Shown: piece by piece, positions 1-44,305 of the stretch
Position numbering within the stretch: position 1 is the stretch's first letter
Layout of the letters: each line of letters opens with the position of its first letter
The notes under the pieces: generated by a model
What the model saw: the letters and a program-made list of their open reading frames with translations, nothing else
Databases searched by the model: none
What the model was told of the DNA's origin: nothing
Translations under genes and position numbers: made by a program
Origin: an uncultured Bacilli bacterium
Lineage (GTDB): Bacteria; Bacillota_I; Bacilli_A; RF39; UBA660
Assembly: GCA_947589275.1 (NCBI GenBank)
Contig: CANQAQ010000003.1
Location: forward strand, 1 to 44,305
Direction: 5' to 3'
Length of the DNA stretch: 44,305 nucleotides

Positions 1-80
1 TGCAAGAAAAACTTGCATTTACCTTTATTTTGCATATATTTATTAAAACTTGCATTTTACCTTTTAACTAACTATTTATA

Positions 81-109
81 TTGACAAAGAAATTATTTAA
101 GTTTATAAT
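81..109 (+). promoter_or_regulatory. sigmaA promoter of the valS T-box leader
   Basis: TTGACA (81-86), 17-nt spacer, TATAAT (104-109): perfect consensus. Confidence 0.9.
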
Positions 110-118
110 TTATAAAAA

Positions 119-345
119 GCAATGAATAAGAGGAGTAAAATATAATATTATTTAAGAGAGTTAGTATTTGGTGAAAACTAATATAATATATATTTGAAGG
201 TAGCTTATTGGCTTAATATTTGAAACTAAGTAGAATATTACGTATTATATGCGTTAAATATAAAAGAGCATAGAATATCTATGAAGTAAGGTGGTACCGC
301 TATAATTAGTCCTTACATCATAGATATTTTTTATCTTAGAAGGAG
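119..345 (+). ncRNA. T-box riboswitch, Val specifier
   Basis: Stem I with AGAGA and GGTGAAA motifs; specifier GTA (200-202); stem II S-turn; antiterminator AAGG-TGGTACC-GC (292-298 bulge) pairing with GTCCTT; upstream of valS. Confidence 0.93.
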
Positions 346-353
346 ATTAAAAT

Positions 354-2915
354 ATGTTAGATACTAAATATAATCATAAAAATGTTGAAGAAGGAAAGTA
401 TTCATATTGGATGAAAAAAGGATATTTTTTATCAGGTGATAAATCAAAACCACCTTTTTCTATGATTCTTCCACCACCTAATGTAACTGGAAAATTACAC
501 ATTGGCCATGCAATGGATGTATCAATTCAAGATATAATTGCAAGATACAAGAGAATGAATGGTTATGATGTATTATGGCTTCCTGGAATGGATCATGCAG
601 CTATTGCAACAGAAGCAAAAGTAGTTGCTAAATTAAAAGAACAAGGTATAAATAAATATGAACTTGGTCGTGAAGGTTTCTTAAAAAAATCTTGGGAATG
701 GAAAGAAGAATATGCACAAAGCATAAGACAACAATGGTCAAAAATGGGAATAAGTTTAGATTATTCTAAAGAAAGATTTACATTGGATGAAGTAAGTGTT
801 AAAGCAGTTAATCATGTTTTTATTACTTTATATGAAAAAGGATTAATATATAAGGGTAAAAAAATAATTAATTGGGATCCAGTTGCTAAAACAGCATTAT
901 CAAATGAAGAGGTTATATATAAAGATGTAGAAGGTGCATTTTATCATATTAAATATTATATAGAAAATGAAGATAAATATTTAGATGTAGCAACAACACG
1001 TCCTGAGACATTATTTGGTGATACTGCAGTTGCAGTTAATCCAAAGGATGAAAGATATAATTATTTAATAGGAAAAAATGTAATACTTCCAATAGTAAAT
1101 AAATTAATTCCTATTGTAGGTGATGAACATGCTGACATGGAAAAAGGAACAGGTGTAGTTAAAATTACTCCAGCACATGACCCTAATGACTTTGAAGTAG
1201 GTAATAGACATAATTTAGATAGAATAGTTGTAATTAATGAAGATGGAACTATGAATGAAAATGCTTTGGAATTTAATAAAATGGATAGATTTGAAGCAAG
1301 AGAAAAATTAGTTGAAAGATTAAAAAAAGAAAATTTACTTATAGATATTGAGAATATTATTCATAGTGTAGGTCATTCTGAAAGAACTAATGCAATAGTA
1401 GAACCATATTTATCAGAGCAGTGGTTTGTAAAAATGGCTCCACTTGCAAAAAAAGTTTTAGAAAATCAAAAAGATAAGGAAAAAAAGGTAAACTTTGTTC
1501 CAAAAAATCAAGAAAAAATATTAGAAAATTGGATGAATGATTGTTATGATTGGTGTATTTCAAGACAATTATGGTGGGGAATTAGAATACCTGCTTGGTA
1601 TAAAGATGGAAAAATGAAAGTACAAGTTGAATCACCAGGTGATGGTTGGATTCAAGATGAAGATGTACTTGATACATGGTTCTCATCTGCATTATGGCCT
1701 TTTTCTACATTAGGATATCCAGATAATACTGAATTATATAAAAGATATTATCCAACTAATGTTCTTGTAACTGGATATGATATTATATTTTTTTGGGTTG
1801 CTAGAATGATATTTCAAGGATTAGAATTTACTAACAGTAGACCATTTAAAGAATGTATAATACATGGTATAGTTCGTGATAAAACAGGTAGAAAAATGAG
1901 TAAAAGTTTAGGTAATGGAATAGATCCAATGGATATGATTGATGAATATGGATGTGATGCACTTAGATTTTTCTTAACAACTAATTCATCTCCTGGTCAA
2001 GATTTAAGATTTGATGTTGAAAAAGTAAAATCAACATGGAATTTTATTAATAAAATATGGAATGCTTCTAGATTTACATTAATGAATACTGAAAATTTAA
2101 AAGAAATAAATCTTTCAAATTTATCTTTTTCAGATAAATGGATACTAACTAGACTAAACGATACTATTAAAGCAGTAACAAAAAATATGGATAAATATGA
2201 ATTTAATAATGCTGGAAGTGAATTATATAGTTTTATTTGGAATGATTTTTGTGACGGATATATAGAGTTTTCAAAATTTAATATTGAAAAAGAAAGTACA
2301 CAAAGTACACTTTTATATGTTTTAACTAATATACTTAAACTACTTCATCCATTTATGCCATTTGTAACAGAAGAAATATATTCAAATTTAAATATAAAAG
2401 ATGCTGAATCAATTATGATTAGTAACTATCCAAAATATGATAGTAATTTAGTTTTTACTGATACTATTAATTTAATGAAAGAAACTAGAGAATTTATTAC
2501 TAAGGTAAGAACTATAAAAAAAGATAATAATATAAAAAAGGATGCAAAATATGAATTTATATCATCAAATGATGAAATTAAATTATTAATATCAAATTGC
2601 TTAAAATTAACTAATGATAATATATTAAAAGATAATAAAGATGAATACACTAAATTAGAAATTACATCAAATACAAAGTCATTAAAAAATAATTTAATTT
2701 ATTATTATAAAGAGAGTATGGATGAGAAAAATAAATTAATAGAAGATTTAAATAAAGAAAAAATAAGATTAGAGAATTCTATACTAAAAAGAGAAAAATT
2801 ATTATCTAATCCTGGATATATTAAAAATGCACCTAGTGAATTAATAAAACTAGAAAAAACGAAATTAGAAAATGAAAAAATTGCTTTTTTAGAAATAATT
2901 AATAAATTAAAATAA
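354..2915 (+). CDS. valS: Valine--tRNA ligase
   Basis: [36 protein letters not shown]; SD AGGAG at 341-345. Confidence 0.98.
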
Positions 2916-2939
2916 ATAGTTTTCTTAAACTATTTTTTT
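2914..2939 (+). terminator. Intrinsic terminator after valS
   Basis: aaatagttt-tctt-aaactattt followed by a T run. Confidence 0.7.
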
Positions 2940-2992
2940 CTTTTAAATAAATAAAATGTGTTGTATAATAGTGTTAATAGGAGATGAGGTTT

Positions 2993-5359
2993 ATGAATTA
3001 TTGTGGTAATTGTGGTTCTAAACTAACTAAAGATAGTAAATTTTGTTCAAAATGTGGTAATCCTACAGAATTAGGCATTAAAAAAATAAATGAAGAAAAT
3101 GAAAAAAAATTTAAACAAAAGCAAAAAAGAAATGAAGAAAAGGTTCAAAAACTAATATTAAATACAGGTATATCACTAATTGTAATAGCAAGTTTAATAT
3201 TTACCTTATTTTCTTTTAAAAATATATCTGATTTATTTAAAGTAATATTTTTATTTGTAGAATCTATTGTATTTATTTATATATCTATTTTACTTAAGAA
3301 AAATACAAAATCTGGTTATAAAGCATTATTTGCTATCGGTGTTATTATAATTCCTATAATTCTTATATTATTAACTAGTAATTCTTTACTTGGTGCATAT
3401 AGTTTTATGAATGGTGCTGGAATTTATATTTATTTATCAATATCATTTTTATTATGTTCAGTAATATATTTATTAAGTTATAAATTTATAAAATCAAAAT
3501 TATATTTATATTTATCATATATATTTCTTAATTCATCAGTAATATTTTTTGTATCAATAATTAATGAAGTAAATAATATTAGTAGAAATATATCTAATAA
3601 TGTAGAATTTACGTCACTATTAGGTTTTAATTTAATTATTCTAATTATATTATCAATTAAAAAAGATTCAATATTATTAAAAACATTTATAAATTACTTA
3701 AGATTATTTTTAGTAATAGCTTATATATATTTTATGGTTTTAATTTTTATTAATAATCCACTTATGTTTAAATTAATAGATATGATTTTATATCTTGCTA
3801 TTTCATATATTGTTATTATTAAAAGTATAAATAGTAATTCAAATGCTATATTACCAGTATTTATTAATTTAGTAACAATTGTATTTATTAATAATTTATT
3901 ATCTAATTATAATAATGTTTCTATATTTGTTTCAGTATTAGCAATACTACTAATATTCTTTATAAATTATTTAGTAAAAAATAAATGCTTTAAAATATTA
4001 AATTATATAGTAACAATATTATCTACAGTAATAATGTTTTTTATCGCATCACACTATAGTTATAAAGTATTACTTATTTGTTCAATAATAACATTATTAT
4101 CAAGTTTATTTATATATAAAATAGAAGAAGAAAAATCATATAAAAATATAATCTCAACTTTAATTATTGCAAATATATATATTATTGTTTATTCATTAAT
4201 TAAAACAATAACATTAACAAAAAGTATATATATTCCATTAATCGCAAGTATAATATATTCTCTTATATATGTTATTTTAAAAACAAAAAATATTAAAATA
4301 TATAAAACATATGAATTTATATCATATGCATTAATATTAATATCTTCATTATCATTTAACAATTATAATTTAGTTTTTAATATATTAAACGAAATAGTAT
4401 GGGTATATTATTTTACATTAAAACTATTATTTGATGATGAAAGTGATATTAGAAACTTATTACTTGCATTTACAATTATTAATTTATTTTTAATACTTGT
4501 TAGATTTGATATAAAGTTATATTATGTATTATTATCTTTTGCTATGTTATTTACATTTATAGGTATGATATCCTATAATATTAAAAAATTAAATAAAAAA
4601 GTATTTGATATATTATCAATAATATTAATATTATTAACAACATTATTTAATTTTAATAACTATATTATAATGGCATTATGTATAAATATACTTTTATATT
4701 GTTATATATATATAAGTATATTTAAAGATAAAAATATTAATTTTATCTTTAAATTTATATATACTTTAGCTGGTTTTATAATAATTTATAAATTATTTGG
4801 TTACTTTATTAATGTTGATGTAATATCATCTTTATTATCAATTATTACATTTATATTAATAATAATTACTATGTATTTAATGAGAGTAGATGATGATAGA
4901 AAAATTATGTGTTACTTAATTACACTATTTTATCCATACTACGTATTAATTAGTAATATAAATATATTATCAGAATATAGTTTAAGTCTTTTATTAACTC
5001 CTATATTAATTTTTTACATATTTATATTTAGTGAAAAAATTATTAAATTTAATGATAATTCATTAAAAAACATATTTCAAATTATTTTTCTTTCAGTAAT
5101 ATATTTAATTATATTATCAAATTTACATAATGGTACAATTATATACATATATAGTTTGTTATTATCTGTAATATATGTAATATATGGAATATTAAAAAAT
5201 AATAGTTCAATTATAACTTTTGGTTGTATAACTTTATTATTAACAACAATATTATTATTTTTCCAGGTATCAAATAGTTTAGTTATTGTATTTAGTATAT
5301 TATTTATAGGTGTTAGTTTAATAACATATATTTCAATGAAAGAATCAAAAAAGCATTAG
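2993..5359 (+). CDS. Zinc-ribbon domain polytopic membrane protein (DUF2157-like)
   Basis: N-terminal CxxC-x10-CxxC, then many hydrophobic segments; start moved to ATG 2993 because SD AGGAG (2979-2983) abuts ATG 2984. Confidence 0.7.
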   Translation: MNYCGNCGSKLTKDSKFCSKCGNPTELGIKKINEENEKKFKQKQKRNEEKVQKLILNTGISLIVIASLIFTLFSFKNISDLFKVIFLFVESIVFIYISILLKKNTKSGYKALFAIGVIIIPIILILLTSNSLLGAYSFMNGAGIYIYLSISFLLCSVIYLLSYKFIKSKLYLYLSYIFLNSSVIFFVSIINEVNNISRNISNNVEFTSLLGFNLIILIILSIKKDSILLKTFINYLRLFLVIAYIYFMVLIFINNPLMFKLIDMILYLAISYIVIIKSINSNSNAILPVFINLVTIVFINNLLSNYNNVSIFVSVLAILLIFFINYLVKNKCFKILNYIVTILSTVIMFFIASHYSYKVLLICSIITLLSSLFIYKIEEEKSYKNIISTLIIANIYIIVYSLIKTITLTKSIYIPLIASIIYSLIYVILKTKNIKIYKTYEFISYALILISSLSFNNYNLVFNILNEIVWVYYFTLKLLFDDESDIRNLLLAFTIINLFLILVRFDIKLYYVLLSFAMLFTFIGMISYNIKKLNKKVFDILSIILILLTTLFNFNNYIIMALCINILLYCYIYISIFKDKNINFIFKFIYTLAGFIIIYKLFGYFINVDVISSLLSIITFILIIITMYLMRVDDDRKIMCYLITLFYPYYVLISNINILSEYSLSLLLTPILIFYIFIFSEKIIKFNDNSLKNIFQIIFLSVIYLIILSNLHNGTIIYIYSLLLSVIYVIYGILKNNSSIITFGCITLLLTTILLFFQVSNSLVIVFSILFIGVSLITYISMKESKKH

Positions 5360-5371
5360 TAATGCTTTTTT
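5347..5371 (+). terminator. Intrinsic terminator
   Basis: aaaaaagcatta/taatgctttttt inverted repeat overlapping the stop codon. Confidence 0.7.
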
Positions 5372-5424
5372 ATTTGCAATTTATACATATTTTTGGTATT
5401 ATACGCTTAAATAGAGGTGGTATT

Positions 5425-6117
5425 TTGGAGTCATATTATACGACTATATTAAATATAAAAAATAAAGATTATCTTAATATGTTAAAAAAATTAAGTATTT
5501 ATTATAAATATGGTAAAGTAGCTGGTGATAAAATTATTAGTAACGATTTGGATAATTGCATTAGTTATGAAAATATTGCAGATTTTTTATATGAGTTTAT
5601 AGAATCAAATAAGATATTACTAAATTTTTATTTAAGTCAAGGTCTAAATCCCAATGCAAAAATTATTGAGTTTGTTCCATCCTCACTTCTTTCATTTCAA
5701 AATACTGGTCAATTGCAGCACATAACTTCTATAATAAAATATAGAAAAAATACAGATCAATTTGGAGAATATTATATTGGTACTTTAAAAAAATCAGGTT
5801 TTAATATTCATGATGATTTTGCATATGAGCCAAAAGATTATGATACAGTTTTAAATAATTCAATAATTGATATACTAAAAAATTTTAATGGGGAACACGA
5901 TTTTATATCAGATGTTCATGGTATTAAATTTGCAGAAGATAATGATTATAACTTTTTTAGTGGTTATGCAATTAAAAATTCAAGTTTACTTAGAGATTAT
6001 ATAATTGAAGATTTTATTAAATCAATTGAAAAAACGACAGTACCACATGAGTGTATACTTTTTAAAAGGGAAAATGATTATACACTTGGACTTGTAAAAA
6101 GGAATTTAGAAGATTAA
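5425..6117 (+). CDS. Hypothetical protein (about 230 aa)
   Basis: Long ORF; promoter TTGCAA-N17-TATTAT (5374-5402) and SD GAGGTG support a TTG start at 5425 rather than ATG 5362; no recognised motif. Confidence 0.65.
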   Translation: MESYYTTILNIKNKDYLNMLKKLSIYYKYGKVAGDKIISNDLDNCISYENIADFLYEFIESNKILLNFYLSQGLNPNAKIIEFVPSSLLSFQNTGQLQHITSIIKYRKNTDQFGEYYIGTLKKSGFNIHDDFAYEPKDYDTVLNNSIIDILKNFNGEHDFISDVHGIKFAEDNDYNFFSGYAIKNSSLLRDYIIEDFIKSIEKTTVPHECILFKRENDYTLGLVKRNLED

Positions 6118-6180
6118 ATTGAATATATAAAAATAAAATGATAAAAATATAAATAGGTGTAAACATAGTATATATGTTTA

Positions 6181-6209
6181 TTGATATTTAAAACCTTTTT
6201 TGGTATAAT
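6181..6209 (+). promoter_or_regulatory. sigmaA promoter of the Ala T-box leader
   Basis: TTGATA-N17-TATAAT with extended TG. Confidence 0.8.
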
Positions 6210-6237
6210 TAAGTTGTTTTTATAATATATTTTTAAA

Positions 6238-6437
6238 ACTATGATAAGTAAAAAGTAATTAATATATTATTTTAAGAGAGTTAGTATTTGGTGAAAACTA
6301 ATAATAATTATTAATGAAAGCTATACTTTAGTGTAATTAATATTTACCGGTTACCCGTTATCTAATTAAGTAAAAAAAAGGATGGTACCGTCATTTTGAC
6401 TCCTTTATGTGTACTATTCTTTTCTTTATATAGGAGG
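6238..6437 (+). ncRNA. T-box riboswitch, Ala specifier
   Basis: Stem I AGAGA/GGTGAAA; specifier GCT (6320-6322); CCGTTA motif; antiterminator AAAGGA-TGGTACC-GTCA/TGAC-TCCTTT; upstream of the operon containing alaS. Confidence 0.92.
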
Positions 6438-6442
6438 ATTTT

Positions 6443-6994
6443 ATGAATAATTTAATTGCGATTGTTGGAATGTGTGGTTCTGGAAAAAGTACTGCAACAG
6501 CATTTTTTAAAGAAAATGGATATAAAGTAATATATTTTGGGGAAGTAACTATTAATAAATTAATAGAAGAAAACCTAAAAATAAATTCAGAAAATGAACA
6601 AATGATGAGAGAAAGATTAAGAGAAGAATTAGGAATGGGTGCATATGCAATTATTCTTCTTGAGGAAATAAAAAAATCATTAGAAAATAATAATGTAGTA
6701 CTTGATGGTGTTTATTCATGGAGTGAACTTAAAATATTAAATGATAATTTTCCTAATTTAAAGGTTATTGCTATAGTAACAGATAGAAATTTAAGATATT
6801 CTAGGCTTAAAAAAAGAAATAATAGACCATTTACTTATGATGAATCAGAAAAAAGAGATATTTCAGAAATTGAAAATATAGAAAAGGGTGGCCCAATCGC
6901 ATATGCAGATTATTATATAACTAATAATAGTGATATTAATGAATATAGTAAACGTTTGGAGTATTTATATAATACTATAGAAAAGAGGAATTAA
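6443..6994 (+). CDS. P-loop nucleotide-kinase-fold protein (UPF0200/CoaE-like, AAA_17 type)
   Basis: Walker A GMCGSGKST, VVLDG, lid motif RYSRLKKR, C-terminal ADYYITN; SD AGGAGG. Confidence 0.75.
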   Translation: MNNLIAIVGMCGSGKSTATAFFKENGYKVIYFGEVTINKLIEENLKINSENEQMMRERLREELGMGAYAIILLEEIKKSLENNNVVLDGVYSWSELKILNDNFPNLKVIAIVTDRNLRYSRLKKRNNRPFTYDESEKRDISEIENIEKGGPIAYADYYITNNSDINEYSKRLEYLYNTIEKRN

Positions 6995-6995
6995 A

Positions 6996-8738
6996 ATGGA
7001 TTTAAAAGATTTATATATAAATTTTTTTATAAGCAAGGGACATAAACAAATTCCTTCTGCACCAGTAGTACCTGAAAATGATCCATCAGTACTTTTTAAT
7101 ACTGCTGGTATGCAACCACTTATTCCATATTTAATGGGACAACCTCATCCATATGGAACAAGGTTATGTGATTATCAAAAATGTATAAGAACAAATGATT
7201 TAGATTCTATAGGAGATTCAACACACCAAACTTTTTTTGAAATGTTAGGAAACTGGAGTTTAGGAGATTATTTTAAAGATGAAAGTATTACATGGTCGTT
7301 TGAATTTTTAACGAAAGTATTAAATATTCCAGTAGATCATTTAGCAGTTACAGTTTTTAGTGGAAATAACCTTATTCCTTTTGATAGTGAAAGTTATAAT
7401 AAATGGTTAAATTTAGGAATAGAAGAAGGACATATTGCTAAAACTGTTGATGATAATTTTTGGATTGCAGGAGAAACAGGACCTTGTGGACCAGATACAG
7501 AAATATTTTATTTTAGAAGTAATGATAAAGTACCTACTACATTTGATCTAAAAGATGAAAGATGGGTTGAAATATGGAATAATGTATTTATGGAGTACTA
7601 TAAGGATGAAAATGGTAATATAACTGATTTACCTAAAAAGAATGTAGATACAGGTATGGGTGTTGAACGTATGGTATCTATATTAGAAGGTGTAAATGAT
7701 AATTATTTATCAAGTATATGGACTAATGTAATTTCAATAATTGAAGAAATATCAAATAAGAAATATGAAGATAATAAAGAAAGTATGAGGATAATTGCTG
7801 ATCATATTAGAACAGCAGTATTTATATCTTCTGATCCATCTTCAATAAAACCAAGTAATACAGATCAAGGATATATTCTTAGAAGATTAATAAGAAGGGC
7901 TATAAGACATGCAAAAAAACTAGGAATAGATATAAATAGTAATTTTGAAGAACAAATAGCAAGAGTTATAATTAATCAATATAAAAAATATTATAGTGAA
8001 TTATCTGAAAATGAAAATGTTGTATATGAAGTTTTAAAAAATGAAAAGATAAAATTTAATCGTACTTTAGAAAAAGGTTTAAGAGAGTTTGAAAAAATAG
8101 TTATAAATAATAGTGAAATTGATGGCACTACAGCATTTCATCTATTTGATACTTATGGATTTCCAATTGAGTTAACTGTTGAATTAGCTAATGAAAGAAA
8201 TATAAAAGTTGATATTGAAGGATTTAAATCTAAGTTTAAAGAACATCAAGAATTATCAAGAACTGCATCTATAGGTAAGTTTAAAGGTGGTCTTGCTGGA
8301 AATAGTGAGATTGAAACAAAATATCATACTGCAACTCATTTACTTAATGCAGCGCTCAAAATAGTAGTAAATAAAGATGTTCATCAAAAAGGTTCAAATA
8401 TAACACCTGAAAGACTTCGTTTTGATTTCTCATGTGATCATAAACTTACAGATGAAGAAAAGTTAAAAACTGAAGAATTAGTTAATAAATGGATAAAAGA
8501 TTCTCTTGAAGTAAGTAAATGTGAAATGAGTAAAGAAGATGCTATAAAAGGTGGAGCAGAATGTATGTTCATTGAAAAATATCCAGATATAGTAACAGTT
8601 TATTCTATAGGTGATGTATCAAAAGAGTTATGTGGCGGACCACATGTAAAAAATACTAGTGAACTTGGTGAATTTAAGATTATTAAAGAAGAAGCTTCAT
8701 CATCAGGAGTTAGAAGAATAAAGGCAGTATTAAAGTAG
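6996..8738 (+). CDS. alaS: Alanine--tRNA ligase, short form lacking the C-Ala domain
   Basis: FNTAGMQP, HQTFFEMLGN, DTGMGVER, editing HTATH and ELCGGPH; ends at GVRRIKAV (580 aa). Confidence 0.97.
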   Translation: MDLKDLYINFFISKGHKQIPSAPVVPENDPSVLFNTAGMQPLIPYLMGQPHPYGTRLCDYQKCIRTNDLDSIGDSTHQTFFEMLGNWSLGDYFKDESITWSFEFLTKVLNIPVDHLAVTVFSGNNLIPFDSESYNKWLNLGIEEGHIAKTVDDNFWIAGETGPCGPDTEIFYFRSNDKVPTTFDLKDERWVEIWNNVFMEYYKDENGNITDLPKKNVDTGMGVERMVSILEGVNDNYLSSIWTNVISIIEEISNKKYEDNKESMRIIADHIRTAVFISSDPSSIKPSNTDQGYILRRLIRRAIRHAKKLGIDINSNFEEQIARVIINQYKKYYSELSENENVVYEVLKNEKIKFNRTLEKGLREFEKIVINNSEIDGTTAFHLFDTYGFPIELTVELANERNIKVDIEGFKSKFKEHQELSRTASIGKFKGGLAGNSEIETKYHTATHLLNAALKIVVNKDVHQKGSNITPERLRFDFSCDHKLTDEEKLKTEELVNKWIKDSLEVSKCEMSKEDAIKGGAECMFIEKYPDIVTVYSIGDVSKELCGGPHVKNTSELGEFKIIKEEASSSGVRRIKAVLK

Positions 8739-8748
8739 GTGTATTATT

Positions 8749-9822
8749 ATGAAAAAAAAGAAAAATATTTTATTTATCATTCCAGTTTTAGTTTTAATTA
8801 TCATGTTATCTTGTATAGTATTTTGCTATATAAATACTATGCCAATATCAGATAAAAATGAAAAAGTAGTTTTTAAAATTGAAAAAGGTAGTTCTATTAC
8901 AGATATAATTAAAATTTTAAAAGATAAAAACCTTATTAGAAGTGAAAAGTTTACACTAATGTATACAAGAATAAATGAAATAAATGATCTGAAAGCTGGT
9001 AATTATGTAATAAGTAAAAATATGGGTTTAAAAGATATATTTTATGTTCTTAAAAATGGTAGTAATGTAAAAGATGAAACTATAATGATAACATTTAATG
9101 AAGGAAAAAATATGAGAGGTTTTGCTAAAATTATTGATGAAAAAACTTCAAATAGTTATGATGATGTATTTAATCTATTAAATGATAAAGAATATATTAA
9201 TAGCCTAATAAATGATTATTGGTTTTTAGATTCAAGTATATTAAATGAAAATATATATTATCCTCTAGAGGGATATTTAGCACCTGATACATATGAATTT
9301 AAATTAGATGCAAGTGTAAAAGATATATTTAAAAAACTACTTGATCAAACTGATATAGTTTTATCAAAATATAAAACAGAGATTGAAAATAGTAATTTTT
9401 CTATTCATGAAATTATTACTTTAGCATCTATGGTTGAAAGTGAAGGAGTAACATTAGAAGATAGAAAAAATATAGCAGGTGTATTTATGAATAGACTTAA
9501 TAATAATATGAGTTTAGGTAGTGATGTAACTACTTATTATGCTGCTAAGGTTGATATTGGAGAAAGAGATTTATATAATTCTGAGATAAATGATTCAAAT
9601 CCATATAATACTAGATCTAGTTCTAATATTGGTAAACTTCCAGTAGGTCCAATATGTAATCCTAGTAGTGATTCAATTTTAGCATCTATTGAATATAATA
9701 CTAATGATTATTTATATTTTGTTGCTGATAAAAATATGAAAGTATATTTTACAAAAACTGATTCTGAACATAATAAAATAATAAAAGAATTAAAATCTAG
9801 TGGTCTTTGGTATGAATATTAA
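8749..9822 (+). CDS. mltG: Endolytic transglycosylase MltG
   Basis: N-terminal TM, LEGYLAPDTY, LASMVESE, VFMNRL, PYNT, LPVGPICNP, YLYFV. Confidence 0.93.
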   Translation: MKKKKNILFIIPVLVLIIMLSCIVFCYINTMPISDKNEKVVFKIEKGSSITDIIKILKDKNLIRSEKFTLMYTRINEINDLKAGNYVISKNMGLKDIFYVLKNGSNVKDETIMITFNEGKNMRGFAKIIDEKTSNSYDDVFNLLNDKEYINSLINDYWFLDSSILNENIYYPLEGYLAPDTYEFKLDASVKDIFKKLLDQTDIVLSKYKTEIENSNFSIHEIITLASMVESEGVTLEDRKNIAGVFMNRLNNNMSLGSDVTTYYAAKVDIGERDLYNSEINDSNPYNTRSSSNIGKLPVGPICNPSSDSILASIEYNTNDYLYFVADKNMKVYFTKTDSEHNKIIKELKSSGLWYEY

Positions 9823-9915
9823 AGAATTTATTAAAATATAAATTCTTTTTCTTTAATCTTTCTTTTTATAAAGCTTTATGATATACTAATTTTATGTATT
9901 TAAAGAGGTGATTTT

Positions 9916-10161
9916 ATGGACTCAAATACTACAAGTATTTTTGATATATCAGATATAGATGATGTATTAGTTGAAGATGTACTTAATGATGTTTATAGTG
10001 CACTAGAAGAAAAAGGATATAATGCAATTAATCAAATTGTAGGATATATAATTAGTGGTGATCCAGGTTATATATCAACATATAAAGAGTCAAGGAAAAA
10101 AATATCTAAACTTGAAAGAACTCAAATTGTAGAAGTTCTTCTTAGAAATTATATGAAATAA
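9916..10161 (+). CDS. IreB/ReoM (UPF0297) regulatory phosphoprotein
   Basis: VYSALEEKGYNAINQIVGYIISGDPGYI. Confidence 0.93.
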   Translation: MDSNTTSIFDISDIDDVLVEDVLNDVYSALEEKGYNAINQIVGYIISGDPGYISTYKESRKKISKLERTQIVEVLLRNYMK

Positions 10162-10592
10162 TGAGATATCTTGGATTAGATTTAGGTACTAAAACACTAG
10201 GTGTATCAATTAGTGATAATCTTGGATTAATTGCAAGTACATATAAAATAATTAGATTTAAAGAAAATGATTATCTATCTTTATTAGAAGAGATAAAAAA
10301 AATAATAAATGAATTTAATATTAATACAATTATTTTAGGGCTTCCTAAGAATATGGATAATTCTTTAGGAGAAGCTTCAAAAAGAAGTATTGATTTTAAA
10401 AAAATTTTGGAAAATAATTTTAATGTATCAGTAGTTTTGCAAGATGAAAGGCTTACAAGTGTTGAAGCTAATAATATTATGATTGATGGTGGTTTATCAA
10501 GAAAAAAAAGAAAAAAATATGTTGATTCTTTAGCTGCAAACATTATACTTCAAAATTATTTAGATAAAAGAGGCGATAATAATGACAAATAA
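10161..10592 (+). CDS. yqgF: YqgF/RuvX pre-16S rRNA nuclease
   Basis: LGLDLGTKTLGVSISD, DERLTS, VDSLAANIILQNYL. Confidence 0.93.
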   Translation: MRYLGLDLGTKTLGVSISDNLGLIASTYKIIRFKENDYLSLLEEIKKIINEFNINTIILGLPKNMDNSLGEASKRSIDFKKILENNFNVSVVLQDERLTSVEANNIMIDGGLSRKKRKKYVDSLAANIILQNYLDKRGDNNDK

Positions 10593-10857
10593 AGAAATAG
10601 GAGAAAATAAATTTACATATATCGATGAAGATGGAATAGAAACTGAATGTGATATTCTATTTACTTTTGATTTAAAGAAAACAGGTAAAAATTATATAAT
10701 ATATACAGATAATACTATAGATGAAAAAGGTTCTATAAGAACATATGCAAGAACCTATGATCCAAATTCTGATACATGTGATCTTGGAAATATAGAAACA
10801 GAAGAAGAATGGAAGATGATAGAAGCAATATTATCATCACTTGTAAAAAATGAATAA
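10582..10857 (+). CDS. DUF1292 (UPF0473, YrzB-like) protein
   Basis: DEDG.E.ECDILFTF, GKNYIIY, IETEEEW; conserved position after yqgF. Confidence 0.88.
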   Translation: MTNKEIGENKFTYIDEDGIETECDILFTFDLKKTGKNYIIYTDNTIDEKGSIRTYARTYDPNSDTCDLGNIETEEEWKMIEAILSSLVKNE

Positions 10858-10876
10858 TATAAAGGAGTAATAAAAT

Positions 10877-11476
10877 ATGCAAAATGATTGTTTAAAAGAA
10901 ATGGAAAAGTATGCAGAAGAAAATAATATACCAATAATGGAAAAAAAAGGTATAAATTTTTTATGTGAATTTATTAGAAAAAATGATATAAAAAAGATTT
11001 TAGAAATTGGTACTGCAATTGGATATTCTGCAATAAAAATGGCATTAGTAGATGATGATATTAATGTTGTTTCCATTGAAAGAAATCAAGATAGGTATAT
11101 AGAAGCAGTTAAAAATATTAAAAAGTGTAAACTAGAAGATAGAATAACTTTAATATTATCAGATGCACTTAATATAGATCTTGAAGATAAATATGATATG
11201 ATTTTTATAGATGCTGCAAAGGGTCAATATATAAACTTTTTTAATCATTATGAAAAAAATTTATTAGATGACGGAATAATTGTAAGTGATAATATGAATT
11301 TTCATGGACTTACTAAAGATGTTGATAAAATTGAAAATAAGAATTTAAGACAATTAGTAACTAAAATAAATGATTATATAGAATTTTTAAAAAATCATGA
11401 AAAATATGATACTAAATTTTATAAAGTAGGAGATGGAATTGCAATTACATATAAGAAGGACATGATTAATGTTTAA
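10877..11476 (+). CDS. trmR: O-methyltransferase, tRNA 5-hydroxyuridine methyltransferase TrmR-like
   Basis: ILEIGTAIGYSA, DMIFIDAAKGQY, SDNMNFHG; adjacent to the U32 pair as in yrrM-yrrN-yrrO. Confidence 0.8.
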   Translation: MQNDCLKEMEKYAEENNIPIMEKKGINFLCEFIRKNDIKKILEIGTAIGYSAIKMALVDDDINVVSIERNQDRYIEAVKNIKKCKLEDRITLILSDALNIDLEDKYDMIFIDAAKGQYINFFNHYEKNLLDDGIIVSDNMNFHGLTKDVDKIENKNLRQLVTKINDYIEFLKNHEKYDTKFYKVGDGIAITYKKDMINV

Positions 11477-12368
11477 AATAATAGTTCCATTTCCTAAAGA
11501 TGAAAATATAAATTATTATTTAGAAAAAGTAGATGGCTTTATATTAGGATTAGAAGAATTTAGTGAAAATTTTAATAGATATGTAAAAATAAATGATTTA
11601 AAAAAATATTGCAATTTAGTAACATCTAAAAATAAGAGTATGTTTATTGCTTTAAATAAGCAATATTTTAATAATGAAATTAAAAAACTTAAAGAGATAT
11701 TATTTTTATTAAATGAACTTAATATATCTGGAGTTATGTTTATTGATTTATCTGTTTTAAACATTATTAATGAAAATAATTTAAGTATTAATCCTATATG
11801 GTTTTCTAATCATTCATCAACTAATTCATATACTATTAACTTTCTTACAAATAGAAATGTTAAAGGTACATTATTAAGTGATGAAATAACTATAGAAGAA
11901 AGACTTAAAATAATGGATAAAATAAATATAGATGTCTTTATTACTTTATTTGGTTATATTAATATAGCAACATCATCAAGAACTCTATTATCTAATTATT
12001 TTAAATATATTAATAAAAATAAAGCTCTGAATAATAATTATTACATAAAAGAAAAAAATAGTGATGATTTTTATCCTATTGTTGAAAATTCAAATACAAA
12101 TTTTTTCTCACATAAAATATTAAATGGTATTAAAGAATTTAAAAAAATTTTAGCAAAAAAAAATAATGGTTATATTGTTTTAAATGATTATATGATAGAT
12201 AGTAACTTGTTTTATACTGTTATTGAATCTTTTAATTTGGTAAAAGAAAATCCAACTGATAATAAGTTAATAGAAGAATTATATAAAAAAATAGATGATA
12301 TTAGTAATAATAATACTTATGATGGATTTTTAAATAAAAAGACTATTTTTAGGGTGAAAAGATTATGA
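11469..12368 (+). CDS. Peptidase U32 family protein, YrrN-like subunit (tRNA hydroxylation)
   Basis: TIM-barrel-like; SSRTLLSNYF and DGFLNKKTIF resemble YrrN; synteny; Fe-S cysteines absent. Confidence 0.75.
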   Translation: MFKIIVPFPKDENINYYLEKVDGFILGLEEFSENFNRYVKINDLKKYCNLVTSKNKSMFIALNKQYFNNEIKKLKEILFLLNELNISGVMFIDLSVLNIINENNLSINPIWFSNHSSTNSYTINFLTNRNVKGTLLSDEITIEERLKIMDKINIDVFITLFGYINIATSSRTLLSNYFKYINKNKALNNNYYIKEKNSDDFYPIVENSNTNFFSHKILNGIKEFKKILAKKNNGYIVLNDYMIDSNLFYTVIESFNLVKENPTDNKLIEELYKKIDDISNNNTYDGFLNKKTIFRVKRL

Positions 12369-13570
12369 AAAAAGTAGAGTTACTTGCACCAGCTGGAGAT
12401 TTAGAAAGATTAAAATGGGCAATTATGTATGGTGCTGATGCTGTATATATAGGTGGTAAAAACTTTAGTTTAAGAGCAAACGCTATTAATTTTACTAATG
12501 AAGAAATAAAAGAAGCAGTAAAATATGCACATAATCATAATGCTAAAGTTTATGTTACAGTAAATATAATCTTTCATGAAGATGATGTAAAAGGTTTAAA
12601 AGAATATCTAGTAGAACTTAAAGAAATTGGTGTAGATGGTATTATATCATCAGATTTATTTATAATAGATTTATTAAAAGAAAATAATATTAATTTGGAT
12701 TTTCATTTAAGTACACAAGCTTGTACTCTTAATAAAGAAGCAGTAAAGTTTTATAAAAAAGAAGGCGTTAAAAGAGTAGTTTTAGCAAGAGAATGTTCAA
12801 AAGAAGATATTAAAGATATAATATCAAGTACTAAAATGGAAACAGAGATATTTATTCATGGCGCAATGTGTACATGTTATTCTGGAAAATGTATGCTTTC
12901 AAATTATTTTACAAATAGAGATTCTAATAGAGGTGGATGTGCACAAATTTGTAGATGGAATTTTTCTTTATTTGATGAAAATAAAAATATTATTGATGGT
13001 GATAGAGATTTTGCAATTTCACCTAAGGATTTATCTCTTTTAAGATTTATACCAGATATAATTGATATTGGTGTAACTTCACTAAAACTAGAAGGTAGAA
13101 TGAAGTCTATTTATTATATAGCAACCATAGTTAGTGTATATAGAAGAGCAATTGATAGATATTATAAAGAAAAGAATAATTATGTATATAATAAAAATGA
13201 TGAAATAGAATTATATAGGTGTGCAAATAGAGAAAATGTTGCGCAATATTTTGATAAAAAACCAGGAGTAGATGAACAATATTATAGTGAAAGAGAAGAA
13301 GACACTAATCAGGATTTTTTAGGTGTTGTACTTTCTTATGATGAAGATAATAAAGAAATAATATTAGAACAGAGAAATTTCTTTAAAGTTAATGATATAG
13401 TAAATATATTTGGGCCAAATAAGGAATCATTCAATATAACAGTTACATATATTAAAAACGAAAGTAATGAATTAGTTGATGCTGCAAGGCATCCTAAAGA
13501 AATTATTAGAATACCATGTTATAAAAAAGTTGATAAATATGATTTAATACGTGTTAATTTTTTTAGTTGA
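12365..13570 (+). CDS. Peptidase U32 family tRNA hydroxylase, YrrO-like
   Basis: ELLAPAG, YGADAVYIGG, HGAMCTCYSGKC..NRGGCAQICR, SLKLEGRMKS. Confidence 0.9.
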   Translation: MKKVELLAPAGDLERLKWAIMYGADAVYIGGKNFSLRANAINFTNEEIKEAVKYAHNHNAKVYVTVNIIFHEDDVKGLKEYLVELKEIGVDGIISSDLFIIDLLKENNINLDFHLSTQACTLNKEAVKFYKKEGVKRVVLARECSKEDIKDIISSTKMETEIFIHGAMCTCYSGKCMLSNYFTNRDSNRGGCAQICRWNFSLFDENKNIIDGDRDFAISPKDLSLLRFIPDIIDIGVTSLKLEGRMKSIYYIATIVSVYRRAIDRYYKEKNNYVYNKNDEIELYRCANRENVAQYFDKKPGVDEQYYSEREEDTNQDFLGVVLSYDEDNKEIILEQRNFFKVNDIVNIFGPNKESFNITVTYIKNESNELVDAARHPKEIIRIPCYKKVDKYDLIRVNFFS

Positions 13571-13637
13571 CAAACAAATTAAAATGTAGTATTATTTTGT
13601 CATACTTTAAATAAAGTATAAAAAAGAGGTGAAAAAG

Positions 13638-14111
13638 ATGGCAACATTGAAACAAGAATGTTATATAACTAAAGAAGGACTGGAAGAATTAAAAGAAGAA
13701 CTTCAAAATTTGACTTTAAATGCTAGGCCTGAAGTAGTAAATGCCATAAAAGAGGCAAGAGCATTGGGCGATTTATCAGAAAATGCTGAGTATCATGCCG
13801 CTAAAGAAAGACAAGGGCAAATAGAATCAAGAATAAAAGAACTTGAATATCTAATCGAACATGCAGTTATTATTGAAGAAGGTTCATCAAGTGAAGTAAG
13901 AATAGGCTCAACAGTTGAAATAAAATATATAGATGATAATGAAATAGAAGAATATAAAATAGTTGGTAGTACAGAAGCAGACCCATTTGAAAATAAAATA
14001 TCAAATGAATCACCAATTGCGAAAGTTATAATGGGTAAATGTGTTGGTGATATAGTAAGTGTAGAAAGTCCAACTGGAAGTTATGATGTACAAATAATTT
14101 CAATAAAGTAA
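13638..14111 (+). CDS. greA: Transcription elongation factor GreA
   Basis: GDLSENAEYHAAK, ISNESPI; promoter TTGACA-N17-TATTAT (13567-13595); SD GAGGTG favours ATG 13638. Confidence 0.97.
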   Translation: MATLKQECYITKEGLEELKEELQNLTLNARPEVVNAIKEARALGDLSENAEYHAAKERQGQIESRIKELEYLIEHAVIIEEGSSSEVRIGSTVEIKYIDDNEIEEYKIVGSTEADPFENKISNESPIAKVIMGKCVGDIVSVESPTGSYDVQIISIK

Positions 14112-14218
14112 CCGATAAGGTTATTTTTATTTACATTGAGAAATAAAATTGATTATTTTTTATTGATATAAATTATTAATTATTATATAATATAGTAGAT
14201 TTTTGATTGGGAGGAATT

Positions 14219-15460
14219 ATGAAAAACAAAAAAGAAATTGAAATAAAAATAGAAGGAAAAGAGTGGGAAGAAGCATTAGATTATGCATTTAAAAAATTAT
14301 CTAAAGATGCAAAAGTAGATGGTTTTAGAAAAGGCAAAGTACCAAGAAATATATTTGAAAAAAAATATGGTAAAGAGTCATTATATATGGATGCTATTGA
14401 TAAAGTTTTACCAACTACATATACAAAAGTTTTAAAAGATAATAATATTGAACCAATTATTCAACCTAGAATTGATGTTAAAGAGGTAGATGAAAATCAT
14501 GTTGTTCTTTTATTTACTATAACTACTAAACCTACTGTTAAAATAAAAAAATATACTGGTTTAAAAGCAAAAAAAGAAAAAGTTACAGTAACAAAAGATG
14601 ATATAGAAAATGAAGTAGGTAATTTGCTTAAAAAATATGCAGATATTGTAGTTAAAGATGGCAAAATAGAAAATGGTGATATAGCTATTATAGATTTTGA
14701 AGGATTTAAAGATGGAGTAGCATTCGAAGGTGGTAAAGGAGAAAACTATTCTCTTGAAATTGGTAGTAATACATTTATTCCTGGATTTGAAGATCAATTA
14801 ATTGGATTAAAATCTGGAGATGAAAAAGATGTTAATGTTACATTCCCTTCAAATTATCATGATGAAAATTTAAAAGGTAAGGAAGCTACATTTAAAGTTA
14901 AAGTCCATGAAGTAAAGAGTAAACAATTACCAAAAATGAATGAGGAATTTTTTAAAGATTTAGGTTTTGATAATGTAAATACTGAAGAAGAGTTAAGAGA
15001 TTTAATTAAGGTTGATTTAGAAGCTAAAAAAGACTATGAAGCAGAAAATAAATATATTGATGATTTATTAGAAGAAGTATCAAAACAAACAACTGTTGAA
15101 CTTCCAGAAGAATTAATTGATGAAGAAATTCATAGAATGCTTCATCAATACGAAGATAATCTAAAAATGCAAGGAATAACACTTGATATGTTCTATAAAT
15201 TTACAAATTCTTCTGAAGAAGATTTGAAAAATCAAATGAGAGAAGAAGCAACTAAAAGAGTTAAATATAGATTTATGCTTGAAGAAATAGCAATAGAAGA
15301 AAAACTTGAGATAAGTGATAAGGAAGCAGAAAAAGAGCTAGATAATTTAGTAAAAAAATATAATACAACTAAAGAAGAATTATTAAAACAAATTGGTGGA
15401 ATAGAAATGATTAAGTATGATTTAAAAATGCAAAAAGTACTTGAGATAATGAAAAAGTAA
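14219..15460 (+). CDS. tig: Trigger factor
   Basis: GFRKGKVP ribosome-binding loop and FKBP domain (FIPGFEDQL); SD GGAGG favours ATG 14219. Confidence 0.97.
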   Translation: MKNKKEIEIKIEGKEWEEALDYAFKKLSKDAKVDGFRKGKVPRNIFEKKYGKESLYMDAIDKVLPTTYTKVLKDNNIEPIIQPRIDVKEVDENHVVLLFTITTKPTVKIKKYTGLKAKKEKVTVTKDDIENEVGNLLKKYADIVVKDGKIENGDIAIIDFEGFKDGVAFEGGKGENYSLEIGSNTFIPGFEDQLIGLKSGDEKDVNVTFPSNYHDENLKGKEATFKVKVHEVKSKQLPKMNEEFFKDLGFDNVNTEEELRDLIKVDLEAKKDYEAENKYIDDLLEEVSKQTTVELPEELIDEEIHRMLHQYEDNLKMQGITLDMFYKFTNSSEEDLKNQMREEATKRVKYRFMLEEIAIEEKLEISDKEAEKELDNLVKKYNTTKEELLKQIGGIEMIKYDLKMQKVLEIMKK

Positions 15461-15616
15461 AATGGTAACTTTACCATTTTATTTATTTTATATAATATAA
15501 AAATTATAAATACTTAGATAATATATTTCATAAAACTACAAATTTTTTATTGACTTTTCATATAAAAAAATTATAATAAACATTGTTTATAAAAGTTACT
15601 TGATAAGGAGGCAAAA

Positions 15617-17929
15617 ATGAAGACTAGATTACCAGTTGTTGTTTTAAGAAATATGATTTTGCTTCCACTAGGGCAGCTTAAACTTGAAATTAGTAATGAT
15701 AATGACAAAAAGATAATTACTAATTCTTCTAGTGAATATGATAATTATGTTTTATTAGTTTCACCAGAATTAGTTACAGAAGAAAACTTAAAGATTGAAG
15801 ATTTACCAAATACTGGAACAATTGGTAAAATAACAAGTAGTTTTGAACTTCCAAATGGAAATGTTAGAATAAGTATAGATGGTATAAATAGAGCTAATAT
15901 ATTTGAATATATTGATGAAGATAAAAATAATTTAAGTGCAATTATTGGTCCTGTTATGGTAGTAAAAAATGATCCTATTACTGAAGAAGCTATACTTAGA
16001 AAATTAAAAAGAGAATTTATATCTTATGTTTCAATTATGCCAAATATATCAGATAGTATAATTAGTAAAATATCTGATGAAGAATCTTTAGAAAAATTAA
16101 CTGATATAATAATTAATATATTACCTATTAGATTTGAATTAAAATTTAAATATTTAATAGAATTTGATGCAAGTAAAAGAGCAAATAAACTAATTGAGGA
16201 TATAGAAAAAGAAAAAAATATAAATTTTGTTGAAAGAGTTATTGAAGAAAAATTAAAAAATGATCTTGATAAAACAAATAAAGATTATATATTAAAAGAA
16301 AAAATAAAAATTATTAGACAAGAACTTGGTGAAGATACATCAAAGGAAGATGAAATAGAAGAATTACAAAATAAAATATCAAATTTAAAATGTAAAGATA
16401 ATATAAAAGAAAAATTATATAAAGAAGTAAAAAAATATGAATATATTCCCCAAACATCACCTGAAATATCTATAGTAAAAAATTATATAGATACTATGTT
16501 ATCTTTACCATACGAAATTTATACAAAAGATAATACTAATCTTAATTCAATAGAGAAAATATTAAATTCAACACACTATGGTTTAGAAAAAGTAAAATTA
16601 CGTATATTAGAATATATATGTGTAAAACAACTTACTAATTCAAATAATAGTCCAATAATATGTTTAGTAGGTCCACCTGGTGTAGGTAAAACTTCACTTG
16701 CATATTCAATATCAAAAGCTTTAAAAAGAAACTTTATTAAAACATCAGTAGGTGGAGTATCAGATGAAGCAGAAATAATAGGACATAGAAGAACATATAT
16801 TGGTTCACAAGAAGGAAGAATAATTAATGGAATAAAAAAAGCTAAATCAAGTAATCCTGTATTTTTAATAGATGAAATAGATAAAATGACAAAAGATATT
16901 AAAGGAGATCCAGCAAGTGCACTTTTAGAAGTTTTAGATCCTAGTCAAAATACAGAATTTTATGATAACTATATTGAAGAAGCTTATGATTTATCAAAAG
17001 TTATGTTTATTTTAACTGCTAATAGTTATCAAGATATTCCATATGCACTTCGTGATAGACTTGAAATAATTGAACTTCCAAGTTACACAACTATAGAAAA
17101 AGTAAATATAGTAAAAAATCATATGTTTCAAGTACTTTTAAAAAAACATGGACTTACAAGAAATAATCTTATAATAGATGATGATATGATACGATATATT
17201 ATTCAATTTTATACAATGGAAGCTGGGGTACGTGATTTAGAAAGAAATATATCTAAAATAATGAGAAAAGTTGCTATGGATATAGTTAAAACTAATAAAA
17301 GAAAAAAACATATAATAACTAAAGATAATATTAGAGATTATTTAGGAGTAGAAAAATATATTGATACTAAAAATTATAATAATATTAGTGGAACTGTAAA
17401 TGGATTAGCTTATACTAGTGTTGGTGGAAGAATACTTCCTATAGAGGTTACTTATTATAAAGGTAAAGGAGATATAATATTAACTGGTTCTTTAGGAGAA
17501 GTTATGGTTGAAAGTGCTAAAATTGCATTAGGGTATATAAAGAGTAAATTTAAAGAGTTTAATATCGATGAAAAAAAATTAAGTAATAATGACATACATA
17601 TAAATGCTATTGATGGTGCAATAAAAAAAGATGGGCCATCTGCAGGTGTAGCACTTACTACAGCTATAATAAGTTCATTAACTAATTATTTAGTACCTAA
17701 TGATATAGCTATGACTGGAGAAATTACTTTAACTGGTTCTATTAATCCAATAGGTGGACTTAGAGAAAAATTAGTTGGAGCATTAAATGCATCTATAAAA
17801 AAAGTATTTGTTCCTATTGATAACAAAAGAGATGTAATTGAAATAGAAGATGAAATAAAAAATAATTTAGATATTATATATGTAAGTAATTATATAGAAA
17901 TTTATAATAATATATTCTGTAATAAATAA
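15617..17929 (+). CDS. lon: Lon protease
   Basis: GPPGVGKTS, GHRRTYIG, LIDEIDK, DGPSAG catalytic Ser, IGGLREK. Confidence 0.97.
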   Translation: MKTRLPVVVLRNMILLPLGQLKLEISNDNDKKIITNSSSEYDNYVLLVSPELVTEENLKIEDLPNTGTIGKITSSFELPNGNVRISIDGINRANIFEYIDEDKNNLSAIIGPVMVVKNDPITEEAILRKLKREFISYVSIMPNISDSIISKISDEESLEKLTDIIINILPIRFELKFKYLIEFDASKRANKLIEDIEKEKNINFVERVIEEKLKNDLDKTNKDYILKEKIKIIRQELGEDTSKEDEIEELQNKISNLKCKDNIKEKLYKEVKKYEYIPQTSPEISIVKNYIDTMLSLPYEIYTKDNTNLNSIEKILNSTHYGLEKVKLRILEYICVKQLTNSNNSPIICLVGPPGVGKTSLAYSISKALKRNFIKTSVGGVSDEAEIIGHRRTYIGSQEGRIINGIKKAKSSNPVFLIDEIDKMTKDIKGDPASALLEVLDPSQNTEFYDNYIEEAYDLSKVMFILTANSYQDIPYALRDRLEIIELPSYTTIEKVNIVKNHMFQVLLKKHGLTRNNLIIDDDMIRYIIQFYTMEAGVRDLERNISKIMRKVAMDIVKTNKRKKHIITKDNIRDYLGVEKYIDTKNYNNISGTVNGLAYTSVGGRILPIEVTYYKGKGDIILTGSLGEVMVESAKIALGYIKSKFKEFNIDEKKLSNNDIHINAIDGAIKKDGPSAGVALTTAIISSLTNYLVPNDIAMTGEITLTGSINPIGGLREKLVGALNASIKKVFVPIDNKRDVIEIEDEIKNNLDIIYVSNYIEIYNNIFCNK

Positions 17930-17969
17930 ATATTAAAAAGAGTTCTAAAATAGAACTCTTTTTAATATT
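17929..17969. terminator. 19-bp perfect inverted repeat, lon terminator
   Basis: aatattaaaaagagttcta-aaa-tagaactctttttaatatt. Confidence 0.8.
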
Positions 17970-17994
17970 ATTAATTAGAAGTGAGGGATCAAAT

Positions 17995-18735
17995 ATGAAA
18001 AAGATTATACCATTTACAAGTGATATAAAATTTAATACTAAAATTTATGAAATAACTAGTATATCATTAGAGCATAATCTAAAAATTGAAGAAAATAATA
18101 TAGTTTCAGGTGAATTTATAATTAGTGGTGATTATAAAATGAATGATGCGTCCATAAATACTGAACCATTTATTCAAGGAATACCATTTGATATAACATT
18201 AGATACTAAATATGATATGGATAGAATAAAAATAGATATAGATGATTTTAGATTTGAAATTATAAATGAAGAAATATTAAAAGTAAATATAGATGTTTTA
18301 ATAGAAGGTGTTGAACTTGTAGAATTAAATAATGATGAGGAAGAAAAAGAAGATATAAAACCAGATCTTATTATTGAACCTAGGAAACTAGATATTACTG
18401 ATGAATATATTGAAGATAAAATGGAGGATAATATGGATAATATATCAATTGAAGATTTATTTAAACAAACTGATAGTGAAGTTAAAGAGGTAACTTCTTA
18501 TACAGATGAAAAAGTAAATAATACAACTATGGATTCAATATTTAATAATTTTTCTTCAGAAGATGAAAAATATGTTACATACTATGTACATATTGTACGA
18601 GAAAATGATAATATTGAGTCAATTTCTTCAAAATATGGTGTTAGTGTTGAAGAATTAAAAGAATATAATAATATAGAACAAATTACCCTTGGAAGTAAAA
18701 TAATAGTTCCATATACACAAAGTGAAATTCTATAA
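17995..18735 (+). CDS. SpoVID-like spore coat morphogenetic protein with C-terminal LysM
   Basis: N-terminal ITSISLE..GEFIISGDY..IPFDITL..IDDFRFEI, acidic linker, LysM (VHIVRENDNIESISSKYGVSVEELKEYN); precedes a ysxE-like gene. Confidence 0.75.
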   Translation: MKKIIPFTSDIKFNTKIYEITSISLEHNLKIEENNIVSGEFIISGDYKMNDASINTEPFIQGIPFDITLDTKYDMDRIKIDIDDFRFEIINEEILKVNIDVLIEGVELVELNNDEEEKEDIKPDLIIEPRKLDITDEYIEDKMEDNMDNISIEDLFKQTDSEVKEVTSYTDEKVNNTTMDSIFNNFSSEDEKYVTYYVHIVRENDNIESISSKYGVSVEELKEYNNIEQITLGSKIIVPYTQSEIL

Positions 18736-19621
18736 GAATATACTTAATAAAAATGACCTAAAGGTTAATAAATATACTATAAAAGGCAAAAGCACTATAG
18801 TAGATACTCCTTTAGGTCAATTTGTTTTAAAAAAAAATGAGGGTAATAATATATATAGATATTTAATATCAAGAAATTTTGATTATTTTCCTAAAATAGT
18901 TGATATAGATGATGATGCAGTTATGTTTGAATATTTAGATGATATATCATACGATGATAGTCAAAAAGCATTTGATATTATTCATTTAATTGCATTGCTT
19001 CATAGTAAAACTACTTATTATAAAGAAGTAGATGCTGATGAATATAAAATAATATATGAGGATTTATCAAAAAAAATTGAATATTTAAATAATTACTATT
19101 TAGATATTATAAATATAATTGAATCTAAAATATATATGAGTCCATCAGAATATTTAATCGCAAGAAATATATCTAAAATATTTGAATGTATAAACTATTG
19201 TAAATATTCTATTGATCAGTGGTATGATTTAGTAAAAGATAAAAAAAGAAAAAGAGTTGTAACTCTCCATAATAATTTAGATATAAATAATTTAATAAAA
19301 AATAAAAATTCATATTTAATTTCATGGGAAAAAAGTAAAATTGATCTTCCTATATATGATTTTGTAAATTTTTATAATAAATATTCTTTAGATTTTGATT
19401 TTGATGATTTATTAATAGAATATGAAAGAATATTTAAACTTCTTCCTGAAGAAAAAACATTATTATTTATATTAATTTCAATGCCTGAAAAAATAGATTT
19501 TAATTTTAATGAATATGAAATGGTTAAAATAGTTAGAAAATTTCTAGATAAAATATATAAAACAGAATATTTATTAAAAGCAAATAGAAAAGATGAAGAA
19601 ACAAATCAAGAAGCTATCTAA
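18722..19621 (+). CDS. YsxE/CotS-like spore coat protein (kinase-like fold)
   Basis: VDTPLGQFVLKK, LLHSKT, VTLHNNL, ISWEKS..DLPIYD; operon with the spoVID-like gene. Confidence 0.7.
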   Translation: MKFYKNILNKNDLKVNKYTIKGKSTIVDTPLGQFVLKKNEGNNIYRYLISRNFDYFPKIVDIDDDAVMFEYLDDISYDDSQKAFDIIHLIALLHSKTTYYKEVDADEYKIIYEDLSKKIEYLNNYYLDIINIIESKIYMSPSEYLIARNISKIFECINYCKYSIDQWYDLVKDKKRKRVVTLHNNLDINNLIKNKNSYLISWEKSKIDLPIYDFVNFYNKYSLDFDFDDLLIEYERIFKLLPEEKTLLFILISMPEKIDFNFNEYEMVKIVRKFLDKIYKTEYLLKANRKDEETNQEAI

Positions 19622-19811
19622 ATTTGAAAAAACAAAATGAACTTAAACATAAAAGACAAAATATTATTAATAAAATAACTGCATTTATAGGTGTTGTAAT
19701 AAATAAAAGTAAAATAATTTGATAAGTAAGTATTATTAAGAATGATATAAAAAACAAAAATGCAATAAGTCTTTTAGTACTCAAAAGTAAATATTGAAAA
19801 AAATTCATCAT
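19614..19811 (-). CDS. Small membrane protein, YszA-like
   Basis: SD AGGTGA before ATG 19811; two hydrophobic segments; opposite strand next to ysxE-like gene, as I recall for B. subtilis yszA. Confidence 0.55.
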   Translation of the reverse strand: MMNFFQYLLLSTKRLIAFLFFISFLIILTYQIILLLFITTPINAVILLIIFCLLCLSSFCFFKFR

Positions 19812-19925
19812 ATTTATCACCTATAATATAATATGTAAATGTAAAAAAAATGTAAGTGCATTATTATATACTTTATATAAAATTAAATAAATGGTATTAT
19901 AATATTAGTATTAGGAGTAAATAAT

Positions 19926-20504
19926 ATGAAAAAAGGTATTTTAATAATATTAATAGTTATATTACTTTTCCCATTTAACATTTATGCAAATGAAAAAGTA
20001 GAAGTTAAGTTTTCAAAATGTGTAGATGGTGATACTGCAAAATTTATATTAAATGGTAAGGAAGAAACAGTTAGATTTTTGGCAATAGATACACCTGAGA
20101 CGAAACATCCTACAAAGGGTGAAGAACCATATGGTAAAGAAGCTAGTGATTATACATGTAAGAAAATTACTGATGCTAAAAAAATAGAACTTGAATTTGA
20201 TAATAATAGTGATAAAAAAGATAAATATGATAGATATTTAGCTTGGGTATTTGTAGATGATAATTTATTACAAGCTAATCTTATTAAAAATGGATTAGCA
20301 GAAGTCGCATATCTATATGACGATTATAAATATACTGATTTATTAAAAGAATATGAACAAACTGCAAAGCTATCAAAAATTGGTATGTATTCAGATATTG
20401 ATACATCATCATATAGTAATAAAGATAATGAGAAAATAAAAAATAAAATAATAGATTATATATATAAATTCATAGAAGAAATTTTAGATGAAATTTTTAA
20501 ATAA
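19926..20504 (+). CDS. Secreted thermonuclease (SNase family)
   Basis: Signal peptide; VDGDT, VRFLAIDTPE, DKYDRYLAWVF. Confidence 0.92.
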   Translation: MKKGILIILIVILLFPFNIYANEKVEVKFSKCVDGDTAKFILNGKEETVRFLAIDTPETKHPTKGEEPYGKEASDYTCKKITDAKKIELEFDNNSDKKDKYDRYLAWVFVDDNLLQANLIKNGLAEVAYLYDDYKYTDLLKEYEQTAKLSKIGMYSDIDTSSYSNKDNEKIKNKIIDYIYKFIEEILDEIFK

Positions 20505-20556
20505 TTTCTTCTTTTTTTATACTTTATTTGGTATAATGTGACTATGGGTGATCAAC

Positions 20557-22392
20557 ATGATAAAAAAAATAATGGAGGATATAAAATTACATAGAGTTTC
20601 ATATTTAATTGAAAAAATAGAAAAAAGAGATTTTAACACAAAAATAGAAGCTTTTAGAAAAATAGAAAAAATGAAAATAACTAAAAATATAGGGTTATTT
20701 TTAATTGACGCTTCTAAACGTGATTATAATGTAAATGATAATAATGGTGGTATAAATTCTTCTTTAATATCTTTATGTTTTAAAAATTATTACGATGAAT
20801 ATTCAAAAGCAATAGATAAAGTTTTTAAATATTTAAAGCCTGATGCACAAAATAGAGTAGTATTTCTTTTATCTAGTATAGATAATGAAAGTGCATTAAA
20901 ATTATATGTTGATTTGATACTAAAGTATTATAGTAATAATAATTTTATTCCAATAAGTAATTTATTTGAAAGACCACATTTATATAATATTTTATTTCCT
21001 AAACTATTTAATGCATTAAAATTTAAAAATGAAAAAAATAATATATTAATATTACTAAATGATTACTTAAATGCTGGTGTTGTAAAAAATATTGATTTAA
21101 CTAAAAATAAAAAAATAATAACTGATGCAATATCTAGAGTATTTTCTTTAGCACTTAAATATAAATTTACTAATACTACTAAAGCATTAAAAAATTCTGA
21201 ATATATTGATTTAAGATTTTTTTTAGAAATATGTATAAATATAGAATGTTATATTTCAAATAAAGAAACTGAAAAATTACTTGAAAAACTATTTAAAAAA
21301 GGTGATAATCAGTTAAACTTATTTATACTTGATAATTATATTAGAAAAGGTAAAAATATAAAAAAAATTAATTTAGAAAAAATAGCTAAAGATGATGCAA
21401 GTAGATATCCACTTTTTGAAATGCTAAGTAATTATGGATTAGAAAAATTAATACCAAGTAAATACTTATCAAAAAAGTTACTTGCAAAATCTGATTTTTA
21501 TATAAACTTTATGATATATACAAGATATAAAGGTGAACTAAAAAATTATAAGTTTATAGAAAAAAGAAATATAATGGGATATGAATATTATATATTTAAA
21601 TTTAAATATACTTATTTGTATGAGAATGTATCATCAGATTTTTTAACTAACTATGTTATGCATTTATCAAAAATTGATAAATATAATAATATACTTATAA
21701 CTAGGGACTATATTGGAGTAAGTGGAGGATTTAATTTAGATGATAATTATTCTAAAATATCATTTAATCATAATAGATTATTATTTTCTAAAATAAAAAA
21801 TAATGAGACTATTTCTGATGTTATAAAAAAGATTGGTATAGAAGATGATATAAAATTAAAAAATGAAAAAGTAGAAACTACTTTAGAAGAAAAGGTAGAA
21901 AAATCAAAATTTAGTTTTTCATATATACTAATTGGACTATTCATTATTTTTATATTAATGTTAATAGGTTGTGTTATATATGTATATAATCCAAATATTA
22001 TAAAAATAAAAAATAATAGTGATCACATTTCATCAGAATTATCTAAACAATATGAATTTTTAGAAATTAATGGTAGTGATATATTTAATAAAGATGATAG
22101 TGAATATTATATTTTATTTTATAAAAAAGGGACTTCAAATAAAAATAAATATTATACATATGTAAATGAATATCTAAAAAATAATATAAAAATATATTAT
22201 GTTAATATGAATGATGAAAAAAATAAATTCTTATATTCAAATAATGATTTTAATTTTATTATAGAAAAAGATAGATTGCTTAAGGTAAAAGATAAAGAAT
22301 TTGAATATTATGTTGATGGTAAAATTAATATTTTAAATGAAATGAAAGGATTTGTTGAATCTTTAAATAAAGAGGAAAATATAAAAAAATAG
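20557..22392 (+). CDS. Hypothetical single-pass membrane protein
   Basis: About 610-aa ORF, TM near residues 455-480, helical N-terminal part, possible thioredoxin-like C-terminal domain. Confidence 0.65.
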   Translation: MIKKIMEDIKLHRVSYLIEKIEKRDFNTKIEAFRKIEKMKITKNIGLFLIDASKRDYNVNDNNGGINSSLISLCFKNYYDEYSKAIDKVFKYLKPDAQNRVVFLLSSIDNESALKLYVDLILKYYSNNNFIPISNLFERPHLYNILFPKLFNALKFKNEKNNILILLNDYLNAGVVKNIDLTKNKKIITDAISRVFSLALKYKFTNTTKALKNSEYIDLRFFLEICINIECYISNKETEKLLEKLFKKGDNQLNLFILDNYIRKGKNIKKINLEKIAKDDASRYPLFEMLSNYGLEKLIPSKYLSKKLLAKSDFYINFMIYTRYKGELKNYKFIEKRNIMGYEYYIFKFKYTYLYENVSSDFLTNYVMHLSKIDKYNNILITRDYIGVSGGFNLDDNYSKISFNHNRLLFSKIKNNETISDVIKKIGIEDDIKLKNEKVETTLEEKVEKSKFSFSYILIGLFIIFILMLIGCVIYVYNPNIIKIKNNSDHISSELSKQYEFLEINGSDIFNKDDSEYYILFYKKGTSNKNKYYTYVNEYLKNNIKIYYVNMNDEKNKFLYSNNDFNFIIEKDRLLKVKDKEFEYYVDGKINILNEMKGFVESLNKEENIKK

Positions 22393-22448
22393 GTAATTTA
22401 TTTATTTCAAATTTATAAAATATAATATAATATTTATAAGGAGTTTTT

Positions 22449-22964
22449 ATGAAAAAATTTGTACCAGATATGTATAAAAAAAATATCTATGAAATAGATT
22501 ATGAAAAATTAAAACAAATGGGGAAAGAATATTTATTCTTTGATCTTGATAATACAATAATTAGTTATATTGAAAATAAACCTACTACTCAAAACAAAAA
22601 ATTATTTAAAAAATTAAAAGATATGGGATTTAAATGTTTTATATTTTCAAATTCTAATAAAAAAAGATTAACCCCATTTAAAGATGAACTTTTAGTAGAT
22701 GTATTTACAAGTTCTAAAAAACCATTAAAAATAAGTTATAAAAAAATAATTAAGTTATATGATAAAGATAAATGTGTATTTATAGGTGATCAAATTATGA
22801 CTGATGTAATAGGTGCAAAAAGAAATGGTTTATATGTTATATTTTTAGATAGAATAAATGATAAAGAACCTATATATACAAAATTTTGGAGATTTTTTGA
22901 ATATTTTGTTTTAAAGAATTTTAAAAAAAATAATTATTTAGTAAAAGGAAAATATTATGATTAG
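22449..22964 (+). CDS. yqeG: YqeG family HAD IIIA phosphatase
   Basis: DLDNT, SKKP, IGDQIMTDVIGA. Confidence 0.92.
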   Translation: MKKFVPDMYKKNIYEIDYEKLKQMGKEYLFFDLDNTIISYIENKPTTQNKKLFKKLKDMGFKCFIFSNSNKKRLTPFKDELLVDVFTSSKKPLKISYKKIIKLYDKDKCVFIGDQIMTDVIGAKRNGLYVIFLDRINDKEPIYTKFWRFFEYFVLKNFKKNNYLVKGKYYD

Positions 22965-23973
22965 AAAGTGTATTGGATGTGGCGCTATTTTACAATATGA
23001 AGAAATAGATAAAATAGGATATGTTAAAGAAAAAAAATATGATACTGCTTTATACTGTGAAAGATGTTTTAAAATACTAAATTATGGTGATTTTAAACAT
23101 ATTAATTCAGATGGTAAAGAATATATAGAAATATATAAAAATATAAATAAAACTAATGATTTAGTATTATTTTTAGTAGATATATTTAATATTAATGATT
23201 CAATTAGTATGATAAATAAATATATTAATAATAAAGTAATCTTAGTAATAACTAAATATGATATAATACCAAGATCAGTTAAAGAAGATAAAATAAAAAC
23301 AAGAATAAAAGAATATAATTTTAATAGTAATATTATAGATATTATTTTTGTAAGTAGTAATACTAATTATAATATTAATTTATTGTATGAAAAAATGTTA
23401 GAAAATAAAACTAGTAATAATGTTTATTTATGTGGCAATACTAATGCTGGTAAAAGTACACTTATAAATAAATTAATAGAAAAATATTCAGTTAATAAAA
23501 TTAAAGTAACAACTAGTATTCTTCCTTCAACAACAATAAATATAAATAATATATATATAAATGAAAACTTAACATTAATTGATACACCAGGTTTTATAGA
23601 AAGTAATAATATAAGTAATTATGTATCTATAGATTTACTTAAAAAAATAATGCCAAAAAATGAAATAAAACCTATTACGTATCAATTAGAAGAAGGTATG
23701 AGTCTACTTATTGACAATTTACTTCGTATAGAATACGTAAATGGAGAAAAAAATAGTTTTACTTTTTATATATCAAATGATATAATGATAAATAGAATAA
23801 ATACTATAACAAATAATAGGGGTAGAGATTTGAAATGTCATGATATTCTTGTATCAGGTAATGAAGATGTTATAGTAAACGGTTTATGTTTTATAAAGAT
23901 AACAAAAAAAGCAGTATTAAAAATATATACAATAGATGGTGTTTTAGTTTTTAAACGTAGGTCGTTAATTTAA
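22957..23973 (+). CDS. yqeH: Ribosome biogenesis GTPase YqeH
   Basis: CIGCG...CERC zinc finger; circularly permuted TKYD / GNTNAGKS / DTPG. Confidence 0.92.
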   Translation: MIRKCIGCGAILQYEEIDKIGYVKEKKYDTALYCERCFKILNYGDFKHINSDGKEYIEIYKNINKTNDLVLFLVDIFNINDSISMINKYINNKVILVITKYDIIPRSVKEDKIKTRIKEYNFNSNIIDIIFVSSNTNYNINLLYEKMLENKTSNNVYLCGNTNAGKSTLINKLIEKYSVNKIKVTTSILPSTTININNIYINENLTLIDTPGFIESNNISNYVSIDLLKKIMPKNEIKPITYQLEEGMSLLIDNLLRIEYVNGEKNSFTFYISNDIMINRINTITNNRGRDLKCHDILVSGNEDVIVNGLCFIKITKKAVLKIYTIDGVLVFKRRSLI

Positions 23974-23990
23974 GAAAGAAGGATAAAAGA

Positions 23991-25268
23991 ATGAAAAAAG
24001 GGTTATATATTAAATTATTATTATTTATTTTTATGATTATTATATTTCCAAAAAATGCATATGCACTTAATTTTAAAGTTGAAAGATCAGTAGATTCTAT
24101 TAAACCAGGACAGGAAGTAACTGTATATATAAAAATAACAGATACAAGTTCAATAGTTGCAGATTCATTAAATAAATATACTGTATCACTTTCATATGAT
24201 TCATCAAAACTTGAATATAAGAGTGGAAATAGTAATGTTTCAAATGTTCAAGCAGGTAATCCTGTTACAATAACTGCAAATAAACCAATAAGTGGTGATG
24301 AGACACTTGCTACTTTGATATTTGGTGTAAAAAGTGGTGCTAAAGCTGGTAGTACAAATTTAACTGTAACAAATTCAGATCTTAATACTTTAAGTGGTAA
24401 TAATAAGATTACTGCAACTAATACAAGTTCTATGATAACTATAAATTCATTAAGTTCTGATGCAACACTTAGTTCACTTAAGATACCTAATGCAACATTA
24501 TCTCCAAAATTTGATAAAGAAGTTACTGAATATAGTACAGATATAAAAGATATAACTGAAATTACTATAAATGCATCTCCAACAGACTCAAATTCAAAAA
24601 TTATGATATCTGATAACTATAAAAATTTAGTTAAGGGTGAAAATATAATAAAAATTTCAGTAACTGCAGAAGATGGAACAACAACTAAAACATATCAAAT
24701 TAAAGTAAATCTTACTATGACTCCAACTGAGGAAGAAAAACTAAAAGCAAATGCTGATTTAAAGAAACTTGAAATAGATGGTTTTGATATAGATTTTTCT
24801 AAAGAAATCAAAAAATATACATTATCAGTTCCATATGATACAAGAAAAATAAAATTATTAGCAGAATCAGAAAATGAAAATGCTATTGTTACAATGGAAG
24901 GAACTACAGATTTAAAAGTTGGTAAAAACATAATAAAAATTTTAGTAACATCTGAAGATAATGAAAATACTCAAACCTATACAATAACAGTAACAAGAGA
25001 AAAAGAAGAAAAGAAAATAGTTCAAACTTGTCCAGATGAAACTAGTACAAGAGAGTGGATATTATTTTCAGTTTCAATGTTTGTTACATTTACATTAGGA
25101 ATAGTGTTAGGATACTTTGTATGTAAAAAACAAATTTTAAGTAAGATATTTAAAAAGAAGAAAAAAGAAGATCCTGAAGAAATAGATACTTTATCTGATA
25201 CTATAAAACTTGATACTAATAAGGTTAATGATGAAGTAATTAAAGAAAACAAAAATAAATTGGATTAG
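23991..25268 (+). CDS. Surface protein with cohesin-like and two cadherin-like beta-sandwich domains, C-terminal TM
   Basis: Signal peptide; LSYDSSKLEY; two repeats ending VTAEDG/VTSED...TY.I.V; TM followed by a Lys cluster. Confidence 0.8.
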   Translation: MKKGLYIKLLLFIFMIIIFPKNAYALNFKVERSVDSIKPGQEVTVYIKITDTSSIVADSLNKYTVSLSYDSSKLEYKSGNSNVSNVQAGNPVTITANKPISGDETLATLIFGVKSGAKAGSTNLTVTNSDLNTLSGNNKITATNTSSMITINSLSSDATLSSLKIPNATLSPKFDKEVTEYSTDIKDITEITINASPTDSNSKIMISDNYKNLVKGENIIKISVTAEDGTTTKTYQIKVNLTMTPTEEEKLKANADLKKLEIDGFDIDFSKEIKKYTLSVPYDTRKIKLLAESENENAIVTMEGTTDLKVGKNIIKILVTSEDNENTQTYTITVTREKEEKKIVQTCPDETSTREWILFSVSMFVTFTLGIVLGYFVCKKQILSKIFKKKKKEDPEEIDTLSDTIKLDTNKVNDEVIKENKNKLD

Positions 25269-25294
25269 TAATAATTACTTAATCCAATTTTTTT
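25257..25294. terminator. Bidirectional terminator at overlapping convergent stops
   Basis: aaattggattagtaat-a-attact-t-aatccaattt followed by a T run. Confidence 0.65.
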
Positions 25295-25801
25295 ATTTAA
25301 TTTATCTATAAAAATATCAACTTTAGGAGGATAATATGTAAGATATATAAATGTTAATAAAATTATAAATATTATTACAAAAAAATATTTATTTAAAAAA
25401 TAATAATCTTTAGTACTAGATAAAACTTTAAAACTAATAAATTGTGAGATTATTATACTTAATAAATATAATAATATAGTAATTACAGCGTTATAACCAA
25501 ATAATTTATATATAGGTATATAGATTATTAAAAATATAAATATATTAAATATTAGTGATATAACTATTGAAGCTTTAAAATTTTTAGTTTCTAGGTTATT
25601 TTTCTTTAATAATATAAATTCTATTATAGACCATATTAAATAACTCATATTTAACATTTTCATATGTTCAAATATAGATTCATTAACTGGATAAAAAAAA
25701 GATGTTAATATATTTGGAAATTTATCATATAAGCTATGTGTTAAAATACTAAGTATAAATATACTAGTTATACTAATTATTTTTAAAATTTTAATTGTCA
25801 T
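25265..25801 (-). CDS. DUF6512-like membrane protein
   Basis: THSLYD...PVNESIFEHMKM motif, several TMs; SD AAGGA. Confidence 0.7.
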   Translation of the reverse strand: MTIKILKIISITSIFILSILTHSLYDKFPNILTSFFYPVNESIFEHMKMLNMSYLIWSIIEFILLKKNNLETKNFKASIVISLIFNIFIFLIIYIPIYKLFGYNAVITILLYLLSIIISQFISFKVLSSTKDYYFLNKYFFVIIFIILLTFIYLTYYPPKVDIFIDKLNKKIGLSNYY

Positions 25802-25887
25802 ATATAGTCCTTTCTATTCAAAATATACATATTTTTTTAAGAAATATTACAAAAATATGTAAAAAATATAATTTTTTAATAAAAATT

Positions 25888-25915
25888 AGTGGAATTTTAA
25901 ATATAAAGGGGGAAT
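25888..25915 (+). promoter_or_regulatory. sigmaH-like promoter upstream of dnaG-sigA
   Basis: AGTGGAATT-N12-GGGGAAT versus consensus RNAGGAWWW-N11/12-RNNGAAT (one mismatch). Confidence 0.5.
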
Positions 25916-25938
25916 ATATATTTTGGAAGTGATTTTTA

Positions 25939-27675
25939 ATGACTAAGATTTCTTATGAAGAGATACTTAGTATTCAAAGAAGAGTAAATATAGTTGATAT
26001 AATACGTAATTATGTTCCACTCACTCAAAAAGGTAAAAACTTTTTTGGAATATGTCCATTTCATGATGATCATAATCCATCTATGAGTATTTCTCCCGAA
26101 AGACAAATATATAGATGTTTTGTGTGTGGCGCATCTGGTAATGTATTTAACTTTGTTATGGAATACGAAAAGATATCTTATTACGAAGCTATTAAAGTAG
26201 TTGCAAATACTATTGGAATAAATGTTGAAATAGATAATATTAATAAACAAAATGTTATTAAATCACCATTATATTCTATATATGATATATCATGTAAAAT
26301 ATATCAAAATAATTTAAATACACCATTTGGTAAAAAAGCTAGAGAATATTTAAAAGAAAGAAATATAAATGATGAAATAATAAAAGAATTTAAAATTGGT
26401 TTATCAACTATAAATGATGAAGTAATAGATATATTAAATAAAAAGAATTTTAGTGAGATGGATATCCTAAAATCTGGATTATGTATTAAATCAAATAATA
26501 ATTTATATGATATATATAAAAATAGAATTATGTTTCCACTTTCTGATTTAGAAGGAAATATAGTTGGTTTCTCAGGAAGAATATATGATAACAGTAATGA
26601 AAATAAATATATTAATACTAAAGAAACCGATATATTTAAAAAGGGTGAATTACTATATAATTATCATATTGCAAAAAAAGAAGTAAGAAAAGAAAAACAA
26701 ATTATTGTTGTAGAAGGATTTATGGATGTAATTAGATTAAGTACAATTGGAATAAAAAATGTAGTTGCGACTATGGGAACAGCAATTACTAAAGTTCAAG
26801 CAAATTTAATAAGAAAATTATCTTCCAATATTATTTTAATGTTTGATGGTGATTCAGCTGGAGATAAAGCAACCCTTTCTTTTTTAAGTTTATTTACAAA
26901 TAGTGATGCAAATATAAAAATTGTTAGATTAGAAGATAATTTAGATCCTGATGAATATATTATGAAAAAAGGTAAAGATAGGTTACTAGAGCATATAAAT
27001 AAACCTATAAATGAAGTAAGTTATAAAATAGATAAATTAAAGACAGGAATTAATTTTAATGATAGTGAAGATGTTTCTAAATATGTTAATTTAGTATTAA
27101 AAGAATTAGAAAATATAGAAGATGATATACTTAGAAATATAGAATTAAAAAAATTATCAGATTTAACTGGGTTAGATATTCAAACATTGAATTCAAATAT
27201 GAGTATAAAAAGAAAAGATATAAATATTATAGATAAAATAAAAACTGATAATATAAAAATGGATAAATATGATAAAGCTTCTAAGTACATAATATTTAAT
27301 ATGATTAAGAATAATAAAATAATATTATATTACTTTAATAATTTATCTTATTTACCATTTGATATAGATAGGAAATTGGCAAATGAAATAGTATTGTTTT
27401 ATAAAAAATATAATAGTTTTAACATTAATGATTTTGTTACATATTTAGAGGATAAAAAAGATTTAATAGACTTAGTTTTAAAAATTGATAGTATGGATTT
27501 TAAAGTAGAAGATGATTATTCTATTATTGATAGCTATTTTAAAACTATTAGAGAATATATAAATAAAAAAGAAATAACAAATTTAACAAATGAATTAAAA
27601 AAAGAAATAAATGTTAATAAAAGAAAAGAAATAGCACAAAAAATTGTGGAAATAAAGATGAAGGAGAGTAGTTAA
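25939..27675 (+). CDS. dnaG: DNA primase
   Basis: [14 protein letters not shown] zinc finger, [31 protein letters not shown]. Confidence 0.98.
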
Positions 27676-27676
27676 T

Positions 27677-28765
27677 ATGGAAGAAATTAAAACTTTTGAA
27701 GAAAGAAAGAAAGAATTATTAAAAAAAGGAAAAGAAAATGGCTTTTTAACATTTGAAGAATTAGCTAATGCACTAAAAGGATTAGAAATGGATGCTGAAA
27801 GTTTAGATGAGTTATATAACTTTCTTCATGATAATAATATAGAAGTTGTTGAAGAAGGGGAACCTGATAGTGATGATGATGATTCTGAAAATGGAGAATT
27901 ATTATTAGATGATATATCACTTCCAAAAAATTTAAGTATAAATGATCCAGTTAGAATGTACTTAAAAGAAATTGGAAGAATAAGTTTATTATCTACAGAA
28001 GAAGAATTAGAATTATCAAAAAAAATAGAAGAAGGCGATGAAGAAGCAAAATCTACACTTGCTGAAGCTAATTTAAGATTAGTTGTATCAATTGCAAAAC
28101 GTTATGTTGGAAGAAATTTATCTTTCCTAGATCTTATTCAAGAAGGTAATATTGGTCTTATGAAAGCAGTAGATAAATTTGATTCATCTAAAGGTTATAA
28201 ATTTTCAACATATGCGACTTGGTGGATTAGACAAGCAATAACAAGAGCTATTGCAGATCAGGCTAAAACAATAAGAGTTCCAGTACACATGGTTGAAACA
28301 ATTAATAAATTAAAAAGAGTTCAAAGACAATTAACATTAGAATTAGATAGAGAACCAACAGAAGAAGAAATTAGTAAACAATTAGGTATACCAGAAGATA
28401 AGGTTCGTGAAATAATAAAAATTTCTTTAGATCCTTTATCATTAGAAACACCAATAGGTGAAGAAGAAGATTCTCACTTAGGAGATTTTGTTGCTGATGA
28501 ACATAGTTTAAGTCCAGAAGAATATGCTATAAATGAAGTATTAAAAGATGAAATATCAGAGTTATTATTAACATTAACAGAAAGAGAGGAACAAGTAATT
28601 AAATTAAGATTTGGTTTAGTAGATGGTACATGTAGAACTTTAGAAGAAGTTGGAACATTGTTTGGTGTAACAAGAGAAAGAATAAGACAAATAGAAGCAA
28701 AGGCATTAAGAAAATTACGTCATCCATCAAGGAGCAAAAAGTTAAAAGATTACTTGGTAGATTAG
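27677..28765 (+). CDS. sigA: Primary RNA polymerase sigma factor
   Basis: [49 protein letters not shown]. Confidence 0.98.
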
Positions 28766-28766
28766 T

Positions 28767-29435
28767 ATGAGATTATCAAATAGATTAAAAGCAATAACTG
28801 ATTTTATTGATGGTAATGAGAAAATAATCGATATAGGATGTGATCATGCATTTTTAGATATTTATTTATGTGAAAACTATAATAACATAAAAGTAATTGC
28901 ATCAGATATTCATGAAGGTGCAATTAATAATGCATATAAAAATATTGAAAAACATAATTTAACTAAAAAAATAGATTTAAGACTTGGTGATGGATTATCT
29001 ATAGTTAATAGTGATGAAATAGATACAATTATAATTTCAGGTATGGGATATTATAATATTATTTCAATATTAAATAATAAAGAAAAAATGATAAATGTTA
29101 ATAAGATAATAATACAATCAAATACAGATATTGTTAAACTTAGAAAATCTGTACTTAAATTAGGTTATAAAATATCAAAAGAAAAACTAGTAAAAGATAA
29201 AGATATTATATATACAATAATAGAATTTATAAAAGGAGAAGAAAAATATAGTTACGAAGAAATTTATTTTGGACCTGATATTTTAAAACATAAAGATGAG
29301 TTATTTTATGAATATTATAATAAAAAATTATTAAAATATGAAAATTTATTACTTCAACTACCATATACTCATATTCTTACAAAACTTCATCATATGAGAT
29401 TAATTAAGATAATAAAAAAGGAAGTTAAAAATTAA
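28767..29435 (+). CDS. trmK: tRNA (adenine22-N1)-methyltransferase
   Basis: LSNRL, DIGCDHA, LGDGL, ISGMG; position after sigA. Confidence 0.92.
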   Translation: MRLSNRLKAITDFIDGNEKIIDIGCDHAFLDIYLCENYNNIKVIASDIHEGAINNAYKNIEKHNLTKKIDLRLGDGLSIVNSDEIDTIIISGMGYYNIISILNNKEKMINVNKIIIQSNTDIVKLRKSVLKLGYKISKEKLVKDKDIIYTIIEFIKGEEKYSYEEIYFGPDILKHKDELFYEYYNKKLLKYENLLLQLPYTHILTKLHHMRLIKIIKKEVKN

Positions 29436-29505
29436 AACACAATATGTGTTTTTTTATTTAATAAAAAAAGACACATAAATATGTGTCAAACTTAAAAGTT
29501 TAACT

Positions 29506-29817
29506 TTATATAAAGAAACTAGGTTGATTTTCATCATAGTTATAGGTTTCATTAATATTATTAGAATTATTAATAGAATTATTATTATTTTGGATATTTG
29601 TATCTGAATTACTAGCACTAGTAAATGCACTAGCAAGTCTAAGCATAGTTTTAGCATTATTAAAAATTGGTTTAACTTGATATACAAGTGGTATTGCTTG
29701 ATTAACAATATTTAAAGTTTTTTGTGTATTACTAAGAAGTCCTGCCCAATTAATACTTCTTCTTGCAATTGGTGCAATTGCTCTTAGTGGCATATATGAT
29801 CCAATAGGATTAAACAT
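29506..29817 (-). CDS. VrrA/YqfQ family protein
   Basis: LLSNTQKTLNIVNQAIPLVYQVKPIFNN core, low-complexity tail ending PSFFI; SD GGAGG. Confidence 0.7.
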   Translation of the reverse strand: MFNPIGSYMPLRAIAPIARRSINWAGLLSNTQKTLNIVNQAIPLVYQVKPIFNNAKTMLRLASAFTSASNSDTNIQNNNNSINNSNNINETYNYDENQPSFFI

Positions 29818-29918
29818 AAGTATTACCTCCCTGTAAATATTATATGAAACACATAAAAAAAAGTTTAAAAATTAATATATATATGTTATAATCAATTATA
29901 GAATAGAGGAGTTGAGTT

Positions 29919-31682
29919 ATGAACACTTTAAAAAAAATAATAAAAAGTATTCTTAATACAATATGTAATATATTTTTATTTATAATTTTATTACCACTTA
30001 ATATATTTAAGTATTTTAATTTATTTTTTTACTATTTAATAAAACTTGCATTAAGAGAGTCACCTGAGAAAAAACAAAAAAGATTAGAAAAAGAAAAAGA
30101 AAGAGAAGAAGAAAAAGAAAAAGAAAGAAAAGAAGCAGAAAAATATATTAGGGAAAAGAATAAAGAAGCTAATATCTCTGCATTAAAAGATGCTCAAAGT
30201 GAAAAAAATAAAATTAATGAGCAAGTTAAAGCTCCTAGTCATAAAATGACTAAAGAAGAGATAAGGGAAGAACATAGAATAGCAAAAGAAAAAATAAAAA
30301 GAGAAAAACAAAGGCAAAGAGAAGAAGCAAGAAAAGAAAAAAAGAGTATTTTAAAACAGTTTAAAGAAAGAAACTTTTTTGCACTTAGAAGACAAAGAAA
30401 ATTAGATTCAAAAAGAAAAGTATTAACATTAGATATAAATTCTGATGATTCAAAAAGAAGTAATGAAAAAATTATATTTAGATATGTAGGTAAAAATGAA
30501 GCAGGTAAAATTGAAAGAGGAACATTCCAAGGATATTCAAAACTTGATGTTCATTCATATTTATTATCTGAAGGATATGAAGTATATGAAATAAAAGCAG
30601 TTGCAAAAGCTAACTTATTTAATACAGATTTATCACTTAATAGACCGATTAAGAAATCTTTATTAGTATTTTATATAACTCAATTATCAACATATTTAAA
30701 AGCAGGTATACCACTTGTTGATTCAATAAAAATATTAACAAAGCAAACAAAATCAAAAAGTGTTAAAACAATTTGGAAATCAATAGTATATGAGCTTACG
30801 ATGGGTGCAAGTCTTAGTGAGGCTATGATAAGATGTGGTAATGTATTTCCAAAATTATTAATTAATATGATTAAAACTGCTGAAATGACTGGTGATTTAC
30901 CTGAGGTACTTGATGAACAAGCAGAGTATTATAAAACTACTGAGCAATCAAAAAGAGAAATGATAAATGCAATGTTATATCCACTTGCAATATTTATTTT
31001 TTCCATTGCAATAATTATATTTATATTATTATATGTAATACCACAATTTGTAGAGATATATGAAAGTATTGGTGCAGACCTTCCATGGTTTACTCAACTT
31101 CTAATAAATATTAGTAATTTTGCATCAAAGAATATTATTTGGATGGCTGTTATTGCTATAGTAATAGTAATAATATTCATAATACTATATAAAAATAATT
31201 CATCATTTAAATATGGTGTTGAATACTTATTAATGCATATTCCTGTTATTAAAAATGTTATAATATATAATGAAGTAACAATGTTTTCGAAGACATTTGC
31301 AACACTTATAAATAATAATATTTTTATAACTGATAGTATGGATATACTAAGTAGAATTACAGAAAATGAAATATATAAAATGATAATATATGACGCAGTA
31401 GAAAATTTATCTAGAGGTGAAAATATTTCTACATCATTTTATGATCATTGGGCTTTCCCTGATATAGCATATCAAATGATAGTAACTGGTGAAAAAACAG
31501 GTCAGTTAGGTATAATGATGGATAAAGTGGGGGATTATTATCATGATGAACATTCAAATGCAATAGCAAGAATCAAAGTATTCATTGAACCAGTATTAAT
31601 TATATTTTTAGCAGTTGGTGTTGGTGGAATATTGCTTGCAGTATTATTACCTATGTTTAATATATATAGTCAAGTTATATAA
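29919..31682 (+). CDS. pilC: Type IV pilus/T2SS platform protein PilC/GspF with N-terminal extension
   Basis: FRYVG..AGKIERG, QLSTYLKAGIPL, AEMTGDL, AMLYP, GEKTGQL, IEPVLI, LLPMF. Confidence 0.9.
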   Translation: MNTLKKIIKSILNTICNIFLFIILLPLNIFKYFNLFFYYLIKLALRESPEKKQKRLEKEKEREEEKEKERKEAEKYIREKNKEANISALKDAQSEKNKINEQVKAPSHKMTKEEIREEHRIAKEKIKREKQRQREEARKEKKSILKQFKERNFFALRRQRKLDSKRKVLTLDINSDDSKRSNEKIIFRYVGKNEAGKIERGTFQGYSKLDVHSYLLSEGYEVYEIKAVAKANLFNTDLSLNRPIKKSLLVFYITQLSTYLKAGIPLVDSIKILTKQTKSKSVKTIWKSIVYELTMGASLSEAMIRCGNVFPKLLINMIKTAEMTGDLPEVLDEQAEYYKTTEQSKREMINAMLYPLAIFIFSIAIIIFILLYVIPQFVEIYESIGADLPWFTQLLINISNFASKNIIWMAVIAIVIVIIFIILYKNNSSFKYGVEYLLMHIPVIKNVIIYNEVTMFSKTFATLINNNIFITDSMDILSRITENEIYKMIIYDAVENLSRGENISTSFYDHWAFPDIAYQMIVTGEKTGQLGIMMDKVGDYYHDEHSNAIARIKVFIEPVLIIFLAVGVGGILLAVLLPMFNIYSQVI

Positions 31683-31693
31683 GGAGTTTTATA

Positions 31694-32503
31694 ATGGAAA
31701 CAATATTATATAGTATATTTATATTCATAATAGGAACTTGTTTTGGTTCCTTCTTTAATGTAGTAGGATATCGTTTGCCTAATAATATGTCTATAGCATA
31801 TCCTTCATCACATTGTCCTAATTGTAAACATAAACTTGGAGTTCTTGAACTTATACCAGTTTTATCTTATATATTTCAATTTGGTAAATGTAAACACTGT
31901 AAGGAAAAAATATCAATATTTTACCCCATATTTGAATTATTAACAGGTATATTATTTGTTATATGTTATCTTGTATTTAAAGATACATATCCAGAAATTT
32001 ATAATGTAATATTTGCAATTGTATTTATATCATCTTTAATAATAATTATTATCAGTGATATAAAATATATGATTATACCAGATGAAGTATTAATATTTTT
32101 TAGTATAATACTTCTTCTAATAAAAATGGTTATAATACATAAATTAAATGTAAATTATACATGGATAGATGTAGGTTATGAACTTTTATTTAGTTTATTT
32201 GATGGAATTATAATGTTTATTATTATGTATGGAATTAGATTTTTTGGTAATTTAATATTTAAAAAAGATTCAATGGGTGGTGGAGATATAAAAATGATGG
32301 CATTTATATCACTATTTATTGGATGGGAATTAGGAGTTGTAGTAATATTTTTAGCATCATTTTTAGCTCTTCCATTATCAATAATAAATATGTATAAAAA
32401 TAAAGAACATATATTAGCATTTGGTCCTTATTTAGCGATAGCAACAATGATTTTATTCTTGTGTAAAATAGATATTAATATGGTAATTGAATTTATATCA
32501 TAA
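31694..32503 (+). CDS. pilD: Prepilin peptidase/N-methyltransferase (A24)
   Basis: GSFFNVVGYRLP, SHCPNC..GKCKHC, D..YMIIPD, MGGGDIK, AFGPYL. Confidence 0.93.
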   Translation: METILYSIFIFIIGTCFGSFFNVVGYRLPNNMSIAYPSSHCPNCKHKLGVLELIPVLSYIFQFGKCKHCKEKISIFYPIFELLTGILFVICYLVFKDTYPEIYNVIFAIVFISSLIIIIISDIKYMIIPDEVLIFFSIILLLIKMVIIHKLNVNYTWIDVGYELLFSLFDGIIMFIIMYGIRFFGNLIFKKDSMGGGDIKMMAFISLFIGWELGVVVIFLASFLALPLSIINMYKNKEHILAFGPYLAIATMILFLCKIDINMVIEFIS

Positions 32504-32535
32504 AAAAACTTCATTTTGTAATATGAAGTTTTTTT
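32502..32535. terminator. Bidirectional terminator between pilD and def
   Basis: aaaaaaacttcat-N8-atgaagttttttt. Confidence 0.8.
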
Positions 32536-32567
32536 GCTATAAATGAGGTTAATATCAAAATAATATT

Positions 32568-33116
32568 TTATATTGCCCTCATATTGTTTTGATTTTTAAA
32601 TGGATTTTTTTTATCTATATGGTCAAAAAATAATATACCATTTAGATGGTCATATTCATGTTGGAATGCTACAGATAATTCATCTCTAAGTCTTATCTCA
32701 TGTTTATTACCATCCATATCATAATATTCTACATTAACTCTAGCATATCTTGGTACTATTCCGTTAACTTCTCTATTAACACTTAAACATCCTTCTCCAC
32801 CTTCAACATATACTAATTCTTCTGAATTACTAATTATTTTAGGATTTATAAATATATAATTTTCAAATTTTCCTTCTTCATATTCATATACGATTACAAA
32901 GAATCTTTTATTAATACCAAGTTGTATAGCTGCAAGCCCCATACCAGGTCTTAAATTATATTTTTTAGCTTCTTCTTCAATTTGACTAAGTGTAAGCATT
33001 TCAATAGAATCTAAAATAACCTTTTTATACTTTTCATCCATAGGAAATGTTATATCAATGCTCTTTTTTCTTAATCTTTTATCTTTCTCATCTAGTATAT
33101 TTTTACTTAAAATCAT
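32568..33116 (-). CDS. def: Peptide deformylase (Gram-positive type II)
   Basis: GMGLAAIQ, EGCLS, QHEYDHLNG; SD AGGTGG favours ATG 33116. Confidence 0.96.
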   Translation of the reverse strand: MILSKNILDEKDKRLRKKSIDITFPMDEKYKKVILDSIEMLTLSQIEEEAKKYNLRPGMGLAAIQLGINKRFFVIVYEYEEGKFENYIFINPKIISNSEELVYVEGGEGCLSVNREVNGIVPRYARVNVEYYDMDGNKHEIRLRDELSVAFQHEYDHLNGILFFDHIDKKNPFKNQNNMRAI

Positions 33117-33157
33117 AACAACCACCTAATTCATGTGATTATTTTACCATATTTAAA

Positions 33158-33184
33158 AAAAAAAGTCCATTTTGGACTTTTTTT
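33158..33184. terminator. Terminator of the YjcZ-family gene
   Basis: aaaaaaagtcca-ttt-tggacttttttt. Confidence 0.7.
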
Positions 33185-33383
33185 AAAAATTACTATTTCC
33201 ACGGTTAAAGAATCCAGCACCAATAACAATTACAAGTAATATAAATAATACTAATATTATAGCAGCACCATAACCAGATCCATATCCATAACCTTGTGAA
33301 ACAGGATATGCATATCCACCTTGGCCACCACCACAGCATGGATTGTTATAACCATATCCACCACTATATCCGTAATAATACAT
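33183..33383 (-). CDS. YjcZ family small sporulation protein
   Basis: Gly/Tyr-rich N-terminus then GAAIILVLFILLVIVIGA; SD AGGAGG. Confidence 0.85.
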   Translation of the reverse strand: MYYYGYSGGYGYNNPCCGGGQGGYAYPVSQGYGYGSGYGAAIILVLFILLVIVIGAGFFNRGNSNF

Positions 33384-33511
33384 ACTAAAACCTCCTTTTT
33401 ATTTTTCTATTATATTGTATTAATTATGTAAATAAAATGTTATTTAATTAACCTAAATATAGGTAATTTTGTTTATTTATGATATTATTATTAGTAAAGG
33501 AGAATATGAAT

Positions 33512-34654
33512 ATGGTTAGAATGTTAAATAAAATGGATAAAACATTATTAATACTTACTGTATTTATGTTTGCTTTTGGATTATTTATGATATTAGATGC
33601 ATCTAGTATGAGATCCTTTTTGGATTATGGGGTAAATACTAAATATTTTACTAAACAATTAATAGTACTAATTGGAAGTTTTATATTATCAATAATAATT
33701 ATGAAAATACCACTAAAAAGATATAATAAATTAATATATATGATGGCTTTAATAATTATATTTATGTTAGTAGTATTACTAGTATCTGGAGTTGCGACTA
33801 ACAATTCAAAAAGCTGGTTTTATATTGGATCATTTGGAATTCAACCAAGTGAATTTGCTAAGATTATTATAATATTATTTACTGCAATTTATTATAATAT
33901 TAATATAAAAAAATTAAATAATTTAATTATTTCATCTGTACCTCTTATTTTAGGTGCAATATGTACAGGATTAACTCTTCTTCAACCAGATGGAGGAACA
34001 GGACTTATATTATTTTTTATTTCTACAATTTTATTTTATATATCTCCAGTAACAAAAAAAATAAAATCAAGAATTACAGTTATAGGACTTGGCTTTGCCG
34101 TTATTATTTTACTTGCTATTGTTATAACAGGTAAAAGTCCATTATCTGATATGCAAAAAAATAGATTTAATTATTTTAATCCATGTACTAGATATCAAGA
34201 AGATTCAGGATATCAGGTTTGTAATGGTTATATAGCTATTAATAATGGGAAATTATTTAGTATTGAACCTGGTAATAGTAAACAAAAGTATTTATATTTA
34301 CCAGAAGCACATACTGATTTTATATTTCCAATAATAGTAGAAGAAATGGGACTTATAACTGGTATATTAGTTATTATAATCTATATGATAATAATTTATA
34401 GAATTTTATTAATAGGTCAAAGATCATATAATTTAACTAACTCATTAATATGTTATGGAGTAGCGTTATATATATTTTTACATGTAGTTATAAATTTAAC
34501 AGGAGTTCTTGGAATACTTCCACTTACAGGAGTACCACTTCCATTTTTAAGTTATGGTGGTTCGTTTGCAATAACAGTTACAATTTCACTTTCATTAGTA
34601 CAAAGAGTATGTATAGAAAATTATAATTTTGAAAAGAAAAAAGTTCTAAATTAA
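33512..34654 (+). CDS. FtsW/RodA/SpoVE family SEDS protein
   Basis: IQPSEFAK, LQPD.GT, YLPEAHTDFIF, PLTGVPLPFLSYGGS; SD AAGGAG spacing favours ATG 33512. Confidence 0.92.
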   Translation: MVRMLNKMDKTLLILTVFMFAFGLFMILDASSMRSFLDYGVNTKYFTKQLIVLIGSFILSIIIMKIPLKRYNKLIYMMALIIIFMLVVLLVSGVATNNSKSWFYIGSFGIQPSEFAKIIIILFTAIYYNINIKKLNNLIISSVPLILGAICTGLTLLQPDGGTGLILFFISTILFYISPVTKKIKSRITVIGLGFAVIILLAIVITGKSPLSDMQKNRFNYFNPCTRYQEDSGYQVCNGYIAINNGKLFSIEPGNSKQKYLYLPEAHTDFIFPIIVEEMGLITGILVIIIYMIIIYRILLIGQRSYNLTNSLICYGVALYIFLHVVINLTGVLGILPLTGVPLPFLSYGGSFAITVTISLSLVQRVCIENYNFEKKKVLN

Positions 34655-34744
34655 TAAAAAGCAACTAAATTTATACAAAAAGATACCAATAGTTGGTGTT
34701 GCTACTAATATTATTTATATTATAATTTTGGTAGAGGTGATATT

Positions 34745-36115
34745 ATGAAGTTTTGTGATAAATTAGCAAAACAAAGAAAAAATAATAATTTAAGTCAAGA
34801 ACAACTTGCAGATAAGTTAGGTGTATCAAGACAAGCTGTTTCAAAATGGGAACAAGGTACGTCTTATCCTGATATGGATAAGATAATAAGTATGTGTAAA
34901 ATACTTAATTGTAATTTAGATGATTTAATTGAAGATGGAATTATAGAAGGAAAGAGTAGTGCAAATAAAATAAATTTTAATAATTATTTTAATGACTTTT
35001 TAAATTTTATAACTAAATCATATAATATGTTTTGGAGTATGAAATTTAAAGAAAAAATAAAATGTTTATTTGAATTATTTATTACATTTTTAATTTTAAT
35101 AATAAGTGGTTTAGTAATATATTTTATAGTTGATGATTTATTTTTTGATAATTTTATGGATGTTTTGGGAATAAATTTTATTATTCAAAAACTAATTAGT
35201 CCTGTATTTATATTATCTTTAATTGTAATAGGAATAATGATATTTTTACACTTATTTAAAATTAGATATTTAGATTATTTCATTACTGTTTATGATAGTG
35301 ATGTAAAAGAAAAAATAAAAGAAAAAGCGTTAGAAGAAGAAAAAGTAGTAAATAATAAAAAATACATAATAGAAAAACCTAAAGAAAAAATAGTAATTAG
35401 AGATCCAAAACATTCTACATTTAATTTTTTTAATGTATTAGGTAAAATAATATTATATATATTAAAATTCTTTATTTTTATCCTTATGATATTAGCTATA
35501 TTTTTTACAATAGCTTTAATAGCAATAGGTGCTATATGGATAACATTTATTAAATATGGAGACATTTTTATATATCTACTTATAACTATTATAGGTTTAG
35601 TATGTATTAGTTTTATAATAATTAATTTCTTATATAATTTTATATTTAATAGAGCAACAAAACTTAAATTAAATTTTATACTATTTATAATATCTTTAAT
35701 ATTTATTGGTGTAGGTTTAGGAATTAGTACAATAAAATTTATGAATTATGATTATGTTACTTTAGATAAATCTAAACTTGAAATTCATGAAAAAATAATA
35801 CCTATGAAAGATAATATTGTATTACCACATAATAATATAAATTATATTATTGATAATAACCAAAATGATATAAAACTTAAAATATATTTACCTAAAAATA
35901 CAAGTTATACAATATATTATAATAAAGATCAGTATGAAATTTATCATATATACATGGATAATTTATCAATATTTGATATGTATAATATTACATTAAATGA
36001 ATTAAAAGAAAATAAAATAATTGACTATGATAAATCATTTATAATAGATGTATATATATCAGAAAAAAATTATGAAATAATTAAAGAAAATATAGATAAT
36101 TATTATGGATATTAA
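34745..36115 (+). CDS. XRE-family HTH regulator fused to a multi-TM membrane domain
   Basis: LSQEQLADKLGVSRQAVSKWEQG..YPD followed by several TM segments. Confidence 0.85.
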   Translation: MKFCDKLAKQRKNNNLSQEQLADKLGVSRQAVSKWEQGTSYPDMDKIISMCKILNCNLDDLIEDGIIEGKSSANKINFNNYFNDFLNFITKSYNMFWSMKFKEKIKCLFELFITFLILIISGLVIYFIVDDLFFDNFMDVLGINFIIQKLISPVFILSLIVIGIMIFLHLFKIRYLDYFITVYDSDVKEKIKEKALEEEKVVNNKKYIIEKPKEKIVIRDPKHSTFNFFNVLGKIILYILKFFIFILMILAIFFTIALIAIGAIWITFIKYGDIFIYLLITIIGLVCISFIIINFLYNFIFNRATKLKLNFILFIISLIFIGVGLGISTIKFMNYDYVTLDKSKLEIHEKIIPMKDNIVLPHNNINYIIDNNQNDIKLKIYLPKNTSYTIYYNKDQYEIYHIYMDNLSIFDMYNITLNELKENKIIDYDKSFIIDVYISEKNYEIIKENIDNYYGY

Positions 36116-36141
36116 AGTTATGTTTTTACATAACTTTTTTT
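36114..36141 (+). terminator. Terminator after the XRE gene
   Basis: aaagttatgt-tttt-acataacttt followed by a T run. Confidence 0.7.
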
Positions 36142-36244
36142 ATAAATTGACAATATAAATAAAAATTACTTATAAAGTAATTTTTTTATTTTAATTTTAA
36201 TTATTTAATGATATAATTAACATATAGTAAAGGTAGGATAAAAA

Positions 36245-38893
36245 ATGAAAAATAAAAAAGGATTTACATTAATAGAATTACTAGCAGTAATAGTAATATT
36301 ATCAATAATAATGATAATAGCAGTACCAAAAATAATAAATATAATAGAAGAAGCAGATAGAAGAGCATATGAAAATAGTGTAAACTTAATGGTAGAAGCA
36401 GCAAGATTAAAATATCAAACAGGAACTATGAAAGGAGAAGATATAAAATTACCATTAACATATATATATGAAGGAAATAAACAAACAAATATAGAAGAAG
36501 TAGGAGAATTAGTATTTAAAGGAGATAAAGCAAATTCAGGAACAATAACAGTAAATCAAGAAGGAAAAATAGTAGTAGAAAACTTAGTAAGTAAAAATAA
36601 AAAATGGTGTGCAGTAAAACAAGCAAATAATGCAGAAGCAAAAGTAGGAAGAGCAAGCGTTTTAGGGTGTTCTATAGATGATAATGATGATAATAATGGT
36701 GATGATGAAGAAGAGATAATAAAAGACAAAGAAGCATGTAGTTTAGAACAAGATAGTAAAAATGAAAATATATATTATGTAGATTCAGTAAGTGATTTAT
36801 ATGAATTATCAAAAGAAGTAAATGAAGGAAATAACTATAGTGGTAAGATAATAAAACTAAGAAATAATATAGATATGAAAGATACAAGTAATAAATGTGG
36901 ACTAGAAAGTTTTGAACCAATAGGAAATAATAGTAAACCATTTAGTGGTACATTTGAAGGATTAGGAAATTCAATAAAGAATTTAGTAATAAATAAGCAA
37001 GGACAAGATGATATTGGATTATTTGGAAATAACTCTGGAACAATAAAAGGATTAAGTTTAGAAAATATAGATATAAAAGGTAAAAGTAGTATTGGTGGAT
37101 TAGTAGGACGAAATAATAATGGAAAAATAAGTGACATTATAATAAATGGAAAAGTAGAAGGAACTGGTGAAAATATTGGTGGACTAGTAGGAGTTCATAG
37201 TGGTACTATAGCAAATATAATAATGAATGTAGATGTAAATAAAGATGTAACGGGAGCAACTAGAGTAAGTGCAGTATTGGGTAATTTAGGAATTGGAACA
37301 CGATCAGTTAATAACGTAATTATAGAAGGTGGAGAAATAAATGGAAGATTAGAATATTATAGTAGTTATTCAGAAAATGTTTTGCATAATGATTCTAAAG
37401 AAAAATATCCTTCTAATCTATATTCAAAAGAAGCAATAGGTGATATAAATACATACGAAACTTATATAGATACATATATAGGTGGGGATGATGATGACTC
37501 AGGATATTACTTTGATTATGATAGCAAGGGAAAATTAGTAATAAAAAGTATAGAAAAAAATCCAATAGAATTTAATTTAAAAGGAAAAGGAACACAAGAT
37601 GATCCATATTTAATAGAAAATTATGAAGACTGGAAAGAAGCAACAACAAAGGTAGACCAAGTAAATATAGTATTTAAGTTAACAAAAGATATAGATTTTA
37701 CAGGTAAGAAATTTTATATGTTAGGAAGTTATCAGAATCAGTTTAATGGACATTTAATTGGAGATGGATATAGTCTTAAGAATGTTAATTTAAATGGTGG
37801 AGATTATCAAGGAATTATTGGATATGTTGGAACTGAAGGTATAGTTGAAGGTATAAATGTAAAATCTTTAAATACAAATAATACTTTTAATTATGTAGGA
37901 GTAATAGGATACAATAAAGGGATTGTTAAAGGTATAAATATATATAATGTATATGTAATAGGTAGAAGTTATATAGGTGGATTGGTTGGCTATAATGAAG
38001 GAAAAATATTAGAAATTACTATAGAAGGAAATATATATGGAGTTGTAAATGAAGAACAATTTATAGGTGGAGCAGTTGGACTAAATAATGGAACAATAAG
38101 AGGAATATTAGCTAATGTAAATGTTACAAGTTCTTATAATACTACATTTGCACGTTCTTCAGGAGGTTTATTTGGTCAAAATGGTAGAGGTACAATATAT
38201 AATTCAGTTATTGAAACTGGTAATGTATTGGCAGAGAATATAGTTATGGGTAGAGGAGCTTCTTCATATGATGTATATTATTGTGAGGGTGTAACAACTA
38301 CAGGTAGTATATTTACTAAATCAATACCTAGTATATATATAAATGATTTAACATATTATGATAGTATGTTAAATGATAAAAATGAGCCATTATTTGAAAG
38401 TAAATATACAGGAGATATGAATGATTCTGGATATTTCTTTGATTATAATAGTGATGGAAAAATATATGTAGTAAAAGCTTATAATATGAATTATGGTGAT
38501 AATAGTATAGATGAAAATTATACAATGACACATATAGAACAAGGAGCATCAGATCAAACACCACCAGTATGTACATTAGATTATGTAGTAGCAGTAAAAA
38601 ATGGAATAAGAGCATCATTTAGCTGCGTAGATGAAAGTGGAGCGCCAACAATAAGGTCACTATTTGATTCAACTACAAGTTTATCAGCAAGTACATATGA
38701 AGATATAGGAACAAATAAAAATGGAGTAGTAAATGGAAATACTAGAAGTATAGTAAGTACATGGACAATAAATGATCCAGTATCAGTGCCAGAAAGAGGA
38801 AAGTGTTATTATTTTAGATATGGAGGTCAAGATACAGCAGGTAATTTTAGTACATATGTAACAAAAAGATGTTATACAGGTTTTAGTAATTAG
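36245..38893 (+). CDS. Large type IV prepilin-fused protein with duplicated GLUG-type beta-helical modules and a C-terminal Ig-like module
   Basis: KKG|FTLIELLAVIVILSII class III signal with E+5; repeated IGGLVG motifs; two modules ending DSGY(Y/F)FDY; DQTPPVC...DTAGN. Confidence 0.85.
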   Translation: MKNKKGFTLIELLAVIVILSIIMIIAVPKIINIIEEADRRAYENSVNLMVEAARLKYQTGTMKGEDIKLPLTYIYEGNKQTNIEEVGELVFKGDKANSGTITVNQEGKIVVENLVSKNKKWCAVKQANNAEAKVGRASVLGCSIDDNDDNNGDDEEEIIKDKEACSLEQDSKNENIYYVDSVSDLYELSKEVNEGNNYSGKIIKLRNNIDMKDTSNKCGLESFEPIGNNSKPFSGTFEGLGNSIKNLVINKQGQDDIGLFGNNSGTIKGLSLENIDIKGKSSIGGLVGRNNNGKISDIIINGKVEGTGENIGGLVGVHSGTIANIIMNVDVNKDVTGATRVSAVLGNLGIGTRSVNNVIIEGGEINGRLEYYSSYSENVLHNDSKEKYPSNLYSKEAIGDINTYETYIDTYIGGDDDDSGYYFDYDSKGKLVIKSIEKNPIEFNLKGKGTQDDPYLIENYEDWKEATTKVDQVNIVFKLTKDIDFTGKKFYMLGSYQNQFNGHLIGDGYSLKNVNLNGGDYQGIIGYVGTEGIVEGINVKSLNTNNTFNYVGVIGYNKGIVKGINIYNVYVIGRSYIGGLVGYNEGKILEITIEGNIYGVVNEEQFIGGAVGLNNGTIRGILANVNVTSSYNTTFARSSGGLFGQNGRGTIYNSVIETGNVLAENIVMGRGASSYDVYYCEGVTTTGSIFTKSIPSIYINDLTYYDSMLNDKNEPLFESKYTGDMNDSGYFFDYNSDGKIYVVKAYNMNYGDNSIDENYTMTHIEQGASDQTPPVCTLDYVVAVKNGIRASFSCVDESGAPTIRSLFDSTTSLSASTYEDIGTNKNGVVNGNTRSIVSTWTINDPVSVPERGKCYYFRYGGQDTAGNFSTYVTKRCYTGFSN

Positions 38894-38905
38894 GAGGTAA
38901 TTATA

Positions 38906-39379
38906 ATGAAAAAAATATTATTGATAATATTGATTGGAATTATAATATTTACAGGTTGCGGAAAAGAAGATGGTGAAAAGATAAAATATAAAAAAACAAA
39001 TATGGAACTAGTAGATAAAGTATCAAATATTGTTATAAATGATAAAAAGATATTTGATGAAGTAAACATATTAAATGATAATACATTAGAAACAAAATTA
39101 GGAATAAATAGAGACTTTGTAATAGAACATGCTATTGCATTAGATATTTATTCATATAATCCAAATATTTATATTATAATAAAACCAAAAGAAGAAAATA
39201 AAAAAACAGTAAAAAAGGCAATAAGTTTATATTTAGATAGTGCAAAACAAGGAGTAATAGATGAATATAAAGAAATATATGAAAATGCATTAATTGAAGA
39301 ATATAATGGATATTATATTTGTATAGTTTCAGATAATAATGCTGAAGTATTTAATAAAATAAAAGGATATTTAGACTAG
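38906..39379 (+). CDS. Lipoprotein, DUF4358-like
   Basis: Lipobox IFTG|C; ENALIEEYNGYYICIVSD C-terminus; SD overlaps the upstream stop. Confidence 0.65.
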   Translation: MKKILLIILIGIIIFTGCGKEDGEKIKYKKTNMELVDKVSNIVINDKKIFDEVNILNDNTLETKLGINRDFVIEHAIALDIYSYNPNIYIIIKPKEENKKTVKKAISLYLDSAKQGVIDEYKEIYENALIEEYNGYYICIVSDNNAEVFNKIKGYLD

Positions 39380-39433
39380 TAAATATCTTTTTTTTATTAA
39401 TTATGATATAATTAGTATAAGGATAGTGGTACT

Positions 39434-40798
39434 GTGAAAAAGAAAAAAAGAAAAGGAAGATTAAGGTATGATAGAATATTTATGGCCCTATTTATAATAT
39501 TTGCTATAGTATTTTCTATAAAATTTGCCATCTATTTATCATATAATAATAAAATATATAAGACTGTAACAAATTCAAATAATTTATCTATAACTATAAA
39601 TAAAAAATATAATAAATTAAAATTATATAATAAGACTATAAAATATATAAAAGAAAATAAAAATAGTGTAATTATTTCATCAAAAAAATATAGTGTTACT
39701 ATACCTTCAAAAAACATAACAAAAAATGCTAATTTAGATGTTAGTATGTATAGTAAAAGATTAGAGTATGATAATTTTTCAAAATCTAAAGCTTATTTTA
39801 TAGATAATAAAGGAATAATAAGTAAATCAAATAAAATAAAGATATTATTACCTAGATATTTATTAAAAAATGATATTGTAGATATTTATGGTGTTACTAA
39901 AGATAATAAAATAGAAGAAATAAATCTTAAAGTTAAAATAAAAGATAAAAAAGTATCATTTGATTTAAATGAAAAATATTCAAAATACTTTATAACTTAT
40001 GTAAAACTAAAAGATATAAAAGTTAAAGATATTACTTTAAATAAAGGAAGTAAAATAAACTTAGATATTAAATATGTACCTATTAGAGCAACTGTTAAAA
40101 GTTTTGAATATATTAAAATAGGTGATATATTTATGTTAAATGATAATAATGAATTAATTGCAGAGAAATCTGGAACTGATAAAGTTACAATTAAAATTAA
40201 TGACTCAAATATTAAAAAAGATATTACTATAAATGTTAAAGAAGAAGAAAAAAAGAAACCTATTATTAAAGTTATTGATGGACTTACATATGTTAATGAT
40301 ATACTTATAGTAAATAAAACATATGAATTACCTAGTGATTATGATCCAGGTCAATTATCTGATGAAGCTATTTCCGCTTTTAATACTATGAAGGAAGCAG
40401 CTAAAAAAGATAATATATCACTATGGATAGCATCTGGTTATAGATCATATACTACACAAGATGAATTATATAATTATTATTTAAAACATGATACTAAAGA
40501 TAAGGTAGATACATATTCTGCAAGACCTGGACATTCTGAACATCAAACTGGTTTAGCAATGGATTTAAATATTGTAGATTCATCATTTGAAGGTACTAAA
40601 GAAGCTATATGGATAGAAGAAAACTGTTATAAATATGGTTTTATAATTAGGTATCCTAAGGGTAAAGAAAATATAACAGGATATAAATATGAACCATGGC
40701 ACGTAAGATATTTAGGTAAAGATTTAGCAAAAAAAGTATATGATAGTAATCTTACATTAGAAGAATATTTAGATATTGATTCAAAATATAGCGAATAA
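39434..40798 (+). CDS. M15B (VanY/LdcB-like) carboxypeptidase with membrane anchor and Ig-like stalk
   Basis: SGYRSY..Q, SARPGHSEHQTGLAMD, YEPWHVRY. Confidence 0.9.
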   Translation: MKKKKRKGRLRYDRIFMALFIIFAIVFSIKFAIYLSYNNKIYKTVTNSNNLSITINKKYNKLKLYNKTIKYIKENKNSVIISSKKYSVTIPSKNITKNANLDVSMYSKRLEYDNFSKSKAYFIDNKGIISKSNKIKILLPRYLLKNDIVDIYGVTKDNKIEEINLKVKIKDKKVSFDLNEKYSKYFITYVKLKDIKVKDITLNKGSKINLDIKYVPIRATVKSFEYIKIGDIFMLNDNNELIAEKSGTDKVTIKINDSNIKKDITINVKEEEKKKPIIKVIDGLTYVNDILIVNKTYELPSDYDPGQLSDEAISAFNTMKEAAKKDNISLWIASGYRSYTTQDELYNYYLKHDTKDKVDTYSARPGHSEHQTGLAMDLNIVDSSFEGTKEAIWIEENCYKYGFIIRYPKGKENITGYKYEPWHVRYLGKDLAKKVYDSNLTLEEYLDIDSKYSE

Positions 40799-40842
40799 CC
40801 TCAAAATATGATATAATAACTCTCCAAAAGGAGGGTTTTATT

Positions 40843-41688
40843 ATGCAAGTTGAAAAAGATATAGAAGCTGCAAGAGGGTTAATAAAAGGAGATATAGAAA
40901 AATATTATAAAATGGGTTATAGAAGAATAAAATTATTTACTAATAGACCATTAAAATTCTTTAAAAAATATAATTTAAATAATAAAGATGTATTATCAAA
41001 ATATGAAACTGGTGATGAGGTAATTGATTTATTATCTTATGGAGCAAATGTAACATGTTATAGTTCAAATAGATTGGATGAATATTTTTTATATTTAAAA
41101 CTTGCATTCTTATCACAAAATTATAATGATTTTTTTACATTTTATTTTAATAAATATAAAAATAGTTTTAATGCATTTACAAAAGAAGGTTATTTAAAGG
41201 TAAGAGATAATTTAGATGAAAAAACTAGATATTTTTTTGATGAAATTTTTAAACTAAATATACCAAACATATTAAAAACAAGATTATTTACTGATACAAC
41301 TTTATCTTATGATATATTAAAAGAGCATTATATTAGGTATTTTATTAATAGTAGGTATTATGAAGCAAGAAATAATTTAGAAACAAAAAAAGTAGAATTT
41401 ATTCTTGCAACTGATGGTAAGATACCATCAAAATTAGATGGGAAATTATTTAATTTTATTAATTTATCTTACAATATGGATAAAGAAAAATTAGAATATA
41501 TAAAATCTAAAATACAAAGTTATTTTGTACCTATGTTAGCAGAATATGGAAAAATTCAATGTTTTGTTTTAGATAATGATATTGATATAGATGGTTATAA
41601 AAAAATTGAAGTAAATGGTATTCAGCCTTCTTTAAATATGGGTGAAGAACGTAAAACATATTATGCATATGTGTATAAAAATGTATAA
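40843..41688 (+). CDS. Divergent DUF3419-like (SAM-dependent transferase fold) protein
   Basis: LFTN..L, KDVL....GD, N.LDEYFLYLK.A, FNFINLS pattern; SD GGAGG. Confidence 0.5.
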   Translation: MQVEKDIEAARGLIKGDIEKYYKMGYRRIKLFTNRPLKFFKKYNLNNKDVLSKYETGDEVIDLLSYGANVTCYSSNRLDEYFLYLKLAFLSQNYNDFFTFYFNKYKNSFNAFTKEGYLKVRDNLDEKTRYFFDEIFKLNIPNILKTRLFTDTTLSYDILKEHYIRYFINSRYYEARNNLETKKVEFILATDGKIPSKLDGKLFNFINLSYNMDKEKLEYIKSKIQSYFVPMLAEYGKIQCFVLDNDIDIDGYKKIEVNGIQPSLNMGEERKTYYAYVYKNV

Positions 41689-41746
41689 TTTATTGACAAC
41701 AATTTATTATAAGTAATAAAATAATATTGTCTAAAGGAGTGATAAA

Positions 41747-43363
41747 ATGGGGAAAGTATATATATTTGGACATCAAAATCCAGATACAGATTCGGTAACT
41801 GCGTCAATTAGTCTTTCTTACTTAAAAAATAAATTAGGTATGAATACAGAACCAAGAATTTTAGGACATATAAATAAAGAAACAAAGTATGCTCTTAGTT
41901 ATTTTAATGTTAAAGAGCCTAAGTATTTAAATGATGTTAAATTACAATTAAAAGATGTAGAATATTTAAAAGGTATATATATAAATAAAAATAGTTCTAT
42001 ATATGATGTGTATGAATATTTAAATAATAAAGGTATAACAGGGGTACCTATAGTAGATGATGATAATAAGTATATTGGTATTATTACTGTTAAGGATATA
42101 GCAAAAGAATTAATAAAAGGGGATATTCATTTTTTAGATGCTAATTACGATAATATATTAAATGTAATAAATGGTGAAGAAATACTTAAATTTGATGATA
42201 ATATAAAAGGTAATGTACTTGTTGCGTCATATAGAAGTACAACATTTTTAAATAATATTAATTTAAATAAGGATAATATCTTAATAGTAGGAGATAGGCA
42301 TAGTATTATTGAAGATGCTGTAATTAAAGGAATAAAATTAATTATAATTACAGGAAATGGTGAGATAAAGGATAAACATTTAGAAATAGCAAAACAAAAT
42401 AGAGTTAATATTATTAGAACAGAAAATGATTCCTTCTATACATCAAAATCTATTGGTTTATCAAATTCAATAAGTTTATTAATTAGAAATGATGATTCAA
42501 AAATATTTAGAGAAAATGATTATTATGATGACTTTGTTAATATAACTAAAAAATTAAAACATAATAACTATCCTATTCTTGATAATCACAATAAATGTTT
42601 AGGATTAATAAGAATAACTGAAATAGTAAAAAATAATAACAAAGAAGTTATATTAGTAGATCATCAAGAAATAGATCAAAGTGTAACTGGTTTAGAAGAA
42701 GCAAATATATTAGAAATAGTAGATCATCATAAAATAGGAAATATAAATACTAATACTCCTATTAATTTTAGAAATATGGCAGTAGGTAGTACAAATACAA
42801 TTATATATTTTATGTATGATGAAAGTAATATTAAAATACCTAAAGATATAGCTGGAATTATGCTTTCTGGAATACTTTCTGATACATTATGTTTAAAAAG
42901 CCCAACAACAACTTCCTTAGATAAAAAGGTAGTAGAAAGTTTATCAAAAATTATAGGTATAGATTATGAAAAATATGCTATTAATATGTTTAGAGCAGGT
43001 ACATCAATTGAAGGTTTAAGCGTAGAAGAAGTAATTAAAAATGATTTTAAATCATTTCCAGTTGGGGATGAAAAAATATCAATAGGTCAAGTATTTACTT
43101 TAGATGTTGATAAAATATTTAACAAAATTGATGATTACATAAAAAAATTAGAAGAAATAAATACTAGAGAAGGATACAAGTTTACTATTATTTGTATAAC
43201 AGATATACTTAAAAATGGTTCATATATTCTTTATACTAAATATGCAAAAAAAATACTAGAAAATATATATAATATAGATGATATAAATCAAGGATACTAT
43301 ATTGATGGGTTAGTATCTAGAAAAAAACAAATATTACCATTAGTAATATCTGAATTAAATTAA
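41747..43363 (+). CDS. ppaC: Mn-dependent inorganic pyrophosphatase with CBS and DRTGG domains
   Basis: GHQNPDTDS, VGDR, DHH, GILSDT, SRKKQ. Confidence 0.94.
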   Translation: MGKVYIFGHQNPDTDSVTASISLSYLKNKLGMNTEPRILGHINKETKYALSYFNVKEPKYLNDVKLQLKDVEYLKGIYINKNSSIYDVYEYLNNKGITGVPIVDDDNKYIGIITVKDIAKELIKGDIHFLDANYDNILNVINGEEILKFDDNIKGNVLVASYRSTTFLNNINLNKDNILIVGDRHSIIEDAVIKGIKLIIITGNGEIKDKHLEIAKQNRVNIIRTENDSFYTSKSIGLSNSISLLIRNDDSKIFRENDYYDDFVNITKKLKHNNYPILDNHNKCLGLIRITEIVKNNNKEVILVDHQEIDQSVTGLEEANILEIVDHHKIGNINTNTPINFRNMAVGSTNTIIYFMYDESNIKIPKDIAGIMLSGILSDTLCLKSPTTTSLDKKVVESLSKIIGIDYEKYAINMFRAGTSIEGLSVEEVIKNDFKSFPVGDEKISIGQVFTLDVDKIFNKIDDYIKKLEEINTREGYKFTIICITDILKNGSYILYTKYAKKILENIYNIDDINQGYYIDGLVSRKKQILPLVISELN

Positions 43364-43370
43364 AAAAATA

Positions 43371-43400
43371 TTGACAAAAATAATAATAAAAATGTATACT
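43371..43400 (+). promoter_or_regulatory. sigmaA promoter of the pilin-leader/fibre gene
   Basis: TTGACA-N18-TATACT. Confidence 0.6.
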
Positions 43401-43426
43401 TAAATAAAAAATAGGATAGTGATAAA

Positions 43427-44203
43427 ATGAATAAAAAAGGATTTGCATCATCAGTAATAATATATACAATATTTGCAATATTTTTAGTAGCAATAAGTAT
43501 AATGTTATTTACAGTAAATAATAGTGTTGCGTTAAACAAAGCATTAAATGAAGGTACATTAAACAATATATCATATGGATCAGATTCAGTAAGTGATTTA
43601 GAAGAAAGAATTGCAGCATTAGAAAGTACTATAGTGGATAAAATATATCCAGTTGGAAGTATATATATAAGTGCTGAAGATGATACAGTCGAAAAAGTAA
43701 AAGAAAGATTTGGAGGAGAATGGGAAGCATATTCAAAAGGTACAACACTTGTAGGAAGTGGAACATATACTGATAGTAATGGTAATGTAGCAACATATAC
43801 TGTAAATGGAAAACAAGAAGGTAGTAACTTGGTAAAATTAACAACAGAAAACTTACCAAGTCATAGTCATAGTATAAGTCATACTCATACATATAGTGGA
43901 ACAACAGCTGGTTCTGGTAGTCATACACATTCATTTTCTAATGGAGGTAATGCTATTGTAGTAGGATCTAATGTTAATCATACTACTTATGCTGATGGAT
44001 TTGCATCATTTACAAATGGTGGCTGGTGGAATCAGACTAACAAAGCATCTTCTGCTATAGCTTCTGTTGCTAATCATACACATACGTATAGCGGAACAAC
44101 AAAACAAGCAAGCACTACAACAAGTGGACTTACAGGGTCAGGGACAGCATTTAATGCACATGATCCATATATAACAGTTTATATGTATAAAAGGGTAAAA
44201 TAA
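43427..44203 (+). CDS. Prepilin-like leader fused to a phage baseplate gp10-C/tail-fibre-like domain
   Basis: MNKKG|F plus hydrophobic helix; IYPVGSIYIS..FGGEWE..LVG..LTTENLPSHSH..PYITVYMYKR; four HxH doublets. Confidence 0.8.
   Translation: MNKKGFASSVIIYTIFAIFLVAISIMLFTVNNSVALNKALNEGTLNNISYGSDSVSDLEERIAALESTIVDKIYPVGSIYISAEDDTVEKVKERFGGEWEAYSKGTTLVGSGTYTDSNGNVATYTVNGKQEGSNLVKLTTENLPSHSHSISHTHTYSGTTAGSGSHTHSFSNGGNAIVVGSNVNHTTYADGFASFTNGGWWNQTNKASSAIASVANHTHTYSGTTKQASTTTSGLTGSGTAFNAHDPYITVYMYKRVK
43880..44101 (+). repeat. Intragenic 27-nt direct repeat (HTHTYSGTT x2)
   Basis: 43880-43906 catactcatacatatagtggaacaaca versus 44075-44101 catacacatacgtatagcggaacaaca (24/27 identical). Confidence 0.85.
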
Positions 44204-44299
44204 TACCTTTTTTATTTACAAATAAAATGTAAAATCCTTGTTTTAAAAGGATTTTTTATGTTATAATACAAAATAGTGGATAGTAGAGGAGAAGTAGTT

Positions 44300-44305
44300 A
44301 TGGCA
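44300..44305 (+). CDS. Start of the next gene (truncated by the window edge)
   Basis: SD GAGGAG and TG-TTATAAT upstream of ATG GCA. Confidence 0.5.

Follow-up and report, generated by a model that had tools for sequence, protein, structure and literature searches.

How a gut bacterium with a reduced genome comes to carry a two-gene pilC-pilD unit in one place, and proteins with pilin-like N-termini and large foreign domains in others, is the question raised by this locus. The window, that is, the whole 44,305-nt stretch of DNA analysed, is a complete contig (C3) from an uncultured gut member of the Bacilli whose genome measures 0.9 Mb at 23% GC; its end joins contig C34 via a 77-nt overlap, and C26 continues into C28 by an exact overlap of the same length. 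Its relatives are likewise uncultured gut Bacilli; their genomes span 0.6-1.6 Mb, and most biosynthetic pathways are gone. The assembly is 89.6% complete, and gene absences are given as "not found" within it. The preliminary description had proposed a dispersed type IV pilus-like system in which the leader peptide served as a generic export tag for interchangeable adhesins. The reading favoured here, with a probability of about 0.75, is that the window encodes part of a pilus that displays adhesins by means of modular pilins. Its relevant features are collected in Table 1; the genes between 32568 and 43363 other than the pilin gene are housekeeping or unrelated (Pfam).

Table 1. Features of the window and the ATPase encoded elsewhere in the genome
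Feature	Position (nt)	Strand	Residues	Basis or remark
pilC, platform protein, 587 aa	29919..31682	+		two T2SSF domains
pilD, prepilin peptidase / N-methyltransferase, 269 aa	31694..32503	+		A24_N_bact + Peptidase_A24
Modular type IV pilin, 882 aa	36245..38893	+		N_methyl, TIGR02532, AlphaFold/Foldseek
882-aa pilin: leader MKNKKG	36245-36262			
882-aa pilin: pilin module	36263-36679		7-145	
882-aa pilin: disordered acidic linker			146-155	
882-aa pilin: beta-helix module 1	36770-37564		~176-440	
882-aa pilin: beta-helix module 2	37670-38479		~476-745	
882-aa pilin: C-terminal beta-sandwich	38567-38863		~775-873	
Promoter-like site TTGACA-18 nt-TATACT, upstream of fibre gene	43371..43400	+		11/12 consensus positions
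Glu5-less pilin-like fibre protein, 258 aa	43427..44203	+		Gp10_C
Fibre protein: leader-like MNKKG	43427-43441			
Fibre protein: long N-terminal helix			~3-45	AlphaFold monomer, low confidence
Fibre protein: flexible stretch			43-54	AlphaFold monomer, low confidence
Fibre protein: short coiled-coil helix			56-72	AlphaFold monomer, low confidence
Fibre protein: Gp10_C-type head	43631-44197		69-257	
PilB/GspE-type extension ATPase	C26:9869-11170			other contig, outside window; T2SSE 417 bits

The pilC product, encoded by the single T2SSF gene that a genome-wide search returned, carries its two T2SSF stretches (Pfam, E 2e-53, 180 bits) in a core of residues ~187-587, preceded by an extension of ~186 aa in which a hydrophobic segment at the N-terminus is joined by a stretch rich in Lys and Glu. 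NCBIfam models scored it at 270 bits for GspF, 242 for PilC and 153 for ComGB (cut-off 240), each below its own cut-off, and M. xanthus PilC compared at 178.8 bits; the early impression of a GspF/PilC-like rather than ComGB-like protein was thus upheld. PilD exceeded the Pfam cut-offs for A24_N_bact (E 9.6e-34, 115.7 bits) and Peptidase_A24 (E 7e-14, 52.6 bits) and contains two CxxC motifs and a GGGD motif. The two genes are separated by 11 nt and are followed by def, rodA and a gene for an HTH membrane protein, neither an ATPase nor a pilin gene adjoining them, as had been described. This setting (dnaG-sigA-trmK, yqfQ on the opposite strand, then pilC-pilD) is kept across the order, where the PilC core is present in 195 of 201 genomes and pilD directly follows pilC in 79/79 related loci. 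The PilB-like ATPase on which the preliminary description had made the pilus depend is present on C26, the contig that also carries two core minor pilins; it is the one T2SSE gene above cut-off in the genome and scored 344 bits as GspE, 340 as PilB and 122 as PilT (PDB comparison). Its separation from pilC-pilD here is a local rearrangement: the ATPase lies downstream of pilD in 32 of the 79 related loci (at most 500 nt away in 24 of those). In all six loci inspected, pilB is followed by one or two pilin genes.

The set of genes is small. In the 89.6% complete genome, the best PilM_2 match reached 18.1 bits (cut-off 27), PilN and PilO had no match and PilT was not found, a single T2SSE gene being above cut-off, so that the complement typical of type IVa pili (PilM/PilN/PilO plus PilT) was not found. 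Since none of these was found, the gene content appears as minimal as that of the Com pilus. No NCBIfam equivalog cut-off was reached by either PilC or the ATPase, and the subtype may be T4aP-like or Com-like. Within this assembly, the PilC/PilD/ATPase set appears to be the sole type IV filament system of the organism.

Two loci of the window had been said to encode pilin-leader proteins. The first, the 882-aa product, is a canonical pilin: its N-terminus reads MKNKKG/FTLIELL (slash, predicted cleavage site), it matches N_methyl (Pfam, E 1.4e-8) and TIGR02532, and it has 872 homologues, with PF07963 in 115 of the 120 among those listed. The AlphaFold model is confident (pLDDT 85.2) and begins with a pilin module (helix 9-62 plus a sheet), from which a disordered linker leads to two beta-helices and then a beta-sandwich; the cargo lies C-terminal to the pilin part and not, as first stated, on the pilin N-terminus. 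GLUG modules had also been proposed. Pfam Glug scored 17.4 and 15.4 bits in this protein, below the cut-off of 20.5, and Peptidase_M26_N 14.8 bits, below 27.7; at the level of the fold the proposal stands. Homologue P0006 passes the Glug cut-off (26.7 bits), PDB profile matches comprise type IV pilins and an IgA1 protease (E 2.2e-5), and Foldseek ranks 3n6z first for the model (E 5e-6, prob 1.0), an entry annotated as a putative IgA1 protease, further matches also being IgA1 proteases. On these results the cargo is taken as a pair of beta-helix modules of the IgA1-protease (GLUG) type, with 35% identity between the two halves (E 1e-19). An M26 catalytic domain was not found, there being no HExxH in the 882 residues and no Pfam peptidase domain. 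With a class III motif, a pilin module and a domain foreign to pilus biology, the protein is a modular pilin in the sense of Raynaud 2021.

Gly-1, Phe+1, Glu+5 and ~21 hydrophobic residues, the class III signature, are present in this gene and in 10 further genes; together with one start at C11:4-24, the genome has at least 12 Glu5 pilin genes, of which 11 are full or nearly full. Strict KGFTL[IV]E matches numbered eight (reversed-pattern control, 0), and across members of the family the median is 5 strict pilin-motif matches per genome, with a maximum of 39. With these genes and four Glu5-less fibre genes considered below, the two proteins first noticed are far from the only ones of their kind. 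Housekeeping genes surround the pilin loci, and the earlier picture of a dispersed system with large, interchangeable adhesin-type cargo is supported; pilin-type genes make up ~1.6% of the assembled genome length. The cargo is DUF285 in the pilins of C18 (258.9 bits) and C28 (328.9 bits) and LRR_5 (71.2 bits) at the end of C20; we take entry IPR005046 to be DUF285 and IPR026906 to be the BspA-type LRR. Pilins of 131 to 145 aa on C1, C11 and C20 are candidates for the short major pilin. The GLUG pilin of the window and the DUF285 pilin of C18 share ~90% DNA identity from -108 nt to ~+440 nt, hence over the promoter and all of the ~145-aa pilin module, and the cargo beyond is unrelated. Because identity runs through promoter and module and ends at the cargo, the carrier is the entire module with its promoter and not the leader alone; the idea of the leader as a generic export tag had to be given up for the pilins, and at most the fibre protein, which alone uses little beyond leader and helix, would fit it, if processed by PilD.

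Modular pilins themselves are known, so the display platform is not new as a concept: the strategy was described in streptococci, and the Raynaud 2021 study presents the S. sanguinis minor pilins PilB (vWA) and PilC (lectin) together with a catalogue of such proteins (PMC8179133). In its Dataset S1, IPR012902 is fused to IPR011493 in six proteins, termed the M26-type module, and fusions to IPR005046 and IPR026906 are included as well (PMC8179133). Like the S. sanguinis proteins, those of this genome combine a class III signal peptide, a small pilin module, a short linker and a large adhesin-type module in a monoderm (PMC8179133). In S. sanguinis, a single pil operon holds the modular pilin genes together with those for PilMNO and PilT, neither of which was found here, whereas the pilin genes of this genome, at least 12, are scattered among housekeeping genes and share promoter-plus-pilin-module cassettes. 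What the genome adds is a natural case with many members and a plain cassette organisation, in which promoter and pilin module are shared and the cargo is swapped. Less ordinary are a Glu5-less helix as carrier of fibre heads, the presence of such heads on pilin modules as well, the mosaic paralogues and the G10 spacers described below.

Gene content is what was observed, and from it we infer all the rest of the pilus reading. By analogy with known type IV filaments, PilD would cut the prepilins after Gly-1 and methylate Phe+1, and the ATPase-platform pair would polymerise the short major pilin. The ~145-aa pilin module would bring the large pilins into the filament, most likely close to or at its tip, where they would display their C-terminal modules as adhesins: beta-helices in the case of the window gene, DUF285/PARCEL and BspA-type LRR elsewhere. 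New pilin-cargo combinations may arise by recombination at the linker, behind the shared promoter-plus-pilin-module cassette. A second class of subunit would carry a phage-fibre head of the gp10-C type on a Glu5-less, leader-like helix. Because 195 of 201 genomes keep the platform and ~1.6% of the assembly is spent on pilin-type genes, the pilus is probably central to holding on to a host or partner cell.

The second locus encodes the 258-aa protein, which begins MNKKG/FASSV and has Val at position +5. The phage-fibre cargo reported for it was confirmed by a Gp10_C (PF21939) match of 58.1 bits (Pfam, cut-off 27), and two paralogues scored 61.1 and 46.4 bits. Profile matches of the head include the phage long tail fibre 8kec (E 9.6e-10) and the T4 gp10 C-terminal domain, the range over 2fkk, 5hx2 and 8kec being E 9.6e-10 to 1e-5; unlike these phage proteins, the fibre protein is encoded by a cellular, multi-copy gene with a membrane-targeting N-terminus and no phage context. 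The protein has Gly-1, an aromatic residue at +1 and ~21 hydrophobic residues in a long helix (residues 3-45 in the model). Because Glu5 is absent and neither N_methyl (PF07963) nor TIGR02532 is matched, it reads as leader-like and not as a canonical pilin, and the initial assignment of a pilin leader holds for it only to that extent. Its AlphaFold monomer is of low overall confidence (pLDDT 56.6), and in this low-confidence model no globular pilin domain was seen. The genome has four Glu5-less fibre genes (three full copies and one start), relatives have up to 12, and the paralogues are mosaic.

We tentatively place the fibre protein at the pilus tip as a subunit processed by PilD, at a little under even odds. 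The tip position is suggested because other Glu5-less subunits sit there: the class III leaders of GspK-type K subunits and S. sanguinis PilA are degenerate and lack Glu5, and both are proposed to come first, at the very top of the filament (PMC9934059). Fibre proteins resemble them in having Gly-1, Phe/Tyr+1 and no Glu5; unlike K and PilA, which have a globular pilin fold, they appear to run from helix through coiled coil to phage-fibre head (low-confidence model). Processing by PilD and placement at the tip make up the weakest step of the pilus reading. A competing explanation, somewhat less likely than not, is that the fibre protein and its paralogues are signal-anchored trimeric surface fibres in which the KG/F motif is an inherited coincidence. 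It agrees with the lack of Glu5, N_methyl and TIGR02532 matches, with the modelled lack of a globular pilin domain, and with the position of two of the three full copies here, which have no adjoining pilin gene. Among the best 150 representatives of the head family, moreover, the Glu5-less leader type accounts for 32 and a canonical Glu5 pilin module for 14; the remaining 104 begin differently, for instance with Sec-type signals or other membrane anchors in other genera, and because of these 104 the head evidently needs no pilus. Against coincidence, K4, G5 and A7 never vary in the 32/32 aligned homologues and position +1 is always F or Y, so that KG/[FY]A is kept down to 37% identity although the heads vary freely; Glu5 occurs in none of the 32. 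The gene neighbourhoods also speak for a link with the pilus: in the congener G134, one Glu5-less fibre gene starts 27 nt after pilD and another directly follows a gene for a 579-aa Glu5 pilin, an arrangement found again on C7 here. Co-occurrence of fibre protein and PilC is uninformative, PilC being present in 195/201 genomes. Finally, heads of this kind recur on true pilin modules in relatives (P0220 vs P0126, 84% over 231 aa; P0209 vs P0128, 82% over 236 aa). Because near-identical heads sit on genuine Glu5 pilin modules, pilus display of this head type does exist.

A trimeric head on three pilin N-termini has a precedent in CofB of enterotoxigenic E. coli, a type IVb minor pilin with extra C-terminal domains whose trimer is predicted at the pilus tip (PMC8179133). 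CofB differs from the fibre proteins in belonging to a diderm type IVb system and in its head fold, and a trimer is hypothetical for the latter. A more elaborate proposal would make the fibre proteins, pared down to the alpha-1 helix, PilD-processed, homotrimeric tip caps whose heads, of the phage receptor-binding type, grip surface glycans of other bacteria or the host. Mosaic recombination would renew the head repertoire, heads would pass between carriers with a full pilin module and those with the helix alone, and poly-G promoters would do the switching; taken together, this is distinctly unlikely. Were it true, the bacterium would be using borrowed phage host-recognition hardware on a pilus. 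In any case the genome adds a phage-fibre head family that has two kinds of carrier, true pilin modules and a Glu5-less helix, of which the Glu5-less form would escape motif surveys built on the class III signature; if the fibre proteins are tip subunits, the definition of a pilin would widen.

The machine might also be essentially a Com-type pilus for DNA uptake, with the large pilins as accessory or occasional users. The Com pilus (ComGA, ComGB, ComC, ComGC-GG) is a minimal set without PilMNOP or PilT (PMC10191384), and the system described here shares with it the minimum of ATPase, platform, peptidase and pilins, PilMNO and PilT not having been found. Reduced, nucleotide-poor genomes would need DNA uptake, PilC is retained in 195/201 such genomes of the order, and no second type IV filament system was found. 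DNA uptake may be a main role because ComEC and ComEA are present, on C34, the contig joined to the window's end. We nevertheless consider this unlikely. ComGA reached 270.9 bits (cut-off 300) and ComGB 153.1 (cut-off 240), both short of the equivalog cut-offs, and the GspE/PilB and GspF/PilC models scored much higher; no DprA was detected in this assembly of 89.6% completeness. Unlike the Com pilus, the system has no comG-like operon of five short pilins and its pilins are large, with adhesin modules. DNA uptake offers no explanation for so many strict pilin motifs per genome (median 5, maximum 39) with adhesin-type cargo. Adhesion and DNA uptake are not mutually exclusive roles.

That the fibre gene is a leftover prophage tail fibre, as its Gp10_C domain and its profile matches with T4 gp10 and a phage long tail fibre might suggest, can be dismissed as highly improbable: no phage genes lie beside any copy, the neighbours being pyrophosphatase and parE/parC (C3, C34), clpP and recA (C18, C19) or pilin and sortase (C7), every copy has a conserved hydrophobic N-terminus and its own promoter, and there are three full copies and one start here and up to 12 copies in relatives.

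The promoter-like site of the window's fibre gene is among the three best in 29400-44305, in a scan that overall did not exceed shuffled sequence (150 sites vs 155.6). Identical boxes and the same 5' UTR precede the fibre paralogues on C7, C18 and C24. In the window copy the spacer consists mostly of A and T, and no G tract interrupts it; in C7 and C24 the spacer is filled by a G10 tract, and on C10, too, such a tract lies between TTGACA and TATACT. Four runs of exactly 10 G/C occur in the genome, against ~0.001 expected, and three of them lie between these two boxes. Homopolymers in promoter spacers underlie phase variation of Neisseria porA (poly-G) and Bordetella fim (poly-C). As in those cases, the G10 tracts here, which belong to paralogous genes for surface proteins, are placed precisely in the interval from the -35 to the -10 box; they differ in lineage and gene class, the window copy has no tract, and switching is putative. 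The tracts of these paralogues probably switch or tune expression by slippage. Tract lengths of 8 to 12 (-2, -1, +1, +2) were seen only in assembled contigs, from three of four public runs, with flanks common to paralogous promoters, from which the length variants could also stem. In genome G230, all seven of the tracts listed sit 109-119 nt upstream of a pilin motif.

Eleven pilins with a canonical class III leader (Glu5 pilins) were tabulated in the genome G000 (904 kb in 56 contigs, about 23% G+C), of which the window is the entire contig C3; a leader scan, tblastn and a strict DNA pattern were combined to build this inventory. The two proteins with leader-like N-termini that the preliminary description had reported in the window are therefore not the only ones in the genome, and a cut pilin start was found in addition (see table). 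The contigs C26 and C28 join by an exact 77-nt overlap, completing a DUF285 pilin of about 645 aa beside pilB. We take the InterPro entries IPR005046 and IPR026906 to be DUF285 and the BspA-type LRR, respectively. Genes flanking the pilin genes include veg/spoVG, tsaD, RNase J, rsmD, tyrS and similar neighbours, and pilin and fibre genes together occupy about 14.8 kb, or 1.6% of the assembly. As many G000 contigs break at pilin or fibre genes, further copies may be unassembled. Across 61 genomes the strict pattern KGFTL[IV]E was matched 0 to 39 times per genome (median 5), with at least 8 matches in 20 of them and 8 in G000, and the reversed pattern used as a control gave 0 matches in every genome; the number of pilins in G000 is unexceptional for the family.

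Features of the pilus-like system in G000 (C, contig; L, fetched locus; C3 is the window; G10, run of ten G)
Feature	Location	Length	Content or context
pilC	C3:29919-31682		two T2SSF domains
pilD	C3:31694-32503		both prepilin-peptidase domains
pilB-type ATPase gene	C26:9869-11170		T2SSE
Glu5 pilin	C1	145 aa	short pilin
Glu5 pilin	C3:36245-38893	882 aa	two GLUG-type beta-helices
Glu5 pilin	C7	289 aa	
Glu5 pilins	C11	143 aa and 131 aa	plus cut start at C11:4-24
Glu5 pilin	C15	227 aa	
Glu5 pilin	C18	513 aa	DUF285, 258.9 bits
Glu5 pilin	C20	140 aa	short pilin
Glu5 pilin	C20 end	688+ aa	LRR_5, 71.2 bits
Glu5 pilin	C26	164 aa	
Glu5 pilin	C26 into C28	169 aa on C26 + ~475 on C28	exact 77-nt overlap; DUF285, 328.9 bits
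Fibre paralogue, full	C3:43427-44203	258 aa	
Fibre paralogue, full	C7 (L004:153-1094)	313 aa	
Fibre paralogue, full	C18 (L005:16493-17629)	378 aa	
Fibre paralogue, start only	C24		
G10 tract	C7:1128-1137 (L004)		between TTGACA and TATACT, before fibre gene
G10 tract	C24:53-62		between TTGACA and TATACT, before fibre start
G10 tract	C10:4235-4244		between TTGACA and TATACT, before GNAT gene
G10 tract	C6:14852-14861 (L111)		24 nt after ATG with good ribosome-binding site, upstream of Acyl_transf_3 gene

The 882-aa pilin of the window starts with MKNKKG/FTLIELL and matches N_methyl and TIGR02532. In its AlphaFold model (pLDDT 85.2, built on 33 aligned homologues), the pilin module extends to about residue 145 and consists of a helix of 54 residues plus a small sheet; after it come an acidic, disordered linker (146-155), two beta-helix modules that are 35% identical to each other (E 1e-19) and a C-terminal beta-sandwich. 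The top Foldseek match was 3n6z, a putative IgA1 protease of Bacteroides ovatus (E 5e-6, probability 1.0), and the next were streptococcal and Gemella IgA1 proteases (probability 1.0) and, weakly, tailspike beta-helices. By sequence, the family profile matched IgA1 protease (E 2.2e-5) and, at its N-terminus, several solved type IV pilins. Since no Pfam peptidase domain and no HExxH motif were found in the 882-aa pilin, it has only the non-catalytic beta-helix part of IgA1 proteases. Pfam GLUG is sub-threshold in this protein and over threshold in one homologue; the family comprises 872 proteins at E <= 0.001 among 7,998 candidates scored, and PF07963 was present in 115 of the 120 listed.

The preliminary description had proposed that the class III leader is a generic export tag. 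In that form the idea was not upheld when the 882-aa gene was compared with the gene of the DUF285 pilin on C18. The two share about 90% DNA identity from -108 nt to about +440 and are unrelated past +440; between -58 and -8 the match is complete (50 of 50), and the first 151 residues of the proteins are 79% identical. The carrier is therefore made of the promoter and the full pilin module, and the linker is the point at which cargoes are swapped.

The pilC-pilD unit of the window is real as previously described: the two genes are separated by 11 nt, have no adjoining ATPase or pilin gene and are followed by def (minus strand), rodA and a gene for an HTH membrane protein. A PilB/GspE-type ATPase is nevertheless encoded in the genome, by the single T2SSE gene over cut-off, on C26. 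With NCBIfam-type models its product scored 484 bits for GspE, 464 for PilB, 271 for ComGA (cut-off 300) and 181 for PilT, and scores against solved structures were 344 (GspE), 340 (PilB) and 122 (PilT); it is an extension ATPase without the N-terminal domains of long PilB proteins. PilC scored 270 bits for GspF, 242 for PilC and 153 for ComGB (cut-off 240), so that the earlier impression of a protein more GspF/PilC-like than ComGB-like was confirmed, though no equivalog cut-off was passed. Residues 1-186 of PilC (window 29919-30476) form an N-terminal extension with a hydrophobic segment and then a long Lys/Glu-rich stretch; across the order the reading frame that holds the PilC core is 431 to 871 aa long, so this extension is lineage-wide and variable in length. 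In this assembly, which is 89.6% complete, PilM_2 scored below cut-off, PilN and PilO gave no match, no second T2SSE gene was present as a PilT candidate and DprA was not found. Given the results for PilM, PilN, PilO and T2SSE, the gene content is as minimal as that of the Com pilus as outlined in PMC10191384, whereas the sequences are rather GspE/PilB- and GspF/PilC-like. ComEC and ComEA are encoded on C34 (parE, parC, comEA, comEC), the start of which overlaps the end of the window by exactly 77 nt.

Related loci were fetched with PilC from records of uncultured Bacilli, Tenericutes or Mollicutes, Clostridium sp. CAG:594 and CAG:762, and Candidatus Aphodocola, which NCBI taxonomy places in Bacilli incertae sedis. 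In 79 of 79 loci pilD directly follows pilC, mostly preceded by dnaG-sigA-trmK and yqfQ on the opposite strand. A PilB-type gene lies downstream of pilD in at least 32 of the 79, and in at least 24 of those it is no more than 500 nt away on the opposite strand; these are lower bounds because many loci end shortly past pilD. Six loci were inspected, and in each of them one or two divergently oriented pilin genes come after pilB. The matching set of pilB and two pilins is found on C26 of G000, indicating that the core cluster was split by rearrangement here. The closest relative in the set (L034, 78% identity) likewise has no pilB in the 8 kb fetched. The scattered machine of the preliminary description thus exists in G000, but it results from rearrangement of a core cluster in which pilB lies downstream of pilD in at least 32 related loci.

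The fibre protein of the window starts with MNKKG/FASSV, carries Val at +5 and has no N_methyl match; its Gp10_C head scores 58.1 bits (cut-off 27), with profile matches to the long tail fibre of a phage (8kec, E 9.6e-10) and to T4 gp10. A prophage tail-fibre remnant was rejected as an explanation, as there is no phage context. The AlphaFold monomer is poor (pLDDT 56.6), with a helix at 3-45, a low-confidence segment at 43-54, a helix at 56-72 and a head whose start is modelled with confidence. Alignment of 32 homologues shows no variation at K4, G5 and A7, either Phe or Tyr at +1, and Glu5 in none of them; the part of the head that lies between its His-rich motifs is freely variable. The 5' UTR and the first ~100 nt are identical among the copies on C3, C7, C18 and C24; further on, C18 is almost the same as C3 over alignment columns 660-840 and almost the same as C7 over columns 480-600, a mosaic that points to recombination among copies.

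We infer that the Glu5-less fibre helix is a PilD substrate. In the congener G134 (PilC 80% identical), a Glu5-less fibre-type gene begins 27 nt past pilD, and both in G134 and on C7 of G000 a gene of this type lies immediately after one for a Glu5 pilin. PMC9934059 describes Glu5-less degenerate leaders in two subunits that are assigned to the tip, the K subunit and S. sanguinis PilA, and CofB is cited as a trimeric tip pilin in PMC8179133. On C7, a sortase and a 635-aa WG-repeat protein (L004:2056-4601) are encoded on the same strand directly upstream of the 289-aa pilin and the fibre gene, so two surface-display routes are encoded side by side.

Fibre heads are found on both carriers: P0220, with a Glu5 pilin module, and P0126, which is Glu5-less, are 84% identical over 231 residues, and a second variant is shared by P0209 and P0128 (82% over 236). 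Of 1.84 billion representatives searched, 20,197 fall into the head family at E <= 0.001. In the best 150 of these, sorted by regular expressions, 32 N-termini were of the Glu5-less leader type, 14 were canonical Glu5 pilin modules and 104 were other, mostly Sec-like signals or anchors. Judged from these sequences, the fibre head is a surface module delivered via several routes, pilus display being one of them. In another congener (L100, G133:C12:17299-23988), a 2,229-aa protein with a Sec-type signal has the same head motif, and two short genes for heads with signal peptides come after its gene. Within the order the fibre family has a patchy distribution, with members in 30 of 201 genomes (5 of 5 in the same genus) and up to 12 copies, and its co-occurrence with PilC is uninformative because PilC is nearly universal (195 of 201).

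A promoter scan of positions 29400-44305 performed no better overall than shuffles (150 sites versus 155.6), and the promoter-like site at 43371-43400 carries weight because of the shared cassette only. The window fibre copy has the same TTGACA/TATACT boxes as those flanking the G10 tracts, with an 18-nt A/T spacer. G000 contains five G/C runs of at least 7, four of them exactly 10 long, versus ~0.001 runs of 10 expected. On C6, the Acyl_transf_3 membrane-protein gene adjoins nucleotidyltransferase and PEP-mutase-like genes; with G10 as assembled, the ATG is out of frame and a stop follows after 13 codons, whereas G9 or G12 is in frame, which suggests that the tract may switch translation on and off, the assembly having captured the off state. 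Among the related loci (1.145 Mb), 8 runs of at least 8 were counted, three of them ahead of Glu5 modular pilins and one ahead of a fibre gene. In two related genomes, 7 of 7 listed tracts (G230) and 2 of 3 (G210) lie 109-119 nt upstream of a pilin motif. Runs in a third (G204) were set aside as likely sequencing artefacts, being mostly at contig ends and in one case ~30 long. In contigs from four public runs searched, the tract at the C7 site differed by -2, -1, +1 and +2, i.e. 8 to 12; this variation is suggestive only and ambiguous as to locus, because paralogous promoters share flanks and the data are assembled contigs.

Modular pilins were defined from S. sanguinis PilB by Raynaud et al. 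(2021; PMC8179133), who counted more than 1,200 of them in 264 architectures. Among the architectures are an IPR012902-IPR011493 fusion (6 proteins, there termed M26-type module) and others that carry IPR005046 (9, plus multi-copy forms) or IPR026906 (18, plus 6). The modular surface-display platform proposed in the preliminary description was borne out in part, but it is not new, being equal to the modular-pilin concept as presented there. Because the main interpretation matches this published concept, the G000 system is a well-populated new example of it rather than a new system. It is set apart from plain modular pilins by the Glu5-less fibre class, the linkage of this class with pilD and with pilin genes, the exchange of heads between carriers and the poly-G promoters; no report of the fibre family or of poly-G pilin promoters in Firmicutes was found in the literature searched. 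Two other papers proved inapplicable, as far as their available text goes: PMC11680825, on TANB77 pilins, deals with a Tad-type cluster in Clostridia, and PMC12306168 mentions type IV pili only in another reduced lineage.

The rest of the window is filled by housekeeping Bacillota genes (valS/leuS-type and alaS synthetases, greA, tig, lon, dnaG, sigA, trmK, def, rodA), and YqfQ and a SPOCS_spoVID-N protein are among its genes typical of spore-forming lineages. Public runs containing window DNA are labelled rabbit gut or gut metagenome. A 425-aa protein with a Cohesin domain and two Cadherin-like beta-sandwich domains (23991-25268, plus strand) is likely another surface protein. The most A+T-rich part of the window (2984-6117, plus strand, 17-18% G+C) encodes a 791-aa protein with an N-terminal zinc ribbon only and a 251-aa ORF without family. 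A 66-aa ORF at 33183-33383 (minus strand) has no Pfam match; its peptide is rich in Gly and Tyr, contains two neighbouring Cys residues and is hydrophobic in the C-terminal half.

Follow-up and report, generated by a model that had tools for sequence, protein, structure and literature searches.

A near-total silent T-to-A bias in a prepilin-fused adhesin gene and its surface-protein relatives in uncultured Bacilli

The window analysed here, a 44,305-nucleotide stretch of contig CANQAQ010000003.1 (assembly GCA_947589275.1) from an uncultured Bacilli bacterium of the RF39 lineage, carries a large adhesin gene fused to a type IV prepilin, a small lipoprotein gene just behind it and, near the far end, a fibre gene. 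All coordinates are positions in the window; A4 and T4 are the four-fold codons ending in A and T.

36116..36244, + strand: upstream non-coding DNA, with a candidate hairpin and T-run after an XRE-family gene, promoter-like elements and a ribosome-binding site
36245..38893, + strand: prepilin-fused adhesin gene, 882 aa (open reading frame and translation)
38906..39379, + strand: small lipoprotein gene, 12 nt downstream of the adhesin gene, with a lipobox N-terminus (A4 28/34, z=3.5)
43427..44203, + strand: fibre gene, coding for a hydrophobic, pilin-like N-terminus and, after it, a Gp10_C domain (Pfam PF21939, E=2.4e-15; A4/T4 74/36, z=3.2)

The adhesin begins with a type IV pilin domain, continues through an acidic linker into two putative GLUG-type beta-helix modules, which are repeated internally, and ends in a distinct C-terminal domain. 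Its N-terminus, KKGFTLIELLAVIVIL, carries the G|FxxxE motif for cleavage and methylation ahead of a hydrophobic helix, the hallmark of a class III signal, and is matched by Pfam N_methyl (E=1.4e-8) and TIGR02532 (29.4 bits, cut-off 16.3). Solved pilin structures in the PDB match residues 1-64, that is, the pilin N-terminus only. The GLUG family PF07581 is present in the precomputed annotation of many homologs of residues 505-725, and the adhesin itself has no match to it at E<=0.01. The window also encodes a prepilin peptidase (31694-32503, A24_N_bact and Peptidase_A24 matches) and a platform protein (29919-31682, T2SSF match); by its signal and with these two partners, the adhesin belongs to the type IV pilin and prepilin-fused proteins.

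Upstream of the gene, our reading of the sequence by eye suggests candidate promoter and terminator elements within 36116..36244, the former comprising TTGACA at 36147-36152 and TGATATAAT at 36209-36217, and a ribosome-binding site, AAGGTAGG, at 36230-36237. A consensus promoter and terminator scan, with 39 sites against 38.0 in shuffled sequences, did not single these candidates out. No flanking direct repeats that would mark an insertion were found around the gene. Strain differences among assembled contigs concentrate at 37216-37409, with an in-frame 9-nt deletion at 37391.

The silent sites of the adhesin gene are dominated by A. Its 307 four-fold codons end 224 times in A, 76 times in T, 6 times in G and once in C, and its A4/T4 of 224/76 (z=7.9) ranks first among the 806 ORFs of at least 100 aa in the genome, for which A4/(A4+T4) averages 0.52 (sd 0.085). 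The bias is unevenly spread. Of the 46 four-fold codons within codons 1-137 (36245-36655), 45 end in A and one in T, and all 16 Ile codons there are ATA. The 46 in block 38522-38800 end in A 42 times and in G and T twice each; the 40 in block 38102-38329 divide into 18 with A and 22 with T. A preliminary description of this DNA, made from its letters by hand counting, had given just these figures for the adhesin, and its counts for the first 92 codons of valS (21 of 36 four-fold codons ending in A) and the start of the fibre gene (A in all of the first 11) are likewise confirmed. Only its figure for the fibre tip, about 11 of 33, needs correcting: 17 of the last 33 end in A, a weaker depletion.

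The same description held ordinary AT bias to be an insufficient cause, and this stands. With the expected number of A modelled from the codon box and the following base, the N-terminal block has 45 against 24.4 (z=6.2) and the C-terminal block 42 against 23.6 (z=5.6), which excludes amino-acid content and next-base context as the cause. Block 37775-38404, with 43 against 42.1 (z=0.2), has the ordinary usage of the genome; the switch to T-rich codons once proposed for this putative binding region is a return to what is typical. Across the 0.90-Mb genome (assembly 89.6% complete), at least 40 A are found in 58 of 39,153 overlapping sliding windows of 46 four-fold sites. All 58 lie in the adhesin gene (52) or in one paralog, C18:179-1720 (6), and such saturation is not common in unrelated genes.

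The bias is confined to ORFs and ends at their borders. The DNA at 36116..36244 is not A-enriched (56 A and 58 T, A/(A+T) 0.49), the non-coding DNA on either side of the adhesin region has 0.49 and 0.42, and intergenic DNA of the genome, read in the sense direction, has 0.523. All other genes in the window have A4 fractions of 0.41-0.61. Replication strand was rejected as the cause, its effect being only 0.527 versus 0.457, as was secretion as such, the 83 proteins with only an N-terminal transmembrane or signal segment averaging 0.516; twelve lipoprotein-like proteins average 0.566, which is not significant.

Some other genes do share the bias. The lipoprotein gene, already suspected of it, has orthologs directly downstream of a large pilin gene in genomes G004 (A4 fraction 0.88), G007 (0.76) and G009 (0.63), and accompanies the adhesin gene in relatives. 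The fibre gene is one of three similarly biased mosaic paralogs, along which DNA identity runs 0.94, 0.77, 0.94, 0.94, 0.53, 0.68 and 0.93. A outnumbers T by 47 to 12 in their conserved blocks and stands at 22 to 23 in the variable ones, and within the fibre gene A4 declines from 19/22 to 10/22. Highly expressed genes lean the opposite way: ribosomal-protein genes lie at 0.32-0.57 and rpoB and rpoC at 0.39-0.43, and T and C endings and CGT are favoured in the ribosomal-protein and RNA-polymerase genes. The adhesin, with its liking for A endings and none for NNC codons, is therefore not a translationally optimised highly expressed gene of the usual kind. EF-Tu is missing from the assembly, and the high-expression reference was compiled without it.

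For the biased class as a whole, with the estimates stratified by genome since GC3 differs among genomes, T is depleted in family boxes against A (lnOR 1.00 ±0.04), against C (0.85 ±0.09) and against G (0.82 ±0.08), and in Ile against both ATA (0.98) and ATC (0.63). The affected codons are thus those of the eight family boxes and Ile, in which the T-ending codon gives way mostly to the A-ending one, and the shift is of similar size in all nine boxes, Gly and Ile included, whatever the type of tRNA. The C/T choice of two-fold NNY boxes does not move (-0.01 ±0.07), A/G in NNR boxes stands at 0.11 ±0.07, and four-fold G/C at -0.05 ±0.12 shows no enrichment of G over C; G/A falls slightly (-0.17 ±0.08), and Ser AGY rises over TCN (0.49 ±0.06). 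The adhesin gene itself is an 'A only' case, its scarcity of G and C endings (6 and 1 of 307) being unlike the class average. At the first two codon positions, saturated and ordinary segments have almost the same base composition. Across 68 pilin-fused genes, excess A4 does not follow A/T at non-synonymous sites, and the amino-acid pairs that a third-position A/T exchange interconverts (Glu/Asp, Lys/Asn, Gln/His, Leu/Phe and Arg/Ser) have a pooled share of 0.481 versus 0.480 (rho=-0.01). T shifts to A only where this is silent; C/T in two-fold boxes, A/G and G/C stay put, the amino acids bear no footprint, and this pattern rules out U avoidance, purine loading and a DGR and weakens a mutational cause.

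Selection on the message as a string of nucleotides, whether by U avoidance, A preference or purine loading for an unstructured or nuclease-resistant mRNA, is accordingly very improbable. Such selection would suit the AT and GC skews of the adhesin coding strand, the highest in the window, as well as the Ser preference just given. However, a pressure with an A/T effect of lnOR 1.0, rising to as much as about 3.7 in the saturated block, ought to be felt in the NNY, NNR and G/C choices too; U still makes up about 26% of saturated segments, and neither Rho nor Hfq was found in the roughly 90% (89.6%) complete assembly. Selection against U, as the preliminary description had put it, fails on the unmoved NNY choice, and a purine-loaded mRNA on a G/C ratio that stays put beside the A/T shift.

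A strand-specific mutational process, also raised at the outset, deserves more weight. In this reading a sense-strand bias of T-to-A exchange, through mutation, repair or conversion, would be tied to these transcription units, with purifying selection leaving its trace at silent sites only. The families affected are exactly those in which T and A can be exchanged silently, NNY C/T and NNR A/G being untouched; the shift is similar in nine boxes regardless of tRNA type; the slight fall in G/A is what a simple exchange model predicts; and the co-oriented lipoprotein gene is biased as well. Against this, non-synonymous A/T sites bear no footprint, not even Asp/Glu in fast-evolving proteins, adjacent non-coding DNA and inter-gene spacers are unenriched, and the C/T rise in family boxes is 0.85, compared with about 0.45 estimated at a transition:transversion ratio of 2. 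Highly transcribed genes lean to T, the effect of replication strand is small, and PF00078 found no reverse transcriptase in the 89.6% complete assembly. To our knowledge, no mechanism makes such a sense-strand exchange. We keep this explanation at a lower weight, as an unlikely one.

How the bias is laid out along the adhesin gene was resolved by penalised segmentation of its 386 A/T-exchangeable silent sites, which returned five segments (99 of 100 permuted series gave one):

36260..36655, + strand, codons 6-137: segment 1, pilin domain, A-saturated (61/62 exchangeable silent sites A)
36659..37483, + strand, codons 139-413: segment 2, linker and beta-helix module 1, intermediate bias (85/116 sites A)
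37499..37702, + strand, codons 419-486: segment 3, conserved inter-module connector, A-saturated (23/23 sites A)
37703..38329, + strand, codons 487-695: segment 4, module 2 core, variable, ordinary codon usage (62/110 sites A)
38333..38881, + strand, codons 697-879: segment 5, end of module 2 and C-terminal domain, A-rich (67/75 sites A)

Between segment 1 and paralog C18:179-1720, identity is 89% at the DNA level and 79% at the protein level, with an amino-acid difference in 31 codons and only 8 synonymous differences. Amino-acid identity to orthologs is 0.58-0.73 in segment 3, 0.31-0.52 in segment 4 and 0.63-0.76 in segment 5, which has 80.6% DNA identity to the C-terminus of the G004 ortholog; segment 2 has 0.31-0.66 against that ortholog. 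In the closest-ortholog comparison, the A-saturated segments are the best conserved (0.63-0.76) and the ordinary-usage block lies at 0.31-0.47. The earlier picture of saturated constant and unsaturated variable parts holds within this genome in that saturated segments are the conserved ones, but the closest ortholog, in G004, is A-saturated throughout, its variable part included, so the change of usage is not a design feature. Preferred codons go with conserved residues significantly only between segments (within segments, odds ratios are 1.24-1.63 with z 0.8-1.7; in housekeeping genes 1.09, z=2.1). Segment 4 is no DGR target, and the DGR-like option has lost its ground: there is neither a reverse transcriptase in the 89.6% complete assembly nor a template repeat, a second or near-identical copy of 37703-38329 being absent from the genome and from 35900-39700. 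Its best non-self relative among 5.8 billion proteins searched is 40% identical.

Saturated segments that coincide with conserved ones invite the idea, also put forward initially, that recombination homogenises multi-copy constant segments into A-saturated blocks; a purine-asymmetric strand might even aid cassette exchange, as proposed for antigenic-variation loci. Paralogs do share constant N-termini, the fibre paralogs are clear mosaics, and public assemblies of the adhesin gene break in its N-terminal region. Yet copying gives no reason for A and cannot create the bias, and DNA identity between the pilin N-termini reaches only 89%. The lipoprotein gene, present as a single copy, is just as biased, as is the C-terminal domain, which is unique. 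The flat G/C ratio shows that the asymmetry is not one of purine versus pyrimidine, and in the G004 ortholog saturation extends to the variable part. Concerted evolution can hardly be the answer.

The bias recurs in related genomes. Large prepilin-fused genes in eight of these exceed z=2 against local background in 21 of 24 cases and z=4 in 12 of 24. At 76 further loci z>4 is reached in pilin genes of 400 aa or more (8 of 21) and of 250-399 aa (10 of 22), but seldom in small pilins (1 of 78) or in the remaining genes (18 of 923). Between this genome and its relatives, the codon usage of the class correlates at r=0.995, and this synonymous 'dialect' is nearly identical in all examined species of the genus. 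Housekeeping orthologs with 66-74% amino-acid identity share their four-fold base at 0.54-0.59, where chance gives 0.45-0.46, and their silent sites are nearly randomised between these species. The cassettes, moreover, sit at different chromosomal places from species to species, in five cases between genes whose G000 orthologs are adjacent (in G001, G004 (two), G007 and G010). Together, these two observations indicate that the bias is maintained and not inherited. Spacers between A-class genes in relatives have 0.51-0.62, and apparent broken remnants are less biased than intact genes (0.66 and 0.63 for fragments in G009, 0.62 for a remnant in G004), which weakly favours maintenance by selection.

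Variable, island-like location is also what a legacy of horizontal transfer would give, the cassettes belonging to a mobile gene pool from A-preferring home lineages and being not yet adapted. IS3 and IS110 transposase genes are A-rich as well (0.64-0.77), locus backgrounds of related gut Bacilli span 0.24 to 0.78, and many paralogs lie at contig ends. The usage of the class, though, correlates with that of its own genome at r=0.95-0.96 and with the sampled A-preferring L040 and L061+L071 at 0.92-0.94, and ATA makes up 0.77-0.80 of Ile codons in the class against 0.28-0.30 in those lineages; the closest outside background, L102, reaches 0.97. Conserved segments diverge like housekeeping proteins (0.63-0.76 versus 0.66-0.74) and a genome's own paralogs resemble each other more than orthologs do, both of which fit residence within the genus. 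A GC content of 0.27 versus 0.236 is no deviation of the usual kind, towards AT, and a search of 5.8 billion proteins found a donor for no part. We consider such a legacy improbable, though worth keeping in view.

Our preferred reading, to which we give a probability of about 0.4, is that selection on codon choice keeps the bias and that the blocks of ordinary usage are exchanged variable modules. The adhesin, the downstream lipoprotein and the pilin-like fibre genes would then be type-IV-pilus-associated surface-protein cassettes with a dialect of their own, probably kept by natural selection at the translation of these mRNAs and not by mutation, base composition or recombination; module 2 and the variable fibre blocks may have been exchanged or replaced more recently, with their recoding pending. 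That T is depleted against A, C and G alike is as expected of mutation-selection balance with disfavoured T-ending codons. Several findings pull the other way. If wobble quality were selected, C should gain in NNY boxes, as it does in ribosomal-protein and RNA-polymerase genes, and it does not; tRNA-based selection does not predict a similar shift across boxes served by different kinds of tRNA (a set of 31 genes from the roughly 90% complete assembly); highly expressed genes lean towards T; the adhesin gene departs from its class in being 'A only'; and the link of preferred codons to conserved residues is significant between segments but not inside them.

As to what selection on codon choice might act on, T-ending family-box codons may require non-Watson-Crick wobble reading, and messages that avoid them could be independent of modification state or tRNA supply. 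Carried further, a dialect devoid of U-ending family-box codons might free adhesin translation from wobble reading where output is set by the wobble-modification state or tRNA supply, possibly under the influence of gut-community metabolites, and so form a codon-level switch between nutrients and attachment that is conserved across a clade of uncultured, reduced-genome Bacilli. This is speculation, and the odds are well against it. A yrrM/yrrN/yrrO-like cluster with TrhP-like genes is present in the window, and neither chorismate synthase nor a CM_2 chorismate mutase was found in the roughly 90% complete assembly.

Where gene classes differ in codon usage, the difference is as a rule small and is ascribed to expression level or foreign origin. 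The bias described here fits neither, being near-total, limited to silent A/T choices, contrary in direction to highly expressed genes and kept up across species, and it applies to one functional class, the proteins displayed on type IV pili. If selection is the cause, the silent sites of adhesin genes would carry information on the gut attachment of uncultured bacteria, and the dialect could serve as a marker from sequence only; if a targeted mutational process is, that process would be new. Under selection and mutation alike, a change to ordinary usage within a gene would mark sites of module exchange. Literature searches on A-ending codons in surface proteins, purine loading and pilin codon usage, with subscription journals mostly outside their reach, gave no account of such a pattern in pilin or adhesin genes.

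Several known systems resemble this one in part. The 'third class' of surface- and mobile-element genes in E. coli and B. subtilis, reportedly described by Medigue et al. in 1991 and Moszer et al. in 1999, likewise unites pilus and surface genes with transposases, in a usage unlike that of highly expressed and bulk genes and in a flexible genome of variable location. Here, by contrast, there is a pure silent T-to-A swap with unchanged G and C endings and not an overall AT enrichment, and it reaches 98% in blocks, is mosaic within genes and persists despite nearly randomised silent sites. Translational selection on highly expressed genes can also bring particular genes close to saturation with one synonymous codon per family, but the direction here is the opposite one and the NNY preference for C is missing. 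DGRs share with our case a variable region in a surface-binding protein and a signature that involves adenine; they deplete the variable repeat of A instead of enriching it, whereas the A excess here lies in the conserved parts and not in the variable one.

In Firmicutes, an excess of A over T on the coding strand has been ascribed to selection rather than mutation, according to Charneski et al. 2011 (PMC3174206). The sense-strand A excess in a low-GC, Firmicute-type genome is common to both cases; in ours, positions 1 and 2 are unremarkable and silent third positions of a few genes carry the effect. Closest to the possible role of wobble are the 'modification-tunable transcripts', for which xo5U34 is reported to extend reading to G- and pyrimidine-ending family-box codons (PMC6599085, PMC12288880); the P. 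aeruginosa study reports codon effects that are only subtle. The codons removed here, the U-ending ones of family boxes, would be among those whose wobble reading xo5U34 assists, but Ile and Gly, not read by xo5U34 tRNAs, shift here just as much.

The adhesin gene of the window is a strong genome-wide outlier in its use of A at silent sites. The window, which translates well under table 11, is contig C3 of an assembly (G000) of 904,416 bases in 56 contigs (23.6% GC, 89.6% complete). The public records nearest to this assembly are genomes of uncultured gut 'Bacilli', 'Tenericutes' and 'Mycoplasmatota' and of 'Clostridium sp. CAG:433'; the stretch is also present in contigs from rabbit-gut metagenome runs. 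The EF-Tu search of this assembly returned EF-G/LepA-type matches only and only 31 tRNA genes were found, consistent with incompleteness, so that failure to find a gene in this genome carries little weight. The genes that matter here are:

Window 36245-38893, adhesin ORF of 882 amino acids with a classical prepilin signal at its N-terminus
Contig C18, 179-1720, adhesin paralog
Window 43427-44203, pilin-like 'fibre' gene with a Gp10_C domain
Contig C18, 16493-17629, fibre paralog
Contig C7, 153-1094, fibre paralog

Behind the prepilin signal of the adhesin, an acidic linker leads to two homologous β-helix modules, relatives of which carry the GLUG motif, and then to a distinct C-terminal domain. 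A small lipoprotein gene starts 12 nt after the ORF, and genes for a prepilin peptidase and a PilC-type platform lie 4-6 kb upstream. Elsewhere in the window, a 791-amino-acid ORF (2984-5359) with an N-terminal zinc-ribbon-like CxxC...CxxC motif sits in the most AT-rich part (GC 0.147-0.164, negative AT skew) and matches no NCBIfam family.

Across 806 G000 ORFs of at least 100 amino acids, the A share at four-fold sites, A4/(A4+T4), averages 0.52 (s.d. 0.085). The genome-wide scan proposed in the preliminary description found at least 40 A in only 58 of 39,153 sliding windows of 46 consecutive four-fold sites, all within two genes sharing one pilin domain: the adhesin (52) and its C18 paralog (6). 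Against expectations modelled from codon box and following base, the N-terminal block (36245-36655) holds 45 A instead of 24.4 (z = 6.2) and the C-terminal block (38522-38800) 42 instead of 23.6 (z = 5.6). Those of the earlier hand counts that were recomputed proved exact, except that the fibre 'tip', put at about 11 of 33 A, has 17 in its last 33 sites. The putative binding region had been called T-rich; with 43 A against 42.1 expected in 37775-38404, it follows ordinary genome usage. The gene's 386 A/T-exchangeable silent sites segment into five (A = 61/62, 85/116, 23/23, 62/110 and 67/75), whereas 99 of 100 permuted series gave a single segment.

The two pilin-adhesin paralogs rank top in the genome (z 7.9 and 7.0), followed by two fibre paralogs (5.0 and 4.9). 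High scores also go to the lipoprotein gene adjoining the adhesin, the third fibre gene, a pentapeptide-repeat protein, a pilin fused to BspA-type LRRs, a collagen-like protein and an IS3 transposase (z 4.0). In the C18 paralog, the 151-residue pilin domain of the window adhesin is fused to a DUF285/LRR adhesin. The domain is therefore a constant carrier to which varying binding modules are attached; its two copies differ in amino acid at 31 codons and synonymously at only 8, as expected if silent sites are pinned. The fibre paralogs share a near-identical pilin-like N-terminus without the Glu5 position, followed by a coiled-coil-like stretch and the phage baseplate Gp10_C domain, with 47 A/12 T in conserved and 22 A/23 T in variable blocks. 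Their identity to one another varies along the genes in a clearly mosaic fashion; contig ends are the site of two of the three.

In the adhesin, conservation relative to the closest ortholog is highest in the saturated segments (amino-acid identity 0.63-0.76), whereas the ordinary-usage block is variable (0.31-0.47); the best non-self relative of this block among 5.8 billion proteins is 40% identical, and no second copy was found in the G000 genome. The block recurs in an independent strain from a different sample, on a contig spanning 36620-39432 that differs by 20 substitutions and two in-frame indels of 9 nt (a deletion at 37391 in module 1 and an insertion at 38188 in module 2); 12 of the 20 listed substitutions fall in 37216-37409, and a protein cluster includes an 879-amino-acid variant. 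The mosaic of constant and variable segments proposed earlier thus holds for the adhesin and the fibre paralogs, but does not extend to the ortholog in the related genome G004, which is saturated throughout, its variable part included (A/T = 26/1, 29/2 and 21/2). The switch within the gene is therefore a mark of history in the G000 lineage rather than functional design. On the simplest reading, variable modules would at times be replaced by ordinary-usage sequence and then recoded only slowly; homogenization by recombination, as first suggested, is incapable of creating the bias.

The bias extends to relatives. The comparison covered 20 regions of eight related genomes, six belonging to the same genus and two to other genera. 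Of 24 prepilin-fused genes with 350 amino acids or more, 21 exceed the local non-pilin background at z > 2 and 12 at z > 4; the most extreme is the G004 ortholog (locus L014; 323 A/32 T, z = 13.5), and two are not enriched (z = -0.1 and -1.5). The downstream lipoprotein gene, where present, is A-rich as well (0.88, 0.76 and 0.63). Another 76 loci, drawn from named public genomes, give z > 4 for 8 of the 21 pilin genes with 400 amino acids or more, 10 of the 22 with 250-399 amino acids, 1 of 78 small pilins and 18 of 923 other genes, several of these being other large surface proteins. Five tandem 685-amino-acid pilin genes of one locus and one 881-amino-acid gene show no bias: within the clade, the signature is common but not universal among genes of this class. 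In the related genome G009, the ortholog is in pieces (L025, contig C2, 8941-10765): an ORF of 152 amino acids for the pilin domain (A share 0.87) is followed, after a formerly coding gap, by an adhesin fragment of 247 amino acids (0.66) and then by the lipoprotein gene (0.63). This may be a copy in decay whose bias is fading.

Several general causes can be set aside. Replication strand is rejected, as genes running with the G-rich strand average 0.527 and the remainder 0.457; regional composition fails because all other window genes lie within 0.41-0.61. Non-coding DNA flanking the adhesin stands at 0.49 and 0.42, and intergenic DNA genome-wide, in the sense direction, at 0.523. Secretion in general is rejected by an average of 0.516 in 83 proteins with an N-terminal signal or anchor only, and high-expression codon usage by rpoB/rpoC (0.39-0.43) and ribosomal-protein genes (0.32-0.57), which lean to T, C and CGT. 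A diversity-generating retroelement is likewise rejected: no reverse transcriptase was found in the 89.6% complete assembly, nor a template repeat for the variable block in the G000 genome.

Table. Codon-choice shifts in the class (large prepilin-fused adhesin, adjoining lipoprotein and fibre genes) versus background, stratified by genome (lnOR)
Family boxes, A/T: 1.00 ± 0.04
Family boxes, C/T: 0.85 ± 0.09
Family boxes, G/T: 0.82 ± 0.08
Family boxes, G/C: -0.05 ± 0.12
Ile, ATA/ATT: 0.98 ± 0.08
Ile, ATC/ATT: 0.63 ± 0.21
Two-fold NNY boxes, C/T: -0.01 ± 0.07
NNR boxes, G/A: 0.11 ± 0.07
Ser, AGY/TCN: 0.49 ± 0.06

The direction of the shift is the same in all eight family boxes; unlike the class average, the window gene is 'A only', with 6 G and 1 C among 307 four-fold codons. 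A force on the U, A or purine content of the message should also move two-fold boxes or G/C, and none moves, so that the selection against U suggested earlier is rejected, as is classical purine loading.

The strand-specific mutational process of the preliminary description, taken here as a sense-strand T-to-A exchange bias, would account naturally for a shift confined to A/T-exchangeable silent sites. A bias so strong, however, should leak into the composition of fast-evolving proteins, and no leak was found. In 68 pilin-fused genes, A/T at codon position 1 shows no relation to excess A4 (rho = -0.10), that at position 2 shows a weak one (0.24), and Ile versus Leu/Phe runs opposite to prediction; the third-position pairs Glu/Asp, Lys/Asn, Gln/His, Leu/Phe and Arg/Ser give pooled shares of 0.481 in biased and 0.480 in unbiased genes (rho = -0.01). 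In relatives, the spacers that separate class genes have A shares of 0.51-0.62; one of 662 nt has 0.55, with 0.67 and 0.71 in the genes on either side of it. Weakened by this missing footprint in proteins and spacers, the process is kept as a candidate. The absence of a leak, the ordinary spacers and the even depletion of T against A, C and G, as mutation-selection balance would yield if T-ending codons were disfavoured, lead us to favour selection on codon choice, tentatively and with a probability of roughly 40%; it leaves the flat NNY C/T result unexplained, and Gly and Ile shift as much as the boxes read by wobble uridine.

Passive legacy from a common ancestor is untenable. Housekeeping orthologs of G000 and four genomes of its genus (66-74% protein identity) share the four-fold base in conserved codon boxes at 0.54-0.59, against 0.45-0.46 expected by chance, and silent sites have therefore almost fully turned over. 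The position of the large pilin cassettes varies among species of the genus: in G004 (twice), G001, G007 and G010 they are inserted between genes whose G000 orthologs are adjacent (loci L013-L032 compared with contigs C9, C10, C25 and C37), with no integrase or flanking repeat seen at these insertions, and so belong to the flexible genome. Locus-wide A share spans 0.24-0.78 among related low-GC gut Bacilli (L033-L112), which makes A versus T at silent sites evolutionarily labile. Class codon usage correlates with that of its own genome at r = 0.95-0.96, with the sampled A-preferring lineages L040 and L061+L071 at 0.92-0.94, with locus L102 somewhat more closely at 0.97, and between G000 and relatives at 0.995. 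These A-preferring lineages still favour ATT over ATA, with ATA shares of Ile codons of 0.28-0.30, against 0.77-0.80 in the class.

One lead concerns decoding:

Window 10161-13570, ruvX, a SAM-methyltransferase-like gene and two U32-peptidase genes

Against TrhP, the larger U32 gene reaches 294.7 bits and so misses the 534-bit cut-off for equivalogs; the genes stand in the order of the yrrK-yrrM-yrrN-yrrO cluster for mo5U34 in B. subtilis. Chorismate synthase and a CM_2 chorismate mutase were not found in the roughly 90% complete assembly. In B. subtilis, yrrM, yrrN and yrrO make mo5U34 in a prephenate-dependent manner, and the modification assists the reading of G- and pyrimidine-ending family-box codons (PMC6599085). 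We hypothesize that the codon preference may be linked to decoding through such a wobble modification.

The analysis leaves a codon dialect that is conserved and specific to one gene class, that of the mobile pilus-adhesin cassettes. Codon-usage classes within one genome are known; this one is unusual in that it involves A/T only, is nearly total and mosaic, is maintained across species and runs counter to the usage of highly expressed genes.

Follow-up and report, generated by a model that had tools for sequence, protein, structure and literature searches.

A reading frame at 43427..44203 of the window (the whole 44,305-nt stretch of DNA analyzed here, in which every feature described lies on the forward strand) joins what looks like a prepilin leader to what looks like part of a phage tail. 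What kind of protein is this: a pilus-borne adhesin, as the original prediction had it, an anchored surface protein, or a piece of a prophage? The ORF starts with ATG and, with the stop codon included in its coordinates, encodes 258 aa. The N-terminus reads MNKKG|FASSV, in which Val takes the place of Glu at +5, and residues 6–30 form a run of 25 uncharged residues, just as claimed. The other motifs named in that claim are also present: DLEERIAALE at residues 57–66, IYPVGSIYIS at 73–82, FGGEWE at 95–100, LTTENLPSHSH at 138–148, PYITVYMYKR at 247–256, and exactly four HxH motifs, at 146, 152, 166 and 217.

The head, residues 69–257 (43631..44197), is the easier half to place. Pfam Gp10_C (PF21939) matched it over the whole model, positions 1–139 of 139, with an E-value of 2.4e-15; it scored 58.1 bits, where the cut-off is 27. 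PHROG tail proteins matched as well, down to E 2.9e-17, and a family profile compared with PDB sequences identified the C-domain of T4 gp10 (2fkk) with E 8.8e-18. When the AF2 model was submitted to Foldseek, the top four matches were all gp10 chains (probability 1.00). VIA-align superposed the model on 2fkk with Z 7.8 and an rmsd of 4.8 Å over 81 residues; the match to gp12 (1ocy) was weak (Z 4.0, rmsd 3.9 Å, 74 residues). Thus the assignment to the gp10/gp12 type, originally made by eye, is borne out by profile and fold. The accompanying comparison to the gp37 ‘needle’ found no support: neither the PDB-sequence profile search nor Foldseek gave gp37, and the likeness of the HxH motifs to those of gp12 and gp37 is one of motif only. 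The Collar model (PF07484) gave no match on the protein at E ≤ 1. The most variable stretch of the protein is residues 171–210 (43937..44056), with column conservation of 0.21–0.38 and pLDDT below 50 at residues 181–185 and 191–195. Gp10 aligns only to family-profile positions 66–148 and 213–244, and residues 171–210 have no counterpart in it. We propose that this stretch is a distal, ligand-facing insert.

Might the gene, then, simply belong to a phage? A prophage remnant or cargo, with a tail-fibre or baseplate gene merely looking cellular, would account for the Gp10_C and PHROG tail matches, and 38 phage records do hold a relative. Yet no phage hit comes closer than 32.7% identity (over 77% of the query), whereas cellular relatives number in the hundreds at 40–70% identity, and cellular export signals are present in most close relatives. 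Virion fibres lack a membrane segment such as the one at the N-terminus here, and the head family occurs in 3–16 dispersed copies per genome. The setting argues against a prophage too. The 20 window ORFs scanned with Pfam were housekeeping, pilus or unassigned, which agrees with the claim that the gene has no phage neighbors. Neighbors in the window and in homolog loci include ValRS, AlaRS, Lon and primase and, as judged by eye, RecA-like and EF-P-like proteins; the homolog loci are likewise housekeeping, with no prophage context found, as predicted. We consider the prophage reading close to refuted and would be very surprised if it were true. By the same comparison of identities, the notion of a ‘domesticated phage module’ is unsupported as a recent event.

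The gp10 likeness raises the possibility of a trimer. Three copies of residues 52–258, modelled together, gave an ipSAE of 0.82, whereas the best of three controls gave 0.00; the result signifies likeness rather than proof of trimerization since the gp10 trimer has already been solved and may shape the result. Among solved proteins, 20 of 30 that are pairs of one chain attain that ipSAE mark, as does 1 of 23 single-chain proteins. Contact agreement in the trimer runs was at least 85%, and partner pLDDT was at least 83. The AlphaFold check called for by the original prediction therefore came out in its favor, and the head is predicted to be a homotrimer module of the gp10/gp12 type. A short coiled-coil stalk at residues 55–73 (43589..43645), suggested by an AF2 helix and by alignment, contributes predicted trimer contacts at residues 54–55, 58, 61–62, 65, 69 and 72–73. 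All eight histidines of the HxH motifs fall within the predicted interface: those at 146–148 and 152–154, within LPSHSHSISHTH (43862..43888), at 166–168 (43922..43930) and at 217–219 (44075..44083), the last also picked out by alignment. All 20 full-length homologs of alignment A1 retain H146 and H148. In T4 gp12 and gp37, HxH motifs on the three-fold axis coordinate Zn or Fe. The motifs at the predicted interface here perhaps hold metal ions.

The N-terminus is the harder half. In the AF2 model, a helix spans residues 5–48 (pLDDT 92–97 at residues 11–40), a second helix spans 55–73, and Gp10_C follows; the globular alpha-beta pilin domain is absent. The N_methyl models PF07963 and TIGR02532 gave no match on the protein at E ≤ 1, and none on any of three paralogs in a genome search. 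The ComGG and GspK models were equally silent on the protein at E ≤ 1. Such facts invite a plainer explanation, namely a membrane-anchored trimeric surface fibre held by an uncleaved signal anchor in type II orientation, with no role for pilus machinery. The lack of Glu5 and of an N_methyl match would fit this explanation, and a three-helix membrane stalk suits a homotrimer. Moreover, when the 150 closest representatives of the head family are sorted by N-terminus, 71 show an ordinary signal or anchor, so the head can be displayed without a pilus.

Conservation, however, points the other way. The leader MNKKG (residues 1–5; 43427..43441), with a proposed prepilin-peptidase cut after Gly5, is followed by a hydrophobic, alpha1N-like segment (residues 6–30; 43442..43516), and only two blocks of the protein are better conserved than residues 1–10 (0.74). 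Of the 120 best homologs, 112 satisfied a regular expression for K/N-G-[FY]-A together with a hydrophobic stretch that lacks Glu5. Every sequence of alignment A1 has Gly5 and Ala7, Gly5 is the sole invariant column among 19 N-termini that are 24–55% identical (alignment A3), and it is again invariant in alignment A5; the G|F junction recurs in all 20 sequences of a further set of N-termini. Hence the prediction of a conserved G|F in homologs held, with Gly5 present in 20/20, 19/19 and 20/20 sequences. When compared by hhalign with 13 Glu5 pilin N-termini, the leader and G|F fell in register over 22 columns (probability 93.3%, E 2.6e-7). A simple anchor leaves unexplained both this in-register match and an invariant Gly, with Phe/Tyr and Ala after it, 4–9 residues from the start, at 24–55% identity. 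In addition, the stalk from membrane to head would be only ∼40 residues, which seems short for crossing a wall, and homologues of YceG, FtsW and VanY in the window suggest that the cell has peptidoglycan. From its sequence, we judge that the N-terminus is not a chance signal anchor.

Canonical Glu5 pilins have also been joined to Gp10_C, in 12 of the 150 closest cluster representatives; these are independent fusions, and two of the proteins (P0089 and P0100) match both PF07963 and PF21939. Counts of this kind depend on a crude regular-expression classifier of N-termini: it labelled 38 of the 150 representatives ‘non-Glu5’, and inspection by eye suggests that 5 of these, all with Ile at +1, are false calls, which leaves ∼33.

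To follow the N-terminal module (N-module) beyond this head family, we searched genomes of the order with alignment A3. The N-module was found in 285 of 301 sampled genomes and 123 of 127 genera, mostly as one copy each, and its profile gave no match on the 10 canonical pilins of the source genome. Ten relatives were scanned for other heads. Six carry an ALK/LTK glycine-rich domain and one each a Gly_rich_2 domain, an RCC1 propeller, and an Ig-like plus FGE-sulfatase-like combination, while one has no domain; F5/8-C and ricin lectin domains also occur in some of the ten. The N-module is an order-wide carrier for different binding heads. A database search with residues 1–58, tried as a survey of fusions, was set aside: it returned the query and three close relatives only, its word index being too coarse.

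Where N-module genes lie bears directly on the choice between pilin and anchor. In 8 of 40 loci inspected, which were picked by ORF length and not at random, the N-module gene lies within 18 nt of Glu5 minor-pilin genes or overlaps them (L091, L098, L107 and L115–L119), and in three of these tight operons (L098, L115 and L116) it sits between two Glu5 minor pilins. Overlapping reading frames with minor pilins are not expected of a plain anchor. Yet the other 32 loci are solitary among housekeeping genes and adjoin no pilin gene, which counts against the pilin reading and in favor of an anchor. Two small proteins from the operons were examined. The minimal N-module protein of L117 (132 aa; 10-row alignment) was modelled with pLDDT 76 as a 45-residue helix and a small beta domain; the model gave no recognisable pilin fold, the best Foldseek match having E 0.26 and a wide VIA search matching the helix only, with Z ≤ 5.8. 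For the 163-aa protein of L098, only four homologs were found, all close. Taking both sides together, we hold the anchored fibre to be unlikely, although it is the strongest of the competing explanations.

Is there machinery to process and assemble such a pilin? The window encodes a PilC/GspF-type platform protein (29919..31682; two T2SSF domains and a charged N-terminal extension of ∼180 aa), presumably part of the machinery, and just downstream the prepilin peptidase PilD (31694..32503; A24_N_bact plus Peptidase_A24), the presumed processing enzyme. It also encodes an 882-aa canonical type IV pilin, MKNKKGFTLIELLAVIVI, with Glu5 present (36245..38893). The claim that PilC and PilD lie in the window is thus correct, and the ATPase and pilins were found elsewhere in the genome: a single strong T2SSE ATPase (PilB-like) lies outside the window, and 10 N_methyl matches over the cut-off represent canonical pilins in this 0.9-Mb (904 kb) genome. 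On contig C26, two minor pilins of the type that flank N-modules stand side by side, adjoining the ATPase gene. The target itself belongs to no pilus operon: the gene before it encodes a DHH/DHHA2-CBS protein, and the genes for the 882-aa pilin and for PilD are 4.5 kb and 11 kb away, respectively. A canonical pilin gene lies directly upstream of paralog C7 and of homolog L006. We considered whether canonical pilins are enriched near family genes and rejected the idea, since the 11 non-family Glu5 pilins in 80 loci (829 kb) approximate the 10 per 904 kb of the genome.

PilD co-occurs with the N-module across the order, its N-domain being present in 289 of 301 genomes, but co-occurrence does not discriminate because both are near-universal. 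Two genomes have an N-module and no peptidase by either model (G023, 95% complete; G269, 91% complete). In genus g3, the A24 N-domain was found in 0 of 8 genomes and the catalytic domain in 3 of 3 genomes tested.

Even with PilD at work, a long pilus need not follow. The protein could be processed and remain a membrane stub, cap a short pseudopilus as in type II secretion, or be released as a soluble trimer. The conserved class III-like motif is as expected for any of these outcomes, as are the best scores of PilC against GspF models, the presence of one T2SSE ATPase only, with no second, retraction-type one found, and the lack of the pilin head through which subunits normally pack into a filament. 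But 10 canonical pilins are retained in the genome, and several, at 513–883 aa, are large and modular-looking, which argues for real surface filaments, and Glu5-less pilins of the GspK type are priming or tip subunits of filaments. The results fit stub and pilus alike; we give this explanation a still lower chance than the anchored fibre.

The explanation that we favor, with a confidence slightly above even, is that of a PilD-processed, Glu5-less minor pilin of the tip type, reduced to its helix and bearing a homotrimeric, phage-fibre-like adhesin head. PilD, encoded 11 kb upstream, would remove the leader MNKKG. Residues 6 to ∼48 would then serve as the pilin alpha1 and dock into a type IV or Com-like filament, presumably built by the single PilB-like ATPase, PilC and the canonical pilins. 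The helix would lead, through the short coiled coil, straight to the T4 gp10/gp12-type head with no globular pilin head between, and the heads would intertwine as a homotrimer with four HxH motifs per chain at the interface, perhaps with bound metal ions. Given a homotrimeric head, three copies might form a three-fold cap at the filament tip, much as has been suggested for CofB. The variable distal insert (∼171–210) could bind a surface ligand on other cells, glycans or host material. Against this scheme stands the need of a homotrimer for three alpha1 helices at one filament end. We infer cleavage, tip incorporation, metal binding and adhesion; most likely, the protein sticks the cell to something.

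How is the gene expressed, and how many like it are there? A sigma-70-like promoter, TTGACA – 18-nt A/T-rich spacer – TATACT (43371..43400), matches 11 of 12 consensus positions, and an AGGA motif resembling a ribosome-binding site (43413..43416) lies 10 nt before the ATG. The promoter scan as a whole found 7 sites versus 7.6 ± 2.5 in shuffles, a count not above chance, but the target site gains support from the same sequence upstream of paralogs: in C7, the stretch from –35 to the start is the same, and in C18 the stretch from –10 to the start is the same, with the contig ending 36 nt upstream of the start. Downstream, the terminator scan around the gene found none. A weak A/U-rich, 9-bp hairpin followed by a U run (44231..44255; –10.4 kcal/mol, z –1.55, equalled by 12 of 200 shuffled sequences) is a possible terminator. 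Of the two signals originally claimed for the gene, then, its own promoter is supported and its own terminator is at best weakly so.

The target is one of at least 3–4 paralogs in the genome, and the paralogs carry ∼40–50 extra residues at the position of the target stalk (residues 55–73). In C7 and C24, the promoter spacer contains a G10 tract (C7:1128–1137 and C24:53–62), a further G tract lies at C10:4235–4244, and poly-G tracts are found in the promoters of many family copies. These tracts suggest phase variation of the family. Contigs of run X3 show tract-length variants of +1, –1 and –2, which may stem from paralogous promoters; a contig-based comparison cannot show tract variation within a population. 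In X4 and X5, some of the stretch had no coverage. All sequencing-run matches were contigs, with no RNA data set listed among them. The original prediction was silent on the paralogs, on the order-wide N-module carrier and on the missing globular pilin domain.

These observations can be drawn into a wider reading, which we offer tentatively and rate as clearly less probable than the favored explanation of the protein itself. The Glu5-less, headless helix would be an order-wide socket for exchangeable pilus tips; within the genus, it would have multiplied with gp10/gp12-like trimers, some of them switched by poly-G tracts. If so, glycine-rich, lectin, RCC1 or phage-fibre heads would be tips for this socket, the set of three-fold symmetric pilus tips shown by a population would keep changing, and phage-style receptor-binding proteins would let the cell choose its attachment target. 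The sampled order comprises uncultured gut Bacilli with genomes of 0.6–1.6 Mb. Such tiny-genome bacteria probably depend on other cells, and pilus ligands would therefore bear directly on their lifestyle. A head family with poly-G promoters would also stand as a clear example of surface proteins under phase variation in this group. Pilin censuses miss N-module proteins, as the carrier escapes the standard N_methyl models.

Several known systems resemble parts of this protein. The head is closest to the C-domain of T4 gp10 (PF21939; 2FKK; relatives gp11 and the gp12 receptor-binding domain), which it matches in sequence, in fold and in its predicted homotrimer, with the common frame YP[VI]G.IY ... 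LP ... PY[IV]TVY..R. In T4, however, the domain sits on a 602-aa virion baseplate protein rather than a 258-aa cellular protein of membrane or pilin type. Where gp10 has LPAT the target family has LPSHxH, and the family has an extra variable insert of ∼60–90 residues with further HxH motifs.

The N-module is nearer to GspK and ComGG. Pilins of this kind are known exceptions in lacking Glu5 and are tip pilins. Like them, the N-module has a class III-like leader without Glu5 and occurs in small minor-pilin sets, whereas the C-terminal parts are unrelated; ComGG is a member of a four-pilin tip complex (PMC12153270). CofB and TcpB offer a parallel for the whole, as minor pilins with a trimerizing C-terminal part and a proposed tip placement. 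They are type IVb minor pilins of Gram-negative bacteria, with a full pilin domain, a beta-repeat and a beta-sandwich unrelated to phage gp10. For CofB, the trimer is predicted to lie at the pilus tip (PMC8179133).

Modular pilins as such are already known. In S. sanguinis PilB (vWA) and PilC (lectin), a grafted module is thought to be tip-exposed (Raynaud et al. 2021, PMC8179133), and the target shares with these proteins a class III signal and alpha1 carrying a grafted binding module. The S. sanguinis proteins are monomers that retain Glu5, the IPR012902 motif and a small globular module; the target lacks all three features and is a predicted trimer. The InterPro census of that paper would not count the target, on which the motif model is silent, although the Gp10_C architecture may occur among the canonical pilins of its Dataset S1. 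Literature searches on RF39 phase variation and on homopolymeric tracts in gut MAGs returned nothing on the target family, and those on tail collar plus pilin, microcystin-dependent protein and Gp10_C/PF21939 returned nothing similar except one case (PMC9881135). There, a shufflon PilV–phage tail collar fusion lies beside pilus genes, and the authors consider the phage tail domain repurposed (Milman et al. 2023, PMC9881135). Both that fusion and the target unite a pilus tip-type protein with a receptor-binding-type domain of phage tails. PilV-collar is conjugative, type IVb, built on Pfam Collar (PF07484) and varied by DNA inversion (PMC9881135); the target carries Gp10_C, with variation by paralogs and, as their promoters suggest, poly-G tracts. 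As far as these searches reach, three features seen here appear to be undescribed: a Glu5-less carrier reduced to alpha1, a predicted homotrimeric phage-fibre head upon it, and the swapping of heads on one carrier across an entire order.

The target gene (43427-44203, plus strand) encodes 258 residues, as read from the window sequence, and its motifs were found as originally described. The N-terminus, MNKKG|FASSV, is followed by 25 uncharged residues; DLEERIAALE spans residues 57-66, IYPVGSIYIS 73-82, LTTENLPSHSH 138-148 and PYITVYMYKR 247-256. Exactly four HxH motifs are present, as first noted, at 146, 152, 166 and 217. We sorted by crude regex the N-termini of the best 120 of 898 homologs with E ≤ 0.001. 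A K/N-G-[FY]-A motif and a hydrophobic stretch, with no Glu5 (the glutamate at +5 of canonical pilins), were seen in 112/120, in agreement with the class III-like signal of the original prediction. Gly5 and Ala7 are invariant across 20 full-length homologs, Gly5 is the sole invariant column among 19 N-termini of 24-55% identity, and conservation of residues 1-10 exceeds that of most of the head. When an N-terminal profile was compared with 13 Glu5 pilin N-termini, the leader and G|F fell in register (93.3%, E 2.6e-7, 22 columns). Judged by these alignments, the N-terminus would act like a class III signal rather than a random anchor. Against a pilin reading, the target has no Glu5, no pilin head and no motif match (the standard N_methyl models did not hit it), and the same head also occurs on plain anchors. 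An uncleaved membrane anchor, which we consider rather unlikely, would fit these features and fit the conserved leader less well.

Pilus machinery is encoded in the window. Pfam identified PilC (29919-31682), the prepilin peptidase PilD (31694-32503) and a canonical pilin of 882 aa (36245-38893), and the source genome has 10 N_methyl matches above cut-off. The PilD N-domain was detected in 289/301 genomes of the order. In genus g3, which is without it, the catalytic domain was present in 3/3 genomes tested; in two genomes bearing the N-module (the Glu5-less leader plus alpha1 helix), no peptidase was found. PilC has an N-terminal extension of ∼180 residues before its T2SSF repeats (29919-30470), which opens with a hydrophobic stretch and continues as a segment very rich in Lys and Glu. 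The first 60 residues of the 882-aa pilin and of a 513-aa pilin on contig C18 (C18:179-1720) are almost identical, much as the Gp10_C paralogs have their 5' ends in common. In another window protein of 425 aa (23991-25268), likely a surface protein, a cohesin domain and two cadherin-like beta-sandwich domains lie between a signal peptide and a C-terminal membrane segment.

A profile of residues 1-55 found the N-module in 285/301 sampled genomes of the order and 123/127 genera, usually in one copy, with zero matches among the canonical pilins of the source genome. G-F was present in 20/20 N-module proteins and Gp10_C in 0/20 at loci selected for long reading frames; G-F was again invariant at 20 further loci selected for short frames. 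Pfam scanning of 10 relatives (L086-L094, L098) gave an ALK/LTK glycine-rich domain in 6/10. Remaining heads were Gly_rich_2, a 14-repeat RCC1 propeller, F5/8-C plus ricin lectin, and Ig-like, and one protein of 163 aa had no known domain. The N-module thus appears, from its sequence distribution, to be an order-wide carrier of differing heads. At two loci (L095:6171-6344 and L102:6408-6584), the N-module frame is only 57-58 aa long, possibly a truncated or frameshifted gene.

In 8/40 loci, all selected by frame length, at most 18 nt separate the N-module gene from Glu5 minor-pilin genes, or the frames overlap. At L098, L115 and L116 it is flanked by two minor pilins, one of type G[FY]x[FLI][VI]ET and one of type G[LM]SLIE. 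In the source genome, both flanking minor pilins sit side by side on contig C26, the middle gene absent, adjoining the only PilB-like ATPase of the genome. At L091 and L098 a Lon / SpoVID-N-LysM-like / 283-299-aa gene group precedes the minor-pilin operon that contains the N-module (neighbours likened by eye). In the window, a matching Lon group (15617-19621) is separated by 300 nt from the staphylococcal-nuclease homologue that comes next (region 15617-19925), the minor pilins being on C26 instead. The other 32/40 loci are solitary among housekeeping genes, and the target too is solitary, which counts against a pilin. When a minimal N-module relative of 132 aa was modelled in search of a pilin fold, the best Foldseek E was 0.26, and a wide structure search matched the helix alone. 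A processed non-filament stub or a released trimer, an alternative that we regard as doubtful, would suit the missing pilin head; the 10 canonical pilins of the genome argue for real surface filaments.

The gp10-type C-terminal domain was borne out: Pfam Gp10_C matches over its full length at residues 69-257 (E 2.4e-15), and PHROG tail-protein families match with a best E of 2.9e-17. Searched against solved structures, a profile of 112 family members found the T4 gp10 C-terminal domain 2fkk (E 8.8e-18), followed by the phage fibre/structural proteins 7z47 and 8kec. The AF2 monomer had pLDDT 78.0 and pTM 0.47. Its best four Foldseek matches were gp10 chains at probability 1.00 and TM-scores of 0.23-0.28, low values expected of a single chain removed from an intertwined trimer. 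VIA-align gave Z 7.8 with 2fkk (rmsd 4.8 Å, 81 aligned) and Z 4.0 with the gp12 receptor-binding domain 1ocy (rmsd 3.9 Å, 74 aligned); gp10, gp11 and gp12 reportedly share a common fold, as Leiman et al. are said to have described in 2006. Alignment of gp10 to the family profile is restricted to positions 66-148 and 213-244. The stretch between, home to three of the four HxH motifs as well as to the least conserved residues (171-210), is a family-specific insert.

Three copies of residues 52-258 gave an ipSAE of 0.82 (runs 0.82, 0.82 and 0.81; best of three controls 0.00), against a mark reached by 20/30 proteins solved as same-chain pairs and 1/23 solved as single chains. The runs shared at least 85% of contacts, with partner pLDDT of at least 83. 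Along helix 54-73 the contacts return at intervals of three or four residues, as they would in a coiled coil, and all eight HxH histidines fall within the predicted interface. The head is therefore predicted to be a homotrimer. Because the gp10 trimer is already solved, this result shows likeness, not proof. As a homotrimer the protein would have to bring three helices together at a single tip, a further weak point of the pilin reading.

HMMER over 1.84 billion cluster representatives returned 3641 head-family proteins at E ≤ 0.001. Among the best 150 of these, a regex classed 38 as Glu5-less and class III-like (about 33 after 5 doubtful ones were removed), 12 as canonical Glu5 pilins, 71 as signal/anchor and 29 as without signal. 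A one-genome-per-species scan yielded 365 loci. The 80 kept were all MAGs, 16 from one bin, and were titled Bacilli (65), Tenericutes (9), Muribaculaceae (3), Lactobacillales (1), Firmicutes (1) and Erysipelotrichaceae (1). Neighbours of homologs were RuvB/QueA/Tgt-, RecA-, MiaA- and EF-P-like genes (named by eye). The absence of phage neighbours held up, with 0/20 scanned window ORFs phage-like and the target flanked by housekeeping genes. The head family is thus large and cellular. A prophage remnant, to which the tail-protein matches might point, is very improbable in this setting. The best phage relative is only 32.7% identical (E 6e-8), so the proposed domestication of a phage module, taken as a recent capture, is not supported. 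Among the relatives (L010-L085), Gp10_C heads also follow a signal anchor and a conserved SKDVYY.DNS...NVQ.AIDG block, or, behind plain signal peptides, occur as tandem pairs that lie 3' of a larger family protein. Two giant proteins, one at L020 (1668 aa, a Glu5 pilin) and one at L034 (2229 aa), have the head at their C-terminal end.

The source genome (904 kb, 56 contigs, 89.6% complete, 23.6% G+C) has three complete family copies: the target, C7:153-1094 and C18:16493-17629. Their start regions are near-identical up to about codon 43, the likeness beginning just before the -10 hexamer, 37 nt ahead of the start codon; beyond codon 43 they diverge in stalk length and head insert. A fourth copy, truncated by a contig end (C24:1-140, minus strand), retains only the 5' end, with a GTG start, MNKKGFA... 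and a poly-G promoter upstream. Contig C18 ends 36 nt 5' of its copy, and the assembly seems to have been broken by the shared 5' region. In the C18 paralog (378 aa; L003:1048-2184), internal tandem repeats of the head, three copies each of a unit with AHTHSYNDYYANKITGVE and of a GSTGSGY[TS]I unit, contribute extra HxH motifs.

A promoter and terminator of its own had been claimed for the target. The promoter-like TTGACA-18-TATACT (43371-43400) stood, in that it recurs before the C7 and C18 paralogs (the match in C18 starts just ahead of the -10 hexamer, where that contig ends), though the scan count was not above chance (7 sites versus 7.6 expected). The terminator is weak: scanning gave none, and the one candidate is a 9-bp A/U hairpin (z -1.55). 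The target's 18-nt spacer is A/T, without a poly-G tract. G/C runs of at least 8 number four in the source genome, each of 10. G10 lies between TTGACA and TATACT before the C7 paralog (C7:1128-1137), the C24 copy (C24:53-62) and a 146-aa ORF (C10:4235-4244). The fourth G10 (C6:14852-14861) sits inside a membrane ORF, nine codons from its start, and this ORF is out of frame in the assembly. The 80 related loci (829 kb) hold 49 tracts of 8-14 G (in L007-L085). Of 84 family genes with sufficient upstream sequence, 26 had a G tract within 110 nt upstream, versus 4/624 other ORFs, namely three canonical pilins and one with a head-family signal-anchor-like start (by eye). This pattern suggests slipped-strand phase variation. 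The strength of sigma-70 promoters depends on hexamer spacing, and the 20 tracts at which both hexamers fitted the search pattern had spacings of 17 (1), 18 (2), 19 (11) and 20 nt (6); by these rules, most copies should have been assembled in a presumably weak or off state. One run's contigs showed C7 tract variants of +1, -1 and -2, for which paralogous promoters are a possible source. In two studies, rabbit gut metagenome runs have contigs with 84-91% of sampled words of the C7 locus (L001), and the source sample may be among them.

On balance, we lean towards the target being the minor pilin without Glu5 in the set that serves a type IV / Com-like filament, reduced to alpha1 and bearing a predicted trimeric, phage-fibre-like putative adhesin head. 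We found no description of the head family, the carrier or the poly-G promoters in the literature searched; architectures joining canonical pilins to Gp10_C may be in Dataset S1 of PMC8179133. A fusion of PilV to a tail collar is on record (PMC9881135). In its way of working, the target may be likened to two kinds of pilin treated in PMC8179133, the S. sanguinis modular pilins and the trimeric tip pilin CofB. Because two of the tests that define canonical pilins go against it, it is not a plain member and is set apart as a variant of the modular pilins.
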